A stretch of DNA of 64,000 nt from Candidatus Poribacteria bacterium (GCA_965215265.1 OZ244048.1:1440001-1504000), one strand, 5' to 3'. Shown: positions 1-64,000, counted from the stretch's first letter. Program-made: numbers and translations. Notes: generated by a model not told the origin, from the sequence alone.

Positions 1-94
1 GAACCTAGCCTCTTTGCGAGGATGTCCTACCAAGTAAGTGCCAAATGTGTCTGATTGATACGTTATGACAAAACCGGCTACCTTTCAAATGGGG

Positions 95-2818
95 TTAGAT
101 GGGTTCTAACCGGACCGGACAAACCTTCAATTCAGCGGTATGTGTCACCGCATCGTATCCAGAACCAGTCAACCGGTTGACAGGTACATCCGCAAAACTG
201 AAACTCGCGAAGACGGTACCGCGCGGAGAACGTTTGGTGGCCTTGACTTTAATCGTGATACTCCCCCGTGCGCTCTGCATTCTGCACCACTCGCCATCGG
301 TTAACCCCCAGTTTTCAATATCAACGGGGTTCACCTCAACGGATTCTTCAGGTAATAGATAAGCGGTTCCGTGTGAGCGTCCTGTCTGTGTATGAGTGTG
401 ATAAGATTCCAACCGCCGGCCGGTTGTGAGCCATACAGGAAATTCGGCACTGATAGTTTCAGCGGGATGCCGATAATGCACTGTGGAAAAGATACCGCGT
501 CCATTGACAAACTCGTCTTCGTGCAACCTGGGCGTACCGGGGTGTGCTTTGTGAGGTACCGGCCACTGGTATTCGCCGGTCTCAATTCGTTCCCAATCCA
601 ACCCAGCATAAATAGGAGAGACCCGGCACAGTTCGTTAAAAATCGGTTTGGGGGACTCAAAATCGAAGCCTTCAACGCCTAAACGCTGTGCAATTTGACA
701 AATAATCCACCAATCCGGTTTAGCCTGGCCAGGTGGCTTTACTGCTGCTCGTAGACGTTGAACACGCCGTTCTGTATTGGTGCAGACACCATCCGTTTCA
801 CCCCACGCTGTCGCCGGTAGTACAATATCAGCCAATTCTGCAGTCTCTGTCAGGAAGATATCAATCACCACCAGATGCTCTAACGAACGTAGCGCGTGCT
901 CACAATGCTGGCGGTTCGGGTCGGAGAGGAGCGTGTTCTCCCCATCAATTAACATGGCATGGATGCTATCCCCACAGAGTTCTAAAGCGGTGACTTTGGT
1001 AATGCCCTTCTCCAATTCCACTTCTACGCCATACTCCTGCTTAAACTTTTCCTGATTCGCTGGATCTGTGACAGATTGGAAGCCGGGGTAATTGTTTGGG
1101 AGTGCGCCACTGTCGCCTGCCCCTTGGATGTTGTTTTGACCTCGCATGGGATTGATACCTGTTCCTTCCCGTCCAATATTCCCGGTCATCAGCACGAGGT
1201 TACATAGGCTCTGGACGTTTTCAACACCACAGATATGCTCCGTGATGCCGAGTGTATAATAGATTGCACCTTTATCTGCGGTGCCGTACCATATTGCTGC
1301 TTTTTCAATATCCTTTGCAGACACACCTGTAATGGTTTCCGCCCATTCCGGGGTCCACTGTGAGACATGTTCAAAGAACTGATTAAACCCGACTGTTCGC
1401 TTTTGAATAAATTCTTCATCAATCAATCCTTCGCGAGCGATGACGTGCGCCATTGCCAAAAGCAGTGCGCTGTCGGAGCCGACGCGTAGTGGGAGATAGA
1501 GATGCGACATCTGCGCTAACCCTATCCGCCGTGGATCTGCGACAATAAGTTTCGCACCTCCGGCGACAGCTTTTTTGAGTCCTGTCGCTGCGACTGGATG
1601 GCACTCTGTCATGTTCGTCCCGATACAGAAAATCACATCAGGCTTCTGCATATCGACGAGTGGGTTAGACATGGCGCCGCGTCCAATTGTCGCTGCCAGC
1701 CCGGCAACTGTTGGCGCGTGTCATGCCCTGCTGCAATTGTCAATGTAATTTGTACCAAACCCTGCGCGGATGAACTTCTGCATGAGGTAAGCAGCTTCAG
1801 TTGGTGCGCGTCCAGAAGCTACGCTGTAGATGCTGTGTTTTCCATGCGTATCCAGTACTTTGCGAAACCCCTCTGCTGCTTTGTCAAGTGCGACTTCCCA
1901 GGTCGTTTCATGCAGTTCTCCATCTTTGCCGCGCATGAGCGGCATGCTTAGGCGGTCGGAATGCTGCACGAAGTCGTATGCGAACTGGCCTTTTACACAG
2001 AGAGCGCCTTGATTGGCTGGACCATCCATCGCCGGATGGATGCCGACGATGTTATCATTCTTCGTCAAGACATCAACCGAGCAGCCAACGCCACAGTACC
2101 CGCATATCGTCCGTGTCTTCTCAATATCACCCGGAATCTCAGCTGCCCGGAGCGCTTTCTTATCAGCGAGTGCGCCTGTCGGGCATGTCTGGATGCACTG
2201 TCCGCAAAACGTACAAGCAGAATCTTTCAGAAGTCCATCGAATTCCGTGCTAATTTGCGTGTGGAAGCCGCGGTTCATGACCGTAATTGCATGATCGCCC
2301 TCCTGCTCTGCACAGACACGGACACAGCGATAGCAGGAAATGCACAGTTCGTAGTCACGCAGGATAAACGGATTATCATCGGATTTGCTTGTCCCGGATG
2401 TCGCGCCCGTTATCCGTGCCGATTTTCCGCCATACCCGTCACAGAGATGTGCGAGTTCACCAGACGCGTAGCCCCGTAATGGATTTACATCGACTTGACG
2501 GTTTTCGCTGGTAACCATTTCAAGGAGGGTTTTCCGATACGTTTCAATTGTCTCTGTTGCTGTCCGTATCACCATGCCTAATGCGGCTTTCGTTGTACAG
2601 GATGCGACTGGGTTCCGCGCGCCCTCCAATTCCACGATGCAGAGTCTACATCCGCCGAACGGCTCGAGCCGCGGATCATAACAGAGTGTTGGAATCTCTT
2701 TTTGATTCCGCTGTGCAACTTCTAATATCGTTTCACCGTCAGAAAAGTCGACTTCCTGGCCGTCAATTTTTAAGAACCCGCCGGCAAGCCGGTTTTGCGT
2801 CCTCTGTTTATGTGTCAT
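95..2818 (-). CDS. fdhF: Formate dehydrogenase alpha subunit (Mo/W-bisPGD), selenocysteine-containing, with N-terminal 2Fe-2S/4Fe-4S domains
   Basis: ORFs 1721..2833 and 95..1672 are in frame across TGA at 1721-1723 and read NCSRA-U-HAPTVAGLAATIGRGAMSN (FDH active-site Sec-His). Motifs CGYCGVGC, LCVKG, PMRGQNN. AGGAG SD precedes ATG at 2818. Confidence 0.93.
1678..1723 (-). promoter_or_regulatory. Sec UGA codon plus putative bacterial SECIS hairpin
   Basis: Minus strand TGA CACGCGCCAACAGTTGCCGGGCTGGCAGCGACAATTGG: stem GTTGCC/GGCAGC and CCAA/TTGG directly 3' of the UGA. Confidence 0.75.
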
Positions 2819-2904
2819 CGCGATACTCCTCACATTCGAGCTAAACTGTTAAAATCTATAGATCTGAAGTGATAATGTTTAGTTAGTCTTTATCTCCGTC
2901 TGCG

Positions 2905-3927
2905 CTAGTTTTTTCCATCTGCAGCTTCATTTTCACCAAAGTCGATTTGTGGGACGTTCAATTCCGCTGCAAGAATTTTGCGTTTGGCTTCTTCAACCAT
3001 ATTTTGAACTGCCTGAGGCACCTTATGTTTCAAATCTGGATTGTAGGACATAGCAATCGCGCCGTCGCTTGCCATGGTAACAACGTAGGCCTTTGGTTTG
3101 AAATTGCCCTCCTTGACCAGCTTAGCAATCTGCACAAATGCATGTGGCGTAATCACTGCATTTGCCAAGACGGTGGTGGGTGAAACTTGACTTTGGTCTT
3201 TGTTAGAACCGAAGGTGTAGACGGTGTTGCCTGAGGCCTGTGCGATTTCAGCTGCTTCAAATACGCCTCGTCCGGCTGCATCTGCGTTATGAAAGATAAA
3301 GTCTATGCCTTCATTAATTTGTGCTAGGGCCAACTCTTTTGCCTTCCCGATGTTTTCCCAATCGCCTACGTATGTCCAACGGACCTCTGCATCGGCGTTA
3401 ACACTTTTCACGCCGCCTTCAAAGGCCATAAACGTGCTATTCACGGAGGGAATATTCTGACCTCCGACAATCCCTATCTTACCGGTTTCACTCATCATGC
3501 CTGCCATAATTCCTAACAGATAGCTTGCTTGCTCCAGCCGAAAGATGATAGGCGAAACGTTCGGTAAAATTGTGCTTCCGGAAGAAGTAATAAAAACTGT
3601 TTCAGGAAAATCCGGTGCGACGGCTTTGGCCGGATCTTGATACTCATAGCCATGTCCAAAAATTAAATGATAGCCATCCAAAGCATACGCCCGAAAGTGT
3701 TCCTCCTGATCTGCGGGCGTGCGGCTCTCAACATGGCTAATTTGGGCATTGAGTTCCTTTTCAATCCCCTTGAGTCCTTCATAAGCCAAAGCGTTCCACC
3801 CTGCATCCGTAATTGACGCAGGCAGAAGCATGGCTACCTTAAATTCTTTTTCCTGATGCCCTTTCGCGTAGCTATTTATGTTCCCAACCAGTATCAATAC
3901 CATTATTAAAATAGTAATTTGTTTCAT
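2905..3927 (-). CDS. BMP-family (PnrA/TmpC-like) ABC substrate-binding protein
   Basis: N-terminal signal; D-x-G-W-N-x-x-x-Y-E-G, IFGHGYEY, FEGGVK and 'DFIFHNA' segments typical of the BMP family. Confidence 0.85.
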   Translation of the reverse strand: MKQITILIMVLILVGNINSYAKGHQEKEFKVAMLLPASITDAGWNALAYEGLKGIEKELNAQISHVESRTPADQEEHFRAYALDGYHLIFGHGYEYQDPAKAVAPDFPETVFITSSGSTILPNVSPIIFRLEQASYLLGIMAGMMSETGKIGIVGGQNIPSVNSTFMAFEGGVKSVNADAEVRWTYVGDWENIGKAKELALAQINEGIDFIFHNADAAGRGVFEAAEIAQASGNTVYTFGSNKDQSQVSPTTVLANAVITPHAFVQIAKLVKEGNFKPKAYVVTMASDGAIAMSYNPDLKHKVPQAVQNMVEEAKRKILAAELNVPQIDFGENEAADGKN

Positions 3928-4197
3928 AAGAATAACTCCTCTTCACTTTAAAGTTTTGAGATAGTATAGCATAAGCCTATGAAAAATGCAAAGAATGTGT
4001 GTTGAATTGCCATTTGAACTCGGGTTTGGCGAGGGCCTGTTTGTAAAAAAGAGCAAAAGGCAACGCTCAACGTATCTCAAAAATGGCGACTTCTGTGGCC
4101 GGTGTGTTGTTGGGTGCCTGAATCAGAGGCGATCCTGTTTCTTTTGGAACTATCCTCTAATAAAAAAAGCAATTTTCAAAGGTGTTCCGACTTTCCA

Positions 4198-5634
4198 CTA
4201 CATCTGTGCCAACTTATTCTGAAGCCAGCGCGTCATCGGTGCATATGCCGGGTCACAGACTTCGATGAAATGTCCGGGCAAAGGCTGCCCAATCAACGCC
4301 TCAACATCGCGCCGTCGCTCTGAAACTACCGTAGGATGTTGAGTCGCAACGTTGACTTTCTCCTCCGGATCGTTTCGCACGTCAAACAACTCGTCGCCTC
4401 GTTCATCGTTATAGCCGACCGAGGTACAGAAGTTCCAGTGGTTATCACGTACACTGACACGTCCGCGTGCGTTGCCCGTTGCAAATCCCGCCCATCCGGT
4501 GATGATGCGTTCCCGTAAGAACGCCTTCTCTTGGGTAACGAGCTGCCAGATGTCTTCGCCATCGGTCCAGCTGCAAGGGATTCCGACTTGATTGAGGAGT
4601 GTTGGCATCAGATCATGATTCTGGACAAACGCAGAGACCGCATGATCTTGGGGGCCATCGGGGTGCCGTATCATTAGATTGAGCTGCGTATTGAATGGAT
4701 GCAATTTGTTAGCGCCTTTCCCGAAGCTGCCATGGTCGCGAAGCTGCGTCCCGTGGTCTGACATCAGTACAAGCATCGTGTTGTCTTGTAGATTGAGACT
4801 GCTAATTTTGTTCAGTAGCATGCCTACCCACTTATCCACGAACGTTACCTCGCCGAGGTAGAGTGCCTCGATTCGGCGGAGTTCGTCTTCGGTGGGCCCG
4901 TCGCCTTCGTATGCGCTGCCGGGTGTGATGAAATCCTTCCCCGAATAGTCTGGAAAATAGAGATCCGCGTATGCCTTAGGTGCATCCCACGGTTCATGCG
5001 GGTCAAAGCTGTCTACCCAGAGGAAGAAGGGGCCAAGGGTGTAGTTATCATCAAGCCAGTCGGCGGCGGCGCGGAAAACGCGTGCGCAACTGTAATCTTC
5101 TTCGGATGGACGGTGCCGTTGACACAAGAGATAGTTGACTAAGCCGGCGTGCCGTGGCCAATTTATCGGTTCTCGGACATGCTTCCGGAGCTGTGCTTGG
5201 ATTGAGCGCGGATCGCCGCTCCGCCAATTATCGGATTCCTGGCCTCGGATAAAATCAAGATGCGCGAACCCACGCGAGAAGTTCATCGTAGGTTTGAACA
5301 TGTGATAGGTATCGGCAATTAGCGCAGTTAGATAACCGTGCTCTAGTAGTACCTCTGCGAGAGTATGCTGCTCTGGTGGGATTTTATGCCATCCTGGGGC
5401 GTGGTGCCAATGTCCGCGGCGGTCGAAGTTATACCGCCAGGGGAAACTCCGCATCCCCGTAAAGTTTCCGCGGCGCACTTGAAGCGTGGGTTGTCCTTCA
5501 CCAAAAGCACGCGTGAACCGGACGCTCTCTGATGCGAATGCATCGAGATTGGGCGTTTGCACGTGACTATATTTTTTCCCTTGACCGATGATATCGGCTC
5601 GAAACGTGTCTAAACAGATACAGATAATGTTCAT
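4198..5634 (-). CDS. Sulfatase-like / alkaline phosphatase superfamily hydrolase
   Basis: NIICICLDTFRAD, TPNLD, FDPHEPW, SDHG, ELFDVRNDPEEKVNVA. The canonical C/S-x-P-x-R motif is replaced by TLQVR. Confidence 0.85.
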   Translation of the reverse strand: MNIICICLDTFRADIIGQGKKYSHVQTPNLDAFASESVRFTRAFGEGQPTLQVRRGNFTGMRSFPWRYNFDRRGHWHHAPGWHKIPPEQHTLAEVLLEHGYLTALIADTYHMFKPTMNFSRGFAHLDFIRGQESDNWRSGDPRSIQAQLRKHVREPINWPRHAGLVNYLLCQRHRPSEEDYSCARVFRAAADWLDDNYTLGPFFLWVDSFDPHEPWDAPKAYADLYFPDYSGKDFITPGSAYEGDGPTEDELRRIEALYLGEVTFVDKWVGMLLNKISSLNLQDNTMLVLMSDHGTQLRDHGSFGKGANKLHPFNTQLNLMIRHPDGPQDHAVSAFVQNHDLMPTLLNQVGIPCSWTDGEDIWQLVTQEKAFLRERIITGWAGFATGNARGRVSVRDNHWNFCTSVGYNDERGDELFDVRNDPEEKVNVATQHPTVVSERRRDVEALIGQPLPGHFIEVCDPAYAPMTRWLQNKLAQM

Positions 5635-5638
5635 AGGT

Positions 5639-6352
5639 TTATACCACTCCCATTTCGTTCAAAATCTGTCTTGTGGCTGCTATTGGATTTTCAGCATGAA
5701 TAATGGGTCTGCCGACAACGATGTAATCGGCCCCTCGATTTATTGCCTCTTTGGGAGTTGTTAGCCGTCGCTGATCTCCTGGGGCTGCCCATTCCGGACG
5801 TATGCCGGGGGTGACAATCAAAAAATCGTCGCCACATGCCTCACGAATCGGCTCAATTTCTAACGGTGAAGCGACTACCCCATCCAATCCTGCCTTTCTG
5901 GTCTGCTCTGACAGATAAACCACTTGTTTCGTAACTGTTCTTTCAGAGGCGAAGTTTGCTTGCAATTCCGTTTCCGTCATGCTCGTCAGCACTGTGACAC
6001 CGAGCAAGATCGGACGGGGGATGCCAGCAGCATCGGCTGCATCCGCTGCGCTGCGTTTCGCAGCATACATCATGTCAAATCCGCCGGAGGCATGCATATT
6101 GATCATGTGTGCGCCGTGCTTTGTCATGGTGCCGACATCCCGTGCCACAGTATTCGGAATGTCGTGGAACTTCAGGTCAAGAAAGACTTGATGTCCGCGA
6201 TCGCTGAGCCGACTCAAGGATGCCGGACCGAGGCGACTAAATGCCTGAAAACCGAGTTTGACCCAGGGCACCATATTAACTAGCGTTTGGGATAACCCAT
6301 CAATTTTCTCTAGATTATCAGTGTCTAATGCAACAATGAGTCTGTCTCTCAA
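5639..6352 (-). CDS. pyrF: Orotidine-5'-phosphate decarboxylase
   Basis: LIVALD, FLDLKFHDIPNT, VTPGIR, GDQRR, YIVVGRPI; GGAGG SD before the TTG start. Confidence 0.96.
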   Translation of the reverse strand: MRDRLIVALDTDNLEKIDGLSQTLVNMVPWVKLGFQAFSRLGPASLSRLSDRGHQVFLDLKFHDIPNTVARDVGTMTKHGAHMINMHASGGFDMMYAAKRSAADAADAAGIPRPILLGVTVLTSMTETELQANFASERTVTKQVVYLSEQTRKAGLDGVVASPLEIEPIREACGDDFLIVTPGIRPEWAAPGDQRRLTTPKEAINRGADYIVVGRPIIHAENPIAATRQILNEMGVV

Positions 6353-6443
6353 TTTTTACCTCCGCTATTCGTGATGTTTTTTTGCTTATGGGACGGCTGA
6401 CAAATACCTCCAGTCCACTATCGCTGCTACAATACCTGCGAAC

Positions 6444-7934
6444 CTATTTCCGTAACACTGCCTGAACCATCTGCAGTGTTTCTCGGTGCGCGTCCTGAAT
6501 CTGCGTTTGGCAGGTATCGAGCTGTTCAAGAATCTGATTCAACTGCTTTTCAAAGCGAGTTATCATCCGGCGTACCTCTGCTGGTGAGGTGCCGCCAAGG
6601 CTTCGGTTGTTTTGAAGTGCGAACAGCGCATCCAGAATCTGTTTCAATTGTGCTATAGGGATATCAAGTCCTCTCTGTTTCAAGAGCGTGTGGGTTGTCT
6701 CCCAATCTGCGAACGTTTTCTGCTGCTGGACGAGTTCTCCAACGAGCGATCCGACAATTTCGTGGCATTGTCGAAAACTGAGTCCGTGTTCTGTGACGAG
6801 ATAGTTGGCGAGTTCTGTCGCGGTTGCGAAGTTTGCGTTCGCCAGTTCTGCCATGCGTTCGGTTTTGAAATCTATTGTCTGGAGCAGCGAGGTTAACATA
6901 CCGAGGCACGCCTTCACGATGTCGAACGCCTCCCACAAGGGTGGTTTATCTTCCTGAAAATCGCGATTGTAACCGAGGGGTAAGCCTTTAAGATTCGTCA
7001 ATAGGTCAAACAAAGCGCCGTAGACTCGCCCGGTGCGTCCGCGTGTCAGTTCTGCTATGTCTGGATTCTTCTTCTGCGGCATGATAGAACTTCCGAAGCT
7101 ATAGGCATCGTCCAGTATCGCCATCCCGAATTCGTAGGTTGTCCAATAGACGAGTTCTTCGCTGATACGCGATAGGTTTGCCATCAATAGCGAGAGCGCA
7201 AACAGCGTCTCTGCGATAAAATCTCGGCTGCTGATGACATCCAGGGCGTGTTCATGTGGTGCGTCAAAGCCGAGTAGTTTCGTCGTGAGCTGCCGGTCGA
7301 TGTGGAACGTTGTGCCTGCCAAAGCACATGCCCCGAGAGGGTTCATGTTTGCAAGGGCGTAGGCGGCTTGCAACCGTTTGAGATCCCGCAAAAATATGCT
7401 CACATAAGCAGTCGCCCAGAAGCCGAGGCTAATAGGCTGCGCGTGCTGTGTATGCGTATAGCCGGGCATGACGGTGGTATCATGTTGCCCTGCAATCTTT
7501 AGGAACGCATCACACAGGCGGGAGAGCACGCGCTGAACATTGAGGATCTCTTCCCGAATGTAAAGATGTGCATCCACAAGTACCTGATCGTTCCGGGAGC
7601 GGGCTGTGTGAAGTTTTCCCCCAAATTCGCGTCCAGCGTTCTCAATCAGATACGATTCGACGTTCATGTGAACGTCTTCTTTATTCGCATCGAGCGTCAG
7701 GTTTCCGTTCTCAAAATCTTCTTCTGCCTTTTGGAGGCCCTGCAAAATCTCGCGCAGGTCTTCATCAGAGATAATGCGTTGCTGCGCGAGCATAATGGCG
7801 TGTACTTGGCTTCCCCAGATATCGTACTGGATTAAGCGGGTATCCGCTTCAATGGACTGCGTAAATGCTACCGTTTCGTTAGTGAGTCCAGTGTTAAAAC
7901 GGCCGCCCCAAAGTGTTTTTTGTGGTGTTTCCAT
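6444..7934 (-). CDS. argH: Argininosuccinate lyase
   Basis: LWGGRF, LHTARSRNDQ, PGYTH, GSSIMPQKKNPD, YNRDFQEDK. Confidence 0.97.
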   Translation of the reverse strand: METPQKTLWGGRFNTGLTNETVAFTQSIEADTRLIQYDIWGSQVHAIMLAQQRIISDEDLREILQGLQKAEEDFENGNLTLDANKEDVHMNVESYLIENAGREFGGKLHTARSRNDQVLVDAHLYIREEILNVQRVLSRLCDAFLKIAGQHDTTVMPGYTHTQHAQPISLGFWATAYVSIFLRDLKRLQAAYALANMNPLGACALAGTTFHIDRQLTTKLLGFDAPHEHALDVISSRDFIAETLFALSLLMANLSRISEELVYWTTYEFGMAILDDAYSFGSSIMPQKKNPDIAELTRGRTGRVYGALFDLLTNLKGLPLGYNRDFQEDKPPLWEAFDIVKACLGMLTSLLQTIDFKTERMAELANANFATATELANYLVTEHGLSFRQCHEIVGSLVGELVQQQKTFADWETTHTLLKQRGLDIPIAQLKQILDALFALQNNRSLGGTSPAEVRRMITRFEKQLNQILEQLDTCQTQIQDAHRETLQMVQAVLRK

Positions 7935-8061
7935 ATTTTGTAGATGTTGGGACACAGAAAATTTTACCGTGAAGTGTGCGGTTACTTGTAAAACGTCTGA
8001 AGCCAATTTGGATCTACGGCACCCGGTAGTGCTTGATTAACAGTCCCAATTCGTTCGTTCT

Positions 8062-8919
8062 TTACTTTACGGTTGTCGGCCGGCGCGGCGGCATCGGTTG
8101 AATAATTTTCCGCTGCTCAGGGGTCAACTGTTCCAATAATGTATCCGAATGTGGGTAGTCAAATCGCTCACGGACGTACTTGGGAGAATAGCGATACACA
8201 ATAGAGCGGCGATAGCCAGGATTTGTCCGTTCTGCGGAGCCGTGCGTAATCGCATCGGTAAACATTACGACATCTCCGGCCTTGAGGTAAATCTCTTTTG
8301 TAGCCTCGGCAGTGCCTGCCGGCTTGCCGCTGATGCCGTCGTAGACTAAGCCTTTCCCATTAACCTTCAAGCGCGGATGAATCTCTGTGCAGTTATGGCT
8401 CCCTGGAATTAGAACAGGGGGTCCATCTCCGTGCCCGATATCGTTAATTGCCATCAGTACATTAATCTGCCCTACCATCCACTGCCCGGTGTTCTCTTGG
8501 CGGAAAGTGAGATAGCTCAGCGGTACGTGGCCGCCGCAGTGTATATGAATGAACCCGCCTGTGCCACGAACGTTGAGGAAATTCTCGTGAATAGAAAGTC
8601 CATTGACTTCGGAATGAATATACTTCTGAACTAATTCGATCCACGCTGGATGGTTGATGAGTTTCCGGAAAACGGTGCCGCCTTCAATGATGTTTTGAAA
8701 ATTAACGCCGTTTTCGACATTGTAGGTGTGCGTCTCGATATTGCCAATCCAACGTGGGATTCTGTTGTTGTCAGTATTTTCGGTCCACGGTTCTTCAACG
8801 TAAGCCCAATGTTGATCGATCCATAGGTTTATTTCCTGCAGATCGTCTTCGGAAATCGCGTTTTCTAAAATCAGATATCCGTGCAAATCGAAGAGATAAT
8901 CGTGTAAATCGTGGCTCAT
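8062..8919 (-). CDS. Phytanoyl-CoA dioxygenase (PhyH) family protein
   Basis: FDLHGYLILENA, LIPGSH, KAGDVVMFTDAITHGS, RRSIVYRY. Confidence 0.85.
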   Translation of the reverse strand: MSHDLHDYLFDLHGYLILENAISEDDLQEINLWIDQHWAYVEEPWTENTDNNRIPRWIGNIETHTYNVENGVNFQNIIEGGTVFRKLINHPAWIELVQKYIHSEVNGLSIHENFLNVRGTGGFIHIHCGGHVPLSYLTFRQENTGQWMVGQINVLMAINDIGHGDGPPVLIPGSHNCTEIHPRLKVNGKGLVYDGISGKPAGTAEATKEIYLKAGDVVMFTDAITHGSAERTNPGYRRSIVYRYSPKYVRERFDYPHSDTLLEQLTPEQRKIIQPMPPRRPTTVK

Positions 8920-8959
8920 GTTAGATCTCCAGAGTCGCGCTGTAGCGGTGTGCGTGTGT

Positions 8960-9763
8960 TTATAGGTACGCGTCCAATTTGGCTGCAGTGGGTGTTGGCG
9001 TAGTAATTCCGTTTTCAGGGATTTCTACCTTTGCTGTCCAGGCGATGGCGTTAAGAATAAACTTACGTAGCCGATCGTCAGCCCAATTGCGATGAAGGTG
9101 CCCGCCCGTAAACCCGACCCCCCGGCCGCCATCAGCACGCTCAACGCACCACGCTAGATGTTGTGGTTCACCGTTCGCCACGGATGTGCGAACATGCGGG
9201 TTGCCACTGTGCGGTCCGTCGAGTCTTGTTAACGTTGTCTCAGGCGCGATTGTGCTCAATAGCGGTGTTACGCCGTGCATATTTTCACGAAACCGCATGT
9301 GGTAGTACCACTCATCTTCTAATGAAAAAGGTTCTAATCCACGCGTTACGGGATGCAGTGGAAACCCGGTAAACGTTGCTGTCCAGTAAGGATTAACCGA
9401 GAGATGTGTCTCAAAGTAACCGCCGATCCAATCTAAAAAGCGATCGCCGGGTTCCCCCTTGGGTACTTCCACTGCGTAGTGCAGCATTGCGAGCCCGATG
9501 CCGTGCGCCATCAATTGACTGAGCTGCGCGAGGTGGGGAATCGCCAGATGCCGTGCCCCGCCATCCGAGTATACAATAATTGCATCGGTATCCTCAAAGA
9601 CGGCAGGATCCGCCGGCCAGCCTTGATATACGACTGCTTGGACATTTTCCACCGTAGTATTCAGCATATCTGCGAGAAAAGCACAGCCACCGGGATGCTC
9701 GTGTGCTCCACCTCCATGGCTCGCCTTTCCTGCAATCAGAACGATTCGAGATTTCTGTGCCAT
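8960..9763 (-). CDS. ThuA-like (trehalose utilisation / glutamine amidotransferase fold) protein
   Basis: SHGGGAHEH, HPVTRGL, DEWYYHMRF, GFTGGH. Confidence 0.8.
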   Translation of the reverse strand: MAQKSRIVLIAGKASHGGGAHEHPGGCAFLADMLNTTVENVQAVVYQGWPADPAVFEDTDAIIVYSDGGARHLAIPHLAQLSQLMAHGIGLAMLHYAVEVPKGEPGDRFLDWIGGYFETHLSVNPYWTATFTGFPLHPVTRGLEPFSLEDEWYYHMRFRENMHGVTPLLSTIAPETTLTRLDGPHSGNPHVRTSVANGEPQHLAWCVERADGGRGVGFTGGHLHRNWADDRLRKFILNAIAWTAKVEIPENGITTPTPTAAKLDAYL

Positions 9764-9915
9764 ATTCTCTCCTTTTTCACGTTTGTGCTTGATTACCGTT
9801 TTGCAACATTATAATTATACATGTCTTCGTTGCTGCTGTCAATTTTTTATAATTGACAAACCGCTGTAAAACTACTAAAATAATATCAAATCCTATCCAA
9901 TAAAGGAGCAATACC

Positions 9916-10764
9916 GTGCAAAGTTTCAAAATCGTCGATACCCATGTGCATCTCTGGCATCCTAAGCAATTCAGGTATCCATGGCTCTCGGAAGTACCGG
10001 TGCTAAACAGACCTTATCTACTAAAAGACTACACCGCCGCACATGGAGAAATCCCTATTGAGGCCCTGGTTTTCGTCCAATGCGATACGCATCCGGATGA
10101 TGGCTTGAAGGAGACTGCCTGGGTCACCTCACTGTCCTCGGTGGCTCGGCGTATCCGGGGCATAGTCGCTTGGGCCCCGCTAGAAGAAGGTGAAGCTGTT
10201 GTCCCGTTTGTAGAGAAATTAGCAGAGAACCCGCTTGTGAAAGGTGTCCGCCGCCTCATCCAGTCGGAGAGCATCGATTTCTGTATCCAACCGGCCTTTG
10301 TCGACGGTGTCAAGACGCTCGCTCACTACCGATTAAGTTTTGATATTTGTATTTTCCATCCGCAGCTTGCCAACGCAATCCGGTTGGTTGAACAGTGCCC
10401 GGATGTCCAATTTATCTTGGATCATATTGGCAAACCGGACATCAAAAATCAACTGTTTGAACCGTGGAAGCAAGAAATCCGGAGGTTATCGGAGTATCCG
10501 AATGTCCATTGCAAAATCTCTGGAGTCGTGACGGAGGCTGACCTCGCGCAGTGGGAAGCTGTGCACTTACAGCCGTATATTGAGCATGTCATTGACTGCT
10601 TCAGTTTTGACCGGGTAATATACGGTAGCGATTGGCCCGTCTGCACACAAGCGACGGATTACCCGCGTTGGGTTGACACACTGCAAGAGATTGTTGCGGG
10701 CTGTTCACCGGCGGAGTTAAAAAAACTATTCCACGACAACGCTATCAAGTTTTACAGACTTTAA
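9916..10764 (+). CDS. Amidohydrolase_2 family (sugar lactonase-like)
   Basis: DTHVHLW, LDHIGKP, CKISG, YGSDWPV; AAGGAG SD. Confidence 0.88.
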   Translation: MQSFKIVDTHVHLWHPKQFRYPWLSEVPVLNRPYLLKDYTAAHGEIPIEALVFVQCDTHPDDGLKETAWVTSLSSVARRIRGIVAWAPLEEGEAVVPFVEKLAENPLVKGVRRLIQSESIDFCIQPAFVDGVKTLAHYRLSFDICIFHPQLANAIRLVEQCPDVQFILDHIGKPDIKNQLFEPWKQEIRRLSEYPNVHCKISGVVTEADLAQWEAVHLQPYIEHVIDCFSFDRVIYGSDWPVCTQATDYPRWVDTLQEIVAGCSPAELKKLFHDNAIKFYRL

Positions 10765-10974
10765 CTCCTTTTCCGGAATAAGTGGACATGCTGGTTCTTT
10801 TTTGCTTGACAAAGGGTAAGCGGATTTTGCATTTGCGGTTGATTTGGCTAAGGGTGCAGGTTTGTCTTATACTTCTACTTCTAGAACGCTGCGATGGATA
10901 CAAAACCGATTTTAACAAACTTTAGCACACTGTATGTGCGGTGGCAGCGCTTCCTTATAGACAAACTTACATTC

Positions 10975-13161
10975 TTACATTCCGCTCTTAACTTGGCGGC
11001 GCCGCGGATGCAGCACAAATTCTGTATACCCGTTAGGCACCTCACACCCCTTGAAAACTAAATCTAACGCCGCTTTAAATGCAATGCTCTCCTTGTAATT
11101 CGGAGACATATTCCGATAGTGCGGGTCTCCAGCATTCTGGGCATCAACCACTCGTGCCATCCGTTTAAATGTCTCTGTTACTTGTGCACGCGAGACAATG
11201 CCGTGGTGCAGCCAATTTGCGATGTGCTGACTGGAAATCCGCAATGTTGCGCGATCTTCCATTAACCCGATGTTGTGAATGTCCGGTATCTTTGAACAGC
11301 CGACACCTTGATCAACCCAGCGGACAACATAACCGAGGATGCCCTGTGCGTTGTTATCTAATTCTGTCTGGATCGCTTCTGGCGACAATTCTCGTTCTAT
11401 CAACAACGGTGGTGTCAGCAAATCAGCCAAACTTGCTCGTGCGCGCTGCGCTAGTTCATCTAAGCGCTTTGCGACATTGATGCGGTGGTAGTGCATAGCG
11501 TGCAAAGTTGCAGCGGTAGGCGACGGTACCCATGCTGTCGTAGCCCCTGCCAATGGATGATTGCCCTTCGTTTGGACCATCTCTGCCATCTCATCAGGTT
11601 TTGTCCACATACCCTTCCCGATCTGCGCGGTGCCGGGCAATCCTGTTTCAATACCGATGTCGACGTTCCAGTCCTCATAAGCGACCATCCACGGTTCGTC
11701 GCGAATCTCCATTTTGGGAATCATCGGTCCTGCTTCCATGCTGGTATGAATTTCATCGCCTGTTCTATCCAAAAAACCGGTGTTAATAAAAACAATCCGA
11801 TCTTTCGCCATGCGGATAGATTCCTTGAGATTGACGGTTGTGCGGCGTTCTTCGTCCATAATCCCGATTTTCATCGTCTTCGGTGCGAGCCCGAGTGCAG
11901 CTTCAATCCTTTCAAACAAGCGTACCGTGAATGCGACTTCTTCTGGGCCGTGAAACTTCGGCTTGACGATATAGATACTGCCAGCGCGACTATTGCGAAA
12001 ATTCCCAGCTCCCTGCAGATCGTGTATGGCAGCGAGAGTTGTTACCATTGCATCTAGGAAACCCTCTGGAATTTCCGAACCGTCTTCAGTGGTAACAGCG
12101 TCGGTATATATATGGAGTCCGACGTTCCGAATGAGGAGCAGACTGCGTCCTGGCAACGTCAAGGTGCTGCCATCTGGTGCGGTGAACGTTTTATCTGGTG
12201 CTAGGCGGCGCGTCAGCGGTTTTCCGTTTTTCTCAAACGTTGTCTCTAACGTCCCCTTCATGATGCCGTTCCAATTACTATAGACCAGTCCCTTATCCGC
12301 TGCGTCGACTGCAGCGACAGAATCTTCACAGTCTTGAATAGTGGTTATCGCTGCTTCTAAAATGACATCGGTTACGCCGGCGGGATGTACCTTTCCGACA
12401 GGATGATTGCGGTCCAATTGAATCTCAATGTGCAACCCGTTATTTCTCAGTAAGATAGCCCGGAGTTCCTGATGTTCTAACCTAAAACCGGCAAATTGAT
12501 TCTGATCCGCTAACCCGACCGTGTCCGCTGCTGCGCTATGTTGTAAACGTGCGTGCAGCTGGTGGGTGCCATCGACCTGCTTGACGCTAAATTCGGTAAC
12601 GTCAGCGAAGCTCCCGGTTGCCAGTCCGGCAACTTCATCTAAAAATTTCTCGGTTGTCGCAATAACCTTGGTGCCGCGAATCGGGTTATAGGTGTCACCG
12701 CGGGTAGCACCGTCATCTTCGGAGATGACATCTGTGCCGTAGAGTGCGTCATACAGGCTGCCCCACCGTGCATTTGCAGCATTTAGGGCGTAGCGTGCAT
12801 TATCTGTCGGCACCACAAGTTGTGGTCCGGAAATCGTCGCTATTTCCGGGTCAACATTCTCTGTGTTAACCTGAAAATCTGGGCCTTCTGGGACCAGATA
12901 CCGGATTTCTGCGAGGAAGTCGGCGTATCCATCTAAAGGCTGTTCTTTATGGGCGAGGTACCATGCGTCAATCTGTTGCTGTATCAGATCTCGTTTTTCC
13001 AAGAGTGCGCGATTCTCCGGTGCCAAATCGGCGACAATGCTACCGAAAGCCGTCCAGAATGCATCGATGTCAATGCCGATGCCGGGAAGGATTTCATCCC
13101 TTACCAGCGCGTATAAATCGGCGTCTACTTTCAAACCACCGACTTCAATTCGGGTTCCCAT
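10975..13161 (-). CDS. glcB: Malate synthase G
   Basis: [63 protein letters not shown]. Confidence 0.97.
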
Positions 13162-13440
13162 ATTATCTCTCCATTCCTCATTGCTGATAATAATGCCTTT
13201 TATGATAACAACAGTCGGTAGTTGTGTCAACAATTTTTCGTTTGGGGTCCGGAGATCTGATTTTATAAGGGTGCCAAAATTGAGGAAAGACGGAATCCGT
13301 GGGGTGTATCGTGCAAAGAAGGAAGAGTGAGGATGCAGAGATTCTTCCTGGCTGCTCTATCAAAAACTTGCAAATATCCCGGACAATTGTTATAATAGAA
13401 ACAGATAGATTGGCAAACAAAAGGATGCAAAAAAAAGTAT

Positions 13441-14520
13441 ATGAAAATAGGAATTATCGGCTGTGGGACGATTAGTGGTGCCTACTTTGAAGGGGCTCGG
13501 AAAACTGACATCTTAGAGATTGCAGCATGTGCAGATCTGCGAATGGAAGCTGCACAAGCACAAGCCAACCGATACGGTTGTCGCGCCCTCACTGTAGAGG
13601 AACTCCTCGCGGAACCGGAGATTGAATTGGTTGTCAATTTAACGATCCCGCGTGCACACGTCGAGGTAGGTCTTCAGGTACTTGAAGCAGGGAAACATGT
13701 CTATAGCGAAAAACCGCTTGGTGTAGATGTCGAAAGCGGTAAGAAGCTGGTTGAGAGTGGTGCAGAGAAATCGCTGCGGGTGGGTTCTGCCCCGGATACG
13801 TTTCTCGGTGCCGGAATCCAGACCTCTCGTCAGGTACTGGATGCGGGTAAAATTGGCAGCCCAATTGCAGGTAGTGCCTTTATGTGCGGGCATGGGCATG
13901 AAAGCTGGCATCCGAATCCGGCGTTCTACTATGACATCGGCGGTGGCCCGATGCTTGATATGGGTCCCTACTACGTGACTGCGTTAGTGAACCTACTCGG
14001 TCCCGTCAAGCGTGTGGCGGCGATCACGAGCAAGGCATTTGAAGAACGTATCGCCACCAGTGATGCGGTGAAAGGGCTGAGAATTCCTGTGAAAACTACA
14101 ACGCACCTGACGGGTACAATTGAATTTGAGCAGGGTGCGATTATTACGATGATTATGAGTTTCGACCTGTGGCGACACAGTCTTCCTTGCATTGAAATTT
14201 ACGGTGAGACGGGTTCGATGCAGGTGCCGGATCCGAATGGTTTTGGTGGGACAGTCAATGTCTGTGAGGCGCATGCGGACTGGGAAAAGGTGCCGCTTGT
14301 CTACCCGAATAATGCACGCATGATCGGGGTAATTGACATGGTATCGGCGATCCGGAACGGGCGTGAGCATCGTGCCAGCGGTGCGTTGGCTTACCATGTT
14401 CTTGAAGTCATGCTCGCCTTCGACAGATCTTCCGAATCTGGTAAACACGTTGAGATAGAGAGTACTACCGAGAGGCCGGCTCCGATGCCGCTTGGGTTAA
14501 AGGAGTGGGAAGTAGAGTAA
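13441..14520 (+). CDS. Gfo/Idh/MocA family oxidoreductase
   Basis: KIGIIGCG, GKHVYSEKP, APDTFLG, GGPMLDMGPYY. Confidence 0.92.
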   Translation: MKIGIIGCGTISGAYFEGARKTDILEIAACADLRMEAAQAQANRYGCRALTVEELLAEPEIELVVNLTIPRAHVEVGLQVLEAGKHVYSEKPLGVDVESGKKLVESGAEKSLRVGSAPDTFLGAGIQTSRQVLDAGKIGSPIAGSAFMCGHGHESWHPNPAFYYDIGGGPMLDMGPYYVTALVNLLGPVKRVAAITSKAFEERIATSDAVKGLRIPVKTTTHLTGTIEFEQGAIITMIMSFDLWRHSLPCIEIYGETGSMQVPDPNGFGGTVNVCEAHADWEKVPLVYPNNARMIGVIDMVSAIRNGREHRASGALAYHVLEVMLAFDRSSESGKHVEIESTTERPAPMPLGLKEWEVE

Positions 14521-14592
14521 ATTTCTCATTCAGTCCAAAATTCACAAAAATAGAGAACTGGAAACGGTTCAAACGGTTCAAAGGAGAATTTC

Positions 14593-15795
14593 ATGAATTC
14601 TAAAACTTTCAAGATAACTTTTGTTGTAGGGCTTGCCTTTATTGCAACGTTCCTATTGGGGTGTGAACGGATAAGTGACACGCTGCGTCCATCTGAACCT
14701 TCTACTACGCCCAGTCTCAAAATCGGCGTGATTCAACCGGCAGATTATTTCGCGAGTTTTACGAGAGGTGCGGAATTAGCACGGGTCCAAATCAACCAGA
14801 GTGGTGGTTTGCTCGGAATGCCGGTGGAGTTCATCGTTAGAAATAACCAGACGGCAGCGGGTGTATTTCCTACGCCGGAAACAAGCGTGGCTCTTGCTAA
14901 AGAATTGATTGAAGTCGAAGAGGTTTTCGCGCTTCTGGGGCCGATTTTTTCAACGAATGCGGTGCAAGTCGGGCCGGTGGCACAAGCACATCAGAGGTTG
15001 ATGCTTCCCGGTGCGACAGGTTCACAGGTCACGGATACAGGTGAATTTGTCTTTCTTGTTGGCGCGTCTGCAGCACTTCATGGACAGGTGATGGCGGGCT
15101 TCGCAACGGATGCGACTGCAATCGCTGCAACAACCGCCGCAACGATTCATCAAGCGAAAGATGTCTACTCAATGGATCTGACCCAAGCTTTTGAGGCACA
15201 TTTTCAGAGTCTTGGGGGGACAATCGTTGCCCAAGAAACCTATCAAGTTGGTGATACAGCTTTCGGTGCGCAGCTCGCACGAATTCAAGAGGCGAACCCG
15301 GATGTTCTGCTTCTCTCTAGTTTTGCGCCAGAAGTTCCGTTGTTGATAAAAGAAGCACGGGAGCTGGGAATTACTGCAACCTTTGTCGGCGGGGATGGCT
15401 GGGATGACCCGGAGAAGTTCCTCACAATCTTACAGGATAACGCCCCCCTAGAAGGCTCTTATTACGCCACAAACCAGACAATGGATAGCGCGAATACATC
15501 ACAGTTCATTGAAGATTATAAGAAGATGTTTGGGGATAATCCGGATGGTGTGGCGGCATCGGGGTATGATGCAATTCAGCTATTGGCAATTGCAATTAAA
15601 ACGGCGCAATCTGTTGACTCCGTTGAAGTCCGGGATGCGTTGAAGGGAATCACTGATTACAGCGGTGCTACGATTATATCTCACTATGATGAAAAACGTC
15701 ATCCTGTGAAAAAAATTGGGGTGTTGACGATTCGCGATGGACAGCCGCAACCCTACTCAGTTGTTACACCGCGGCCTATCGATGCGGTTGAATAA
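14593..15795 (+). CDS. Branched-chain amino acid type ABC substrate-binding lipoprotein (LivJ/K-like)
   Basis: Lipobox LLGC; GAELARVQINQSGGLLG, FVGGDGWD, GYDA. Confidence 0.85.
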   Translation: MNSKTFKITFVVGLAFIATFLLGCERISDTLRPSEPSTTPSLKIGVIQPADYFASFTRGAELARVQINQSGGLLGMPVEFIVRNNQTAAGVFPTPETSVALAKELIEVEEVFALLGPIFSTNAVQVGPVAQAHQRLMLPGATGSQVTDTGEFVFLVGASAALHGQVMAGFATDATAIAATTAATIHQAKDVYSMDLTQAFEAHFQSLGGTIVAQETYQVGDTAFGAQLARIQEANPDVLLLSSFAPEVPLLIKEARELGITATFVGGDGWDDPEKFLTILQDNAPLEGSYYATNQTMDSANTSQFIEDYKKMFGDNPDGVAASGYDAIQLLAIAIKTAQSVDSVEVRDALKGITDYSGATIISHYDEKRHPVKKIGVLTIRDGQPQPYSVVTPRPIDAVE

Positions 15796-15864
15796 GGTAC
15801 TTTTGTCGGAGTCGGCATAACAGAACCCGCAAAATTCAGGGAGTTTTTAATGCGGTGTTCCGTC

Positions 15865-16800
15865 TCATTGGGTTAACAACTTCAGGAGTTCTGCTTTGGT
15901 TTCGGCATCTAAGGAGCGTAAATCTTCTGAACTCAGCCCAGCCAGTCGTTCTTCCGGTGTGATGCCCTGGAGCCGTTCTTCCGGTGTGATGCCCTGGAGC
16001 CGTTCTTCCGGTGTGATGCCTTGGAGCCGTTCTTCCAATGTCATGCTCTGCAGCTGTTCTTCCGGTGTGATGCCCTGGAGCCGTTCTTCTAGTGTCATTT
16101 TTTTGAGCAAGTCCGGGCCCATGACATCAATAATCCGCCGGAGCTGTTTATCGTATAAATTCTCTCTTTTTGCCATTTTGAAGACCTCCATTGTGATTTC
16201 TGGCGCTACCCGCGCCGCATAGGAGAGGTAAGCCAGATTATCCTCGCCGATGAGCTGCTCGACAAACTGGTAAAACTTCCGTTTGGACGAGGCAAAGAGC
16301 AGCAGGGGGTAATTTTTCGCCACCAGTTCCAATTCATTACACACAAATAGGTTGACAGGCAATAAGTCCGTGCTTTGATAATGCCCGATACCTACGGAGT
16401 CCCACTTCACATCAGATGGGCAGCGGCTCAACACGTTTCTGGGTTGACGCGCGGAGACGATTGTCACCGTCATGTCAGCTGCCGAGAGTTTCTGCTCGGC
16501 CAGGTAGAGGTGGCTGCGCCCACGAATGAGGTGGTATCCGTCTCGTGTGAGAGCATCGGCTTTGCCTTTGAATTCAATCTGATTGTAGCGGCGGAAATAG
16601 TTGAAAGCGGTTTGCGTCTGAACTCTCTCCCGCTGTTGAGCGGTTTCCAAGACGAGCAGCGCATCGATGGTGCGTGGGAGCCGGCTCACCTCCACTTGTG
16701 TTTGGATAGGGATGGCGAGTTGCCCGAAGTTCACTGTCAAAACTTCTTTGAAGACAGGGTCAAGAAAATTGCGTTCGCTTGTTGGGTTATCAGTCGCCAT
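15865..16800 (-). CDS. Hypothetical protein, PD-(D/E)xK-like N-terminus with C-terminal EERLQGITP repeats
   Basis: 'RTIDALL...IEFKG' nuclease-like motif; 9-aa repeats near the C-terminus. Confidence 0.65.
   Translation of the reverse strand: MATDNPTSERNFLDPVFKEVLTVNFGQLAIPIQTQVEVSRLPRTIDALLVLETAQQRERVQTQTAFNYFRRYNQIEFKGKADALTRDGYHLIRGRSHLYLAEQKLSAADMTVTIVSARQPRNVLSRCPSDVKWDSVGIGHYQSTDLLPVNLFVCNELELVAKNYPLLLFASSKRKFYQFVEQLIGEDNLAYLSYAARVAPEITMEVFKMAKRENLYDKQLRRIIDVMGPDLLKKMTLEERLQGITPEEQLQSMTLEERLQGITPEERLQGITPEERLQGITPEERLAGLSSEDLRSLDAETKAELLKLLTQ
15943..16095. repeat. 27-bp tandem repeat (~5-6 imperfect units) encoding EERLQGITP
   Basis: Unit AGCCGTTCTTCCGGTGTGATGCCCTGG visibly repeated. 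Confidence 0.9.
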
Positions 16801-16985
16801 TACACCTTTACACCTTTCCATCTCTACAATCTGATAGTGCGTAACTGCTTTGTGTTATTATATCGTATTTTGGCGCAAATTGCAAGCAAAATCCGGGGTG
16901 AGGTGTGGTAGCATTCAGCACGAAACCTATGCGCAAGCCGCCTCGCACTTTCTATTTACCTTGGCATAACAGCAGCCTCTCCTTT

Positions 16986-19900
16986 TTATGAAGGCTGTCC
17001 ACTCTCATCATCAGATTCAGGCATTACCTGATGAGGTAAGCGCTCAATGATTCTGGTTGATTGGACGCTGATGTAAACGATGCGCTCTATGGCTGTTATC
17101 AGGTCTCGTGGATGCTCGAACCAGCCGTTGGCATCGTTGATGATGCCACTCTCCTTGTCCTGCTTGATGCGATACCTGTCTATAAACCACTCCAAGGGGG
17201 TTCTGCCGTTGACCAGGTAACGATGCGCTTCTTCCGGGATACCGGTCAATTGGACGTGTTCGTTGAGCATCAGCGTTGTTTTCTGCGGCTTATCGGCAAA
17301 TCGCATGGCCCGGGTGCCGAGCCGAAAATGCTGCGGTTGCGGCACGCCCTGTTGTGCGAAAATAAGTTCCAACGGAATGCGTTCACCCGTCTCGTAACTG
17401 AGGTGGAGTTCGGCGAGTCTGGAGCCCGCTTCCGCGAAGGCGTGGAAATCGGGTGCAAACGGGATACGTGGTAACATCTTGGACAAATCGTTGGCGAATT
17501 GTTCTCTATAACAGGGTGCGTGGAGGAGCCCGTAAACGTAGTCGAAGATGTCGTCTTTCGTGATTGACTTGTCGCTATAGTGGTTCCGAAACGCGTGCAA
17601 TGCGGTGTCCGAGATATTGTCAATCCGTTTGGGTGAATCGTCAGCACGGAGAAATGAGCCAGCCGCGTCTGACTTATCCGAAGGTTTCGGATATTGCCAC
17701 CGTGGGAAGCATTGTGAGCCACTGTTTAAACCGAGATCTGGCATCGTATCTGTCATCAACACGGAAAAGGGAGTTTTAGTTCCAATACCAGGGACACATA
17801 TCACACGATTTTCGCTGGAACTGTCTGGGAAAATCTTGTGCATCTGGTACCGCCTCTGTATGAACGTGTAATCTGTGTAACAATTTGTGGCAATGAAAGG
17901 TCGGTACACAACCTTTTGGATATAACTCTCATTAAATGCGGTTTTTCTCCTCCGCCTTAGGTCGTTCTCAAGATCTATATTCCACTTAATGTTTGTGGCG
18001 TAGCGGTTGACGACCTCCGCTATTGTTAATTCCGGGTTTTCTTCAAGTTTAGAGAGTGCGGCGAGGTAGTCTTGCGTCATCTGTCTTGCATTTTCAGCAC
18101 ATGCCTCGCGAGAAAAATTGTAGAGGTATGCGTCTCTGCCTGTTGCCAATCCCATAGAATACAGCCTAAATATCGCATCGTCTGCCTTACCAGCCTTTGC
18201 CTGCTTTGTCCCCAGCGGATAAAATTTACTAAACGCTTCACTGCGCTGCTCAATCCAATCGTGGTGGGCATTAGGCGTAATGGTTTGCCAATCGTTGAAC
18301 CCTTTTATAGAACCTGCCTCGCGGAGTGCGTCCAGTTTTTCCTCGCGGGTGAGATAGTCGCCGATGTCACGGTAGTGGATGCGGCATCCGTCATGGGAGG
18401 CGTTTGGGTTTTTGACAAGGATTGTAATAGCAACAGGGGCCCGTGAGCCTTGACCGAACACCTTGCCGCCTTCGCGACGTGAACGTTCCCCCTGAGTTCG
18501 TTGATTCCCTCGCAGGTTTAGGACGTGGATGGAACTAAACTCTTCTGCGAAACAGGCGCGGATGCCTGCATCGGCGTTTCCGTCAATCCATGAGCCGTTG
18601 GTGACGAAGGCGATAATTCCTTCTTTTTTGATTCTATCGGATCCCCAGCGGATCGCCATCTTGTAGGTATCATAGAGGTGTCTTGTATTCGTCACCGTAG
18701 AGGATTCAACGTAGGTTTCTCTGACACGGTTTTCAAGTTCGGGATAATCAATGTTGGGGTTGTCGTCGGCTGCGCTCCGCTGTCCTACGGACCAGGGTGG
18801 ATTGCCGACGATGACCTGGATCGGGAGTTTCTGTTGCCGTTCGGCACGTTCGTTGTTGTCGGGCAGCCACTCCTTCGGGAAAAGGGTGGGAGCTTCTTCC
18901 TTGTTCAGGTTGAACGTATCCGTCAGCACGATGCCCTTAAAGGGTTCGTACGCGCTGTCTTCTCCGTGCCGGCCACGGAACGCTTCTTCTATATTCACGG
19001 CGGCGATGTAGTAGGCGAGCAGCACGATTTCATTGGCGTGGAGTTCCTCCCGGAACTTGCGCCCCACATCGTCCGGGTGGATAAGCCCAGATTGTAACAG
19101 TCGGACGGGAAAGATGCCGGTGCCCGTAAACGCATCCAGCAGATGCACTCCTTCATCGCTGAGGCATCGGCCAAATTCATCTCGCAACACCTCCTCGGCA
19201 CTGTGCAGAATGAAGTCTACAACTTCAATCGGTGTGTAGACGATGCCGAGGCGTTGTGCGTCTTTCTCCAGAGCGGTGGCGAAGAATTTCTCGTAAAGTT
19301 CCAACAGAACGCGTTGTTTGCCTTCGCTGTTGTCTATGCCGCGTGCACGGAGTTGGACGCTCTCGTAGAAACGGGCTAAATCGCGTGTTTCGTCCTCCAA
19401 GCCGAATTCGGCGAAATCGGACTGGAGGCTGTTTAGGGCAATGGCGACGGGGTTACCGGCGGCGAAGTCGTAATGCTCAAAGAGTGCTTCAAAAACAGGG
19501 CGTGTCAAGATGTGCTGTGCCATCATCTCTATGGCGTTGCTCTGGGTGATTGAGGCGTTTATTGAACTTTGCAATTCTGTATGGAACGCGTCGAACCATT
19601 CACGCAGTGCCTCATTTTCGAGGGTATTGAGTAAGCCTTCAATTCTTGCGGTGACTCGCAAAAAAATATCGGCGACATCCTTTGCCCAGCTCTCCCAGTA
19701 TTTTCTGTCTCCGCAGTTCTCAACGATTTTGGCGCAGATGGCATCGGCGGGAATCTCCAGGGGCAAAAAGAGTTGTTGCGCGTTTAAGGCAGCCGGGGTG
19801 TCCGTGCCATCTCCATCAAGGTTATATCCGGTGAAGATTATCCGAGGGGTGGGGGTGTTGTTGAGGTCTATTCTGTTGATTTCGGCGTTGAGCCTGTCGT

Positions 19901-21824
19901 CGTGTGAGCGGAGGGCGCGGAGAATCTTCCACACTGCGGCGAACCGGTTATTGTCGTTGAGAATATTGGCCGGATCTGCGCCTGCGGGTATTGCCACCGG
20001 CAGGATGATGTAGCCGTACTGCTTGCCGGGCGCTTTACGCATCACACGGCCGACTGCTTGCACGATGTCCACGTGCGAGTTCCTCGGGGCCATGAAGAGC
20101 ACTGCGTCGAGGGCGGGGACATCGATGCCTTCGGTGAGACACCGTGCATTTGAGAGAATACGGCAAACCCCGTCAGAATCACCCTTTAACCACTCAATCC
20201 GTTTTTTGCGGGCGAGCGCATTATCTTTTCCATCCACGTGCTCGGTTTCGCACTTAAAGTTGTGCGGGCGGTGCGCGTCCGGCATTCGTTCTATAGCACT
20301 CTCTATAACCCCGTCCCAATGTTTCACAAGGTTCTTTGACGCGGCGATGGTGTTGGTGAAGGCGATGGCACGGGTTAGCGGTTTGATTGCCGCATCGTCA
20401 GGGGTTTTTCTTTCCGGGTTTTGGAGGGCACGCCAGCAGCCTACAATCTTCGTCGCGTCGTTAATGTTAAGGGCGCTGCCACCGGATGTGCGGTATGTCT
20501 GCAGCGCTGCATCCGCATTAGGTTCGTATATGGAAAGCACGACAACCTTGTAGTCAGAGAGCAGATCTTGTTCGACGGCTCTAGAGAAGGGCAGGTAATG
20601 GAATGCTTCGCCGTAGGTGTCCGCATCGTCCATAGAGAACACTTCAATATCATGGCGTGCGGCTTTTGCCTTCGCGCTTTCGGTATAGAGGCGTGAGGTA
20701 GCCGTCATGTAGAGGCGCTTCTTGGCATGGATTCGGGCGTTGTCGTGTACCAGTATAAAGTGAGAAGTGTCTTCATCTGAGGCTGCGATGCCTGTGGTTC
20801 GGTGTGCTTCGTCGCAAAGGACGATATCAAACGGCGGGGCGGCTGCCGCTTGTGCTTGTTCGACGATGGGGAGTGAATGGTAGGTGCAGAACACGACTTT
20901 CATAGTGTCTGTGTCTCTTTTCTGAAGCGCTTCAGAAATCACATCGGGCGCTGTCGTCACAGGTATTTCCAGCTCTAGGATGGATGCATCCTCGGTGGTT
21001 TTCCCGGCTCGGGTATCGGAACAGATACCGATGTAGCGGTGCGGGATGGCCTGTTGTTCTGCCCATTCTCGCATCGCTTGTGAAAAGAGCCCGATGGAGG
21101 GCACGAGGTATAGCACCCTGCCACCGACACCGGCGATAGCCTCGGCAATGCGGAGCGCCGTGAACGTTTTGCCGGTGCCGCACGCCATCAGGAGTTTGCC
21201 ACGGTCGGAATGTTTGAAGCCGTTGATAACGTCATCAACCGCTTCTTTTTGATGCGGGCGGAGGCTGAACTTTTCTGGTTGAGAGTCGAGTTGTTCGGGC
21301 GCTTGCTCGGCGAGGTCGGGCCAGTTGACGGGGCGGCTGGCGAGTTCGGCGGCACTGAGGCGTTGGCAGGGCGGTTGCAAGCCGTCGAGAGTCCTATAGA
21401 CGTTCGCACTCCAGCTGTCGCTGGTGTCAACGAACAGGCGCGCGGTGAAGGGCGCACGACCGGATGCCGAGATAAAGGTGTCCACATCTTGTTTTCTGAT
21501 ACGTGTGTTTTCAGCGTAACATTTGCACTGGATTGCGCAGTAGCCGCCTTCGCGTTCTTCCGCTACCAGGTCGATGCCGATATCCACCCCATCGAACTCT
21601 GGGCGAAGCGCTGCCCATTCAGCCCAGAGATACACATCGGAAAACCGATTTTTATAGAAGGCATCTTCAAGCAGATAGCGCCGGATTAAACGCTCGAAAA
21701 GTCTGCCGACTCCGTATTGGGTATTCGCATTTTCGCGAATGTAGTGGAGGGCGGTGTAGAAGCCGTTATCTTTTTGTTCGGTTCCGCTTTGTAAGTCTAA
21801 GTAGATTTGTGTGGTTTCTGACAT
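16986..21824 (-). CDS. Type ISP restriction-modification enzyme (LlaGI/LlaBIII-like: Mrr-like nuclease, SF2 helicase, N6-adenine MTase, TRD)
   Basis: DIGIDLVA..AIQCK nuclease; MACGTGKT, DEAHRT, QAVGRVMR helicase; GIVYTP, DAFTGTG, GNPPW methyltransferase; YRPF and LPRIP C-terminal signatures; 1612 aa. Confidence 0.93.
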   Translation of the reverse strand: MSETTQIYLDLQSGTEQKDNGFYTALHYIRENANTQYGVGRLFERLIRRYLLEDAFYKNRFSDVYLWAEWAALRPEFDGVDIGIDLVAEEREGGYCAIQCKCYAENTRIRKQDVDTFISASGRAPFTARLFVDTSDSWSANVYRTLDGLQPPCQRLSAAELASRPVNWPDLAEQAPEQLDSQPEKFSLRPHQKEAVDDVINGFKHSDRGKLLMACGTGKTFTALRIAEAIAGVGGRVLYLVPSIGLFSQAMREWAEQQAIPHRYIGICSDTRAGKTTEDASILELEIPVTTAPDVISEALQKRDTDTMKVVFCTYHSLPIVEQAQAAAAPPFDIVLCDEAHRTTGIAASDEDTSHFILVHDNARIHAKKRLYMTATSRLYTESAKAKAARHDIEVFSMDDADTYGEAFHYLPFSRAVEQDLLSDYKVVVLSIYEPNADAALQTYRTSGGSALNINDATKIVGCWRALQNPERKTPDDAAIKPLTRAIAFTNTIAASKNLVKHWDGVIESAIERMPDAHRPHNFKCETEHVDGKDNALARKKRIEWLKGDSDGVCRILSNARCLTEGIDVPALDAVLFMAPRNSHVDIVQAVGRVMRKAPGKQYGYIILPVAIPAGADPANILNDNNRFAAVWKILRALRSHDDRLNAEINRIDLNNTPTPRIIFTGYNLDGDGTDTPAALNAQQLFLPLEIPADAICAKIVENCGDRKYWESWAKDVADIFLRVTARIEGLLNTLENEALREWFDAFHTELQSSINASITQSNAIEMMAQHILTRPVFEALFEHYDFAAGNPVAIALNSLQSDFAEFGLEDETRDLARFYESVQLRARGIDNSEGKQRVLLELYEKFFATALEKDAQRLGIVYTPIEVVDFILHSAEEVLRDEFGRCLSDEGVHLLDAFTGTGIFPVRLLQSGLIHPDDVGRKFREELHANEIVLLAYYIAAVNIEEAFRGRHGEDSAYEPFKGIVLTDTFNLNKEEAPTLFPKEWLPDNNERAERQQKLPIQVIVGNPPWSVGQRSAADDNPNIDYPELENRVRETYVESSTVTNTRHLYDTYKMAIRWGSDRIKKEGIIAFVTNGSWIDGNADAGIRACFAEEFSSIHVLNLRGNQRTQGERSRREGGKVFGQGSRAPVAITILVKNPNASHDGCRIHYRDIGDYLTREEKLDALREAGSIKGFNDWQTITPNAHHDWIEQRSEAFSKFYPLGTKQAKAGKADDAIFRLYSMGLATGRDAYLYNFSREACAENARQMTQDYLAALSKLEENPELTIAEVVNRYATNIKWNIDLENDLRRRRKTAFNESYIQKVVYRPFIATNCYTDYTFIQRRYQMHKIFPDSSSENRVICVPGIGTKTPFSVLMTDTMPDLGLNSGSQCFPRWQYPKPSDKSDAAGSFLRADDSPKRIDNISDTALHAFRNHYSDKSITKDDIFDYVYGLLHAPCYREQFANDLSKMLPRIPFAPDFHAFAEAGSRLAELHLSYETGERIPLELIFAQQGVPQPQHFRLGTRAMRFADKPQKTTLMLNEHVQLTGIPEEAHRYLVNGRTPLEWFIDRYRIKQDKESGIINDANGWFEHPRDLITAIERIVYISVQSTRIIERLPHQVMPESDDESGQPS

Positions 21825-22292
21825 ATTAGTTCTTTTCAGCTCCTTTGCGAACGGGGATGTAGGGTCTTCGGAAGGATTGTTGTTGTGGTGCTTGGCGTGT
21901 CAGGGTGCCGTTCTGGAGGTGAGGGATATCTGGAATCAGCGGCGGCGGCGCTAGTGGCAGCGCTGCGAGCAGAAAAAAAGCCTGCCCTGTGCTTGAGGGT
22001 GCCAGTGGGCAGGCGTGCAGTCGAGTGAAAGTGAAGTTGAGGCGAGCTGGTGATGCGCGAGAACTTAACAGATATAAGGGGGGGGGTAAATCGTTCTTTT
22101 TGCTGACGGACCCGGCAGATGGCAGTTATCGGCGGCAGCCGCAATGTGCGTGAATCTCGATTGAGTGCTTGCGTGCAACGGCAGCGCGGTATTGAGAGAG
22201 AGGACAGATTTTACTGAAGTGCTAAGAGTTATATGCATGAGCGTTATGGTTACCCTCGAGGTTGGAAACCCTTACCTGCCGAGGCAGGGCGT

Positions 22293-22407
22293 GTTTCCTA
22301 ACTTGCGAGTTGAGAGGCTTTTGATTTCAAGATTGTACTACATTTTATCAATAATGTCAAGTTAAAAATTGTTTCAATCTCGTTATCGAGAGGCTTTTGA
22401 TTTCAAG
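22293..22407 (-). CRISPR. Isolated divergent mini-array (repeat - 39-nt spacer - divergent repeat)
   Basis: 22371-22407 GTTTCAATCTCGTTATCGAGAGGCTTTTGATTTCAAG has 3 mismatches to the main repeat; 22312-22331 repeats its last 20 nt exactly. Confidence 0.8.
22332..22360 (-). promoter_or_regulatory. Sigma70-like promoter inside the mini-array spacer
   Basis: Minus strand TTGACA-N17-TACAAT. Confidence 0.65.
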
Positions 22408-22586
22408 TTCTGAATAGGAACAGAACGTGTACCGAGATAAGCAAATTGCTTTGCTTGGCATCTAAAAGCTTATCGGCGGCTAACTCTCCTGCGTTCTCAC
22501 GGTTGACATGGTTGTTGTCATAGTGATGTGCCAGTTTTCCATCCATTCCTATATGCACCGCCACAATATGCCCATCTTCTGTCATA

Positions 22587-23210
22587 TCACTCATCTATTT
22601 TACTCCTTAAGTTTTTGTCATCCCACTCCATAGGGGTAAGGCGTTTGAGTAGCCATGCCGCACACCATGCTTTAGAGTTGGTCGGATGATGAACATCTGC
22701 ATTTTCTAAAAGATATGCACGTTCGTCGTCCGTGAGCTGGAGTGCTTCATAGATAGGTAGCCCTGTAATGTTTTCAATCGCTTCTAAATGCATCAGGTTG
22801 ATAGGGTAATAATCATCTACCCTGTTTGCCTTCTTAGAAAGATCTAATCCGTCTCCGCCGTATAGCCCGCGAAGTGTCAGCATTTGCTTCCGCAATGCAG
22901 GGATGGCTTGATGGAGTTTTAGGTAATCGGCTAATTGAATCGCTATCTGGGACCCTTCCGAAATGCGTCGGCAGATGTCGGACGCAATCCAACGCCTGTT
23001 TCTCATCAGCCACTGTAGTTGTTCGGCCGTAAAGGAAATCCCTAACGGGGTGAAATAGTCATCATGCAGTTCATCAAAAAAAACGGCTCCTATATCGTCT
23101 CTAAGCCCAACCGATAGTGGTTCAGGCGTGGGTGGTGCCTGCCCGGAAGGGAGTGCACAAGAAAAAATGAACGGCAGGAACAAGAAGAGGAGATGTCGTT
23201 TTTTTTTCAT
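22587..23210 (-). CDS. Hypothetical lipoprotein located between CRISPR repeats
   Basis: AAAGGAG SD; MKKKR + hydrophobic stretch + FSC lipobox-like; 207 aa; no family recognised. Confidence 0.7.
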   Translation of the reverse strand: MKKKRHLLFLFLPFIFSCALPSGQAPPTPEPLSVGLRDDIGAVFFDELHDDYFTPLGISFTAEQLQWLMRNRRWIASDICRRISEGSQIAIQLADYLKLHQAIPALRKQMLTLRGLYGGDGLDLSKKANRVDDYYPINLMHLEAIENITGLPIYEALQLTDDERAYLLENADVHHPTNSKAWCAAWLLKRLTPMEWDDKNLRSKIDE

Positions 23211-23249
23211 AGGATGCTCCTTTTAATTTTAGCATGCTCGCGTCCCTCA

Positions 23250-26200
23250 ATGCCAATATCGTTATCGAGAGGCTTTTCATTTCAGGCGAGCAGTAAAGAC
23301 ACCATACGGATTAACCGGTGCATCGTTTCAATCTCGTTATCGAGTGGCTTTTCATTTCAGTTCAGCACGTTCCTCTTTACACACACCACATTTACGTTTC
23401 AATCTCGTTATCGAGTGGCTTTTCATTTCAGGTTTTGTGCATTGTATGCATGAATTGACTCTTCGACAGTGTTTCAATCTCGTTATCGAGTGGCTTTTCA
23501 TTTCAGGCTCATGATAATCCTCCTATCATGCCGCGGGCCTTGTCTGCAGTTTCAATCTCGTTATCGAGTGGCTTTTCATTTCAGGTAATTCTAAAGGAGA
23601 ATTATTATGACGTTCTATGTGTTTCAATCTCGTTATCGAGTGGCTTTTCATTTCAGGCTGGACAGCAACCGTGGAAGGTGTCGCCAACACGACACTAGTT
23701 TCAATCTCGTTATCGAGTGGCTTTTCATTTCAGGGCGGTTTTTCATAACCGCCGGCACCTATTATTGACTGTTTCAATCTCGTTATCGAGTGGCTTTTCA
23801 TTTCAGGTGCGGTATTCAAAGTCTTCTGGAGTTAAGATACGTGTGTTTCAATCTCGTTATCGAGTGGCTTTTCATTTCAGGGCTAATAATTTCGTAATCG
23901 GGGGGTTGCGTGGTCGGCTTCGTTTCAATCTCGTTATCGAGTGGCTTTTCATTTCAGGGAAATCCGTCCGGGTGTATATCAAGCATCATATGAGTTTCAA
24001 TCTCGTTATCGAGTGGCTTTTCATTTCAGGTGAAAAAATTGCAGAGATTATGAAAATGAATCGCTTAAGTTTCAATCTCGTTATCGAGTGGCTTTTCATT
24101 TCAGGTTCCATAAATGCTTATGACCCTCTCTTTTCCGAATTAAGATTGTTTCAATCTCGTTATCGAGTGGCTTTTCATTTCAGGGTCAAATTCGCTTTTA
24201 TGCTTAAATAAGTGTGATAAAGTTTCAATCTCGTTATCGAGTGGCTTTTCATTTCAGGAACAGAGTATAAGTCCCTTGGCTGCATCGCCACGATGTTTCA
24301 ATCTCGTTATCGAGTGGCTTTTCATTTCAGGGCAAAAAGGCAGTTGTGCTGCGATTTGCTTGAAGCTGGGTTTCAATCTCGTTATCGAGTGGCTTTTCAT
24401 TTCAGGCTGGTGATTCTCAACGAATTTGATGTCTTCCAATAGGTTTCAATCTCGTTATCGAGTGGCTTTTCATTTCAGGAATTCAAATCTCGCTACATTG
24501 TATCATTGCGTCATGTTTCAATCTCGTTATCGAGTGGCTTTTCATTTCAGGGCCGGACTGTTTTCAAATACATTTTCATTGACAGAGTTTCAATCTCGTT
24601 ATCGAGTGGCTTTTCATTTCAGGTCTATTGGGCGGATGCTGACAATTTTATCATTCATGTTTCAATCTCGTTATCGAGTGGCTTTTCATTTCAGGAGATG
24701 GACATGAACGTGAACATCAACGCACTTTTAGAAAGTTTCAATCTCGTTATCGAGTGGCTTTTCATTTCAGGAACCTTGTTTTGAAAAGAGAAAGGGGGGT
24801 ATGATTTCATGTTTCAATCTCGTTATCGAGTGGCTTTTCATTTCAGGATTGAGAATGAAAGTGTATTTTTCATTAAGTTTAGTGAGTTTCAATCTCGTTA
24901 TCGAGTGGCTTTTCATTTCAGGAGAAAATACGAGATTCAAAATTCACTAACAAAACTGTTTCAATCTCGTTATCGAGTGGCTTTTCATTTCAGGTAAATG
25001 TCTCGAAGATTACCATGTCTGTCAAAAGAGTCAGGTTTCAATCTCGTTATCGAGTGGCTTTTCATTTCAGGTACAAACCTCGCAGACAGACATCTGCTGA
25101 AAGTATTAGGTTTCAATCTCGTTATCGAGTGGCTTTTCATTTCAGGCTATGCGGTTGGACAATCTGTCAGTAGCATGCATACAGAGGGTTTCAATCTCGT
25201 TATCGAGTGGCTTTTCATTTCAGGTTCCAGTTCGGGGGTGCTGACGGCAGACATTGAATTCGGGGCGTTTCAATCTCGTTATCGAGTGGCTTTTCATTTC
25301 AGGTTTTTTTAGCCTCAGTCTCCTCGCCCAAGCCACTCGCAGTTTCAATCTCGTTATCGAGTGGCTTTTCATTTCAGGGTCTGGCACGGGGTGGGTGGAA
25401 AATTCTTCTTATGACAGTTTCAATCTCGTTATCGAGTGGCTTTTCATTTCAGGTGATAAACCAATATGGTAGCCTCGCCCCAATTGCCCCCGTTTCAATC
25501 TCGTTATCGAGTGGCTTTTCATTTCAGGTTTTTCGCGGCAACGGCACGCTCTAGTGTCAGTGTGTTTCAATCTCGTTATCGAGTGGCTTTTCATTTCAGG
25601 ACAAGGGCAAGGTGGGCATACATGCTGGCGGTGAGTTTCAATCTCGTTATCGAGTGGCTTTTCATTTCAGGTGTACGCACAACCAAGACAGAAGAAGACA
25701 ACTACTACAACGTTTCAATCTCGTTATCGAGTGGCTTTTCATTTCAGGGTACGCTCTATGCAGTCTTTTGTGGAGGAGGTTAAACGTTTCAATCTCGTTA
25801 TCGAGTGGCTTTTCATTTCAGGTTCAACCCATAATCAACCAAGCATGCTGCAGCAAGTTGCTGCGTTTCAATCTCGTTATCGAGTGGCTTTTCATTTCAG
25901 GGTAGGTGCGAATTACGTTGAGACAGGTTTGGCTTATCTTGCGTTTCAATCTCGTTATCGAGTGGCTTTTCATTTCAGGATACGTCAGCGTCTCTATTGA
26001 ATGATTGACTGTGTCGTGTTTCAATCTCGTTATCGAGTGGCTTTTCATTTCAGGGGAAATGCGGCGGCGGTTGCATGAAGAGCAACTGGCATATGTTTCA
26101 ATCTCGTTATCGAGTGGCTTTTCATTTCAGGATAAATTTGACTTTTACGACAAAAGGTGGTATAATTATGTTTCAATCTCGTTATCGAGTGGCTTTTCAT

Positions 26201-28072
26201 TTCAGGTCTATTTTACTGCAGGCTTCATCTCTGTTTAATCGTATGTTTCAATCTCGTTATCGAGTGGCTTTTCATTTCAGGCAGGGTTGAAGTGCATCAA
26301 GGACGAATTCGAAACACTTGTTTCAATCTCGTTATCGAGTGGCTTTTCATTTCAGGCACCGATTCATATCCCCCCCAGAATCCACAGACGTAGCGTTTCA
26401 ATCTCGTTATCGAGTGGCTTTTCATTTCAGGAGATTTCAGAAAAGATATTAGATGCCGCCGTCATAGCTGTTTCAATCTCGTTATCGAGTGGCTTTTCAT
26501 TTCAGGTTTGATTTTGAATTAGAGAACAAACCTGAGGACATGGTTTCAATCTCGTTATCGAGTGGCTTTTCATTTCAGGATTTTAGACGGCGCAGTGTCA
26601 GACGCGCTTAGCAGTGTTTCAATCTCGTTATCGAGTGGCTTTTCATTTCAGGCATGATTCATGCACAAATGCTAGAAAACACAGTGAGTTTCAATCTCGT
26701 TATCGAGTGGCTTTTCATTTCAGGCGGCGGCGTTATCCTCATTGGACTTTTACACTCAGTTAGTTTCAATCTCGTTATCGAGTGGCTTTTCATTTCAGGG
26801 CTCAGTTCGGTTTTCATACGCGAAACAGGTATCGGGTTTCAATCTCGTTATCGAGTGGCTTTTCATTTCAGGCAACTTGCATTTTTCTATAAAATGCCTT
26901 CTGTTATAATTAGTTTCAATCTCGTTATCGAGTGGCTTTTCATTTCAGGCCATCTCTACCATCATGGCGGTATATTTTTCGAGATGAGTTTCAATCTCGT
27001 TATCGAGTGGCTTTTCATTTCAGGACAACGTGTCTTTGAAAACACCGTCCGTGCCACTGAATCCAGGTTTCAATCTCGTTATCGAGTGGCTTTTCATTTC
27101 AGGTACCATGTTTTTTGTTTACCTTTTTTCTAATGTATTATGTTTCAATCTCGTTATCGAGTGGCTTTTCATTTCAGGGGCCAGCGGCAGGATTGACATT
27201 GGGGGTTGGTTATTCATGTTTCAATCTCGTTATCGAGTGGCTTTTCATTTCAGGTTGATTTTATGTTGGTGGACAACGTCATTGTTATTGTTTCAATCTC
27301 GTTATCGAGTGGCTTTTCATTTCAGGTCCATGACGTAGGTGGTGCTGCGGGGTGTTCTGTCTTGTTTCAATCTCGTTATCGAGTGGCTTTTCATTTCAGG
27401 TCCCTTGGTGCCGTCCGGTGTTGGGCGGCACCTCGGGTTTCAATCTCGTTATCGAGTGGCTTTTCATTTCAGGTCTGTTAACGTCTGCCAGTCGTACAAA
27501 AACCTTTGACAAGTTTCAATCTCGTTATCGAGTGGCTTTTCATTTCAGGCCATTGCTTAACACCTCCAACATAGTTCTTTCTGTAATGTTTCAATCTCGT
27601 TATCGAGTGGCTTTTCATTTCAGGCTCGAAACGCTTTAGAAAGCGAATTTGACGCTAATTTGTTTCAATCTCGTTATCGAGTGGCTTTTCATTTCAGGTA
27701 TCTACAAGCACACAACCTGGACAAACAAGTGCAACGACGTTTCAATCTCGTTATCGAGTGGCTTTTCATTTCAGTTACAGGCCGCCATTGAGGCAGTTGC
27801 TTACAAGCAAGTTTCAATCTCGTTATCGAGTGGCTTTTCATTTCAGGCAGTGAAAGAATTGAAAACAGTCCGTAGAAGTCTGAAGTTTCAATCTCGTTAT
27901 CGAGTGGCTTTTCATTTCAGGTTCTAAAATTTCGGGAGGTACATGAATATTATCATAACCGTTTCAATCTCGTTATCGAGTGGCTTTTCATTTCAGGTAT
28001 TCAGACGCTTCTCTACCTCAAGCCCCTCAGAAGTCGTTTCAATCTCGTTATCGAGTGGCTTTTCATTTCAGG
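23250..28072 (-). CRISPR. CRISPR array: 64 intact 37-bp repeats (23325-28072) plus a degenerate terminal repeat (23250-23286); spacers 34-42 nt
   Basis: Plus-strand repeat GTTTCAATCTCGTTATCGAGTGGCTTTTCATTTCAGG. The minus strand ends in CTCG-ATAA-CGAG hairpin + ATTGAAAC handle. Leader lies next to cas2 and the degenerate copy is at the far end. Repeats counted by hand. Confidence 0.99.
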
Positions 28073-28298
28073 TCCGCCCGCCGGAGCTCACACTACGTCT
28101 TATTGCAATCGCAACATTTCTGTCAGTGTCTAATTTTGAAGTGATTGCACGCACTACTGTCACACATGGGTGCGTCATAAAGTAGATAGACATAAGACTC
28201 CAGCCACTTTCTGCCAGGGTGCAGGAAATTTTGGTCTCCTTCCGCTGACAGATTTTCTCCTTAGACTCTATTTTACACTATATATGATAATTTGTCAA
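28073..28298 (-). promoter_or_regulatory. CRISPR leader and putative array promoter
   Basis: TTGACA-N17-TAAAAT (28298-28270) overlaps the last cas2 codons; inverted motifs TCTGTCAGTG (28119-28128) and CGCTGACAGA (28243-28252). Confidence 0.75.
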
Positions 28299-28545
28299 GG
28301 CCTTTTTTCACGCCGATCCGTTTTATCTGTTTTTCACAAGTTGTACAGAGATGATAAAACGTGAGGCTATCTTCTGTGGTGTCGATTGTGTTCTGCAGAC
28401 GGTGTTGTAGACGTAGGAAAGCACGGCGATCGGTGTTGCATTCAAAGACACTGTATTGGATGCGGGTGCCGAAATCCTGAAGGATTTTGGCGACGCGAAT
28501 CCGGCGGTTGTTATCGGTAATATCATAGGCGACAGTATAATGCAT
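28273..28545 (-). CDS. cas2: CRISPR-associated endoribonuclease Cas2
   Basis: VAYDITD, RIQYSVFEC; GGAGG SD; 90 aa. Confidence 0.96.
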   Translation of the reverse strand: MHYTVAYDITDNNRRIRVAKILQDFGTRIQYSVFECNTDRRAFLRLQHRLQNTIDTTEDSLTFYHLCTTCEKQIKRIGVKKGLDKLSYIV

Positions 28546-28590
28546 GTGTGTTACCTCCATAGGCATTGCGGATTTAATCATTAGATTGGT

Positions 28591-30222
28591 TCACCGCGTG
28601 GTGAGTGGGGTATAGTCAGATATTTCACCTGTTAGGTATTTCGCTAGCAAGCGGACTTGTAATTCCATAGCGCGCCGAAAAGTGAGTTTATATTTGAATG
28701 CCGGATGGGTAATGGTCTCGTTTTTCCGGGTTTCATAAGCTGCGTAAAAAGTTTTCCGTGCACGTTCTTTGAGATACCAGCCTCCGTGTGCTTGTGTAAA
28801 GTCGTTTGGCGTGATCTGCTTGGTATTTATCAGTGTGATGACAACAGAGTCTGCGATAATCGGACGAAATTCTTCCATGAGGTCTAGCGCGAGACACGGT
28901 TTTCCGTATTTCAATTGGTGAAAGAAACCGATGTAGGGGTCTAGTCCAACGATCTGAATTGCAGACATCACATCTGCTGTTAGTAGCGAGTAGGCGAAGC
29001 TCAACAAAGCGTTGGTAGGATCAGCAGGAGGTCTGCGGCTCCGGTGTTGGAAATCGAACCCGAGTTCGGATTTGAGCATAAAGGGGAAGGATCGGAAGTA
29101 CGCGGCGGTGGCATTGCCTTCAATACCAAGGAGCTGCGTCAGATTTAGAGCATTCGCAACCCGTTTTTGCATGAGCTTGATTGATTTTATGCTTTCCAGC
29201 AAAGGGGCCAGGTCTGTTTCGATTTTGTTTCGCCATTTGCGTCGTTGGAGCATCAGTCGCATGTTTGCCAGCTTACCGTGAATGAAGGCTTTAGCAAGCG
29301 TTAACGCGTGTTCATTTATATTCGCGATTCTGTATTGTGCGGAGCGCAGAAGTGAATTCCGTGAGACTTGTGGTGTCAATGCGCCGTGATAACGCCCGTA
29401 TTTTGAGAGGAAGACCACGGGGATGCCATCGTGCAAAAGTGTCTGCATTGCGGGTGTAGTCAAATTGACGTTTCCGGCGATGACGACTTGTCCGAGATGA
29501 ATGAGTGGGATATCGCGTAGGACCTGGTTCTCTCGTGTGACGAGTATGCGTTGTCCGGTCTTTTTTATGGCGCATCCTTGTTCGTCAACGTAGAGGACGT
29601 TGTCAATGCCGAGTGCGGGTTTTATCCGCTTCGGGCGTTCATCCAATTTCTGTAGATAGGCGACCTCATCTGGCAGGCAAATAGGGCGTATGCTACAGCC
29701 GTTGCATCGGTTATCGTGAATCGGTTTTGGAATCTGCCTGGATTGAAGGAGAGCACGTGCCTGTGTGAGATATTGATGTGTTGTCTGGCGCAGTTCTGCA
29801 TCAAAGGGGACCTTGCGCCGCCGTTTGGAACCGATATAAAAGATGTAGCCGTGCGGGATGGATAGCCCGGTTTTTTCCTCCAAGAGTAGTCCCTGTAAGC
29901 AGAGTTGAACCTGATCGTTGATCCAATTTCCGATTCCTGCTTTTTTGAATTCAATTGGATAAGGGATTCCGTCTTTTTCCTCTACGAGATCTGTGTAACC
30001 GGAGACACCGAGTGCTTCTGAGGCGAGGTAAAGTCGTCGCGAGATGGTTTTATCGCCTTTACGGCGTGCGTGTACCTCTGTGTGGACATTCTCATGCTTA
30101 ATTGTGCCTTCTTCTATGTGGTGGTTGATGACTTGATGTCCTTCAATTGATTCATAATAGAATCGCCGTGGACAAAAAACGTAGGTGTTTATTTGTGAGA
30201 GTGGAATGTAGGTTTCAGACAT
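28591..30222 (-). CDS. cas1: Cas4-Cas1 fusion protein
   Basis: N-terminal Cas4 (FCPRR, SGYTDLVE, IEFK, QLCLQ, RCNGCSIRPIC) fused to Cas1 (GIEGNA, NALLSFAY, GFFH, LALDLMEEFRPIIAD). Confidence 0.95.
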   Translation of the reverse strand: MSETYIPLSQINTYVFCPRRFYYESIEGHQVINHHIEEGTIKHENVHTEVHARRKGDKTISRRLYLASEALGVSGYTDLVEEKDGIPYPIEFKKAGIGNWINDQVQLCLQGLLLEEKTGLSIPHGYIFYIGSKRRRKVPFDAELRQTTHQYLTQARALLQSRQIPKPIHDNRCNGCSIRPICLPDEVAYLQKLDERPKRIKPALGIDNVLYVDEQGCAIKKTGQRILVTRENQVLRDIPLIHLGQVVIAGNVNLTTPAMQTLLHDGIPVVFLSKYGRYHGALTPQVSRNSLLRSAQYRIANINEHALTLAKAFIHGKLANMRLMLQRRKWRNKIETDLAPLLESIKSIKLMQKRVANALNLTQLLGIEGNATAAYFRSFPFMLKSELGFDFQHRSRRPPADPTNALLSFAYSLLTADVMSAIQIVGLDPYIGFFHQLKYGKPCLALDLMEEFRPIIADSVVITLINTKQITPNDFTQAHGGWYLKERARKTFYAAYETRKNETITHPAFKYKLTFRRAMELQVRLLAKYLTGEISDYTPLTTR

Positions 30223-31069
30223 GTTGATCTCCTTGCTTTAAAGGTATGCGTTTTGTTTGTCCCATGCCCATAGTGGTTTTGTAGCCGGTGCCGGAATAAA
30301 GGGCAAAATCAGCCAACCAGTTAGCGGTATAGAGCAGGTCGAGGTTGAGTTTATCGGTGGGTTCAAAGCGGCATGTGCAGGTACCGATCCATCCGATCAC
30401 GGTGTATGAGCCGAAATTATGGGCGCGTGTGCGGGTATGGGCTTCAGAGAGGCGTGCGTGTGCGGCAATGAAGTTTAAGAGTTGCCTTTCATCAATCTGC
30501 ATCGGCGCGAAAGCATTCCATTTTTTGACCCAGCTCCGGTAGCATCGGACTAAGTCGACTTGGGTATGCGTATATGTCTTTTGCCCACGGGGGGTGAGTG
30601 CGCGGAATGAAGTAGGTGAATAGAATTTGATTCGGAATTGAGTTTCAGGGAGTGCGGATTGTACAATTTGGGTGTAGGAGGCGTTTGCACTCCAGGTTTG
30701 TGCTTCAGTAGCGTGTGAGACCCACTGTTTAACCTGAAACGTTGCTTCTCCCAATCGGATGGGTGGCATGGTAAGTGCCAAAAATGCCTGCCCAAATTCT
30801 GCAAAGAGCGCGTCATCTAAGAAGGTGAATCGGAGTTTGCAGTCGGTGCCGGCTCGGAGATGGATTCGGTTGTTGTGCGACTTGCCTTTCGCCTGAAGTG
30901 GTGAGACGGTGAAAGGCTTTTGTGAGGTTTGTGCGTGCAGTGCTGTCGCCAATTCTGGATTCGTCTGCTTCAGAATTGAGAGGAATGCGGCGTGTGCGTG
31001 GTGTCCCATGGTGGGACGGAGTGCGGCACCGGTTTGTGGTATGAGGGAAAGTACTGTGCTGATAGGCAT
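30215..31069 (-). CDS. cas6: crRNA-processing endoribonuclease Cas6
   Basis: KPFTVSP, FYSPTSF, C-terminal G-loop YSGTGYKTTMGMG. Confidence 0.94.
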   Translation of the reverse strand: MPISTVLSLIPQTGAALRPTMGHHAHAAFLSILKQTNPELATALHAQTSQKPFTVSPLQAKGKSHNNRIHLRAGTDCKLRFTFLDDALFAEFGQAFLALTMPPIRLGEATFQVKQWVSHATEAQTWSANASYTQIVQSALPETQFRIKFYSPTSFRALTPRGQKTYTHTQVDLVRCYRSWVKKWNAFAPMQIDERQLLNFIAAHARLSEAHTRTRAHNFGSYTVIGWIGTCTCRFEPTDKLNLDLLYTANWLADFALYSGTGYKTTMGMGQTKRIPLKQGDQHV

Positions 31070-31100
31070 GGGGGCTTCTCCTTATGTTGTTGTTTCGCTT
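31067..31100. repeat. Direct repeat copy 1 (downstream boundary of the second effector cassette)
   Basis: CATGGGGGCTTCTCCTTATGTTGTTGTTTCGCTT; matches 37765-37793 except for two short slippage indels. Confidence 0.85.
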
Positions 31101-31144
31101 TTTGTAAGTGCTTTGCGAGCGCGTATACAAGCGGCTCTCATTAA

Positions 31145-33031
31145 TCAAGACTCGAAGAGAGATAACTGTTCCCCACCTGTTGGTGCAGGCCTCGAAGATT
31201 TCGACTGTTTTTTCGATTTCGGTTCAAGTTCTTCCGGCGGCAGCTGTATTTCCTTCTCAGACGAAGATTTCTCCAAATCTTTCAAATAATGCAGCCATAT
31301 TTTTTTTGCGTCTCCATTTTCACGGGTTGTTTTGTAAATAAGATTTTGTCGGTACCCCTTAGTGCCGCCAGATTCAAACACTTTGGGAACTTCGACGTAC
31401 CCAACTTCTTCACAAAAATCAGTTTCAGGTACCTCAATAAAAAGTTCTTTAAAGTAGACAGCGCCGCCATAGTTAAGCGGAACGAACCTGAATTCCTCGT
31501 TATAGTTATCGTAATATCGCTGATAAACCTTAATATTCGAGTCAACCGTCTCGCCCTGCTGATTGGCGATACAACTTCGAATCGGCAGATTGATAGCATT
31601 TTCAGGCTGTTGCTTCGAGGATTCAGGAATCTTGGTCGTAAGGATAAGTGAGGGTTCAAAACTCCGCGTAACCACAAGGCCTCTATCGTGCAGCGGTTTG
31701 TTTTCAAGACGCGCTTCGTAGACGTACTCATACAGCATATCAAAAAGTACCTCTGCCCGATAGTCGGAATGCGGTTCGTACTGCATGATGTCAAGAATTT
31801 GATTTGGCTGAAACCTATCCGCTGTTTGCGTTTGTAGAAGGTTCAGGTAGGTTTCCTCTTCCTCACTAGAGATAACCGAGAGAAATGGACGGATCTTGTT
31901 TCCTACAACTACAATTTCAGCGTCTTGAATTTCTCCTTTGCGGTTGCACCTGCCTGCGCGTTGGATAAGCTGATCTGGGTTGCACAATTCCGTGAGCAGC
32001 AGATGCGCGTCAAGATCGCATCCGACCTCAATTGCACTTGTAGTGAAAAGCAGGTATCCGTCATCGTTTTTTTCACAATCCTTTAGTTTACGGTAGACGT
32101 TCTTGCGCCGTAGATTAGAAAGCCGCCCGTGGTAAAGAAAAATGTTGTCTCCACTGTACCGCTCTCTCATGTAGCGATAAACTGGAACAAGATCTTGAAC
32201 GGTTTCAATCATGACGATAATTCGCTTATCTGCTTCGTAGCGCTGTGAAACGCGTGCACAGATTTCGTTCTGTACCTTTTCTCCTGGTTCCACAGTAATA
32301 TGCTTAATCCGCTTATCAGGATATTGCCGGTTCTGCTTTTTCCGTTGCCAATTTTCCAATTTTAATTGATTATCGCTTGTGGTATAGTCAACGGTATCCA
32401 AGAAATTCAATTTTGCTTGGTATGTATCAGGCATTGTCGCTGTCATAACAACCATATCAAGATTTACTTTGTAAAGTGCCTTGATAAGACGTTCAAAGTT
32501 AACAAAGGCAACATTATCATAAGAGTGGGCTTCGTCAAAACAAAAGAGATTCCGTCGTTGACTGTGCTGGATGCGAAACGGGTAAATATAAGACTTTCTC
32601 GGTTCCCCAAATCCGAAAAAGCGGTACAGAAATTTGTCAAAAGTGGTAATGATGACATCGCCATCATAGAGATGCCTTTTTCCTCTTTCTAACATTTTTC
32701 CTTCTCTAAAGACAGTACGCGTTGATTGCGCGCCTGTATCAACGACAAGTGCATAAGAATTGTCTAAAACCGTTGACATTTGCTTAAGGTACTTTTGACA
32801 CCGGTCGATCTGGTCATCAACAAGACTCCGAGAAGGAAAAATAAGGAAAAGCCGCCGGCCTGACGTAAGGCTAGGGATAAGCACAGCCTCCGTTTTTCCG
32901 CTGCCTGTAGGTGCCTTAAGCAAAAGCGCGGGATTGGAATTTTCGGTAGCAATGTGCGTGAAAAGAGTTTCTTGCATGGGATTTGGATTGTGCTTTGCCA
33001 ATTTTTGGTATGCCGCTAATACGTTTTGCAT
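31145..33031 (-). CDS. cas3: Cas3' helicase (second copy, no HD domain)
   Basis: APTGSGKT, FDEAH, MTAT, YHGR, EVGCDLD, QRAGRCNR; AGGAGGTG SD. Confidence 0.92.
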   Translation of the reverse strand: MQNVLAAYQKLAKHNPNPMQETLFTHIATENSNPALLLKAPTGSGKTEAVLIPSLTSGRRLFLIFPSRSLVDDQIDRCQKYLKQMSTVLDNSYALVVDTGAQSTRTVFREGKMLERGKRHLYDGDVIITTFDKFLYRFFGFGEPRKSYIYPFRIQHSQRRNLFCFDEAHSYDNVAFVNFERLIKALYKVNLDMVVMTATMPDTYQAKLNFLDTVDYTTSDNQLKLENWQRKKQNRQYPDKRIKHITVEPGEKVQNEICARVSQRYEADKRIIVMIETVQDLVPVYRYMRERYSGDNIFLYHGRLSNLRRKNVYRKLKDCEKNDDGYLLFTTSAIEVGCDLDAHLLLTELCNPDQLIQRAGRCNRKGEIQDAEIVVVGNKIRPFLSVISSEEEETYLNLLQTQTADRFQPNQILDIMQYEPHSDYRAEVLFDMLYEYVYEARLENKPLHDRGLVVTRSFEPSLILTTKIPESSKQQPENAINLPIRSCIANQQGETVDSNIKVYQRYYDNYNEEFRFVPLNYGGAVYFKELFIEVPETDFCEEVGYVEVPKVFESGGTKGYRQNLIYKTTRENGDAKKIWLHYLKDLEKSSSEKEIQLPPEELEPKSKKQSKSSRPAPTGGEQLSLFES

Positions 33032-33807
33032 AAGATCACCTCCTTTCGCTGACATTCGGTATAGGTATGAGCCTTCACAATAATTTCACGGAGTAGTCTC
33101 TGCCCTTCTGTAGGTTTGTCATTTTTCAGAGCGTTCCGTATTTTATTTTTGTGTTTCTCAGGTACGTTGAATTCATAATACTCAAGTGCTAGGCAGATCT
33201 CTTGGGGCCCAAAAGGATAGGGGCTCACTTCAATTGTCTTATCGTTACGCCGCCGTGAGTGGAAATCCATAAAGACACGCGGTTGTACACCATCTGTAAA
33301 GGCATAAGTTTCAAGTTCAGCCTCGATCTGATCGCACATCTCTAAAATGTAGAGATCTATGGGAAAATTTTCTACTTCAGTCTGAGAAAACTGTTTCAAG
33401 GTGCTGAGCTGCGCTTGTGCCTTGGCAATACCTTCAACCGAAAATTCGTGATGTAACCGGATAAGCTGCTCAACGTACCGATTTACGTCGAAAACTCTGA
33501 ACCGATGTCCTGCAAAAGAGTAGCCAAGTGATTTGATTGCGTCATGCTTCGAGCTGCGATAGGTTACGCGAAACGTTTCCGGCTTCGCGGCATCATGTTT
33601 ACAGGCAGCACGTATCAGGAATTCTCTGGTTATGTGACAGTTTCGGTTAAAGTTTGAATAAAAATCTCGTCGAAAATTTTCCACTAAGCAGACGACGTTT
33701 GCAACGTGGCTCTCTAAAGTGAGAACAGTCACCTTCTTTACATCCGGTCCGCTTTCCGGTTCAAAAAAAACGCGTCCAACATGAACGAAATCTATGTTAT
33801 GAGCCAC
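33016..33807 (-). CDS. Stand-alone HD nuclease (Cas3'')
   Basis: TLESH, ACKHDAAK, FAGHRF, LIRLHH, EMCDQ: ordered HD motifs of Cas3''. Overlaps cas3'; GGAGG SD before GTG. Confidence 0.8.
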   Translation of the reverse strand: MAHNIDFVHVGRVFFEPESGPDVKKVTVLTLESHVANVVCLVENFRRDFYSNFNRNCHITREFLIRAACKHDAAKPETFRVTYRSSKHDAIKSLGYSFAGHRFRVFDVNRYVEQLIRLHHEFSVEGIAKAQAQLSTLKQFSQTEVENFPIDLYILEMCDQIEAELETYAFTDGVQPRVFMDFHSRRRNDKTIEVSPYPFGPQEICLALEYYEFNVPEKHKNKIRNALKNDKPTEGQRLLREIIVKAHTYTECQRKEVILCKTY

Positions 33808-33808
33808 T

Positions 33809-34582
33809 TTATCTGCCTCCTTGTAATTCATCAATGAACGGTTTCGGAATGTGCACGTTCCCATCTGTATAGTAATCTAGTTCAATCTCGGTATGAACCC
33901 TTCCGGCAACAAAAGGAATGAACCCGTTAATAGCACTCGGTTGCGGTTCCTCGAGATTTGTGCTTGGAGATGCCTGCCATTTCCAGTCATAGCGATAGAG
34001 TGGAAACGCTTCGCACGGTTTCCCTACGAGTTGCTTTCCCGGTAGCAATGTATCGGGTAAGGCAGTTTGGCGTTCCAATTTGAGTTGAATTGGCGGTGAA
34101 ATCTTATCGACAAAGGCGTATCCCTCTTTTCCAATTTTACACCCAAAGTTTTCAATACTTTCCAATTGCTTTAGGAGGTGGTTGTCTTCTGAAACGACAT
34201 ACCCGATGAGTTCCTCTGTAAAGAGGTACTCCCACGTATGTAGTTGATAAACCTGTTTTGAGTTTTGATAACGATGAATTCGTGAGAAAGCGTTATGCTT
34301 AAAATCTCTGATGCCTTGCCGTTTTGTTGTATGAATGCGATGTGTACCACGCTTTGGATATGCCCCGAGCGTGCAGAGCTGCGGCGGCAAGGTGTAGTAA
34401 TTAGGATTTTTGACGGCGGTTTCGGGCAAATGCCCGGCCTCCAGCAGCTTAAGGCGGCGAAGGAAGCCGGACATCGTTGTGGGCGGCAGAAACGGATATG
34501 TACTGATATGCAGGATGGAGGATGGCATTCTACGAAATGTCAGGCCTGATGTCGGTTTAATCGTCAGCTGGAGCATCCACAT
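33809..34582 (-). CDS. cas5: Divergent Cas5-like RAMP protein
   Basis: N-terminal 'TYPFLPPTTMSGFLRRL' (Cas5 T-x-P-x-P-P-x-S/T-T-x-x-G motif) and G-loop 'GCKIGKEGY'; lies downstream of the Cas7-like gene. Confidence 0.75.
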   Translation of the reverse strand: MWMLQLTIKPTSGLTFRRMPSSILHISTYPFLPPTTMSGFLRRLKLLEAGHLPETAVKNPNYYTLPPQLCTLGAYPKRGTHRIHTTKRQGIRDFKHNAFSRIHRYQNSKQVYQLHTWEYLFTEELIGYVVSEDNHLLKQLESIENFGCKIGKEGYAFVDKISPPIQLKLERQTALPDTLLPGKQLVGKPCEAFPLYRYDWKWQASPSTNLEEPQPSAINGFIPFVAGRVHTEIELDYYTDGNVHIPKPFIDELQGGR

Positions 34583-35540
34583 TTTCAAGCCCCTCCGTTT
34601 CAAACTGAACTAGATATTTGGACATTTTTGCAATAGCAGCATCGCCGATGTATCTATGAAAACTACCACGAACCAACCTATTAGCAGGTTGTTGCTCGTG
34701 CCCACCGATTGAAAAAGCGGCCTTTTTGAACTGGGCTTTTGCCTCGTCAACGTCTGTAATCGTTGGTGAAACGACCGGGCGTTTACCGAGGGGTGATAAA
34801 TATTTGTCAAAGACAATCCATGGTTCAGCAGCCTCGTTAACAAGCGGCGCGTCGTAGATTTTAACGCCTTTCGGATTTCCAGCGCCTAACCGTGCTAACG
34901 CGCCCATGAACGCGTAAGTCACTGCCGAAAATTCACTGTCTGTCATACTCAGACAGTGATTGTAGACCGGATAGAGTAGCCCCGGTTGGTTGTATTCCCG
35001 CTTGAAGGGCATCGGAGTCGGCGCTGCTCCTGGATCTTTCCTTATCATTGAAGGATGCATGGCGCGTTGTTTCTCCTCGGGGCCTAATGCCTGAATCGCG
35101 ACACCGCCGCTATGCGTCAAACGGCCAATCAACGTTGTTGCCGGACGTTTCTCAGTTTTTTTTGCATCATCAATTTCAACGTCAACTGCCGCCGGGATGA
35201 GCCCCCCAAAGACACGGCAGATTGGGCACTCTACCGTGCTACAGGTGTGAGGGATACCGCAGTTCCACTTATCACCCAGCAAACCGTTGCCGGTTGGTGC
35301 CCAAATTAGCACGCGCCGTTCAACTCCACGGCGTTTCGTTGGGGACAAGTAGCATTTTTCAACTTCAGTATCGTCCCCATTATTAGATGGGATGGTGACC
35401 GTTTCAACGATATTGACGTTGACCTGTGTCTCGTGTCCGAAGAAGAGCTCTTGGCCGCCTTCGAGAATTGCATAGATATCAAAATGGAATCGAGGGGTGT
35501 CGGCTTGGGTTCCTAACCCGGTTTTAACATGAGTTGCCAT
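34557..35540 (-). CDS. cas7: Divergent Cas7-like backbone subunit
   Basis: LSPTKRRGVERR, Zn-binding CGIPHTCSTVECPICRVFG, LIGRL, RLGAG; 327 aa; lies between the large subunit and cas5-like genes. Confidence 0.75.
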   Translation of the reverse strand: MATHVKTGLGTQADTPRFHFDIYAILEGGQELFFGHETQVNVNIVETVTIPSNNGDDTEVEKCYLSPTKRRGVERRVLIWAPTGNGLLGDKWNCGIPHTCSTVECPICRVFGGLIPAAVDVEIDDAKKTEKRPATTLIGRLTHSGGVAIQALGPEEKQRAMHPSMIRKDPGAAPTPMPFKREYNQPGLLYPVYNHCLSMTDSEFSAVTYAFMGALARLGAGNPKGVKIYDAPLVNEAAEPWIVFDKYLSPLGKRPVVSPTITDVDEAKAQFKKAAFSIGGHEQQPANRLVRGSFHRYIGDAAIAKMSKYLVQFETEGLENVDAPADD

Positions 35541-35556
35541 CTCGCTGATTCTCCTT

Positions 35557-36015
35557 TCAAGGTAGTTCGGGAAACTTTGCATAGAGGTTAAGCTTGAGTT
35601 GATAACATAACTTCCGCTGTTCAGCTTTGTTATACGTCGTAAATAACTCGGCATAAGCGTTCAGGATATCGTCAAAGTAAATAGACAACTGCTCTTGTCC
35701 TTTTTCATGAGGCTCCTCACGTTCAGAGAGATCCAACTTGAGTTTCTCTTTCAATAAGCGCTTTGCCTCGTCATAACAGAAATAGTTGTCGTCGTTGCGA
35801 AACATCTTGGCGCGGGTGCCACGGAGCGTTTCAGCAGCTTGATAATTAAAGAAACTGGGATTGACAACTTTCTCGATTAGTTTTTTAACTTCGCGTCGGA
35901 CTGTGTCAGAATCCTTCTCAGCTTCTCTGAGTTTCCTACGGACATAGTCACAATACGGATAAATCAACCCGGTGAGGGCAGCAACATCGCGATAAAGTGC
36001 TGCTTGTTTTGCCAT
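35557..36015 (-). CDS. Putative internally translated Cas11-like small subunit (152 aa)
   Basis: In-frame AAAGGAG-ACAAACTC-ATG GCA AAA (MAKQAALYRDVA) inside the large-subunit gene. Confidence 0.65.
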   Translation of the reverse strand: MAKQAALYRDVAALTGLIYPYCDYVRRKLREAEKDSDTVRREVKKLIEKVVNPSFFNYQAAETLRGTRAKMFRNDDNYFCYDEAKRLLKEKLKLDLSEREEPHEKGQEQLSIYFDDILNAYAELFTTYNKAEQRKLCYQLKLNLYAKFPELP

Positions 36016-37767
36016 GAGTTTGTCTCCTTTTGAGGATGGTTCAAGTGAGGATGGTTCAAGTAAGGTACAGTGTTTTTCACGGAGTTCTTCAAGACTTCGT
36101 TTTTCACTGTAGAACCAATCTTGGATGGAATTTGCTTCGTTGGGTTCTGCGGTTATCAATGTGTAAATTGCAGAGATAACTTCGTTTCGCTGAATAAGCC
36201 GGATGGCTTGTCCTAGCCGAATATTAACTTTCTTATTCACGATGAGGGTAGGTGAAAAACTGTCCTTGAGATGGCTGAGCCAGACTAGGTGTCGTGTTTT
36301 CAACGGAATCTCCGATTCGCCGGCGAAAAGCGTAAACTGCATTTTTTCAATCGCCTCAGTTGGCAGAGTTTGCGCAACCCGCCAGAGGGCATACTGCACT
36401 TGCCCAATTTTCTCCGATACTGCGGTTAATCCACCTTGTCCACTTACAAAGTCTCGACAGTTAACCAGTAGATACCGCCCAGCTATCAGATTTAGTTCCC
36501 CGAGGGTGAGCATCCGGACATATTTCTCCGTAGATAACCACTGGTTGTCTTCACTGTTAGGTGACAACCGAACGATAATCGTGCCGGATGTCAATTTAAT
36601 CGGACAGACGAAGGCAATAGCTAAGCAATCTAGGCAAATAGGCGGTTGAGCTTGACTGCTTCCCGATTGTAACCTTTGCGACGAAGCAGAGAATACGAAT
36701 CGATTTGCCTCGCCTTTAAACCTTTTATCTTTCGAGGGTAATTGCCTGCCACAACTGTAGCAGTGATTTTTAGCGTTATCTCCAGCAATCCGCACTTGTC
36801 TTTGATATATTTCATCAATGGGTTCAAGTGGACAAGTTAAGGTATGCTCTGGTTCATTTAAAATATCAACAATTTTGTTCTCAATTTTTCCACCCTTTGC
36901 CCGGGGTTTGACTGTTCCATAAGAAAATTGGCATCTACCTATTCGAGTGAATTGCCGTGAGAGTCTAGCCGCTTCATCAAAACAGTGATTGTTGGCAGGT
37001 AATTCCCTGCGCAATCCGGTTAAAATTTGTTTCAGTTCTTCTCGATTGGTTTTCAAAGCAGCCTTTTTCTCTTCATCAGTTTTAGCTTTTTTATAGTTGT
37101 CCGGGTACAGGACAACTCTTTCATGGAGGGTTGCTATATAGAACGCAGCTTGCCAAAGTTTCATCGCTTCAGTTACCGATGGAAATTGAACGTAGCCAAA
37201 CCCTCTATTTGTCAGTTTCATGCTATTCACGAACAGCGTAAAAGACTTATACAACTCATCTTTTGAGTAAGCGAACTGAACGAACTGCTGCCATTCATCC
37301 TCAAGTTGAAAGTCTATCTTCGGAATAAACAGGGATACCGTCAGTTTATTTTCTGAAAGATAGGTGGCACACCTTTCCTGCTGTAAGAATGCCATAAACC
37401 TTTCAATTAGTGAGTCGTAAGCGATTTTGATTTGTGCCTCTTGCGGAAGTACAGCGCGAGAATAATTATAAATTTTCCCAATTGGCTCCTCCTTAAAAAG
37501 GATTGTGTCTTTCTGTTGAGAGAGCCAATTGATTGGGTTAGGTCCTCGTTTATCGTCCGGCGATGAGTGTCTGAGTAGCTGTTCAGCGTGTCGTAGGGTG
37601 CGCAAGGCATCCATATCGCCCCACCACTGTTTGAGGAGCTGATATTCGTCGGAACGATAATAGTAGACAAATGCCTCGAGCTCGTCGTAAGGTTGATTTG
37701 TCTTCATCGCAGCAGCGAAATGCGCCGCCAAGATCTTAGGCTTGTGTTGTGGCTTAATATTAACCAT
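35557..37767 (-). CDS. Divergent Cas8/Cas10d-like large subunit (no HD domain) with C-terminal Cas11-like region
   Basis: 736 aa; CYSCG...ICLDC zinc finger like the CSLC...ICKLC of Cas10d; helical C-terminus; first gene of a large-cas7-cas5-HD-cas3 series. Confidence 0.7.
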   Translation of the reverse strand: MVNIKPQHKPKILAAHFAAAMKTNQPYDELEAFVYYYRSDEYQLLKQWWGDMDALRTLRHAEQLLRHSSPDDKRGPNPINWLSQQKDTILFKEEPIGKIYNYSRAVLPQEAQIKIAYDSLIERFMAFLQQERCATYLSENKLTVSLFIPKIDFQLEDEWQQFVQFAYSKDELYKSFTLFVNSMKLTNRGFGYVQFPSVTEAMKLWQAAFYIATLHERVVLYPDNYKKAKTDEEKKAALKTNREELKQILTGLRRELPANNHCFDEAARLSRQFTRIGRCQFSYGTVKPRAKGGKIENKIVDILNEPEHTLTCPLEPIDEIYQRQVRIAGDNAKNHCYSCGRQLPSKDKRFKGEANRFVFSASSQRLQSGSSQAQPPICLDCLAIAFVCPIKLTSGTIIVRLSPNSEDNQWLSTEKYVRMLTLGELNLIAGRYLLVNCRDFVSGQGGLTAVSEKIGQVQYALWRVAQTLPTEAIEKMQFTLFAGESEIPLKTRHLVWLSHLKDSFSPTLIVNKKVNIRLGQAIRLIQRNEVISAIYTLITAEPNEANSIQDWFYSEKRSLEELREKHCTLLEPSSLEPSSKGDKLMAKQAALYRDVAALTGLIYPYCDYVRRKLREAEKDSDTVRREVKKLIEKVVNPSFFNYQAAETLRGTRAKMFRNDDNYFCYDEAKRLLKEKLKLDLSEREEPHEKGQEQLSIYFDDILNAYAELFTTYNKAEQRKLCYQLKLNLYAKFPELP

Positions 37768-37793
37768 GGGCTTCTCCTTATGTTGTTTCGCTT
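37765..37793. repeat. Direct repeat copy 2 (cas5d 3' end plus RBS; upstream boundary of the cassette)
   Basis: CATGGGCTTCTCCTTATGTTGTTTCGCTT. Confidence 0.85.
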
Positions 37794-38437
37794 GCAAAGT
37801 AAGCCATTGATGTGGGGAATTGGACATCATCAAATTCAATGTATTCTCCGGTGAACCTTGCATTTTGCAGCAGGCTGACCGGGGGCATCGAAATTAAATC
37901 GTATAGCTCTGGCAGCACAGAGAGGTCTATTGGATTCAAGAGGTGAGTGCATGTGAAGGTGCCGTGTTTAGGTGTTAAGTGATGCTTGACAGCCTCAACT
38001 TCAATGTGTGCTTTGCTCATCCACAATCCCAACCTTATCCATTTGGGGAGTTTATAGGGTAGGTTGCCGAAAAGATAAAAGACGAACTCGCTTTCTTGAG
38101 CAAGTTCCTTGGTTTTTCCATAGGACGGTTTATTGGTACGATTCGGTGCAGCAAAAGCTCGGTGCCGGTTATCGGCGAATTTAAACGTGTTAATTACATA
38201 ATCACATTGGATAGGATTGGCAGGCGTAATGTAAACGCCTGCCTCGTTAATGGGTTTGAGATCATCCTGATACGTTGGTACACTATCAGCACAATAGTAG
38301 GGCTTTTGGATGAATCCAAGTGCGTACGTCAAGGCCCAGTTATGGATGACCTTTTCGGTTTCGTAGAGCCGTCCCATTTCACGCGTCGCATAATAGAGCG
38401 AATCATGTAAAGTGAGTCGGCATTTTGCAATTTGCAT
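37778..38437 (-). CDS. csc1: Type I-D Cas5 (Csc1)
   Basis: LTLHDSLYYATREMGRLYETEKVIHNWALTYALG, LPKWIRLGLWMSKA, LLNPID, ISMPPVSL. Confidence 0.95.
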   Translation of the reverse strand: MQIAKCRLTLHDSLYYATREMGRLYETEKVIHNWALTYALGFIQKPYYCADSVPTYQDDLKPINEAGVYITPANPIQCDYVINTFKFADNRHRAFAAPNRTNKPSYGKTKELAQESEFVFYLFGNLPYKLPKWIRLGLWMSKAHIEVEAVKHHLTPKHGTFTCTHLLNPIDLSVLPELYDLISMPPVSLLQNARFTGEYIEFDDVQFPTSMAYFASETT

Positions 38438-38453
38438 GGATGCCTCCTACGGT

Positions 38454-39470
38454 TTACCTTTTCTTGGCTTGCTTTTGCTTTTGAATCACCCGTTGGGAAT
38501 ATTCAGAGGTTTCTCTGTTAGCTTCCTCAAGAAAAGTTCGAAGTTTAACCTCATCAGTTGTCACAGTTTTGACACAGTTAATCAAGGTTTGAAGGTTATC
38601 ACCGTGGATATGCTGAAAAATAACGTCGTCATCGTCGAGCAGAGGTGGTATCACATTTTCAGTAGTTGCAATAACCGTCCCCGGATCCAACGGCGTTTTT
38701 TCTAATTTTCTGGCCTCGTCGAGTGCGTCGTAAATAGCCTGCGTTAGTTTGAGATTGGAGAAGATTTCTCCGTCGGCAAAAACAATTCCGACAATATGAT
38801 TTGCGAGTCGCCCTGTGCGTGTTGTCTGCGCACCGTAGCGTTTGGTTCTTAACAAATTATTAAGAACGTACGCGAAACTGTTGAGGGTTACGTCCTTAAT
38901 TGTAAGGATGGACGGAAAGTAGACTTGTGGGACGATATGGTCTTGTTCGCCAAAGCTCGATCGTACTTGCCCGTGCTGGCTCATATTTCCCTTTTCAAAC
39001 AACGCGTTAAACGAAAATTGCTGATGTGATTCATCGTAACCGCCGATGGAATAAGCAGTATCGACATAGACTTTTGACTTCTCCGCGCCAGAATCCCCGA
39101 TAGCGAATCCGTAGTATACACAATCGGGACAACTCTGGCAGAAGTGCTCATTGTAATCACAGTATTTCGGTTCTGCTTTGTCATCGTGATTTTGCGTAAT
39201 CCCGGTCCGTCGGAGGAGTTCCCTGCCGGTTAGCCGTTCGGGTGAAGTCTGTTTGCGTTTAAACATGGCGATGCGAATCAAGGATTCTGTCTGCTGCAAA
39301 CCGCGCTTGACATTGGCGATGTTGAGTGTGCCATCTGTCTGGAAGACAGGATATGATTCGGTTTCTCTAATCAGTAAGATGTGTGCATATCGCCCTTCGG
39401 GTGCCTTAGGTACTGTATCCAAAAAACTGTTTTCATGGACGATATCTTGGGGGATCTCAATTATTGACAT
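38454..39470 (-). CDS. csc2: Type I-D Cas7 (Csc2)
   Basis: RETESYPVFQTDG, FKRKQTSPERLTGRELLR, CPDCVYYGFAIGDSG, RYGAQTTRTG. Confidence 0.95.
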   Translation of the reverse strand: MSIIEIPQDIVHENSFLDTVPKAPEGRYAHILLIRETESYPVFQTDGTLNIANVKRGLQQTESLIRIAMFKRKQTSPERLTGRELLRRTGITQNHDDKAEPKYCDYNEHFCQSCPDCVYYGFAIGDSGAEKSKVYVDTAYSIGGYDESHQQFSFNALFEKGNMSQHGQVRSSFGEQDHIVPQVYFPSILTIKDVTLNSFAYVLNNLLRTKRYGAQTTRTGRLANHIVGIVFADGEIFSNLKLTQAIYDALDEARKLEKTPLDPGTVIATTENVIPPLLDDDDVIFQHIHGDNLQTLINCVKTVTTDEVKLRTFLEEANRETSEYSQRVIQKQKQAKKR

Positions 39471-39882
39471 CAGTAGTCTCCTCATTTTTGTCGTTTTGGA
39501 ATTGTCTCCAATTTGCTTGATACCATGCGTTGATACCAGCGTTTAGACGGTTGCGTCGGCTGCGTAAGATTGCCCGTTGCCCGTCGCATTGATTCATAAA
39601 GACTTGTTGATAGAAATAGTCAACGAGCGTTTGAATTGCCTCTGGTTCATCTCGTCGGTGCAAGCGTGCATATCCTTGTGCACGACTACTTCTGACCCGT
39701 TGCATTAGGTTGTGAATCTCACCCCGAACCTGCCAATTGAGGTCAATCGGATCTATGGCTGATTCGCTGTTGATAATAACATCTTCTACCAAGCTGATTA
39801 CTTTCAGGACACTATTGGGAGCGAAAGAATCAGGTCCGTAAAACTTGAAGCACAGTTGTGCAATGCCTTCAATCAGACTCAT
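39457..39882 (-). CDS. cas11d: Putative internally translated Cas11d (141 aa)
   Basis: In-frame GGAGG-TAACAAA-ATG AGT CTG near the cas10d 3' end; internal Cas11 translation is known for type I-D. Confidence 0.75.
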   Translation of the reverse strand: MSLIEGIAQLCFKFYGPDSFAPNSVLKVISLVEDVIINSESAIDPIDLNWQVRGEIHNLMQRVRSSRAQGYARLHRRDEPEAIQTLVDYFYQQVFMNQCDGQRAILRSRRNRLNAGINAWYQANWRQFQNDKNEETTDVNN

Positions 39883-50497: not shown

Positions 50498-50752
50498 TGA
50501 ATGATTCAAAACATAAACGGCTCCGATCTATAGATGGCATGTATAAGGTTATCCCAATCGGTTGGCAAGTTCGGTATTCTTGTCTCTCCTTGCCGGAGTG
50601 AAAAAGAATACCTATCCTGCCACTGCAATGTTAATAACTTTACAACACGAGCCATCAAAAGCATAAGCGGTGATGGTACGGAGATATACGAAAACACGAT
50701 ACACAGTGATTGACACAACATCAGGCATTGTGGGGCTCCAGTATACAAAAAA
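50498..50752. repeat. Composite intergenic repeat (modules shared with 52941-53222, 54068-54300, 55559-55687, 61654-61750)
   Basis: Exact shared strings, e.g. TGAATGATTCAAAACATAAACGGCTCCGA, ATACCTATCCTGCCACTG, ACACAGTGATTGACACAACATCAGGCATTGTGGGGCTCCAGTATACAAAAAA. Confidence 0.85.
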
Positions 50753-50779
50753 GCGAATCATAATATCAGAGAGGGAAAA

Positions 50780-51439
50780 ATGGCAAATCTAACTGTGGAT
50801 CTGAGGGCGTATAAAGACGGTTTACGTCTGATTGTTACGCCGAACCTATCAATGGATGAGATTTCAGCAGCCATTGCGGATGAATTAGCGCGGATGAATC
50901 AACCGTTAGCTGGTGTTTCGGTGCAGATAGACATAAACCCTCTGATCTTAAAGAAAGAAGTTTTGAATGACTTGAGAGTGGAGATAGAAGCGAGGCATGA
51001 CTTGCAGGTTCGCGGAGTGGACCTTCCGAAGAGGGCGTTAGGCGGGGATGGGTTTTCTACAACTATGCGGCAAGAGTCCGATTACCGGGCACGTAGGAGT
51101 ATGGAAAAGTCAAGGATTGTGCGTGAGACGATTCGATCCGGTCAAACCGAGACGTTTGCAGAAGGGAATCTCATTATATATGGTGATGTAAACCCTGGTG
51201 GAGAAGTGAGTGCAGGTGGAGATATAATTGTGTTGGGTGCACTGCGCGGTAGCGCGCATGCGGGCATGAACGGGAGATTATCTTCAGTTATTATCGCTAT
51301 GGATTTAGTGCCTTTGCAGCTTCAGATCGGCAATTATATTACCCGGCCCATGGTTGGCCAAAAGTCGCAAGGATATCCGGAGATTGCGCGTGTCGGTCCC
51401 CAGGATGTCATTACCGTTGAAGAATTTGTGAAAGTTTAA
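50780..51439 (+). CDS. minC: Septum site-determining protein MinC
   Basis: TIRSGQ, GDVNPGGEV, GDIIVLGALRGSAHAG. Confidence 0.93.
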   Translation: MANLTVDLRAYKDGLRLIVTPNLSMDEISAAIADELARMNQPLAGVSVQIDINPLILKKEVLNDLRVEIEARHDLQVRGVDLPKRALGGDGFSTTMRQESDYRARRSMEKSRIVRETIRSGQTETFAEGNLIIYGDVNPGGEVSAGGDIIVLGALRGSAHAGMNGRLSSVIIAMDLVPLQLQIGNYITRPMVGQKSQGYPEIARVGPQDVITVEEFVKV

Positions 51440-51453
51440 AGGGAGAATCGGCT

Positions 51454-52248
51454 ATGGGAAAGGTTATTGTAGTGACATCAGGAAAGGGGGGAGTGGGTAA
51501 AACGACTACAACTGCCAATTTAGGCACGGCCCTCACGCTCCTCGGAAAAACAGTGGCAATCGTTGACGCAGATGTCGGCCTGCGCAATCTGGATGTTGTT
51601 ATGGGGCTTGAGAGCCGTGTAATTTACACGTCAATGGATGTAATTGAAGGGCAGTGTGAATTGGATAGGGCTCTCGTAAAAGACAAACGGGTTGATGGTT
51701 TAGTGCTTCTCGCTGCATCACAGAAAAATAACAAGGACGACATTCAACCTGAACAGATGAAAACGATTTGTAACCATCTCGGTGAAAGATACGATTTTGT
51801 ATTGGTAGATTCACCAGCGGGGATTGAAAATGGGTTCCGAAATGCCGCTGCTGGGGCACAAGAGGGGCTGATTATCACAACACCGGATGTTTCGGCTATT
51901 CGTGATGCAGATCGTATTACGGGCTTGTTGCAACATATGGGCATTGAACCGCTAAACCTGATTCTTAACCGCGTATCGCCGGAGCTGGTTAGAAAAGGCA
52001 ACATGATGAGTCAGGCAGATGTTTTGAGTGTGTTAAACCTCAACCTCATCGGTGTGGTACCAGAAGACCGGGGCGTGATTGCTTCTACGAACCGTGGCAT
52101 CCCTTTGGTGCATAATAAAAGTTCTCAAGGCGCGCAAGCTTACATGCGGATTGCGCGACGTTTAATTGGACACCGCATCCCCATTCCTGAATTCCGTGAG
52201 AGAGGATTACTCTCAGGACTTCTTGATTTTTTTTCATTTGGAAGATAG
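51454..52248 (+). CDS. minD: Septum site-determining ATPase MinD
   Basis: VTSGKGGVGKTT, DVGLRNLD, DSPAGIE, IRDADR; C-terminal amphipathic LSGLLDFFSF. Confidence 0.97.
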   Translation: MGKVIVVTSGKGGVGKTTTTANLGTALTLLGKTVAIVDADVGLRNLDVVMGLESRVIYTSMDVIEGQCELDRALVKDKRVDGLVLLAASQKNNKDDIQPEQMKTICNHLGERYDFVLVDSPAGIENGFRNAAAGAQEGLIITTPDVSAIRDADRITGLLQHMGIEPLNLILNRVSPELVRKGNMMSQADVLSVLNLNLIGVVPEDRGVIASTNRGIPLVHNKSSQGAQAYMRIARRLIGHRIPIPEFRERGLLSGLLDFFSFGR

Positions 52249-52257
52249 GAAGTGACG

Positions 52258-52539
52258 ATGCGTAGCCTTATGGATATACTACGTAGCTTGAGTCAACTGT
52301 TTAGGCAGCAACAGCCGTCAAGTAAGATAGCGAAGGAACGGCTGAAACTGGTTATTTCACAAGATAGATTCGACATTGGCCAGGAGTCAATGCAGGAATT
52401 ACAAAAAGAGCTAATGGCCGTTTTGGCGAAACACTTTGATTTCACTACAGATTCCGTTCAGATATCCCTGAATCGGCGCGGCAATTCGTACGTGTTGATA
52501 GCAGATTTTCCGCATTCAAATAGGAAACAGCCGGATTAA
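52258..52539 (+). CDS. minE: Cell division topological specificity factor MinE (copy 1)
   Basis: SSKIAKERLKLVISQDR; directly after minD. Confidence 0.9.
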   Translation: MRSLMDILRSLSQLFRQQQPSSKIAKERLKLVISQDRFDIGQESMQELQKELMAVLAKHFDFTTDSVQISLNRRGNSYVLIADFPHSNRKQPD

Positions 52540-52636
52540 AGTTTTTCAAGTTCTGCTTTCGATTTCATCTATAGCCGGCTTAAACGATGTTGAGACTCGT
52601 AACATAAAAAATATTCAAATTGGATAGGAGGGCCTT

Positions 52637-52885
52637 ATGAAATTTATGCAATTCTTTGCAAGGCGAACCAAATCAAACGAAATTGCACGTCAGCGGTTGA
52701 AATTGGTTATTACACAAGACAGATTCCTCGCTGACGACCGGGATATGAAAAAGCTTCACCATGAATTAACAGAGGTGCTTGCAAAGTACTTCGAATTCAC
52801 GATGAACTCGGTTCAGATGTCCTTAAAACAGGAAGGGAATTCCTATGTATTAATAGCGGATTTTCCTTATGAAGGGCTACGTTAA
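52637..52885 (+). CDS. minE: Cell division topological specificity factor MinE (copy 2)
   Basis: SNEIARQRLKLVITQDR, EVLAKYF; AGGAGG SD. Confidence 0.9.
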   Translation: MKFMQFFARRTKSNEIARQRLKLVITQDRFLADDRDMKKLHHELTEVLAKYFEFTMNSVQMSLKQEGNSYVLIADFPYEGLR

Positions 52886-52940
52886 GGCTTCGTGTAGATT
52901 TTTTTTGTGTTTGAGAAATATCTTTGTGACCGGGGCAACC

Positions 52941-53005
52941 CAGTGGGTGGCAGGTAAAAGGTTATCTTGTCTCATGGACAGACAAAGATACCTATCCTGC
53001 CACTG
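52941..53005. repeat. Imperfect palindromic REP/MITE-like element
   Basis: GTGGCAGGTAAAAGGTTATCTTGTCT...AGACAAAGATACCTATCCTGCCAC; related copies at ~50561-50625, 55559-55590, 61654-61720. Confidence 0.8.
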
Positions 53006-53224
53006 TCGCAATAAAGTGGCGTTCCAGGGACTAAAAAACGTGTGATGGCGGATAGCGAGTTCGTCGGGAGAAAACTGTTCGGCATCAGGGTGGGGATCCT
53101 GCGGAGATTGAGGAGCTTGCACGAAAAGTGATTGAAGAATCATAACCTAGAATGGCTCCGACGAGATTTATACACGAGCTGTCAATACCTAAGCGTTGAT
53201 CGTACGGAGATATACGAAAAAAGT

Positions 53225-54022
53225 TCAGAGGATTCGCTTCCAAATTGCGTGCGCGACTCCGTCTTCATCATTGGTTGCGGTGATGTAATCGGCGCAATCT
53301 TTAATCGGCCTGACAGCGTTCTCCATGGCGATGGCATATCCTGCGGTTTTGAGGAGGCTCTCGTCGTTGTAGCTATCACCGAAAGCGATGACGTTCTGGA
53401 TATTGATATTGAATTGGCTTGCAAGTGCACGTAGGGCCCTGCCTTTTGTAACACTCGGATTCATGAATTCGATATATTCGGGTTGCGTCTGTGTGACGTA
53501 GAGTTTGTTTACATAATTCGTTTTGAAACTGTTTAGAAGTTTTTGAATGTTCGGTTGGTGTATAATTAGCAATTTTGTAGGGGTTTCGCCGGCCAACTGA
53601 CGCAGATCGCCAATGGGTGTTGCGGGGACACCTGTCCGATGTTCATAGAGTTCCGTCCATGCGTTGTGTTCTGCGACGTAAAGTTCGTCGTTTAAGCAGA
53701 AGTTGAGATGCAGGTTCTGCATGATGCAATCGTTAACAATTTGCATGGCATAGTCTGCAGGTACTGGGGTGTGATGGTAAACCTGTCCAGTTATAGCGTG
53801 CTTAACCATTCCGCCGTTATAGGAAATAATTGGATTTTGTAGTCCAATCTGTGTGCTAATGGGCAGTATAGAACGGTGCATTCTTCCGGAGATGAGGACG
53901 ACGAGTATGTCGTTTTCGACGAGTGCCTGAAGTGCTTTCTGGTTTTCAGGTGATACTGTATGTTCGCTGTTCAATAGGGTGCCGTCTAAGTCAAAGGCGG
54001 CTAATTCACAAGGTATTTTCAT
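53225..54022 (-). CDS. Cof-type HAD-IIB family hydrolase
   Basis: FDLDGTLL, SGR, TKGRAL, AFGDSYND. Confidence 0.93.
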   Translation of the reverse strand: MKIPCELAAFDLDGTLLNSEHTVSPENQKALQALVENDILVVLISGRMHRSILPISTQIGLQNPIISYNGGMVKHAITGQVYHHTPVPADYAMQIVNDCIMQNLHLNFCLNDELYVAEHNAWTELYEHRTGVPATPIGDLRQLAGETPTKLLIIHQPNIQKLLNSFKTNYVNKLYVTQTQPEYIEFMNPSVTKGRALRALASQFNINIQNVIAFGDSYNDESLLKTAGYAIAMENAVRPIKDCADYITATNDEDGVAHAIWKRIL

Positions 54023-54067
54023 ATTTTTCTCAATTTTTCGTATATTTCAGCAGGTCAACGTCTGATG

Positions 54068-54247
54068 TTTTTTCGTATATCTCAGTACCGTCACCGCTTA
54101 TGTATTAACGGGCGTGTGTAAATCTCGTTTTTTCGTATATCTCAGTACCATCACCGCTTATGTATTAACGGGCGTGTGTAAATCTCGTTTTTTCGTATAT
54201 CTCAGTACCATCACCGCTTATGTATTAACGGGCGTGTGTAAATCTCG
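54068..54247. repeat. 60-bp tandem repeat x3
   Basis: TTTTTTCGTATATCTCAGTACC(G/A)TCACCGCTTATGTATTAACGGGCGTGTGTAAATCTCG in three copies; diverged inverted copy at 53162-53222. Confidence 0.95.
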
Positions 54248-54423
54248 TCGGAGCCGTTCGCGGTTTAGATTCAATACATCGAAGGGCTCTGACGAGATTT
54301 GTACAGGTTTTTACATAACAAACGCCTTTATTGGGCTCCTGTAGACGAAAAAAGCGAGATTTGGAAAAGGGGTAACATTACAATTGCCTTTGTTGTGCTA
54401 CAGTAGACGAAAACTCGCAACTT

Positions 54424-55545
54424 TTATTTTGCGAGTGCTTGTTCGGTTTGCGGATGGAACAGATGGATATGCTCATCATCAAAATCTAGCCAGAGGGTTT
54501 GCTCCACAGCAGCTGCAAAAGAGGGATGCGTTCTGACGCGTAGGAGGATAGGTTCGGCAGTTTGGCTGTGCGTTCCGAGGCGGATATCCAAGATGTTTGC
54601 GGAACCGAGGGGTTCCACGAGATGCACTTCTGCGGGAATCTTTCGATTGCCTGGTTCTCGCGTTGCTTGAATATGCTCTGGTCGGATACCGAAGACGAGG
54701 TTGTTGCTAACCTGAGCTGCGTTCAGCCGTGCTTGTTGTTTGTGTGAAAGCGTGAGGTGTACATCGGTATGACTTAGGCGTAACACAGCATCGCCGTTGA
54801 GCGAGGTGCGTTCTGCATCGAGTAGGTTCATGGTGGGCATCCCCATGAAACCGGCGACGAAGAGGTTTTTGGGTTGATTATAGATCTGGTGTGGTGTGCC
54901 GATTTGTTGTAGCATACCTTGGTGGATGACTGCGATTCTGTCGGCGAGTGACATAGCTTCAACCTGGTCGTGGGTAACGAAGAGGGTTGTTGCGCCGATT
55001 TCGCGTTGTAGCCGTTTTATTTCGGCGCGTGTATCGACCCTGCGTTTGGCATCAAGATTTGCCATAGGTTCATCGAGGAGATAGACTTTCGGTTGTCGTA
55101 CCATGGCACGGCCGAGTGCGACGCGCTGCATCTCGCCGCCACTCAACATATTCGGCTTCCGATTTAGCATTTCACCGATCTGGAGTGTTGCTGCAACTCG
55201 CTTCACGCGTTCGTCTATTTCTGATTTTTCGACTTTTACGGCTTTGAGCGGAAACGCAATGTTATCGTAGACGGTGAGATGTGGGTAGAGGGCGTAAAAC
55301 TGGAAGACGAACGCGATATCCCTGTCTGCAGGTGAGAGCTCGTTGACGCGCTGCCCATCAATGAGAATATCCCCTTCTTCTGGGTGTTCCAATCCTGCGA
55401 TTAAGCGGAGCGTGGTTGTTTTCCCGCAGCCCGAGGGACCTAGGAATACTACAAATTCCGTATCTTCAATTTCCAGATTAAAATTTTTGACAGCAACGAA
55501 ATCGCCGAAGCGTTTCGTCACGTTTTCAATCTTGATGTTTGCCAT
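54424..55545 (-). CDS. Sugar ABC transporter ATP-binding protein (MalK/UgpC-like)
   Basis: GPSGCGKTT, LSGGEMQRVALGR, LLDEP, VTHDQVEA, TOBE tail. Confidence 0.93.
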   Translation of the reverse strand: MANIKIENVTKRFGDFVAVKNFNLEIEDTEFVVFLGPSGCGKTTTLRLIAGLEHPEEGDILIDGQRVNELSPADRDIAFVFQFYALYPHLTVYDNIAFPLKAVKVEKSEIDERVKRVAATLQIGEMLNRKPNMLSGGEMQRVALGRAMVRQPKVYLLDEPMANLDAKRRVDTRAEIKRLQREIGATTLFVTHDQVEAMSLADRIAVIHQGMLQQIGTPHQIYNQPKNLFVAGFMGMPTMNLLDAERTSLNGDAVLRLSHTDVHLTLSHKQQARLNAAQVSNNLVFGIRPEHIQATREPGNRKIPAEVHLVEPLGSANILDIRLGTHSQTAEPILLRVRTHPSFAAAVEQTLWLDFDDEHIHLFHPQTEQALAK

Positions 55546-55687
55546 TTTGACTTGACTCCAGTGAGTGGTAGGTAAAAGGTAATCTTGTCTGTCCTAATTG
55601 AATGATTCAAAACATAAACGGCTCCGACGAGATGTACACAGTGATTGACACAACATCAGGCATTGTGGGGCTCCAGTATACAAAAAA

Positions 55688-55960
55688 CGGTGTTTTCCAG
55701 TTCCTTATCCGCGTCTGCGTGTCCGCACATGAACCGTTCTGTGATATTCGGCAGGGTGACCCCGGTTAATGTCGAGTCCCCAGGAACGGATGCGTTTTTT
55801 GATTTTCAGCAATTCGTCTAGTTCAGGGTACCCCTGCTCCTTTACCCCTGGAAAAGCGGATCCGTTTCCAAAATCTATGCAGTCTGCCCCGAGTTGCGTG
55901 ACTTGTCTCAGATAGGTATCTGTAAGTCCTCCATCCCACACTGAAATTGGAAAAGCAATT
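55688..55960 (-). pseudogene. Truncated, frameshifted mannonate dehydratase (UxuA)-like fragment
   Basis: LRQVTQLGADCIDF..FPGVKEQGYPELDEL..IRSWGLDINR; frameshift in a GGGG run then VTLPNITERFM; cut off by the repeat at 55687; no in-frame ATG after the GAGGAGG SD. Confidence 0.6.
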
Positions 55961-55973
55961 CCTCCTCTAGATA

Positions 55974-56981
55974 CTATAATGGCAATTTTACAGTGTTGCC
56001 TGTTTGAACAGATTGATATGCTGCCAGAGCGATTTCGACAGCAGCACGGCCATCAGTACCTACAATAGGCGGTGATGTATTGTTCCGAATTGCGTTTACG
56101 AAGACACGAATTTCTTCTTGTACGGGTGGCGGGACTTCGATATCGGCAATTTTGATCTGTCGTGCTTCGCCGTCAAACGGTTTAATCTGAATGGTTGCGT
56201 GCTGGCCCCAAATCTGTGGAAAATAGATGGAGCCGCCTTCACAATCAACCCGGCCGCCATATCCGCCAACGGCGGAGACGTGGCTGGAGTGGAGCAAACC
56301 GACGGCCCCGTTCTTGAATTTTAATGAGGCGAGGACAACATCCGGATAGTCACTCTCGTTTTGGATGTACTGTCCGCCGGTTGCCGAGACGTACTCGACA
56401 TCGCCGCAAGTCCAGCGCATAAAATCAATTTCATGGGCGTTTATTTCCATGAGGCTCCCGCCGGATTTTGCGCGTTCCAATCGCCATGGGGTATGATATC
56501 CGCCGCTTCTCCACGGTCCGCCAATTCGATGTACCATCATGCAGACAGGTGTACCGAGTTCGCCGCTGTGTACAATCTGATGTACTGATGCATGCGTGGC
56601 GTGGTATCGACAGACGAGGCCGATAGTGAGTTTAACGCTGTTTTGGGCCGCGGCGGCTATCATAGCATCGCAATCGTCTAGTGTGGGTGCCATCGGTTTT
56701 TCTGAAAAGACGTGCTTTCCGGCGTTCGCTGCGTCAACAGCCATCGGACTGTGGAGAAACGGTGGTGATGCAATAAAGACTGCGTGAATGCTGTCATCGG
56801 CGAGCAGTTGGTGGTAGTCGGTGGTGTAGGCTGCATCAAGCTCGTCCGCAAGTTTTTTGGCGAGTTCTGCCTGTAAATCGCTAACACAGATTACCTCTAT
56901 GCCTTCGACTGCTTGTGCGCTGGTAGCAAGACTTCTGCCCATGCCTCCACAACCTATAACCCCAATTCCAATAGTATCCAT
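55974..56981 (-). CDS. Gfo/Idh/MocA family oxidoreductase
   Basis: GVIGCGGMG, GKHVFSEKPMA, SGGSLMEINAHEID. Confidence 0.92.
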   Translation of the reverse strand: MDTIGIGVIGCGGMGRSLATSAQAVEGIEVICVSDLQAELAKKLADELDAAYTTDYHQLLADDSIHAVFIASPPFLHSPMAVDAANAGKHVFSEKPMAPTLDDCDAMIAAAAQNSVKLTIGLVCRYHATHASVHQIVHSGELGTPVCMMVHRIGGPWRSGGYHTPWRLERAKSGGSLMEINAHEIDFMRWTCGDVEYVSATGGQYIQNESDYPDVVLASLKFKNGAVGLLHSSHVSAVGGYGGRVDCEGGSIYFPQIWGQHATIQIKPFDGEARQIKIADIEVPPPVQEEIRVFVNAIRNNTSPPIVGTDGRAAVEIALAAYQSVQTGNTVKLPL

Positions 56982-57009
56982 AATTTTCTCCAAAGTACTG
57001 TGTGCGATG

Positions 57010-57852
57010 CTATCTTCGCTTTGCTTTGATGTGTGCCCATGTGAGGCTCAAGAGGTTTGCCTGAGGTCGGACATCAAGTCCAGTAGCTCTCATATTATTC
57101 TGAACTTCAGCTGCGCTCAGGGCGCGTTCATAGATTCGGAATTCGTCAATATAACCTTGGACGGTATCGCAATCACAGCCGTCAGAGCGGTCTCCGATGC
57201 TGAGAAGGAGTCCCCCTTTAGGGATTTTACCGCCTTTCATGGCGTATTTTTTCTCTAGTTTTCCGTTGACGTAGTAATGGACGGTGTCCCCGTCGTAAGT
57301 TCCGGCGAGGTGTAGCCACTGCTCAAGGGGTATATCTTCGAGGACGTTATCTTGTGCGGCTTGTGTTGATTTTCCGCCGGCGCGGATGAAAAAGCCGTGT
57401 TGGTTGTCGTCATCGTCGTAATAGAGGCTAGCAACTGCGCTGTTTGTAGGCATATCGTCAAGTGAGATAATTCGGTTCCAGCTGTCGTCTAATGCATTGA
57501 TGTAGACCCAGCATTCGAGGGTAATCTCCTCCCAATCTCGGTCTATTTTGGGTGGGTCAGCGTCCTCGACGAGTAGGTAGTCGACACTCCCATCAAATAG
57601 GATACATTCGCCGAGCTTGCAATCGTCGGCGGATGCGAGTTCGGGATCTCCTTTGACAGTGGCACTCAAGCCGGCGACTATATCTTCTGCCTGCTTCTTG
57701 ATTTGCACTGTCTCTTTATCAAATGACCAGTATGCAACCAATCCGTTTTCAACAGCTCCAACAATCGCGTAGATAGGTGTAGCGTTGGCGAAGAGGAAGC
57801 AGAAAAGGGTGATTGTGAAGTTCTTTCTCCAGGAGTTCTCTTTTAGGAGCAT
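57010..57852 (-). CDS. Secreted LamG / concanavalin A-like domain protein
   Basis: Signal peptide, GLVAYWSFD, TLECWV, WLHLAGTYDG, YVNG, GYIDEFRIYERALS; tail LDVRPQANLLSLTWAHIK. Confidence 0.88.
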   Translation of the reverse strand: MLLKENSWRKNFTITLFCFLFANATPIYAIVGAVENGLVAYWSFDKETVQIKKQAEDIVAGLSATVKGDPELASADDCKLGECILFDGSVDYLLVEDADPPKIDRDWEEITLECWVYINALDDSWNRIISLDDMPTNSAVASLYYDDDDNQHGFFIRAGGKSTQAAQDNVLEDIPLEQWLHLAGTYDGDTVHYYVNGKLEKKYAMKGGKIPKGGLLLSIGDRSDGCDCDTVQGYIDEFRIYERALSAAEVQNNMRATGLDVRPQANLLSLTWAHIKAKRR

Positions 57853-57940
57853 GATGTCCTCCATGTGTCTATATGCTAAAACGTTGTAAGGTCTCGGTAT
57901 TAGGTTGCCACAAACAATATGGTTGCTTCCCTATTTCGGA

Positions 57941-59335
57941 TTAGACCAAGTCTCGCATTGCCCGTTCTCGCCGGTCAGCGATTTGGCGTTCTCGTTCTTC
58001 GTCGGAGAGTTGTCCGGGCGGTTCTTGGGTAATTGCGCGGTATTCGGCGACTTCACTTCTTCGCTTAAAGACACGGAAGAAGTCGAAACGGGTTAAGGTT
58101 GCGGGTATATTTCCTGGGCACAATGCGTGCAAACCGACAGAGACACGGTGTCCCATTCCGACATTGGTCTGCCCGCAGCTTCTCCACTGAATTCCGTCTC
58201 CGCTTGCAAAAGAAGAGAACTGATTGCCCCTGCGCTCGATTCGTAGGAAGAGTTCGCGTGCGTTGCGGAGTCCGCCGCCGCGTCCGCGGAGATGGAAGGC
58301 ACGGTTGACGTGACGTTCAAAACGGACATCGCCGCGGAATGCGTGGGGTCCGGAGGTTTTTTCTAAGCGTAGGAATCGGTTTGGGTTTTTCCAAACAAGC
58401 AATCCTCCGTGTTCGCGTTGTTGGGATGTGATGCGCATGCGGGTTTCAATAGCGAAGTCGCCTTCAATGTCCATGAGGAGCCGTGGTGCGCTCATATCGC
58501 CGCCTCTGCCGTTGGGTCCGTGCCAGAGATCTTGCCCGGGCTCTGTGCGCATTTCTAAGTAGCCTTGCCGTTCAGCCCATGCCCCGCCGCCCTTCGGATC
58601 TTCCCAACGCCACTGTGGGTTCATCCGATTGCCGATAAATTCATCTTCAAAAACCATCTCTGTAAATTCACCAGAGGATGCCCATCCTTCAATTTTAATG
58701 GCAGAGATCGAGTCCCCAAAATTCTGAGGGAGTAGATGGAGGTTTGGCAATTCCTTTTTGTATTCGGATGGTTCCATGCGTACGTGTAGGCTCGCGCCTT
58801 CAAAATCGGGATGCTCATAGAAGACGACCTCGGCACCGTCACGTGGAAAGTCGGGACCCTTAAAGATGCGAATGGACGAAATCCTATCTTCAAACCATGT
58901 GCGTCCCTGCGCATCTCGCAAGTTGGCAATATCACGCAGGATGGTGATTTTTTGCCCACGAAATTCTACATGCTGGTAACAGTCAACAATAAGCGGTATA
59001 GTGCCCCATTCTGGTCCGACTACCTCTAGTGTGGAGCCGAAGCTAATGGATGAGATCCTATCAGCGAAATTGTAGGAGGTGTCATGCAAGTTAGGGTAAA
59101 ATCCGGGTCCAAGGGCTAGTTTTTTTCCTTTGAAGTCGCGGTGTTGATGAAGGATAACTTTGTAGTTGGGGTTTGATGAGAAGTTGGGCCCTTTGTAAAT
59201 GCGAAGCGAGGATATATTATCTTGGAACCCAATTGTACCTGTAAACGGAACAGGTTCGATCACATAACCCATTCTACCGCGGAAGTTTGTATGTTGAAAG
59301 ACTTCAACGACAAGACGGGGGATGACGATTGGCAT
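57941..59335 (-). CDS. Beta/gamma-crystallin domain protein fused to a DUF1349-like beta-sandwich
   Basis: Four Greek-key motifs (FQHTNFRG..ISSLRI; HQHRDFKG..ISSI; YQHVEFRG..ISSIRI; YEHPDFEG..ISAIKI), then DLW..APRLL..GDF..GGLLVW..LRIERRG..SGDG. Confidence 0.8.
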   Translation of the reverse strand: MPIVIPRLVVEVFQHTNFRGRMGYVIEPVPFTGTIGFQDNISSLRIYKGPNFSSNPNYKVILHQHRDFKGKKLALGPGFYPNLHDTSYNFADRISSISFGSTLEVVGPEWGTIPLIVDCYQHVEFRGQKITILRDIANLRDAQGRTWFEDRISSIRIFKGPDFPRDGAEVVFYEHPDFEGASLHVRMEPSEYKKELPNLHLLPQNFGDSISAIKIEGWASSGEFTEMVFEDEFIGNRMNPQWRWEDPKGGGAWAERQGYLEMRTEPGQDLWHGPNGRGGDMSAPRLLMDIEGDFAIETRMRITSQQREHGGLLVWKNPNRFLRLEKTSGPHAFRGDVRFERHVNRAFHLRGRGGGLRNARELFLRIERRGNQFSSFASGDGIQWRSCGQTNVGMGHRVSVGLHALCPGNIPATLTRFDFFRVFKRRSEVAEYRAITQEPPGQLSDEERERQIADRRERAMRDLV

Positions 59336-59420
59336 TGTTTTCTCCTTGTTCTTCAAGTCTATTTAGTTAGCGTAAAAAGAGAACTGTGCTTTTTTGTTAA
59401 TTTCATTGTGTATTTTCTGA

Positions 59421-60548
59421 CTATTCGTCAGAGAGACTCGCTTCATAGATTTGGGCGTAGCCACTCCGGTCTGAAGTGAAGACAACATGCTTACCGTCTG
59501 GGCTAAAAGAGGGATGCGGGTGCGTATGTTGTGGTGCGTATACTTTAATGGGCCCGTCTGCGTAAGGAAAGGGGCCATTCCAATGTTCGCCAATGGAGGA
59601 GGCATCCGGGTAACACAACGTGTGCGGTTTACCGACACTATCAAGCGGATTGAAGGTTTGAATGCCGATGTCAGGAAAGTTGGTATCTGCTACCATTAAG
59701 GTGCCTTGAGGGTTACAGATAGCGTGCCAGGCGTTGAAGGTGGTAACCTGTCGGACGGTGCCGGTGTCAGCATTGACAGAGCGTACGCCGCGTGGCCAAT
59801 CGACAAAAGCAAGTTCGCGTGTGCCTGGAATCCAAGTTTCGTGGGTGATCCACTCATTTTTTTTCGGATTGCGTTTGTACAGGCGACGGTTCCCGCTGCC
59901 ATCACGGTGGATAACCCAGACCCGGTCGGTGAGGGGTCCTGCGTAGTATAGCAGATTCGCGTCATCGGGGCAGAATTGGAGATGTGCGATGCTGTCTCGC
60001 CGGAGGATGATTTCGTAGTCTCCTGTATCGGTGTTAACAATAGCGAGTGCGGCTTCGTTGCCAATGTTGAAACGGATAGCCCACCACTTATCATCGTGAC
60101 TCAGCGCAGTGGTGCCCATGGCTGCGGCAACCATGCCGTCTTTCTGATTTTTTGTTTGGTATTCGCTTCCGTTTGCTTTTCCGTGCTTAGCGAAGTTAAC
60201 CAATTCCCGTTCTTCTAAGTTATCCAAATCTAACCGCCATGCAGTGGTCTGGGCGGTGAAGAAGACAGCGGTGCCATCGTGTGAGGGATGCACAGACCAT
60301 TCGCTTAGGTCTGTGCGGTCGGTGAGTTGGTGGAGTGTGCCGCTGTCTCGTTCTTCGGCGAAGAGCTGGGGTGTGCCTGTACGATGTGAGACAAAAAAGA
60401 GACGTTGCATCTGGTCATCATATGCGGGTATGATAAAAAAGGGATGGTGATGCAGCGCGGAGGCAGTAGTCACCTGCCGGATGCGTGTGCCGGTGCGTGT
60501 ATCGTGAAACGTTCTGGATTCGGCTGGGTAAATAGTGCCTTTAGCCAT
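59421..60548 (-). CDS. Oligogalacturonate lyase (Ogl)-like beta-propeller protein
   Basis: TGTRIRQVT, HLQFCP, THETW, THPHPSFSPDG..VFTSDRSG. Confidence 0.8.
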   Translation of the reverse strand: MAKGTIYPAESRTFHDTRTGTRIRQVTTASALHHHPFFIIPAYDDQMQRLFFVSHRTGTPQLFAEERDSGTLHQLTDRTDLSEWSVHPSHDGTAVFFTAQTTAWRLDLDNLEERELVNFAKHGKANGSEYQTKNQKDGMVAAAMGTTALSHDDKWWAIRFNIGNEAALAIVNTDTGDYEIILRRDSIAHLQFCPDDANLLYYAGPLTDRVWVIHRDGSGNRRLYKRNPKKNEWITHETWIPGTRELAFVDWPRGVRSVNADTGTVRQVTTFNAWHAICNPQGTLMVADTNFPDIGIQTFNPLDSVGKPHTLCYPDASSIGEHWNGPFPYADGPIKVYAPQHTHPHPSFSPDGKHVVFTSDRSGYAQIYEASLSDE

Positions 60549-60559
60549 AAGATTTTTTT

Positions 60560-60588
60560 GACGGGCGTGGTGTCGACCGCGCCCGTCG
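60560..60588. terminator. Intergenic hairpin
   Basis: GACGGGCG-TGGTGTCGACCG-CGCCCGTC between co-oriented genes. Confidence 0.45.
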
Positions 60589-60604
60589 GGTAGAAAAGTT
60601 AGAG

Positions 60605-61603
60605 TTATTCCTCAAAAGCGGCATCAAAAGCTACTGTGGAGGGTTCAAAATCGTAGCCTTTAACAGCGGTGCATGATTCGCGAGCGCCGTGTTCCCTGTC
60701 CATGCCGCTGTCTTCCCATTCAATAGAGAGGGGTCCGTCGTATTGCATGTGGTTCAAGGCTCGTATGATTTCTTCGAAGTTAATTTTTCCGCGTCCAATG
60801 GAGCGGAAGTCCCAGTATCGGCGTGCGTCTCCGAAGTTTAAATGCCCGCCGAAGACCCCTGCGCTGCGTGGCGTATCGGCCCACCAGACATCTTTCATGT
60901 GGACGTGGTAGATGCGGTCGCTGAGTCGTTCAAGGAAGGCGACGTAATCCACGCCTTGGTATCCGAGGTGGCTTGGGTCGTAATTGAACCCGAAGGTTTC
61001 CCTATCGTTGAGTGCTTCAATTGCGCGTTCGGCTGTGACAATGTCGAAGGCTATTTCGGTTGGGTGTACCTCTAATCCGAACCTGACTCCGACTTCATCG
61101 AATACATCAAATATGGGGTTCCATCGGTTGGCGAAATCTTCAAAACCGGCATCAATTTGTGCGGGTTCATTGGGTGGGAACGAGTAGAGCAGGTGCCAGA
61201 TAGAGCTGCCGGTGAACCCGTTGACGACGTTGACACCGAGTTTTGCGGCGGCGCGTGCGGTGTTTTTCATCTCTTCAGCGGCACGTTGTCGGACTCCTTC
61301 AGGTTCTCCATCTCCCCATAAGGCTTCGGATATAATGCCTTGGTGCCGGCTGTCGATATTATCGCAGACGGCTTGTCCGGCGAGGTGATTGCTAATTGCC
61401 CAGACTTTGAGTCCGTATTTTGCGAGCAATTCGTGTCGGCCTTTGCAATAATTATCGTCAGCGAGTGCCTTGTCTACTTCAAAATGGTCGCCCCAACATG
61501 CGAGTTCTAAGCCGTCGTATCCCCATTCGCTGGCTTTCAGGGCTAATTCTTCAAGTGTTAAATCTGCCCATTGCCCGGTAAACAGTGTGACAGGTCTTGC
61601 CAT
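60605..61603 (-). CDS. Sugar phosphate isomerase/epimerase family (xylose isomerase-like TIM barrel)
   Basis: [43 protein letters not shown]. Confidence 0.9.
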
Positions 61604-61725
61604 CTTACTCCTCCTAAAAGTATGGTATTATAGATTATGTTGCGAGATAGGTATGGCAGGATAGGTATTCTTTATCTCTCCTTTCAGGAAAGATAAGATT
61701 ACCTTTTACCTGCCACCCATTGGGA

Positions 61726-62919
61726 TTACCTTTTACTCGCCACCCACTGGGCGGGCGGTGTGTACCGTGCGTCTACCCATCGGCGTTTCAGTCCACTTTC
61801 GACCGCTGTGTTGATGAAATGCACGCCGCGTGTGCCGTCTTGGACGGTGGGGAAGTCGGTATCAAATTCGCCCGGTGCTTCGCCAGCGATTTTTGCGGCC
61901 ATGGTGCGCGTAGCGTTGACGTAGATATTGGCGAAGGCTTCAATAAACGCCTCTGGATGCCCGAACGGAATGCGAGAATTGTGCTGTACGATTTCTGCGA
62001 GGTAGTCGTTTCCGCGTTTGTAGACGTGCTCGGGTCCATCGGGAAATCGGACATAGAGATAGTTTGGATTTTCTTGTTGCCATTCGAGTGATGCATCTGT
62101 GCCGTAGACGCGGATGCGGAGGTTGTTTTCTTCTCCCACAGAGATTTGGGAGGCGAAGAGTACGCCGCGAACGCCGTTTTCATAATGCACCAAGAGGTTC
62201 CCATCGTCTTCTAGGAGGCGTCCTTCCACAAAGGTTGTCATGTCGGCACAGACTTCTTCCATTTCAAGTCCGGTGATGTAGTGTGCTAAGTTTTCTGCGT
62301 GAGACCCGATATCCCCGATACATGATGAGGCACCTGCTTGCTCAGGATTAGTGCGCCAGACAGCTTGCTTTGCTCCTTCGTTTTCCAAAAAGGTGGCGAG
62401 CCAGCCTTGCGGGTATTCGACGACGATTTTGCGGAGAGTCCCGAGTTGCCCGTCTTGGATGAGTGCACGTGCTTGTTTAACCATCGGGTAACCGGTATAG
62501 TTATGCGTCAGCGCGAAGATTATATCGTGTTCGTTGACAAGGCGGCAGAGTTCCTCAGCATCGGCTACCGTTGTTGTCATCGGTTTATCGCAGACGACGT
62601 GAAAGCCTGCTTCGATGAAGGTTTTGGCGACATCAAAATGTACGTGATTTGGTGTGACAATGGAGACAAAGTCGATGCGTTCGCCTTCTGGGAGTTGGTT
62701 CTCTTTTTCCGCCATCTCCTTGTAAGAGCCGTAGACACGGTTTGCATCGAGGAAGAGTTCCGCGCCTTGCTGGCGAGATTTTTCAGGCGAGGATGAAAAC
62801 GCGCCGGCGACCAGGTCGATTTCCCCATCGAGTGCAGCGGCTTTCCGATGAACGGCACCGATAAAGGCATCCGGACCGCCGCCCACCATCCCGTAACGGA
62901 TTTTTCTACCAAGTGGCAT
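61726..62919 (-). CDS. Gfo/Idh/MocA family oxidoreductase
   Basis: YGMVGGGPDAFIGAVHR, VCDKP, HNYTGYPMV, GDIGSHA, GHPEAFIEAFAN. Confidence 0.93.
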   Translation of the reverse strand: MPLGRKIRYGMVGGGPDAFIGAVHRKAAALDGEIDLVAGAFSSSPEKSRQQGAELFLDANRVYGSYKEMAEKENQLPEGERIDFVSIVTPNHVHFDVAKTFIEAGFHVVCDKPMTTTVADAEELCRLVNEHDIIFALTHNYTGYPMVKQARALIQDGQLGTLRKIVVEYPQGWLATFLENEGAKQAVWRTNPEQAGASSCIGDIGSHAENLAHYITGLEMEEVCADMTTFVEGRLLEDDGNLLVHYENGVRGVLFASQISVGEENNLRIRVYGTDASLEWQQENPNYLYVRFPDGPEHVYKRGNDYLAEIVQHNSRIPFGHPEAFIEAFANIYVNATRTMAAKIAGEAPGEFDTDFPTVQDGTRGVHFINTAVESGLKRRWVDARYTPPAQWVASKR

Positions 62920-63112
62920 ATTGTTTATGTGCTCCTTTTTTGTGGTGTTTTTCGGATATACCGGGCGTTATCTCCGGTTATATGCATTATCTCATGTTTA
63001 ATGAAATTTTTCAAGTCTTTTTTGCATGAAGGAGCCGGTCATTTCGTTTTTACGGAGTGTCCTTATAAAGAGGATGTGGGAGATTGGTTTTTCCTCCATT
63101 GGACGGATGTCT

Positions 63113-64000
63113 TTATAGAACGCTCTCACTAAGTCTTAATTGTGTGTGCTTTTCTTCATCCGGGGTGCAGGACATAGCAGCTTCAGGAAATGGCGTAAAA
63201 TTGGTGACAAGTGCCTCTAACATCGGTTTTCTATTAGATTCTTTCGCGCCGACATGATAAAAATGTTCCTGAGTTATGATATGAAATCCTGACCAGAGCC
63301 TCGGAATGGCTCGGTTTTCCCGGTGTTGGTTGCTGTACCACGTGGATAAAACGAACTGTGCTTTTGTGGTTTTCAGTGCTTTATAGAGTTGTGTTTCGTC
63401 CGCTTCACTCCAAATGTTGAAATAGTCAGTATGTCGTCCGGCATAAGGCGGATCACAGTAAATCAAGTCTGCTGCTGTTGCACACGCCAAGGTTGTCCGG
63501 AAATCCTGCTGTACAAATGTCCAGTCGCTAAGGCTGGCAAGTTCAGAAACCGATTTAACTTGATTCACGATTTTGGTAACATAGGCCTTAGAAAACCGCT
63601 GTGGTTTGTGTCCGAAGGGGACATTAAAGTCACCTTTTCTGTTAAAACGAATGATGCCGTTGAAGCAGGCACGGTTTAAAAAAAGGAAATCCAGAGGAGC
63701 TTTGTGCGTGTTAAACCGTTGTCGGACTTCATAATAGAAATCCGCTCCGTGTTTGGCTAATTTGTTTCCCTCAGATTCAAGGAATTCGCGCACAAGAATT
63801 GGATTAATTGTACCGTTGTTTATCGCTTGATAGAAGGAAATAAGGTGTGGATTTGTGTCGGAGAATAGTGCTTGTGCTGGTTTTAAGTTAAACCCGACAA
63901 CCCCGGAGCCCATAAAAGGTTCAATCCAGATGCCTTTTCGATTCCACTGAATTGTCTTTGCTATCCAAGGCACCAGTTTGGTTTTGATACCTTGACATTT
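63113..64000 (-). CDS. D12-class N6-adenine DNA methyltransferase, M.EcoRV-like (5' end outside window)
   Basis: KCQGIKTKLVPW, WIEPFMGSG, FLFLNRACFNG, YCDPPY, EHFYHVGA; frame open to the window edge. Confidence 0.9.
   Translation of the reverse strand, partial: KCQGIKTKLVPWIAKTIQWNRKGIWIEPFMGSGVVGFNLKPAQALFSDTNPHLISFYQAINNGTINPILVREFLESEGNKLAKHGADFYYEVRQRFNTHKAPLDFLFLNRACFNGIIRFNRKGDFNVPFGHKPQRFSKAYVTKIVNQVKSVSELASLSDWTFVQQDFRTTLACATAADLIYCDPPYAGRHTDYFNIWSEADETQLYKALKTTKAQFVLSTWYSNQHRENRAIPRLWSGFHIITQEHFYHVGAKESNRKPMLEALVTNFTPFPEAAMSCTPDEEKHTQLRLSESVL

Follow-up and report, generated by a model that had tools for sequence, protein, structure and literature searches.

The window analyzed here is a stretch of 64,000 nucleotides from the genome of a Candidatus Poribacteria bacterium (GCA_965215265.1 OZ244048.1:1440001-1504000), a host that belongs to the sponge-symbiont Poribacteria. 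It contains a CRISPR-cas locus on the minus strand (Table 1). In gene orientation, the locus begins with the gene of a WYL-domain regulator and a promoter whose motif also precedes both I-B and I-D loci in relatives, followed by a type I-D effector module (cas3'-cas10d-csc2-csc1). Between this module and the single cas6, the cas4/cas1 gene, cas2 and the array lies a block of five genes, cas8b-cas7b-cas5b-HD(cas3'')-cas3', which forms an I-B-like interference module. Two full effector modules are here combined with a single cas6, adaptation module and array, the feature by which composite loci are recognized. Both modules are full length when compared to their homologues (Cas10d, for example, aligns over its entire length with its relatives) and, in trees, the sister clades of each come from the same bacterial family. 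Genome-wide, there is one match to cas8b and one to csc1. Promoter and terminator scans yielded background levels (30 promoters found, with 27.7 expected, and 17 terminators, with 19.5 expected) and nothing notable at the junctions.

Table 1. Positions of the features of the tandem locus, listed in gene orientation.
Feature	Position in window	Strand	Evidence or description
WYL-domain regulator, front end of the locus	45165..46181	-	PADLOC WYL, E 4.7e-28
Shared-type promoter and I-D 5' UTR	44571..44720	-	-10 box TATAAT(TAAG) at 44680-44671
cas3' helicase of the I-D module, separate gene	42495..44570	-	TIGR03158 cas3_cyano, E 1.4e-77, 261 bits (cut-off 69.1)
cas10d (csc3), large subunit	39457..42513	-	TIGR03174, E 1e-121, 407.8 bits (cut-off 60)
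csc2 (cas7d)	38454..39485	-	TIGR03157, E 1.4e-80; PF18320, E 4.1e-114
csc1 (cas5d)	37778..38437	-	TIGR03159, E 1.1e-57
Repeat copy J1	37765..37793	-	Last csc1 codons, TAA stop, Shine-Dalgarno AAGGAG, spacer, ATG of cas8b
cas8b, 736 aa, large subunit of the I-B-like module	35557..37767	-	PADLOC Cas8b, E 1.9e-120
cas7b	34557..35654	-	PADLOC Cas7b, E 9.1e-105
cas5b	33809..34603	-	PADLOC Cas5b, E 1.3e-79
HD-fold protein, 282 aa, probable Cas3'' nuclease	33016..33864	-	Conserved residues and modelled fold
cas3' helicase of the I-B-like module, 636 aa, without HD domain	31145..33055	-	TIGR01587 cas3_core, E 1.2e-46; Pfam
44 nt from cas3' stop to J2	31101..31144	-	First 14 nt I-B-junction-like; other 30 nt without traceable origin
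Repeat copy J2	31067..31100	-	Non-coding csc1-type tail, TAA, Shine-Dalgarno, spacer, ATG of cas6; +ACA and +CC relative to J1
cas6, sole copy in the locus	30215..31069	-	TIGR01877, E 2.3e-18; PF19308, PF10040
Fused cas4-cas1	28591..30222	-	PADLOC Cas1g, E 1.2e-152; Cas4d, E 2.8e-66
cas2	28273..28581	-	PADLOC Cas2d, E 1.2e-29
CRISPR array	23324..28088	-	At least 62 exact copies of a 37-nt repeat ending in ATTGAAAC (gene orientation)

The I-B-like module

The initial annotation, which was made from the window alone, had placed a second effector module between two copies of a direct repeat. This is borne out by the PADLOC matches of Cas8b, Cas7b and Cas5b, by the HD-fold protein and by the Cas3' helicase, and, judging by its genes, the block is a complete-looking module. 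Homologues of Cas8b begin with the same MVNI residues. The helicase scores 159.5 bits with TIGR01587 (cut-off 102) and contains the Pfam domains DEAD and Cas3-like_C_2, while no Pfam or NCBIfam model matches Cas8b, Cas7b or Cas5b of the block.

The HD-fold protein is probably the Cas3'' nuclease of the module, as suggested by its residues and its modelled fold. Across 16 homologues, H53, H90-D91, H120, H138-H139, D178 and H202 are invariant. The best folds found for the model (pLDDT 82) all belong to the HD superfamily, with Z-scores of up to 9.8 for PPX/GppA HD domains and of 6.5 for the Cas3-HD structure 8wth. With a threshold of E <= 0.001, Foldseek matched no PDB structure; phmmer and profile searches of that database returned nothing relevant, and the Pfam search returned DUF3891 alone, with E 0.12. 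The second Met of this protein may be its true start.

The direct repeat and the spacer before cas6

The two copies of the repeat, J1 and J2, are found exactly where the initial annotation had put them. J1 (minus strand 37793-37765, AAGCGAAACAACATAAGGAGAAGCCCATG) leads from the end of csc1 to the ATG of Cas8b, and J2 (minus strand 31100-31067, AAGCGAAACAACAACATAAGGAGAAGCCCCCATG) lies within a 75-nt spacer downstream of the I-B-like cas3' gene and extends to the ATG of cas6. In a gapped alignment, one ACA and one CC indel are the sole differences between the copies, and the ungapped exact core measures 20 nt (31072-31091 and 37768-37787). A 15-mer of this core has two matches in the window, with none expected from 100 shuffles. 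When up to 2 mismatches are allowed, the 20-mer is found at exactly two sites, J1 and J2, across the 4,833,177-base genome; the 12-mer AAGGAGAAGCCC occurs only 3 times. Beyond AAGCG in the upstream direction, the copies are not significantly alike (91% of 2000 shuffles reach such a score), and the duplication therefore comprises 26 nt and the ATG. The repeat is real, and duplication of the junction is supported.

The 75-nt spacer keeps a csc1-type tail (..ACAACATAA) that overlaps the Shine-Dalgarno sequence. Upstream of this tail, the first 14 nt after the cas3' stop (31144-31131) look like what is left of an I-B-type cas3'-cas6 junction after decay and mutation of its Shine-Dalgarno sequence; the likeness is in register but positional and, alone, not significant by shuffling. 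A csc1-type tail behind such a decayed junction would fit insertion at a csc1-cas6 junction with duplication of the latter. The source of the 30-nt filler that follows was not found in the window or in any other locus compared, and the entire 44-nt stretch gave no significant match to the 5' ends of cas6 genes (84% of 300 shuffles score as high).

Plain I-D and I-B loci in related Poribacteria

Plain I-D loci of 18 related genomes read WYL, cas3', cas10d, csc2, csc1, cas6, cas4/1, cas2. In 16 of the 18, cas6 comes directly after csc1, the order that had been assumed as standard for type I-D, whereas 6.7 kb intervene in the window. Plain I-B loci (n=19) read WYL, cas8b, cas7b, cas5b, HD, cas3', cas6, cas4/1, cas2; cas6 follows cas3' in all of them, as it does in the window, and none has csc1 upstream. 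Among 27 cas8b-positive and 66 csc1-positive genomes out of 159, csc1 and cas8b are adjacent only in the genome of the window, and neither the other 26 genomes of the order with a cas8b nor 17 species-genome loci revealed a second tandem locus.

The genes flanking the modules do not follow module type. In quick-mode trees, for which SH-aLRT is the only support measure, the Cas6 tree (36 rows) requires 13 changes between I-B and I-D, as compared to a mean of 12.2 for shuffled labels, with at least 7 being forced by starred branches. The Cas4-Cas1 tree requires 10-11 changes (at least 7 forced) and the WYL tree 6 (at least 4-5 forced), and in all three trees the labels cluster no more than shuffled labels do. 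Four 37-nt CRISPR repeats are each found, in identical form, in I-B-type and I-D-type loci of different genomes. In one pair of genomes, G147 (I-B) and G149 (I-D), homologous DNA (82-86%) extends across WYL and the promoter as far as GGTAT(A/T)ATTA, the -10 box; homology is then lost, and returns exactly at TAAGGAGACCCACCCATG of cas6, the point of resumption before the gene being TAAGGAGA. TAAGGAG stands immediately 5' of cas6 in 26 of 35 related loci (14/19 I-B and 12/16 I-D); part of the repeat is therefore a conserved functional motif. From these sequence comparisons, we consider that I-D and I-B modules really are alternatives in Poribacteria, interchangeable over evolution on a common chassis.

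Independent assemblies

Contigs of run X5, from another study, span J2 (30078-31221) and J1 (36297-38118) with 0 differences. A 15,092-nt contig of run X7 is 98.8% identical to the window, with 101 substitutions over 29000-37779; it crosses J2 and diverges at 37779. As independent contigs bridge both junctions, the tandem locus is not a mis-assembly of two loci, an error that the initial annotation had asked to be considered.

The X7 contig contains the I-B block without the I-D module, the break being located at the Shine-Dalgarno sequence before cas8b. The 30 letters seen of the flank past the break contain stop codons in each of the three frames; read in gene orientation, they start with TAATTAAG, like the -10 region at 44680-44671, and end with ATCAAAGA, like a native I-B leader. 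With up to 3 mismatches allowed, this flank is absent from the window and the genome. Of the 40 differences listed, 24 are synonymous and none falls in the 75-nt spacer, and both indels are in frame. Since X7 keeps a native-looking I-B leader that the genome of the window lacks, it cannot have arisen from the tandem form by simple deletion.

A csc1-cas6 deletion joint or a circular form was seen in none of the four runs (X5, X7, X11 and X12), data which are contigs and are thus silent on rare excised forms, as contigs drop rare variants. A scan of a metagenome collection with a 24-mer across the Shine-Dalgarno sequence and the cas8b start gave 0 matches, and a protein scan of that collection revealed 0 relatives of Cas8b.

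Origin of the tandem locus

The reading that we prefer, with a probability of about 0.7, is that host recombination placed alternative I-D and I-B-like modules in tandem in one operon and that the repeat is the scar of this event. Both modules would then stand between one WYL/promoter front end and one back end of cas6, cas4-cas1, cas2 and array. Numerous exchanges of the modules would have taken place in the relatives, bounded by the -10 box of the promoter and by the stop/Shine-Dalgarno sequence before cas6 (TAAGGAGA); one such exchange may not have been clean, so that both cartridges were kept and the csc1-stop/Shine-Dalgarno junction was duplicated.

As to the order of events, we lean slightly toward entry of the I-B block first. 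Illegitimate or template-switch recombination would have brought the block, starting at its ATG and ending some 44 nt beyond the cas3' stop, into the csc1-cas6 junction of an I-D locus, with 26 nt of the target being duplicated. A sister lineage, represented by X7, would later have swapped the I-D module and its UTR for a native I-B leader. The initial annotation had likewise proposed that about 6.7 kb were inserted at the csc1-cas6 junction with duplication. The duplication is supported and the spacer fits, but since the only natural variant found, X7, keeps I-B and is missing I-D, the I-D module may instead be the later arrival, and the Shine-Dalgarno sequence of cas8b may be its own rather than borrowed from cas6, as had been suggested.

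In the reverse order, which we regard as the less probable of the two, a plain X7-like I-B locus came first, itself derived from an older replacement of I-D that left a csc1 tail before cas6, and the I-D module with its UTR was inserted later, with the -10 box on one side and the cas8b Shine-Dalgarno sequence on the other. Promoter homology would have served for the left crossover, and the 12 nt AAGGAGAAGCCC common to the donor csc1-cas6 junction and the cas8b leader for the right one. In favor of this order, X7 has the promoter-like TAATTAAG, a native-type I-B leader (ATCAAAGA and the Shine-Dalgarno sequence), the same cas8b and a break exactly at the Shine-Dalgarno sequence. Clean swaps at such boundaries are, moreover, common in relatives while tandems are rare, and CCC in J1 as opposed to CCCCC in J2 fits two separate origins. 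However, the AGCCC spacer after the cas8b Shine-Dalgarno sequence must then match that of cas6 by chance, although other cas8b leaders differ, and an I-D sibling with the unusual csc1 tail (AAGCGAAACAACA) must have survived, whereas 0 of 16 other I-D junctions have this tail.

More doubtful is the view that the I-B block is an excisable plug-in cassette, as the initial annotation had it, entering and leaving the csc1-cas6 junction by recombination between the repeat copies. A direct repeat does flank the block, deletion between the copies would restore a normal csc1-cas6 junction, and the modules are exchangeable over evolutionary time. Yet the exact core is merely 20 nt, across 6.7 kb, and, as had been noted earlier, no recombinase or transposase was found, either in the block, all five genes of which are cas genes, or among the 10 flanking ORFs (8 housekeeping and 2 without a Pfam match). 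The GC content of the block (0.42-0.50) is not shifted relative to the flanks (0.44-0.50). Terminal inverted repeats of the block are absent from the 25 pairs listed out of 33, and the block does not recur inside an I-D locus of any other genome (159 genomes; 17 species-genome loci). Excision joints are, furthermore, missing from the contigs of the four runs, and the natural variant X7 lacks the other module, I-D. The repeat is thus probably a recombination scar of module joining, rather than the ends of a mobile element, and in the scenario that we prefer the block would not be self-mobile.

It is very improbable that the copies are alike through selection as an optimal ribosome-binding or regulatory element, with no duplication. 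While TAAGGAG before cas6 is indeed frequent in the related loci, both copies also share AAGCGAAACAACA, 13-14 nt that precede the stop, have no Shine-Dalgarno role and are genome-specific. The 20-mer is absent from the rest of the genome, in which the 12-mer is rare. An assembly chimera of separate I-D and I-B loci joined at common sequence is largely refuted, for although two genomes, G081 and G083, do hold both module types at separate places, the X5 and X7 contigs cross the junctions as described, those assemblies used words of 31 letters, longer than the 20-nt exact core, and the genome has a single cas8b and a single csc1.

In terms of function, one Cas6 would process one pre-crRNA, and Cascades of the Cas10d type and of the Cas8b/Cas3 type would load the same crRNAs. 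Such shared loading, and activity of both complexes, are predicted from the identical repeats in relatives and the intact reading frames. We further propose, tentatively and at somewhat less than even odds, that the Poribacteria chassis (WYL-controlled promoter, Cas6, Cas4-Cas1, Cas2 and array) swaps an I-D or I-B cartridge without loss of spacers, and that here it has become dual-cartridge, one crRNA pool arming two different DNA-destroying complexes, a state that was possibly selected, for instance as insurance against anti-CRISPRs.

Significance and comparison with known systems

If both modules use one array, the locus would be a natural example in which two type I subtypes have Cas6, the repeat, the adaptation genes that select the PAM and the immune memory in common; should just one module be active, it would still be a rare preserved intermediate of module shuffling. 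The relatives indicate that the effector can be replaced with memory kept, at boundaries defined to the base. Together, these loci offer a concrete picture of effector-module replacement, possibly via a tandem intermediate, a testable route by which hosts may escape anti-CRISPRs without spacer loss, and a ready-made plan for engineering with effector cartridges that can be swapped.

With regard to the I-D system of the Synechocystis type (cas3', cas10d, csc2/cas7d, csc1/cas5d, cas6, cas4, cas1, cas2), the four I-D effector genes of the window match NCBIfam equivalogs far above cut-off, and 16 related plain I-D loci agree with the window in gene order as far as csc1 and in the back end. The window differs from type I-D in the five-gene I-B-like module between csc1 and cas6 and in the fusion of cas4 and cas1. 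As in type I-B (Cas8b, Cas7, Cas5, Cas3), Cas8b, Cas7b and Cas5b match PADLOC I-B profiles and a Cas3 helicase and an HD-fold protein are present; here, however, the helicase and the predicted HD nuclease are separate genes and cas6 comes after cas3', whereas in the usual type I-B order it lies ahead of cas8b. In composite loci, systems of type I and of type III may use one Cas6 and common arrays. The window likewise has one Cas6, one array and more than one effector complex, but both effectors are DNA-targeting type I complexes in one operon under one promoter, which presumably share the array and Cas6.

Module shuffling itself has been described before. A review of type I-D describes effector-module genes as being shuffled while the adaptation module and/or cas6 are conserved (PMC10212523), and the 2025 classification describes extensive module shuffling for type III (PMC12669027). 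Compared to such shuffling, the exchange in Poribacteria involves two type I subtypes, occurs repeatedly within one phylum and leaves the CRISPR repeats identical, its boundaries (the -10 box and the cas6 Shine-Dalgarno sequence) are resolved to the base, and a tandem form is preserved. None of the papers listed by our literature search describes an I-B/I-D tandem or cas operons of this kind in Poribacteria. The tandem locus is a new form of two known phenomena, module shuffling and composite loci.

Organization of the locus

The block between the two repeat copies J1 and J2 is a complete-looking second, I-B-like interference module, and cas6, the adaptation module and the array are each present once in the locus. 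The genes of the I-D module gave NCBIfam equivalog matches far over the cut-off, while the three I-B proteins were matched by PADLOC profiles only, with E values of 1.9e-120 to 1.3e-79. The best PADLOC match of the fused Cas4-Cas1 is to the I-G profile Cas1g (E 1.2e-152), despite the I-D/I-B locus. The 282-aa product of the block, whose model has a mean pLDDT of 82, can be regarded with moderate confidence as a putative separate Cas3'' nuclease. Its H, HD, H, HH and D residues are invariant in 16 homologues, and the domains that match its structure best all belong to the HD superfamily (top Z 9.8; Cas3-HD 8wth, Z 6.5). Foldseek and sequence searches of this protein against the PDB gave no match.

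Features of the locus and its surroundings (window positions)
Feature	Position	Strand	Remark
WYL regulator	45165-46181	minus	
I-D cas3'	42495-44570	minus	
cas10d	39457-42513	minus	
csc2	38454-39485	minus	
csc1	37778-38437	minus	
J1	37793-37765	minus	csc1 end/cas8b start; exact core 37768-37787
cas8b	35557-37767	minus	
Tandem repeat in cas8b	36031-36065		15-nt unit, 2.3 copies
cas7b	34557-35654	minus	
cas5b	33809-34603	minus	
282-aa protein	33016-33864	minus	
Cas3' helicase	31145-33055	minus	without HD domain
J2	31100-31067	minus	before cas6; exact core 31072-31091
cas6	30215-31069	minus	
fused cas4-cas1	28591-30222	minus	
cas2	28273-28581	minus	
CRISPR array	23324-28088	minus	at least 62 exact 37-nt repeats
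Tandem repeat between ORFs	54067-54248		60-nt unit, three copies, 99% matching
Tandem repeat	15947-16089		27-nt unit, 5.3 copies, within a 318-aa ORF without Pfam match
1612-aa ORF	16986-21824		adjoins the 318-aa ORF

The direct repeat and its junctions

The initial annotation had described this block as a plug-in, potentially excisable cassette inserted at the csc1-cas6 junction with duplication of that junction, and the letters it gave for the two minus-strand copies match the window. In a gapped alignment the copies differ solely by one ACA and one CC indel, and their exact ungapped core is 20 nt long. A 15-mer of this core has 2 matches in the window versus 0 expected from 100 shuffles, and the 20-mer, with up to two mismatches allowed, occurs only at J1 and J2 in the whole 4,833,177-base genome, so that it does not precede many unrelated genes; the 12-mer AAGGAGAAGCCC has three occurrences. 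As the alignment shows no likeness of J1 and J2 upstream of AAGCG, the duplicated unit is 26 nt plus ATG.

At J1, a full-length csc1 ends ..GCAAGCGAAACAACATAA, followed by a Shine-Dalgarno sequence (SD), a spacer and an ATG that is the native cas8b start, since homologues start with the same MVNI. At J2, the 14 nt after the cas3' stop align in register with the cas3'-cas6 junction of I-B-type loci, with the SD spoiled; then come 30 nt without traced origin, a csc1-type tail with one extra ACA, an SD and cas6. The ..ACAACATAAGGAGA signature ahead of cas6 is of the I-D-locus type (I-B loci have ..TTGATTAAGGAGA), and the cas6-proximal junction is thus of I-D descent, with the I-B block put ahead of it. 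This agrees with an insertion that duplicated its target, as proposed in the initial annotation. That reading is supported in part: the junction has indeed been duplicated, and entry of the block between csc1 and cas6 is plausible.

Excision and mobility

Neither excision nor mobility of the block is evident. As had been stated, no integrase or transposase is seen: the five genes of the block are all cas genes, and of ten flanking ORFs, eight are housekeeping and two lack a Pfam match. There is no GC shift between block and flanks, no inverted repeats pair the block ends among the pairs shown, and the block was found within an I-D locus in no genome of the order searched besides the window's. 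In trees, each module is sister to clades of the same bacterial family, and neither thus looks like a distant import. Recombination between the copies would indeed remake a normal csc1-cas6 junction. Efficient RecA recombination in Escherichia coli needs somewhat more than 20 nt, and as the exact core is only 20 nt, loss of the block via the repeat is expected to be rare.

Parts of this stretch are contained in 17 sequencing runs from 11 studies, among those listed, and four of these (X5, X7, X11 and X12) were compared. Contigs of X5, from a study other than those of the runs that cover the stretch best, span J2 (30078-31221) and J1 (36297-38118) without any difference from the window, which rules out a mis-assembly of two loci. 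X11 and X12 gave short fragments, also identical to the window. Deletion between the repeat copies was not observed in the contigs of the four runs, nor was any record skipping a part, although all of these are contigs, in which rare forms would not show.

Exchange of effector modules in related genomes

In 16 of the 18 related genomes with I-D-type loci (D), csc1 is directly followed by cas6. The 19 I-B-type loci (B) have the order WYL, cas8b, cas7b, cas5b, HD, cas3', cas6, cas4/1, cas2, with csc1 upstream of none. Among 159 genomes of the order, this cas8b is found in 27 and csc1 in 66, and the two are adjacent in the window's genome only.

On the Cas6, Cas4-Cas1 and WYL trees, the B/D labels cluster no more strongly than shuffled labels. 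The Cas6 tree (36 rows) has 13 B/D changes where shuffled labels give 12.2 on average, and well-supported branches force at least 7 of them; there are 10-11 changes (at least 7 forced) on the Cas4-Cas1 tree and 6 (at least 4-5 forced) on the WYL tree. Four distinct 37-nt CRISPR repeats, all ending in ATTGAAAC, are each letter-identical in one B-type and one D-type locus of different genomes. When G147 (B) is compared with G149 (D), DNA homology of 82-86% covers the WYL gene and the promoter as far as the -10 box; it is absent over the effector genes and returns precisely at TAAGGAGACCCACCCATG of cas6. The last effector gene, be it csc1 or cas3', has a stop codon that overlaps the cas6 SD as TAAGGAG in 26 of 35 loci. 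Effector modules have therefore been swapped repeatedly, and the front and back ends on either side of them are conserved. The obvious route for this exchange would be homologous recombination in the two flanks.

Further features of these loci should be mentioned. G081 and G083 carry both modules on one contig, 80-90 kb apart. Their I-B-type locus is complete, with cas6 and array, and their I-D effector modules (L048:3451-10196 and L049) are without cas6, adaptation genes or array, csc1 ending ..TAAGGAGG before unrelated DNA; this may be a sign that the Cas6 and crRNAs on which an I-D module depends can come from the other locus. The WYL regulators form two deeply split classes (~60% and ~28% identical to that of the window), each found ahead of I-B and of I-D loci in the upstream regions of L022-L051, and in tandem in L030. 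Short G/A-rich tandem repeats of GGAAG-like units, 0.7-1.5 kb in all, lie between cas6 and cas4-cas1 in L043 (11024-12550), L030 and L046. In G140 (L040:11106-11414), cas4-cas1 is reduced to its last ~100 residues and the array is short (4-8 repeats), as if the adaptation module were decaying while the rest of this I-D locus is intact.

A sister strain and the order of events

The 15,092-nt contig of X7 has 101 substitutions over 29000-37779 (~98.8% identity) and departs from the window at 37779, in the middle of the csc1 stop codon. In gene orientation, its first 30 unlike letters, which do not occur in the window's genome, contain stop codons in each of the three frames. They begin TAATTAAG, comparable to the -10 region TATAATTAAG of the window at 44680-44671, and end in ATCAAAGA plus SD, as does the native I-B leader of locus L029. 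X7 is thus a sister strain that lacks an I-D module at this position: its I-B block, followed by J2 and the back end, comes directly after a promoter-like sequence and an I-B leader of native type. The strains differ by the I-D module with its UTR, ~6.9 kb (44670-37780), versus ~22 nt in X7, and both boundaries coincide with those of the module swaps in the relatives. Among the 40 differences listed for 29176-33745 there are 24 synonymous ones, and the 75-nt spacer has no difference. Two indels, of 27 nt at 36032 and of TTC at 32941, are in frame. This pattern shows that the genes are under constraint in both strains. The 27-nt deletion begins within the tandem repeat of cas8b, and this part of the large subunit is thus prone to slippage and variable in length.

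Two two-step histories were weighed, with the SD of X7 not read base by base. To the first, in which the tandem form came first, we assign a probability of roughly 55%. The I-B block would have entered an I-D locus at the csc1-cas6 junction, with 26 nt duplicated, and the X7 lineage would then have traded the I-D module and UTR for the I-B leader of another strain, with a crossover at the SD. It is favoured as a single step then accounts for the SD and spacer that cas8b and cas6 have in common. The reverse history is possible, at well under even odds: an older swap would have made an I-B locus like that of X7 out of an I-D locus, with the csc1 tail remaining, and the I-D module of a sibling strain would have been inserted between the -10 box and the cas8b SD. 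This fits the common kind of event, but the identity of the SD and spacer of cas8b and cas6 must then be chance, and a donor that shares the odd csc1 tail must have survived, although none of the 16 other I-D junctions has this tail.

Relation to known systems

The literature searched gave no description of a tandem I-B/I-D operon or of the present Poribacteria loci. Module shuffling itself is an established idea. Shuffling of effector versus adaptation/cas6 modules is stated for I-D loci in a passage of a type I-D review (PMC10212523), and the 2025 classification applies the term to type III (PMC12669027). What is new here is that two type I subtypes with identical repeats have been swapped repeatedly, with boundaries resolved to the base, that the tandem state is preserved, and that one cartridge is polymorphic at the strain level.
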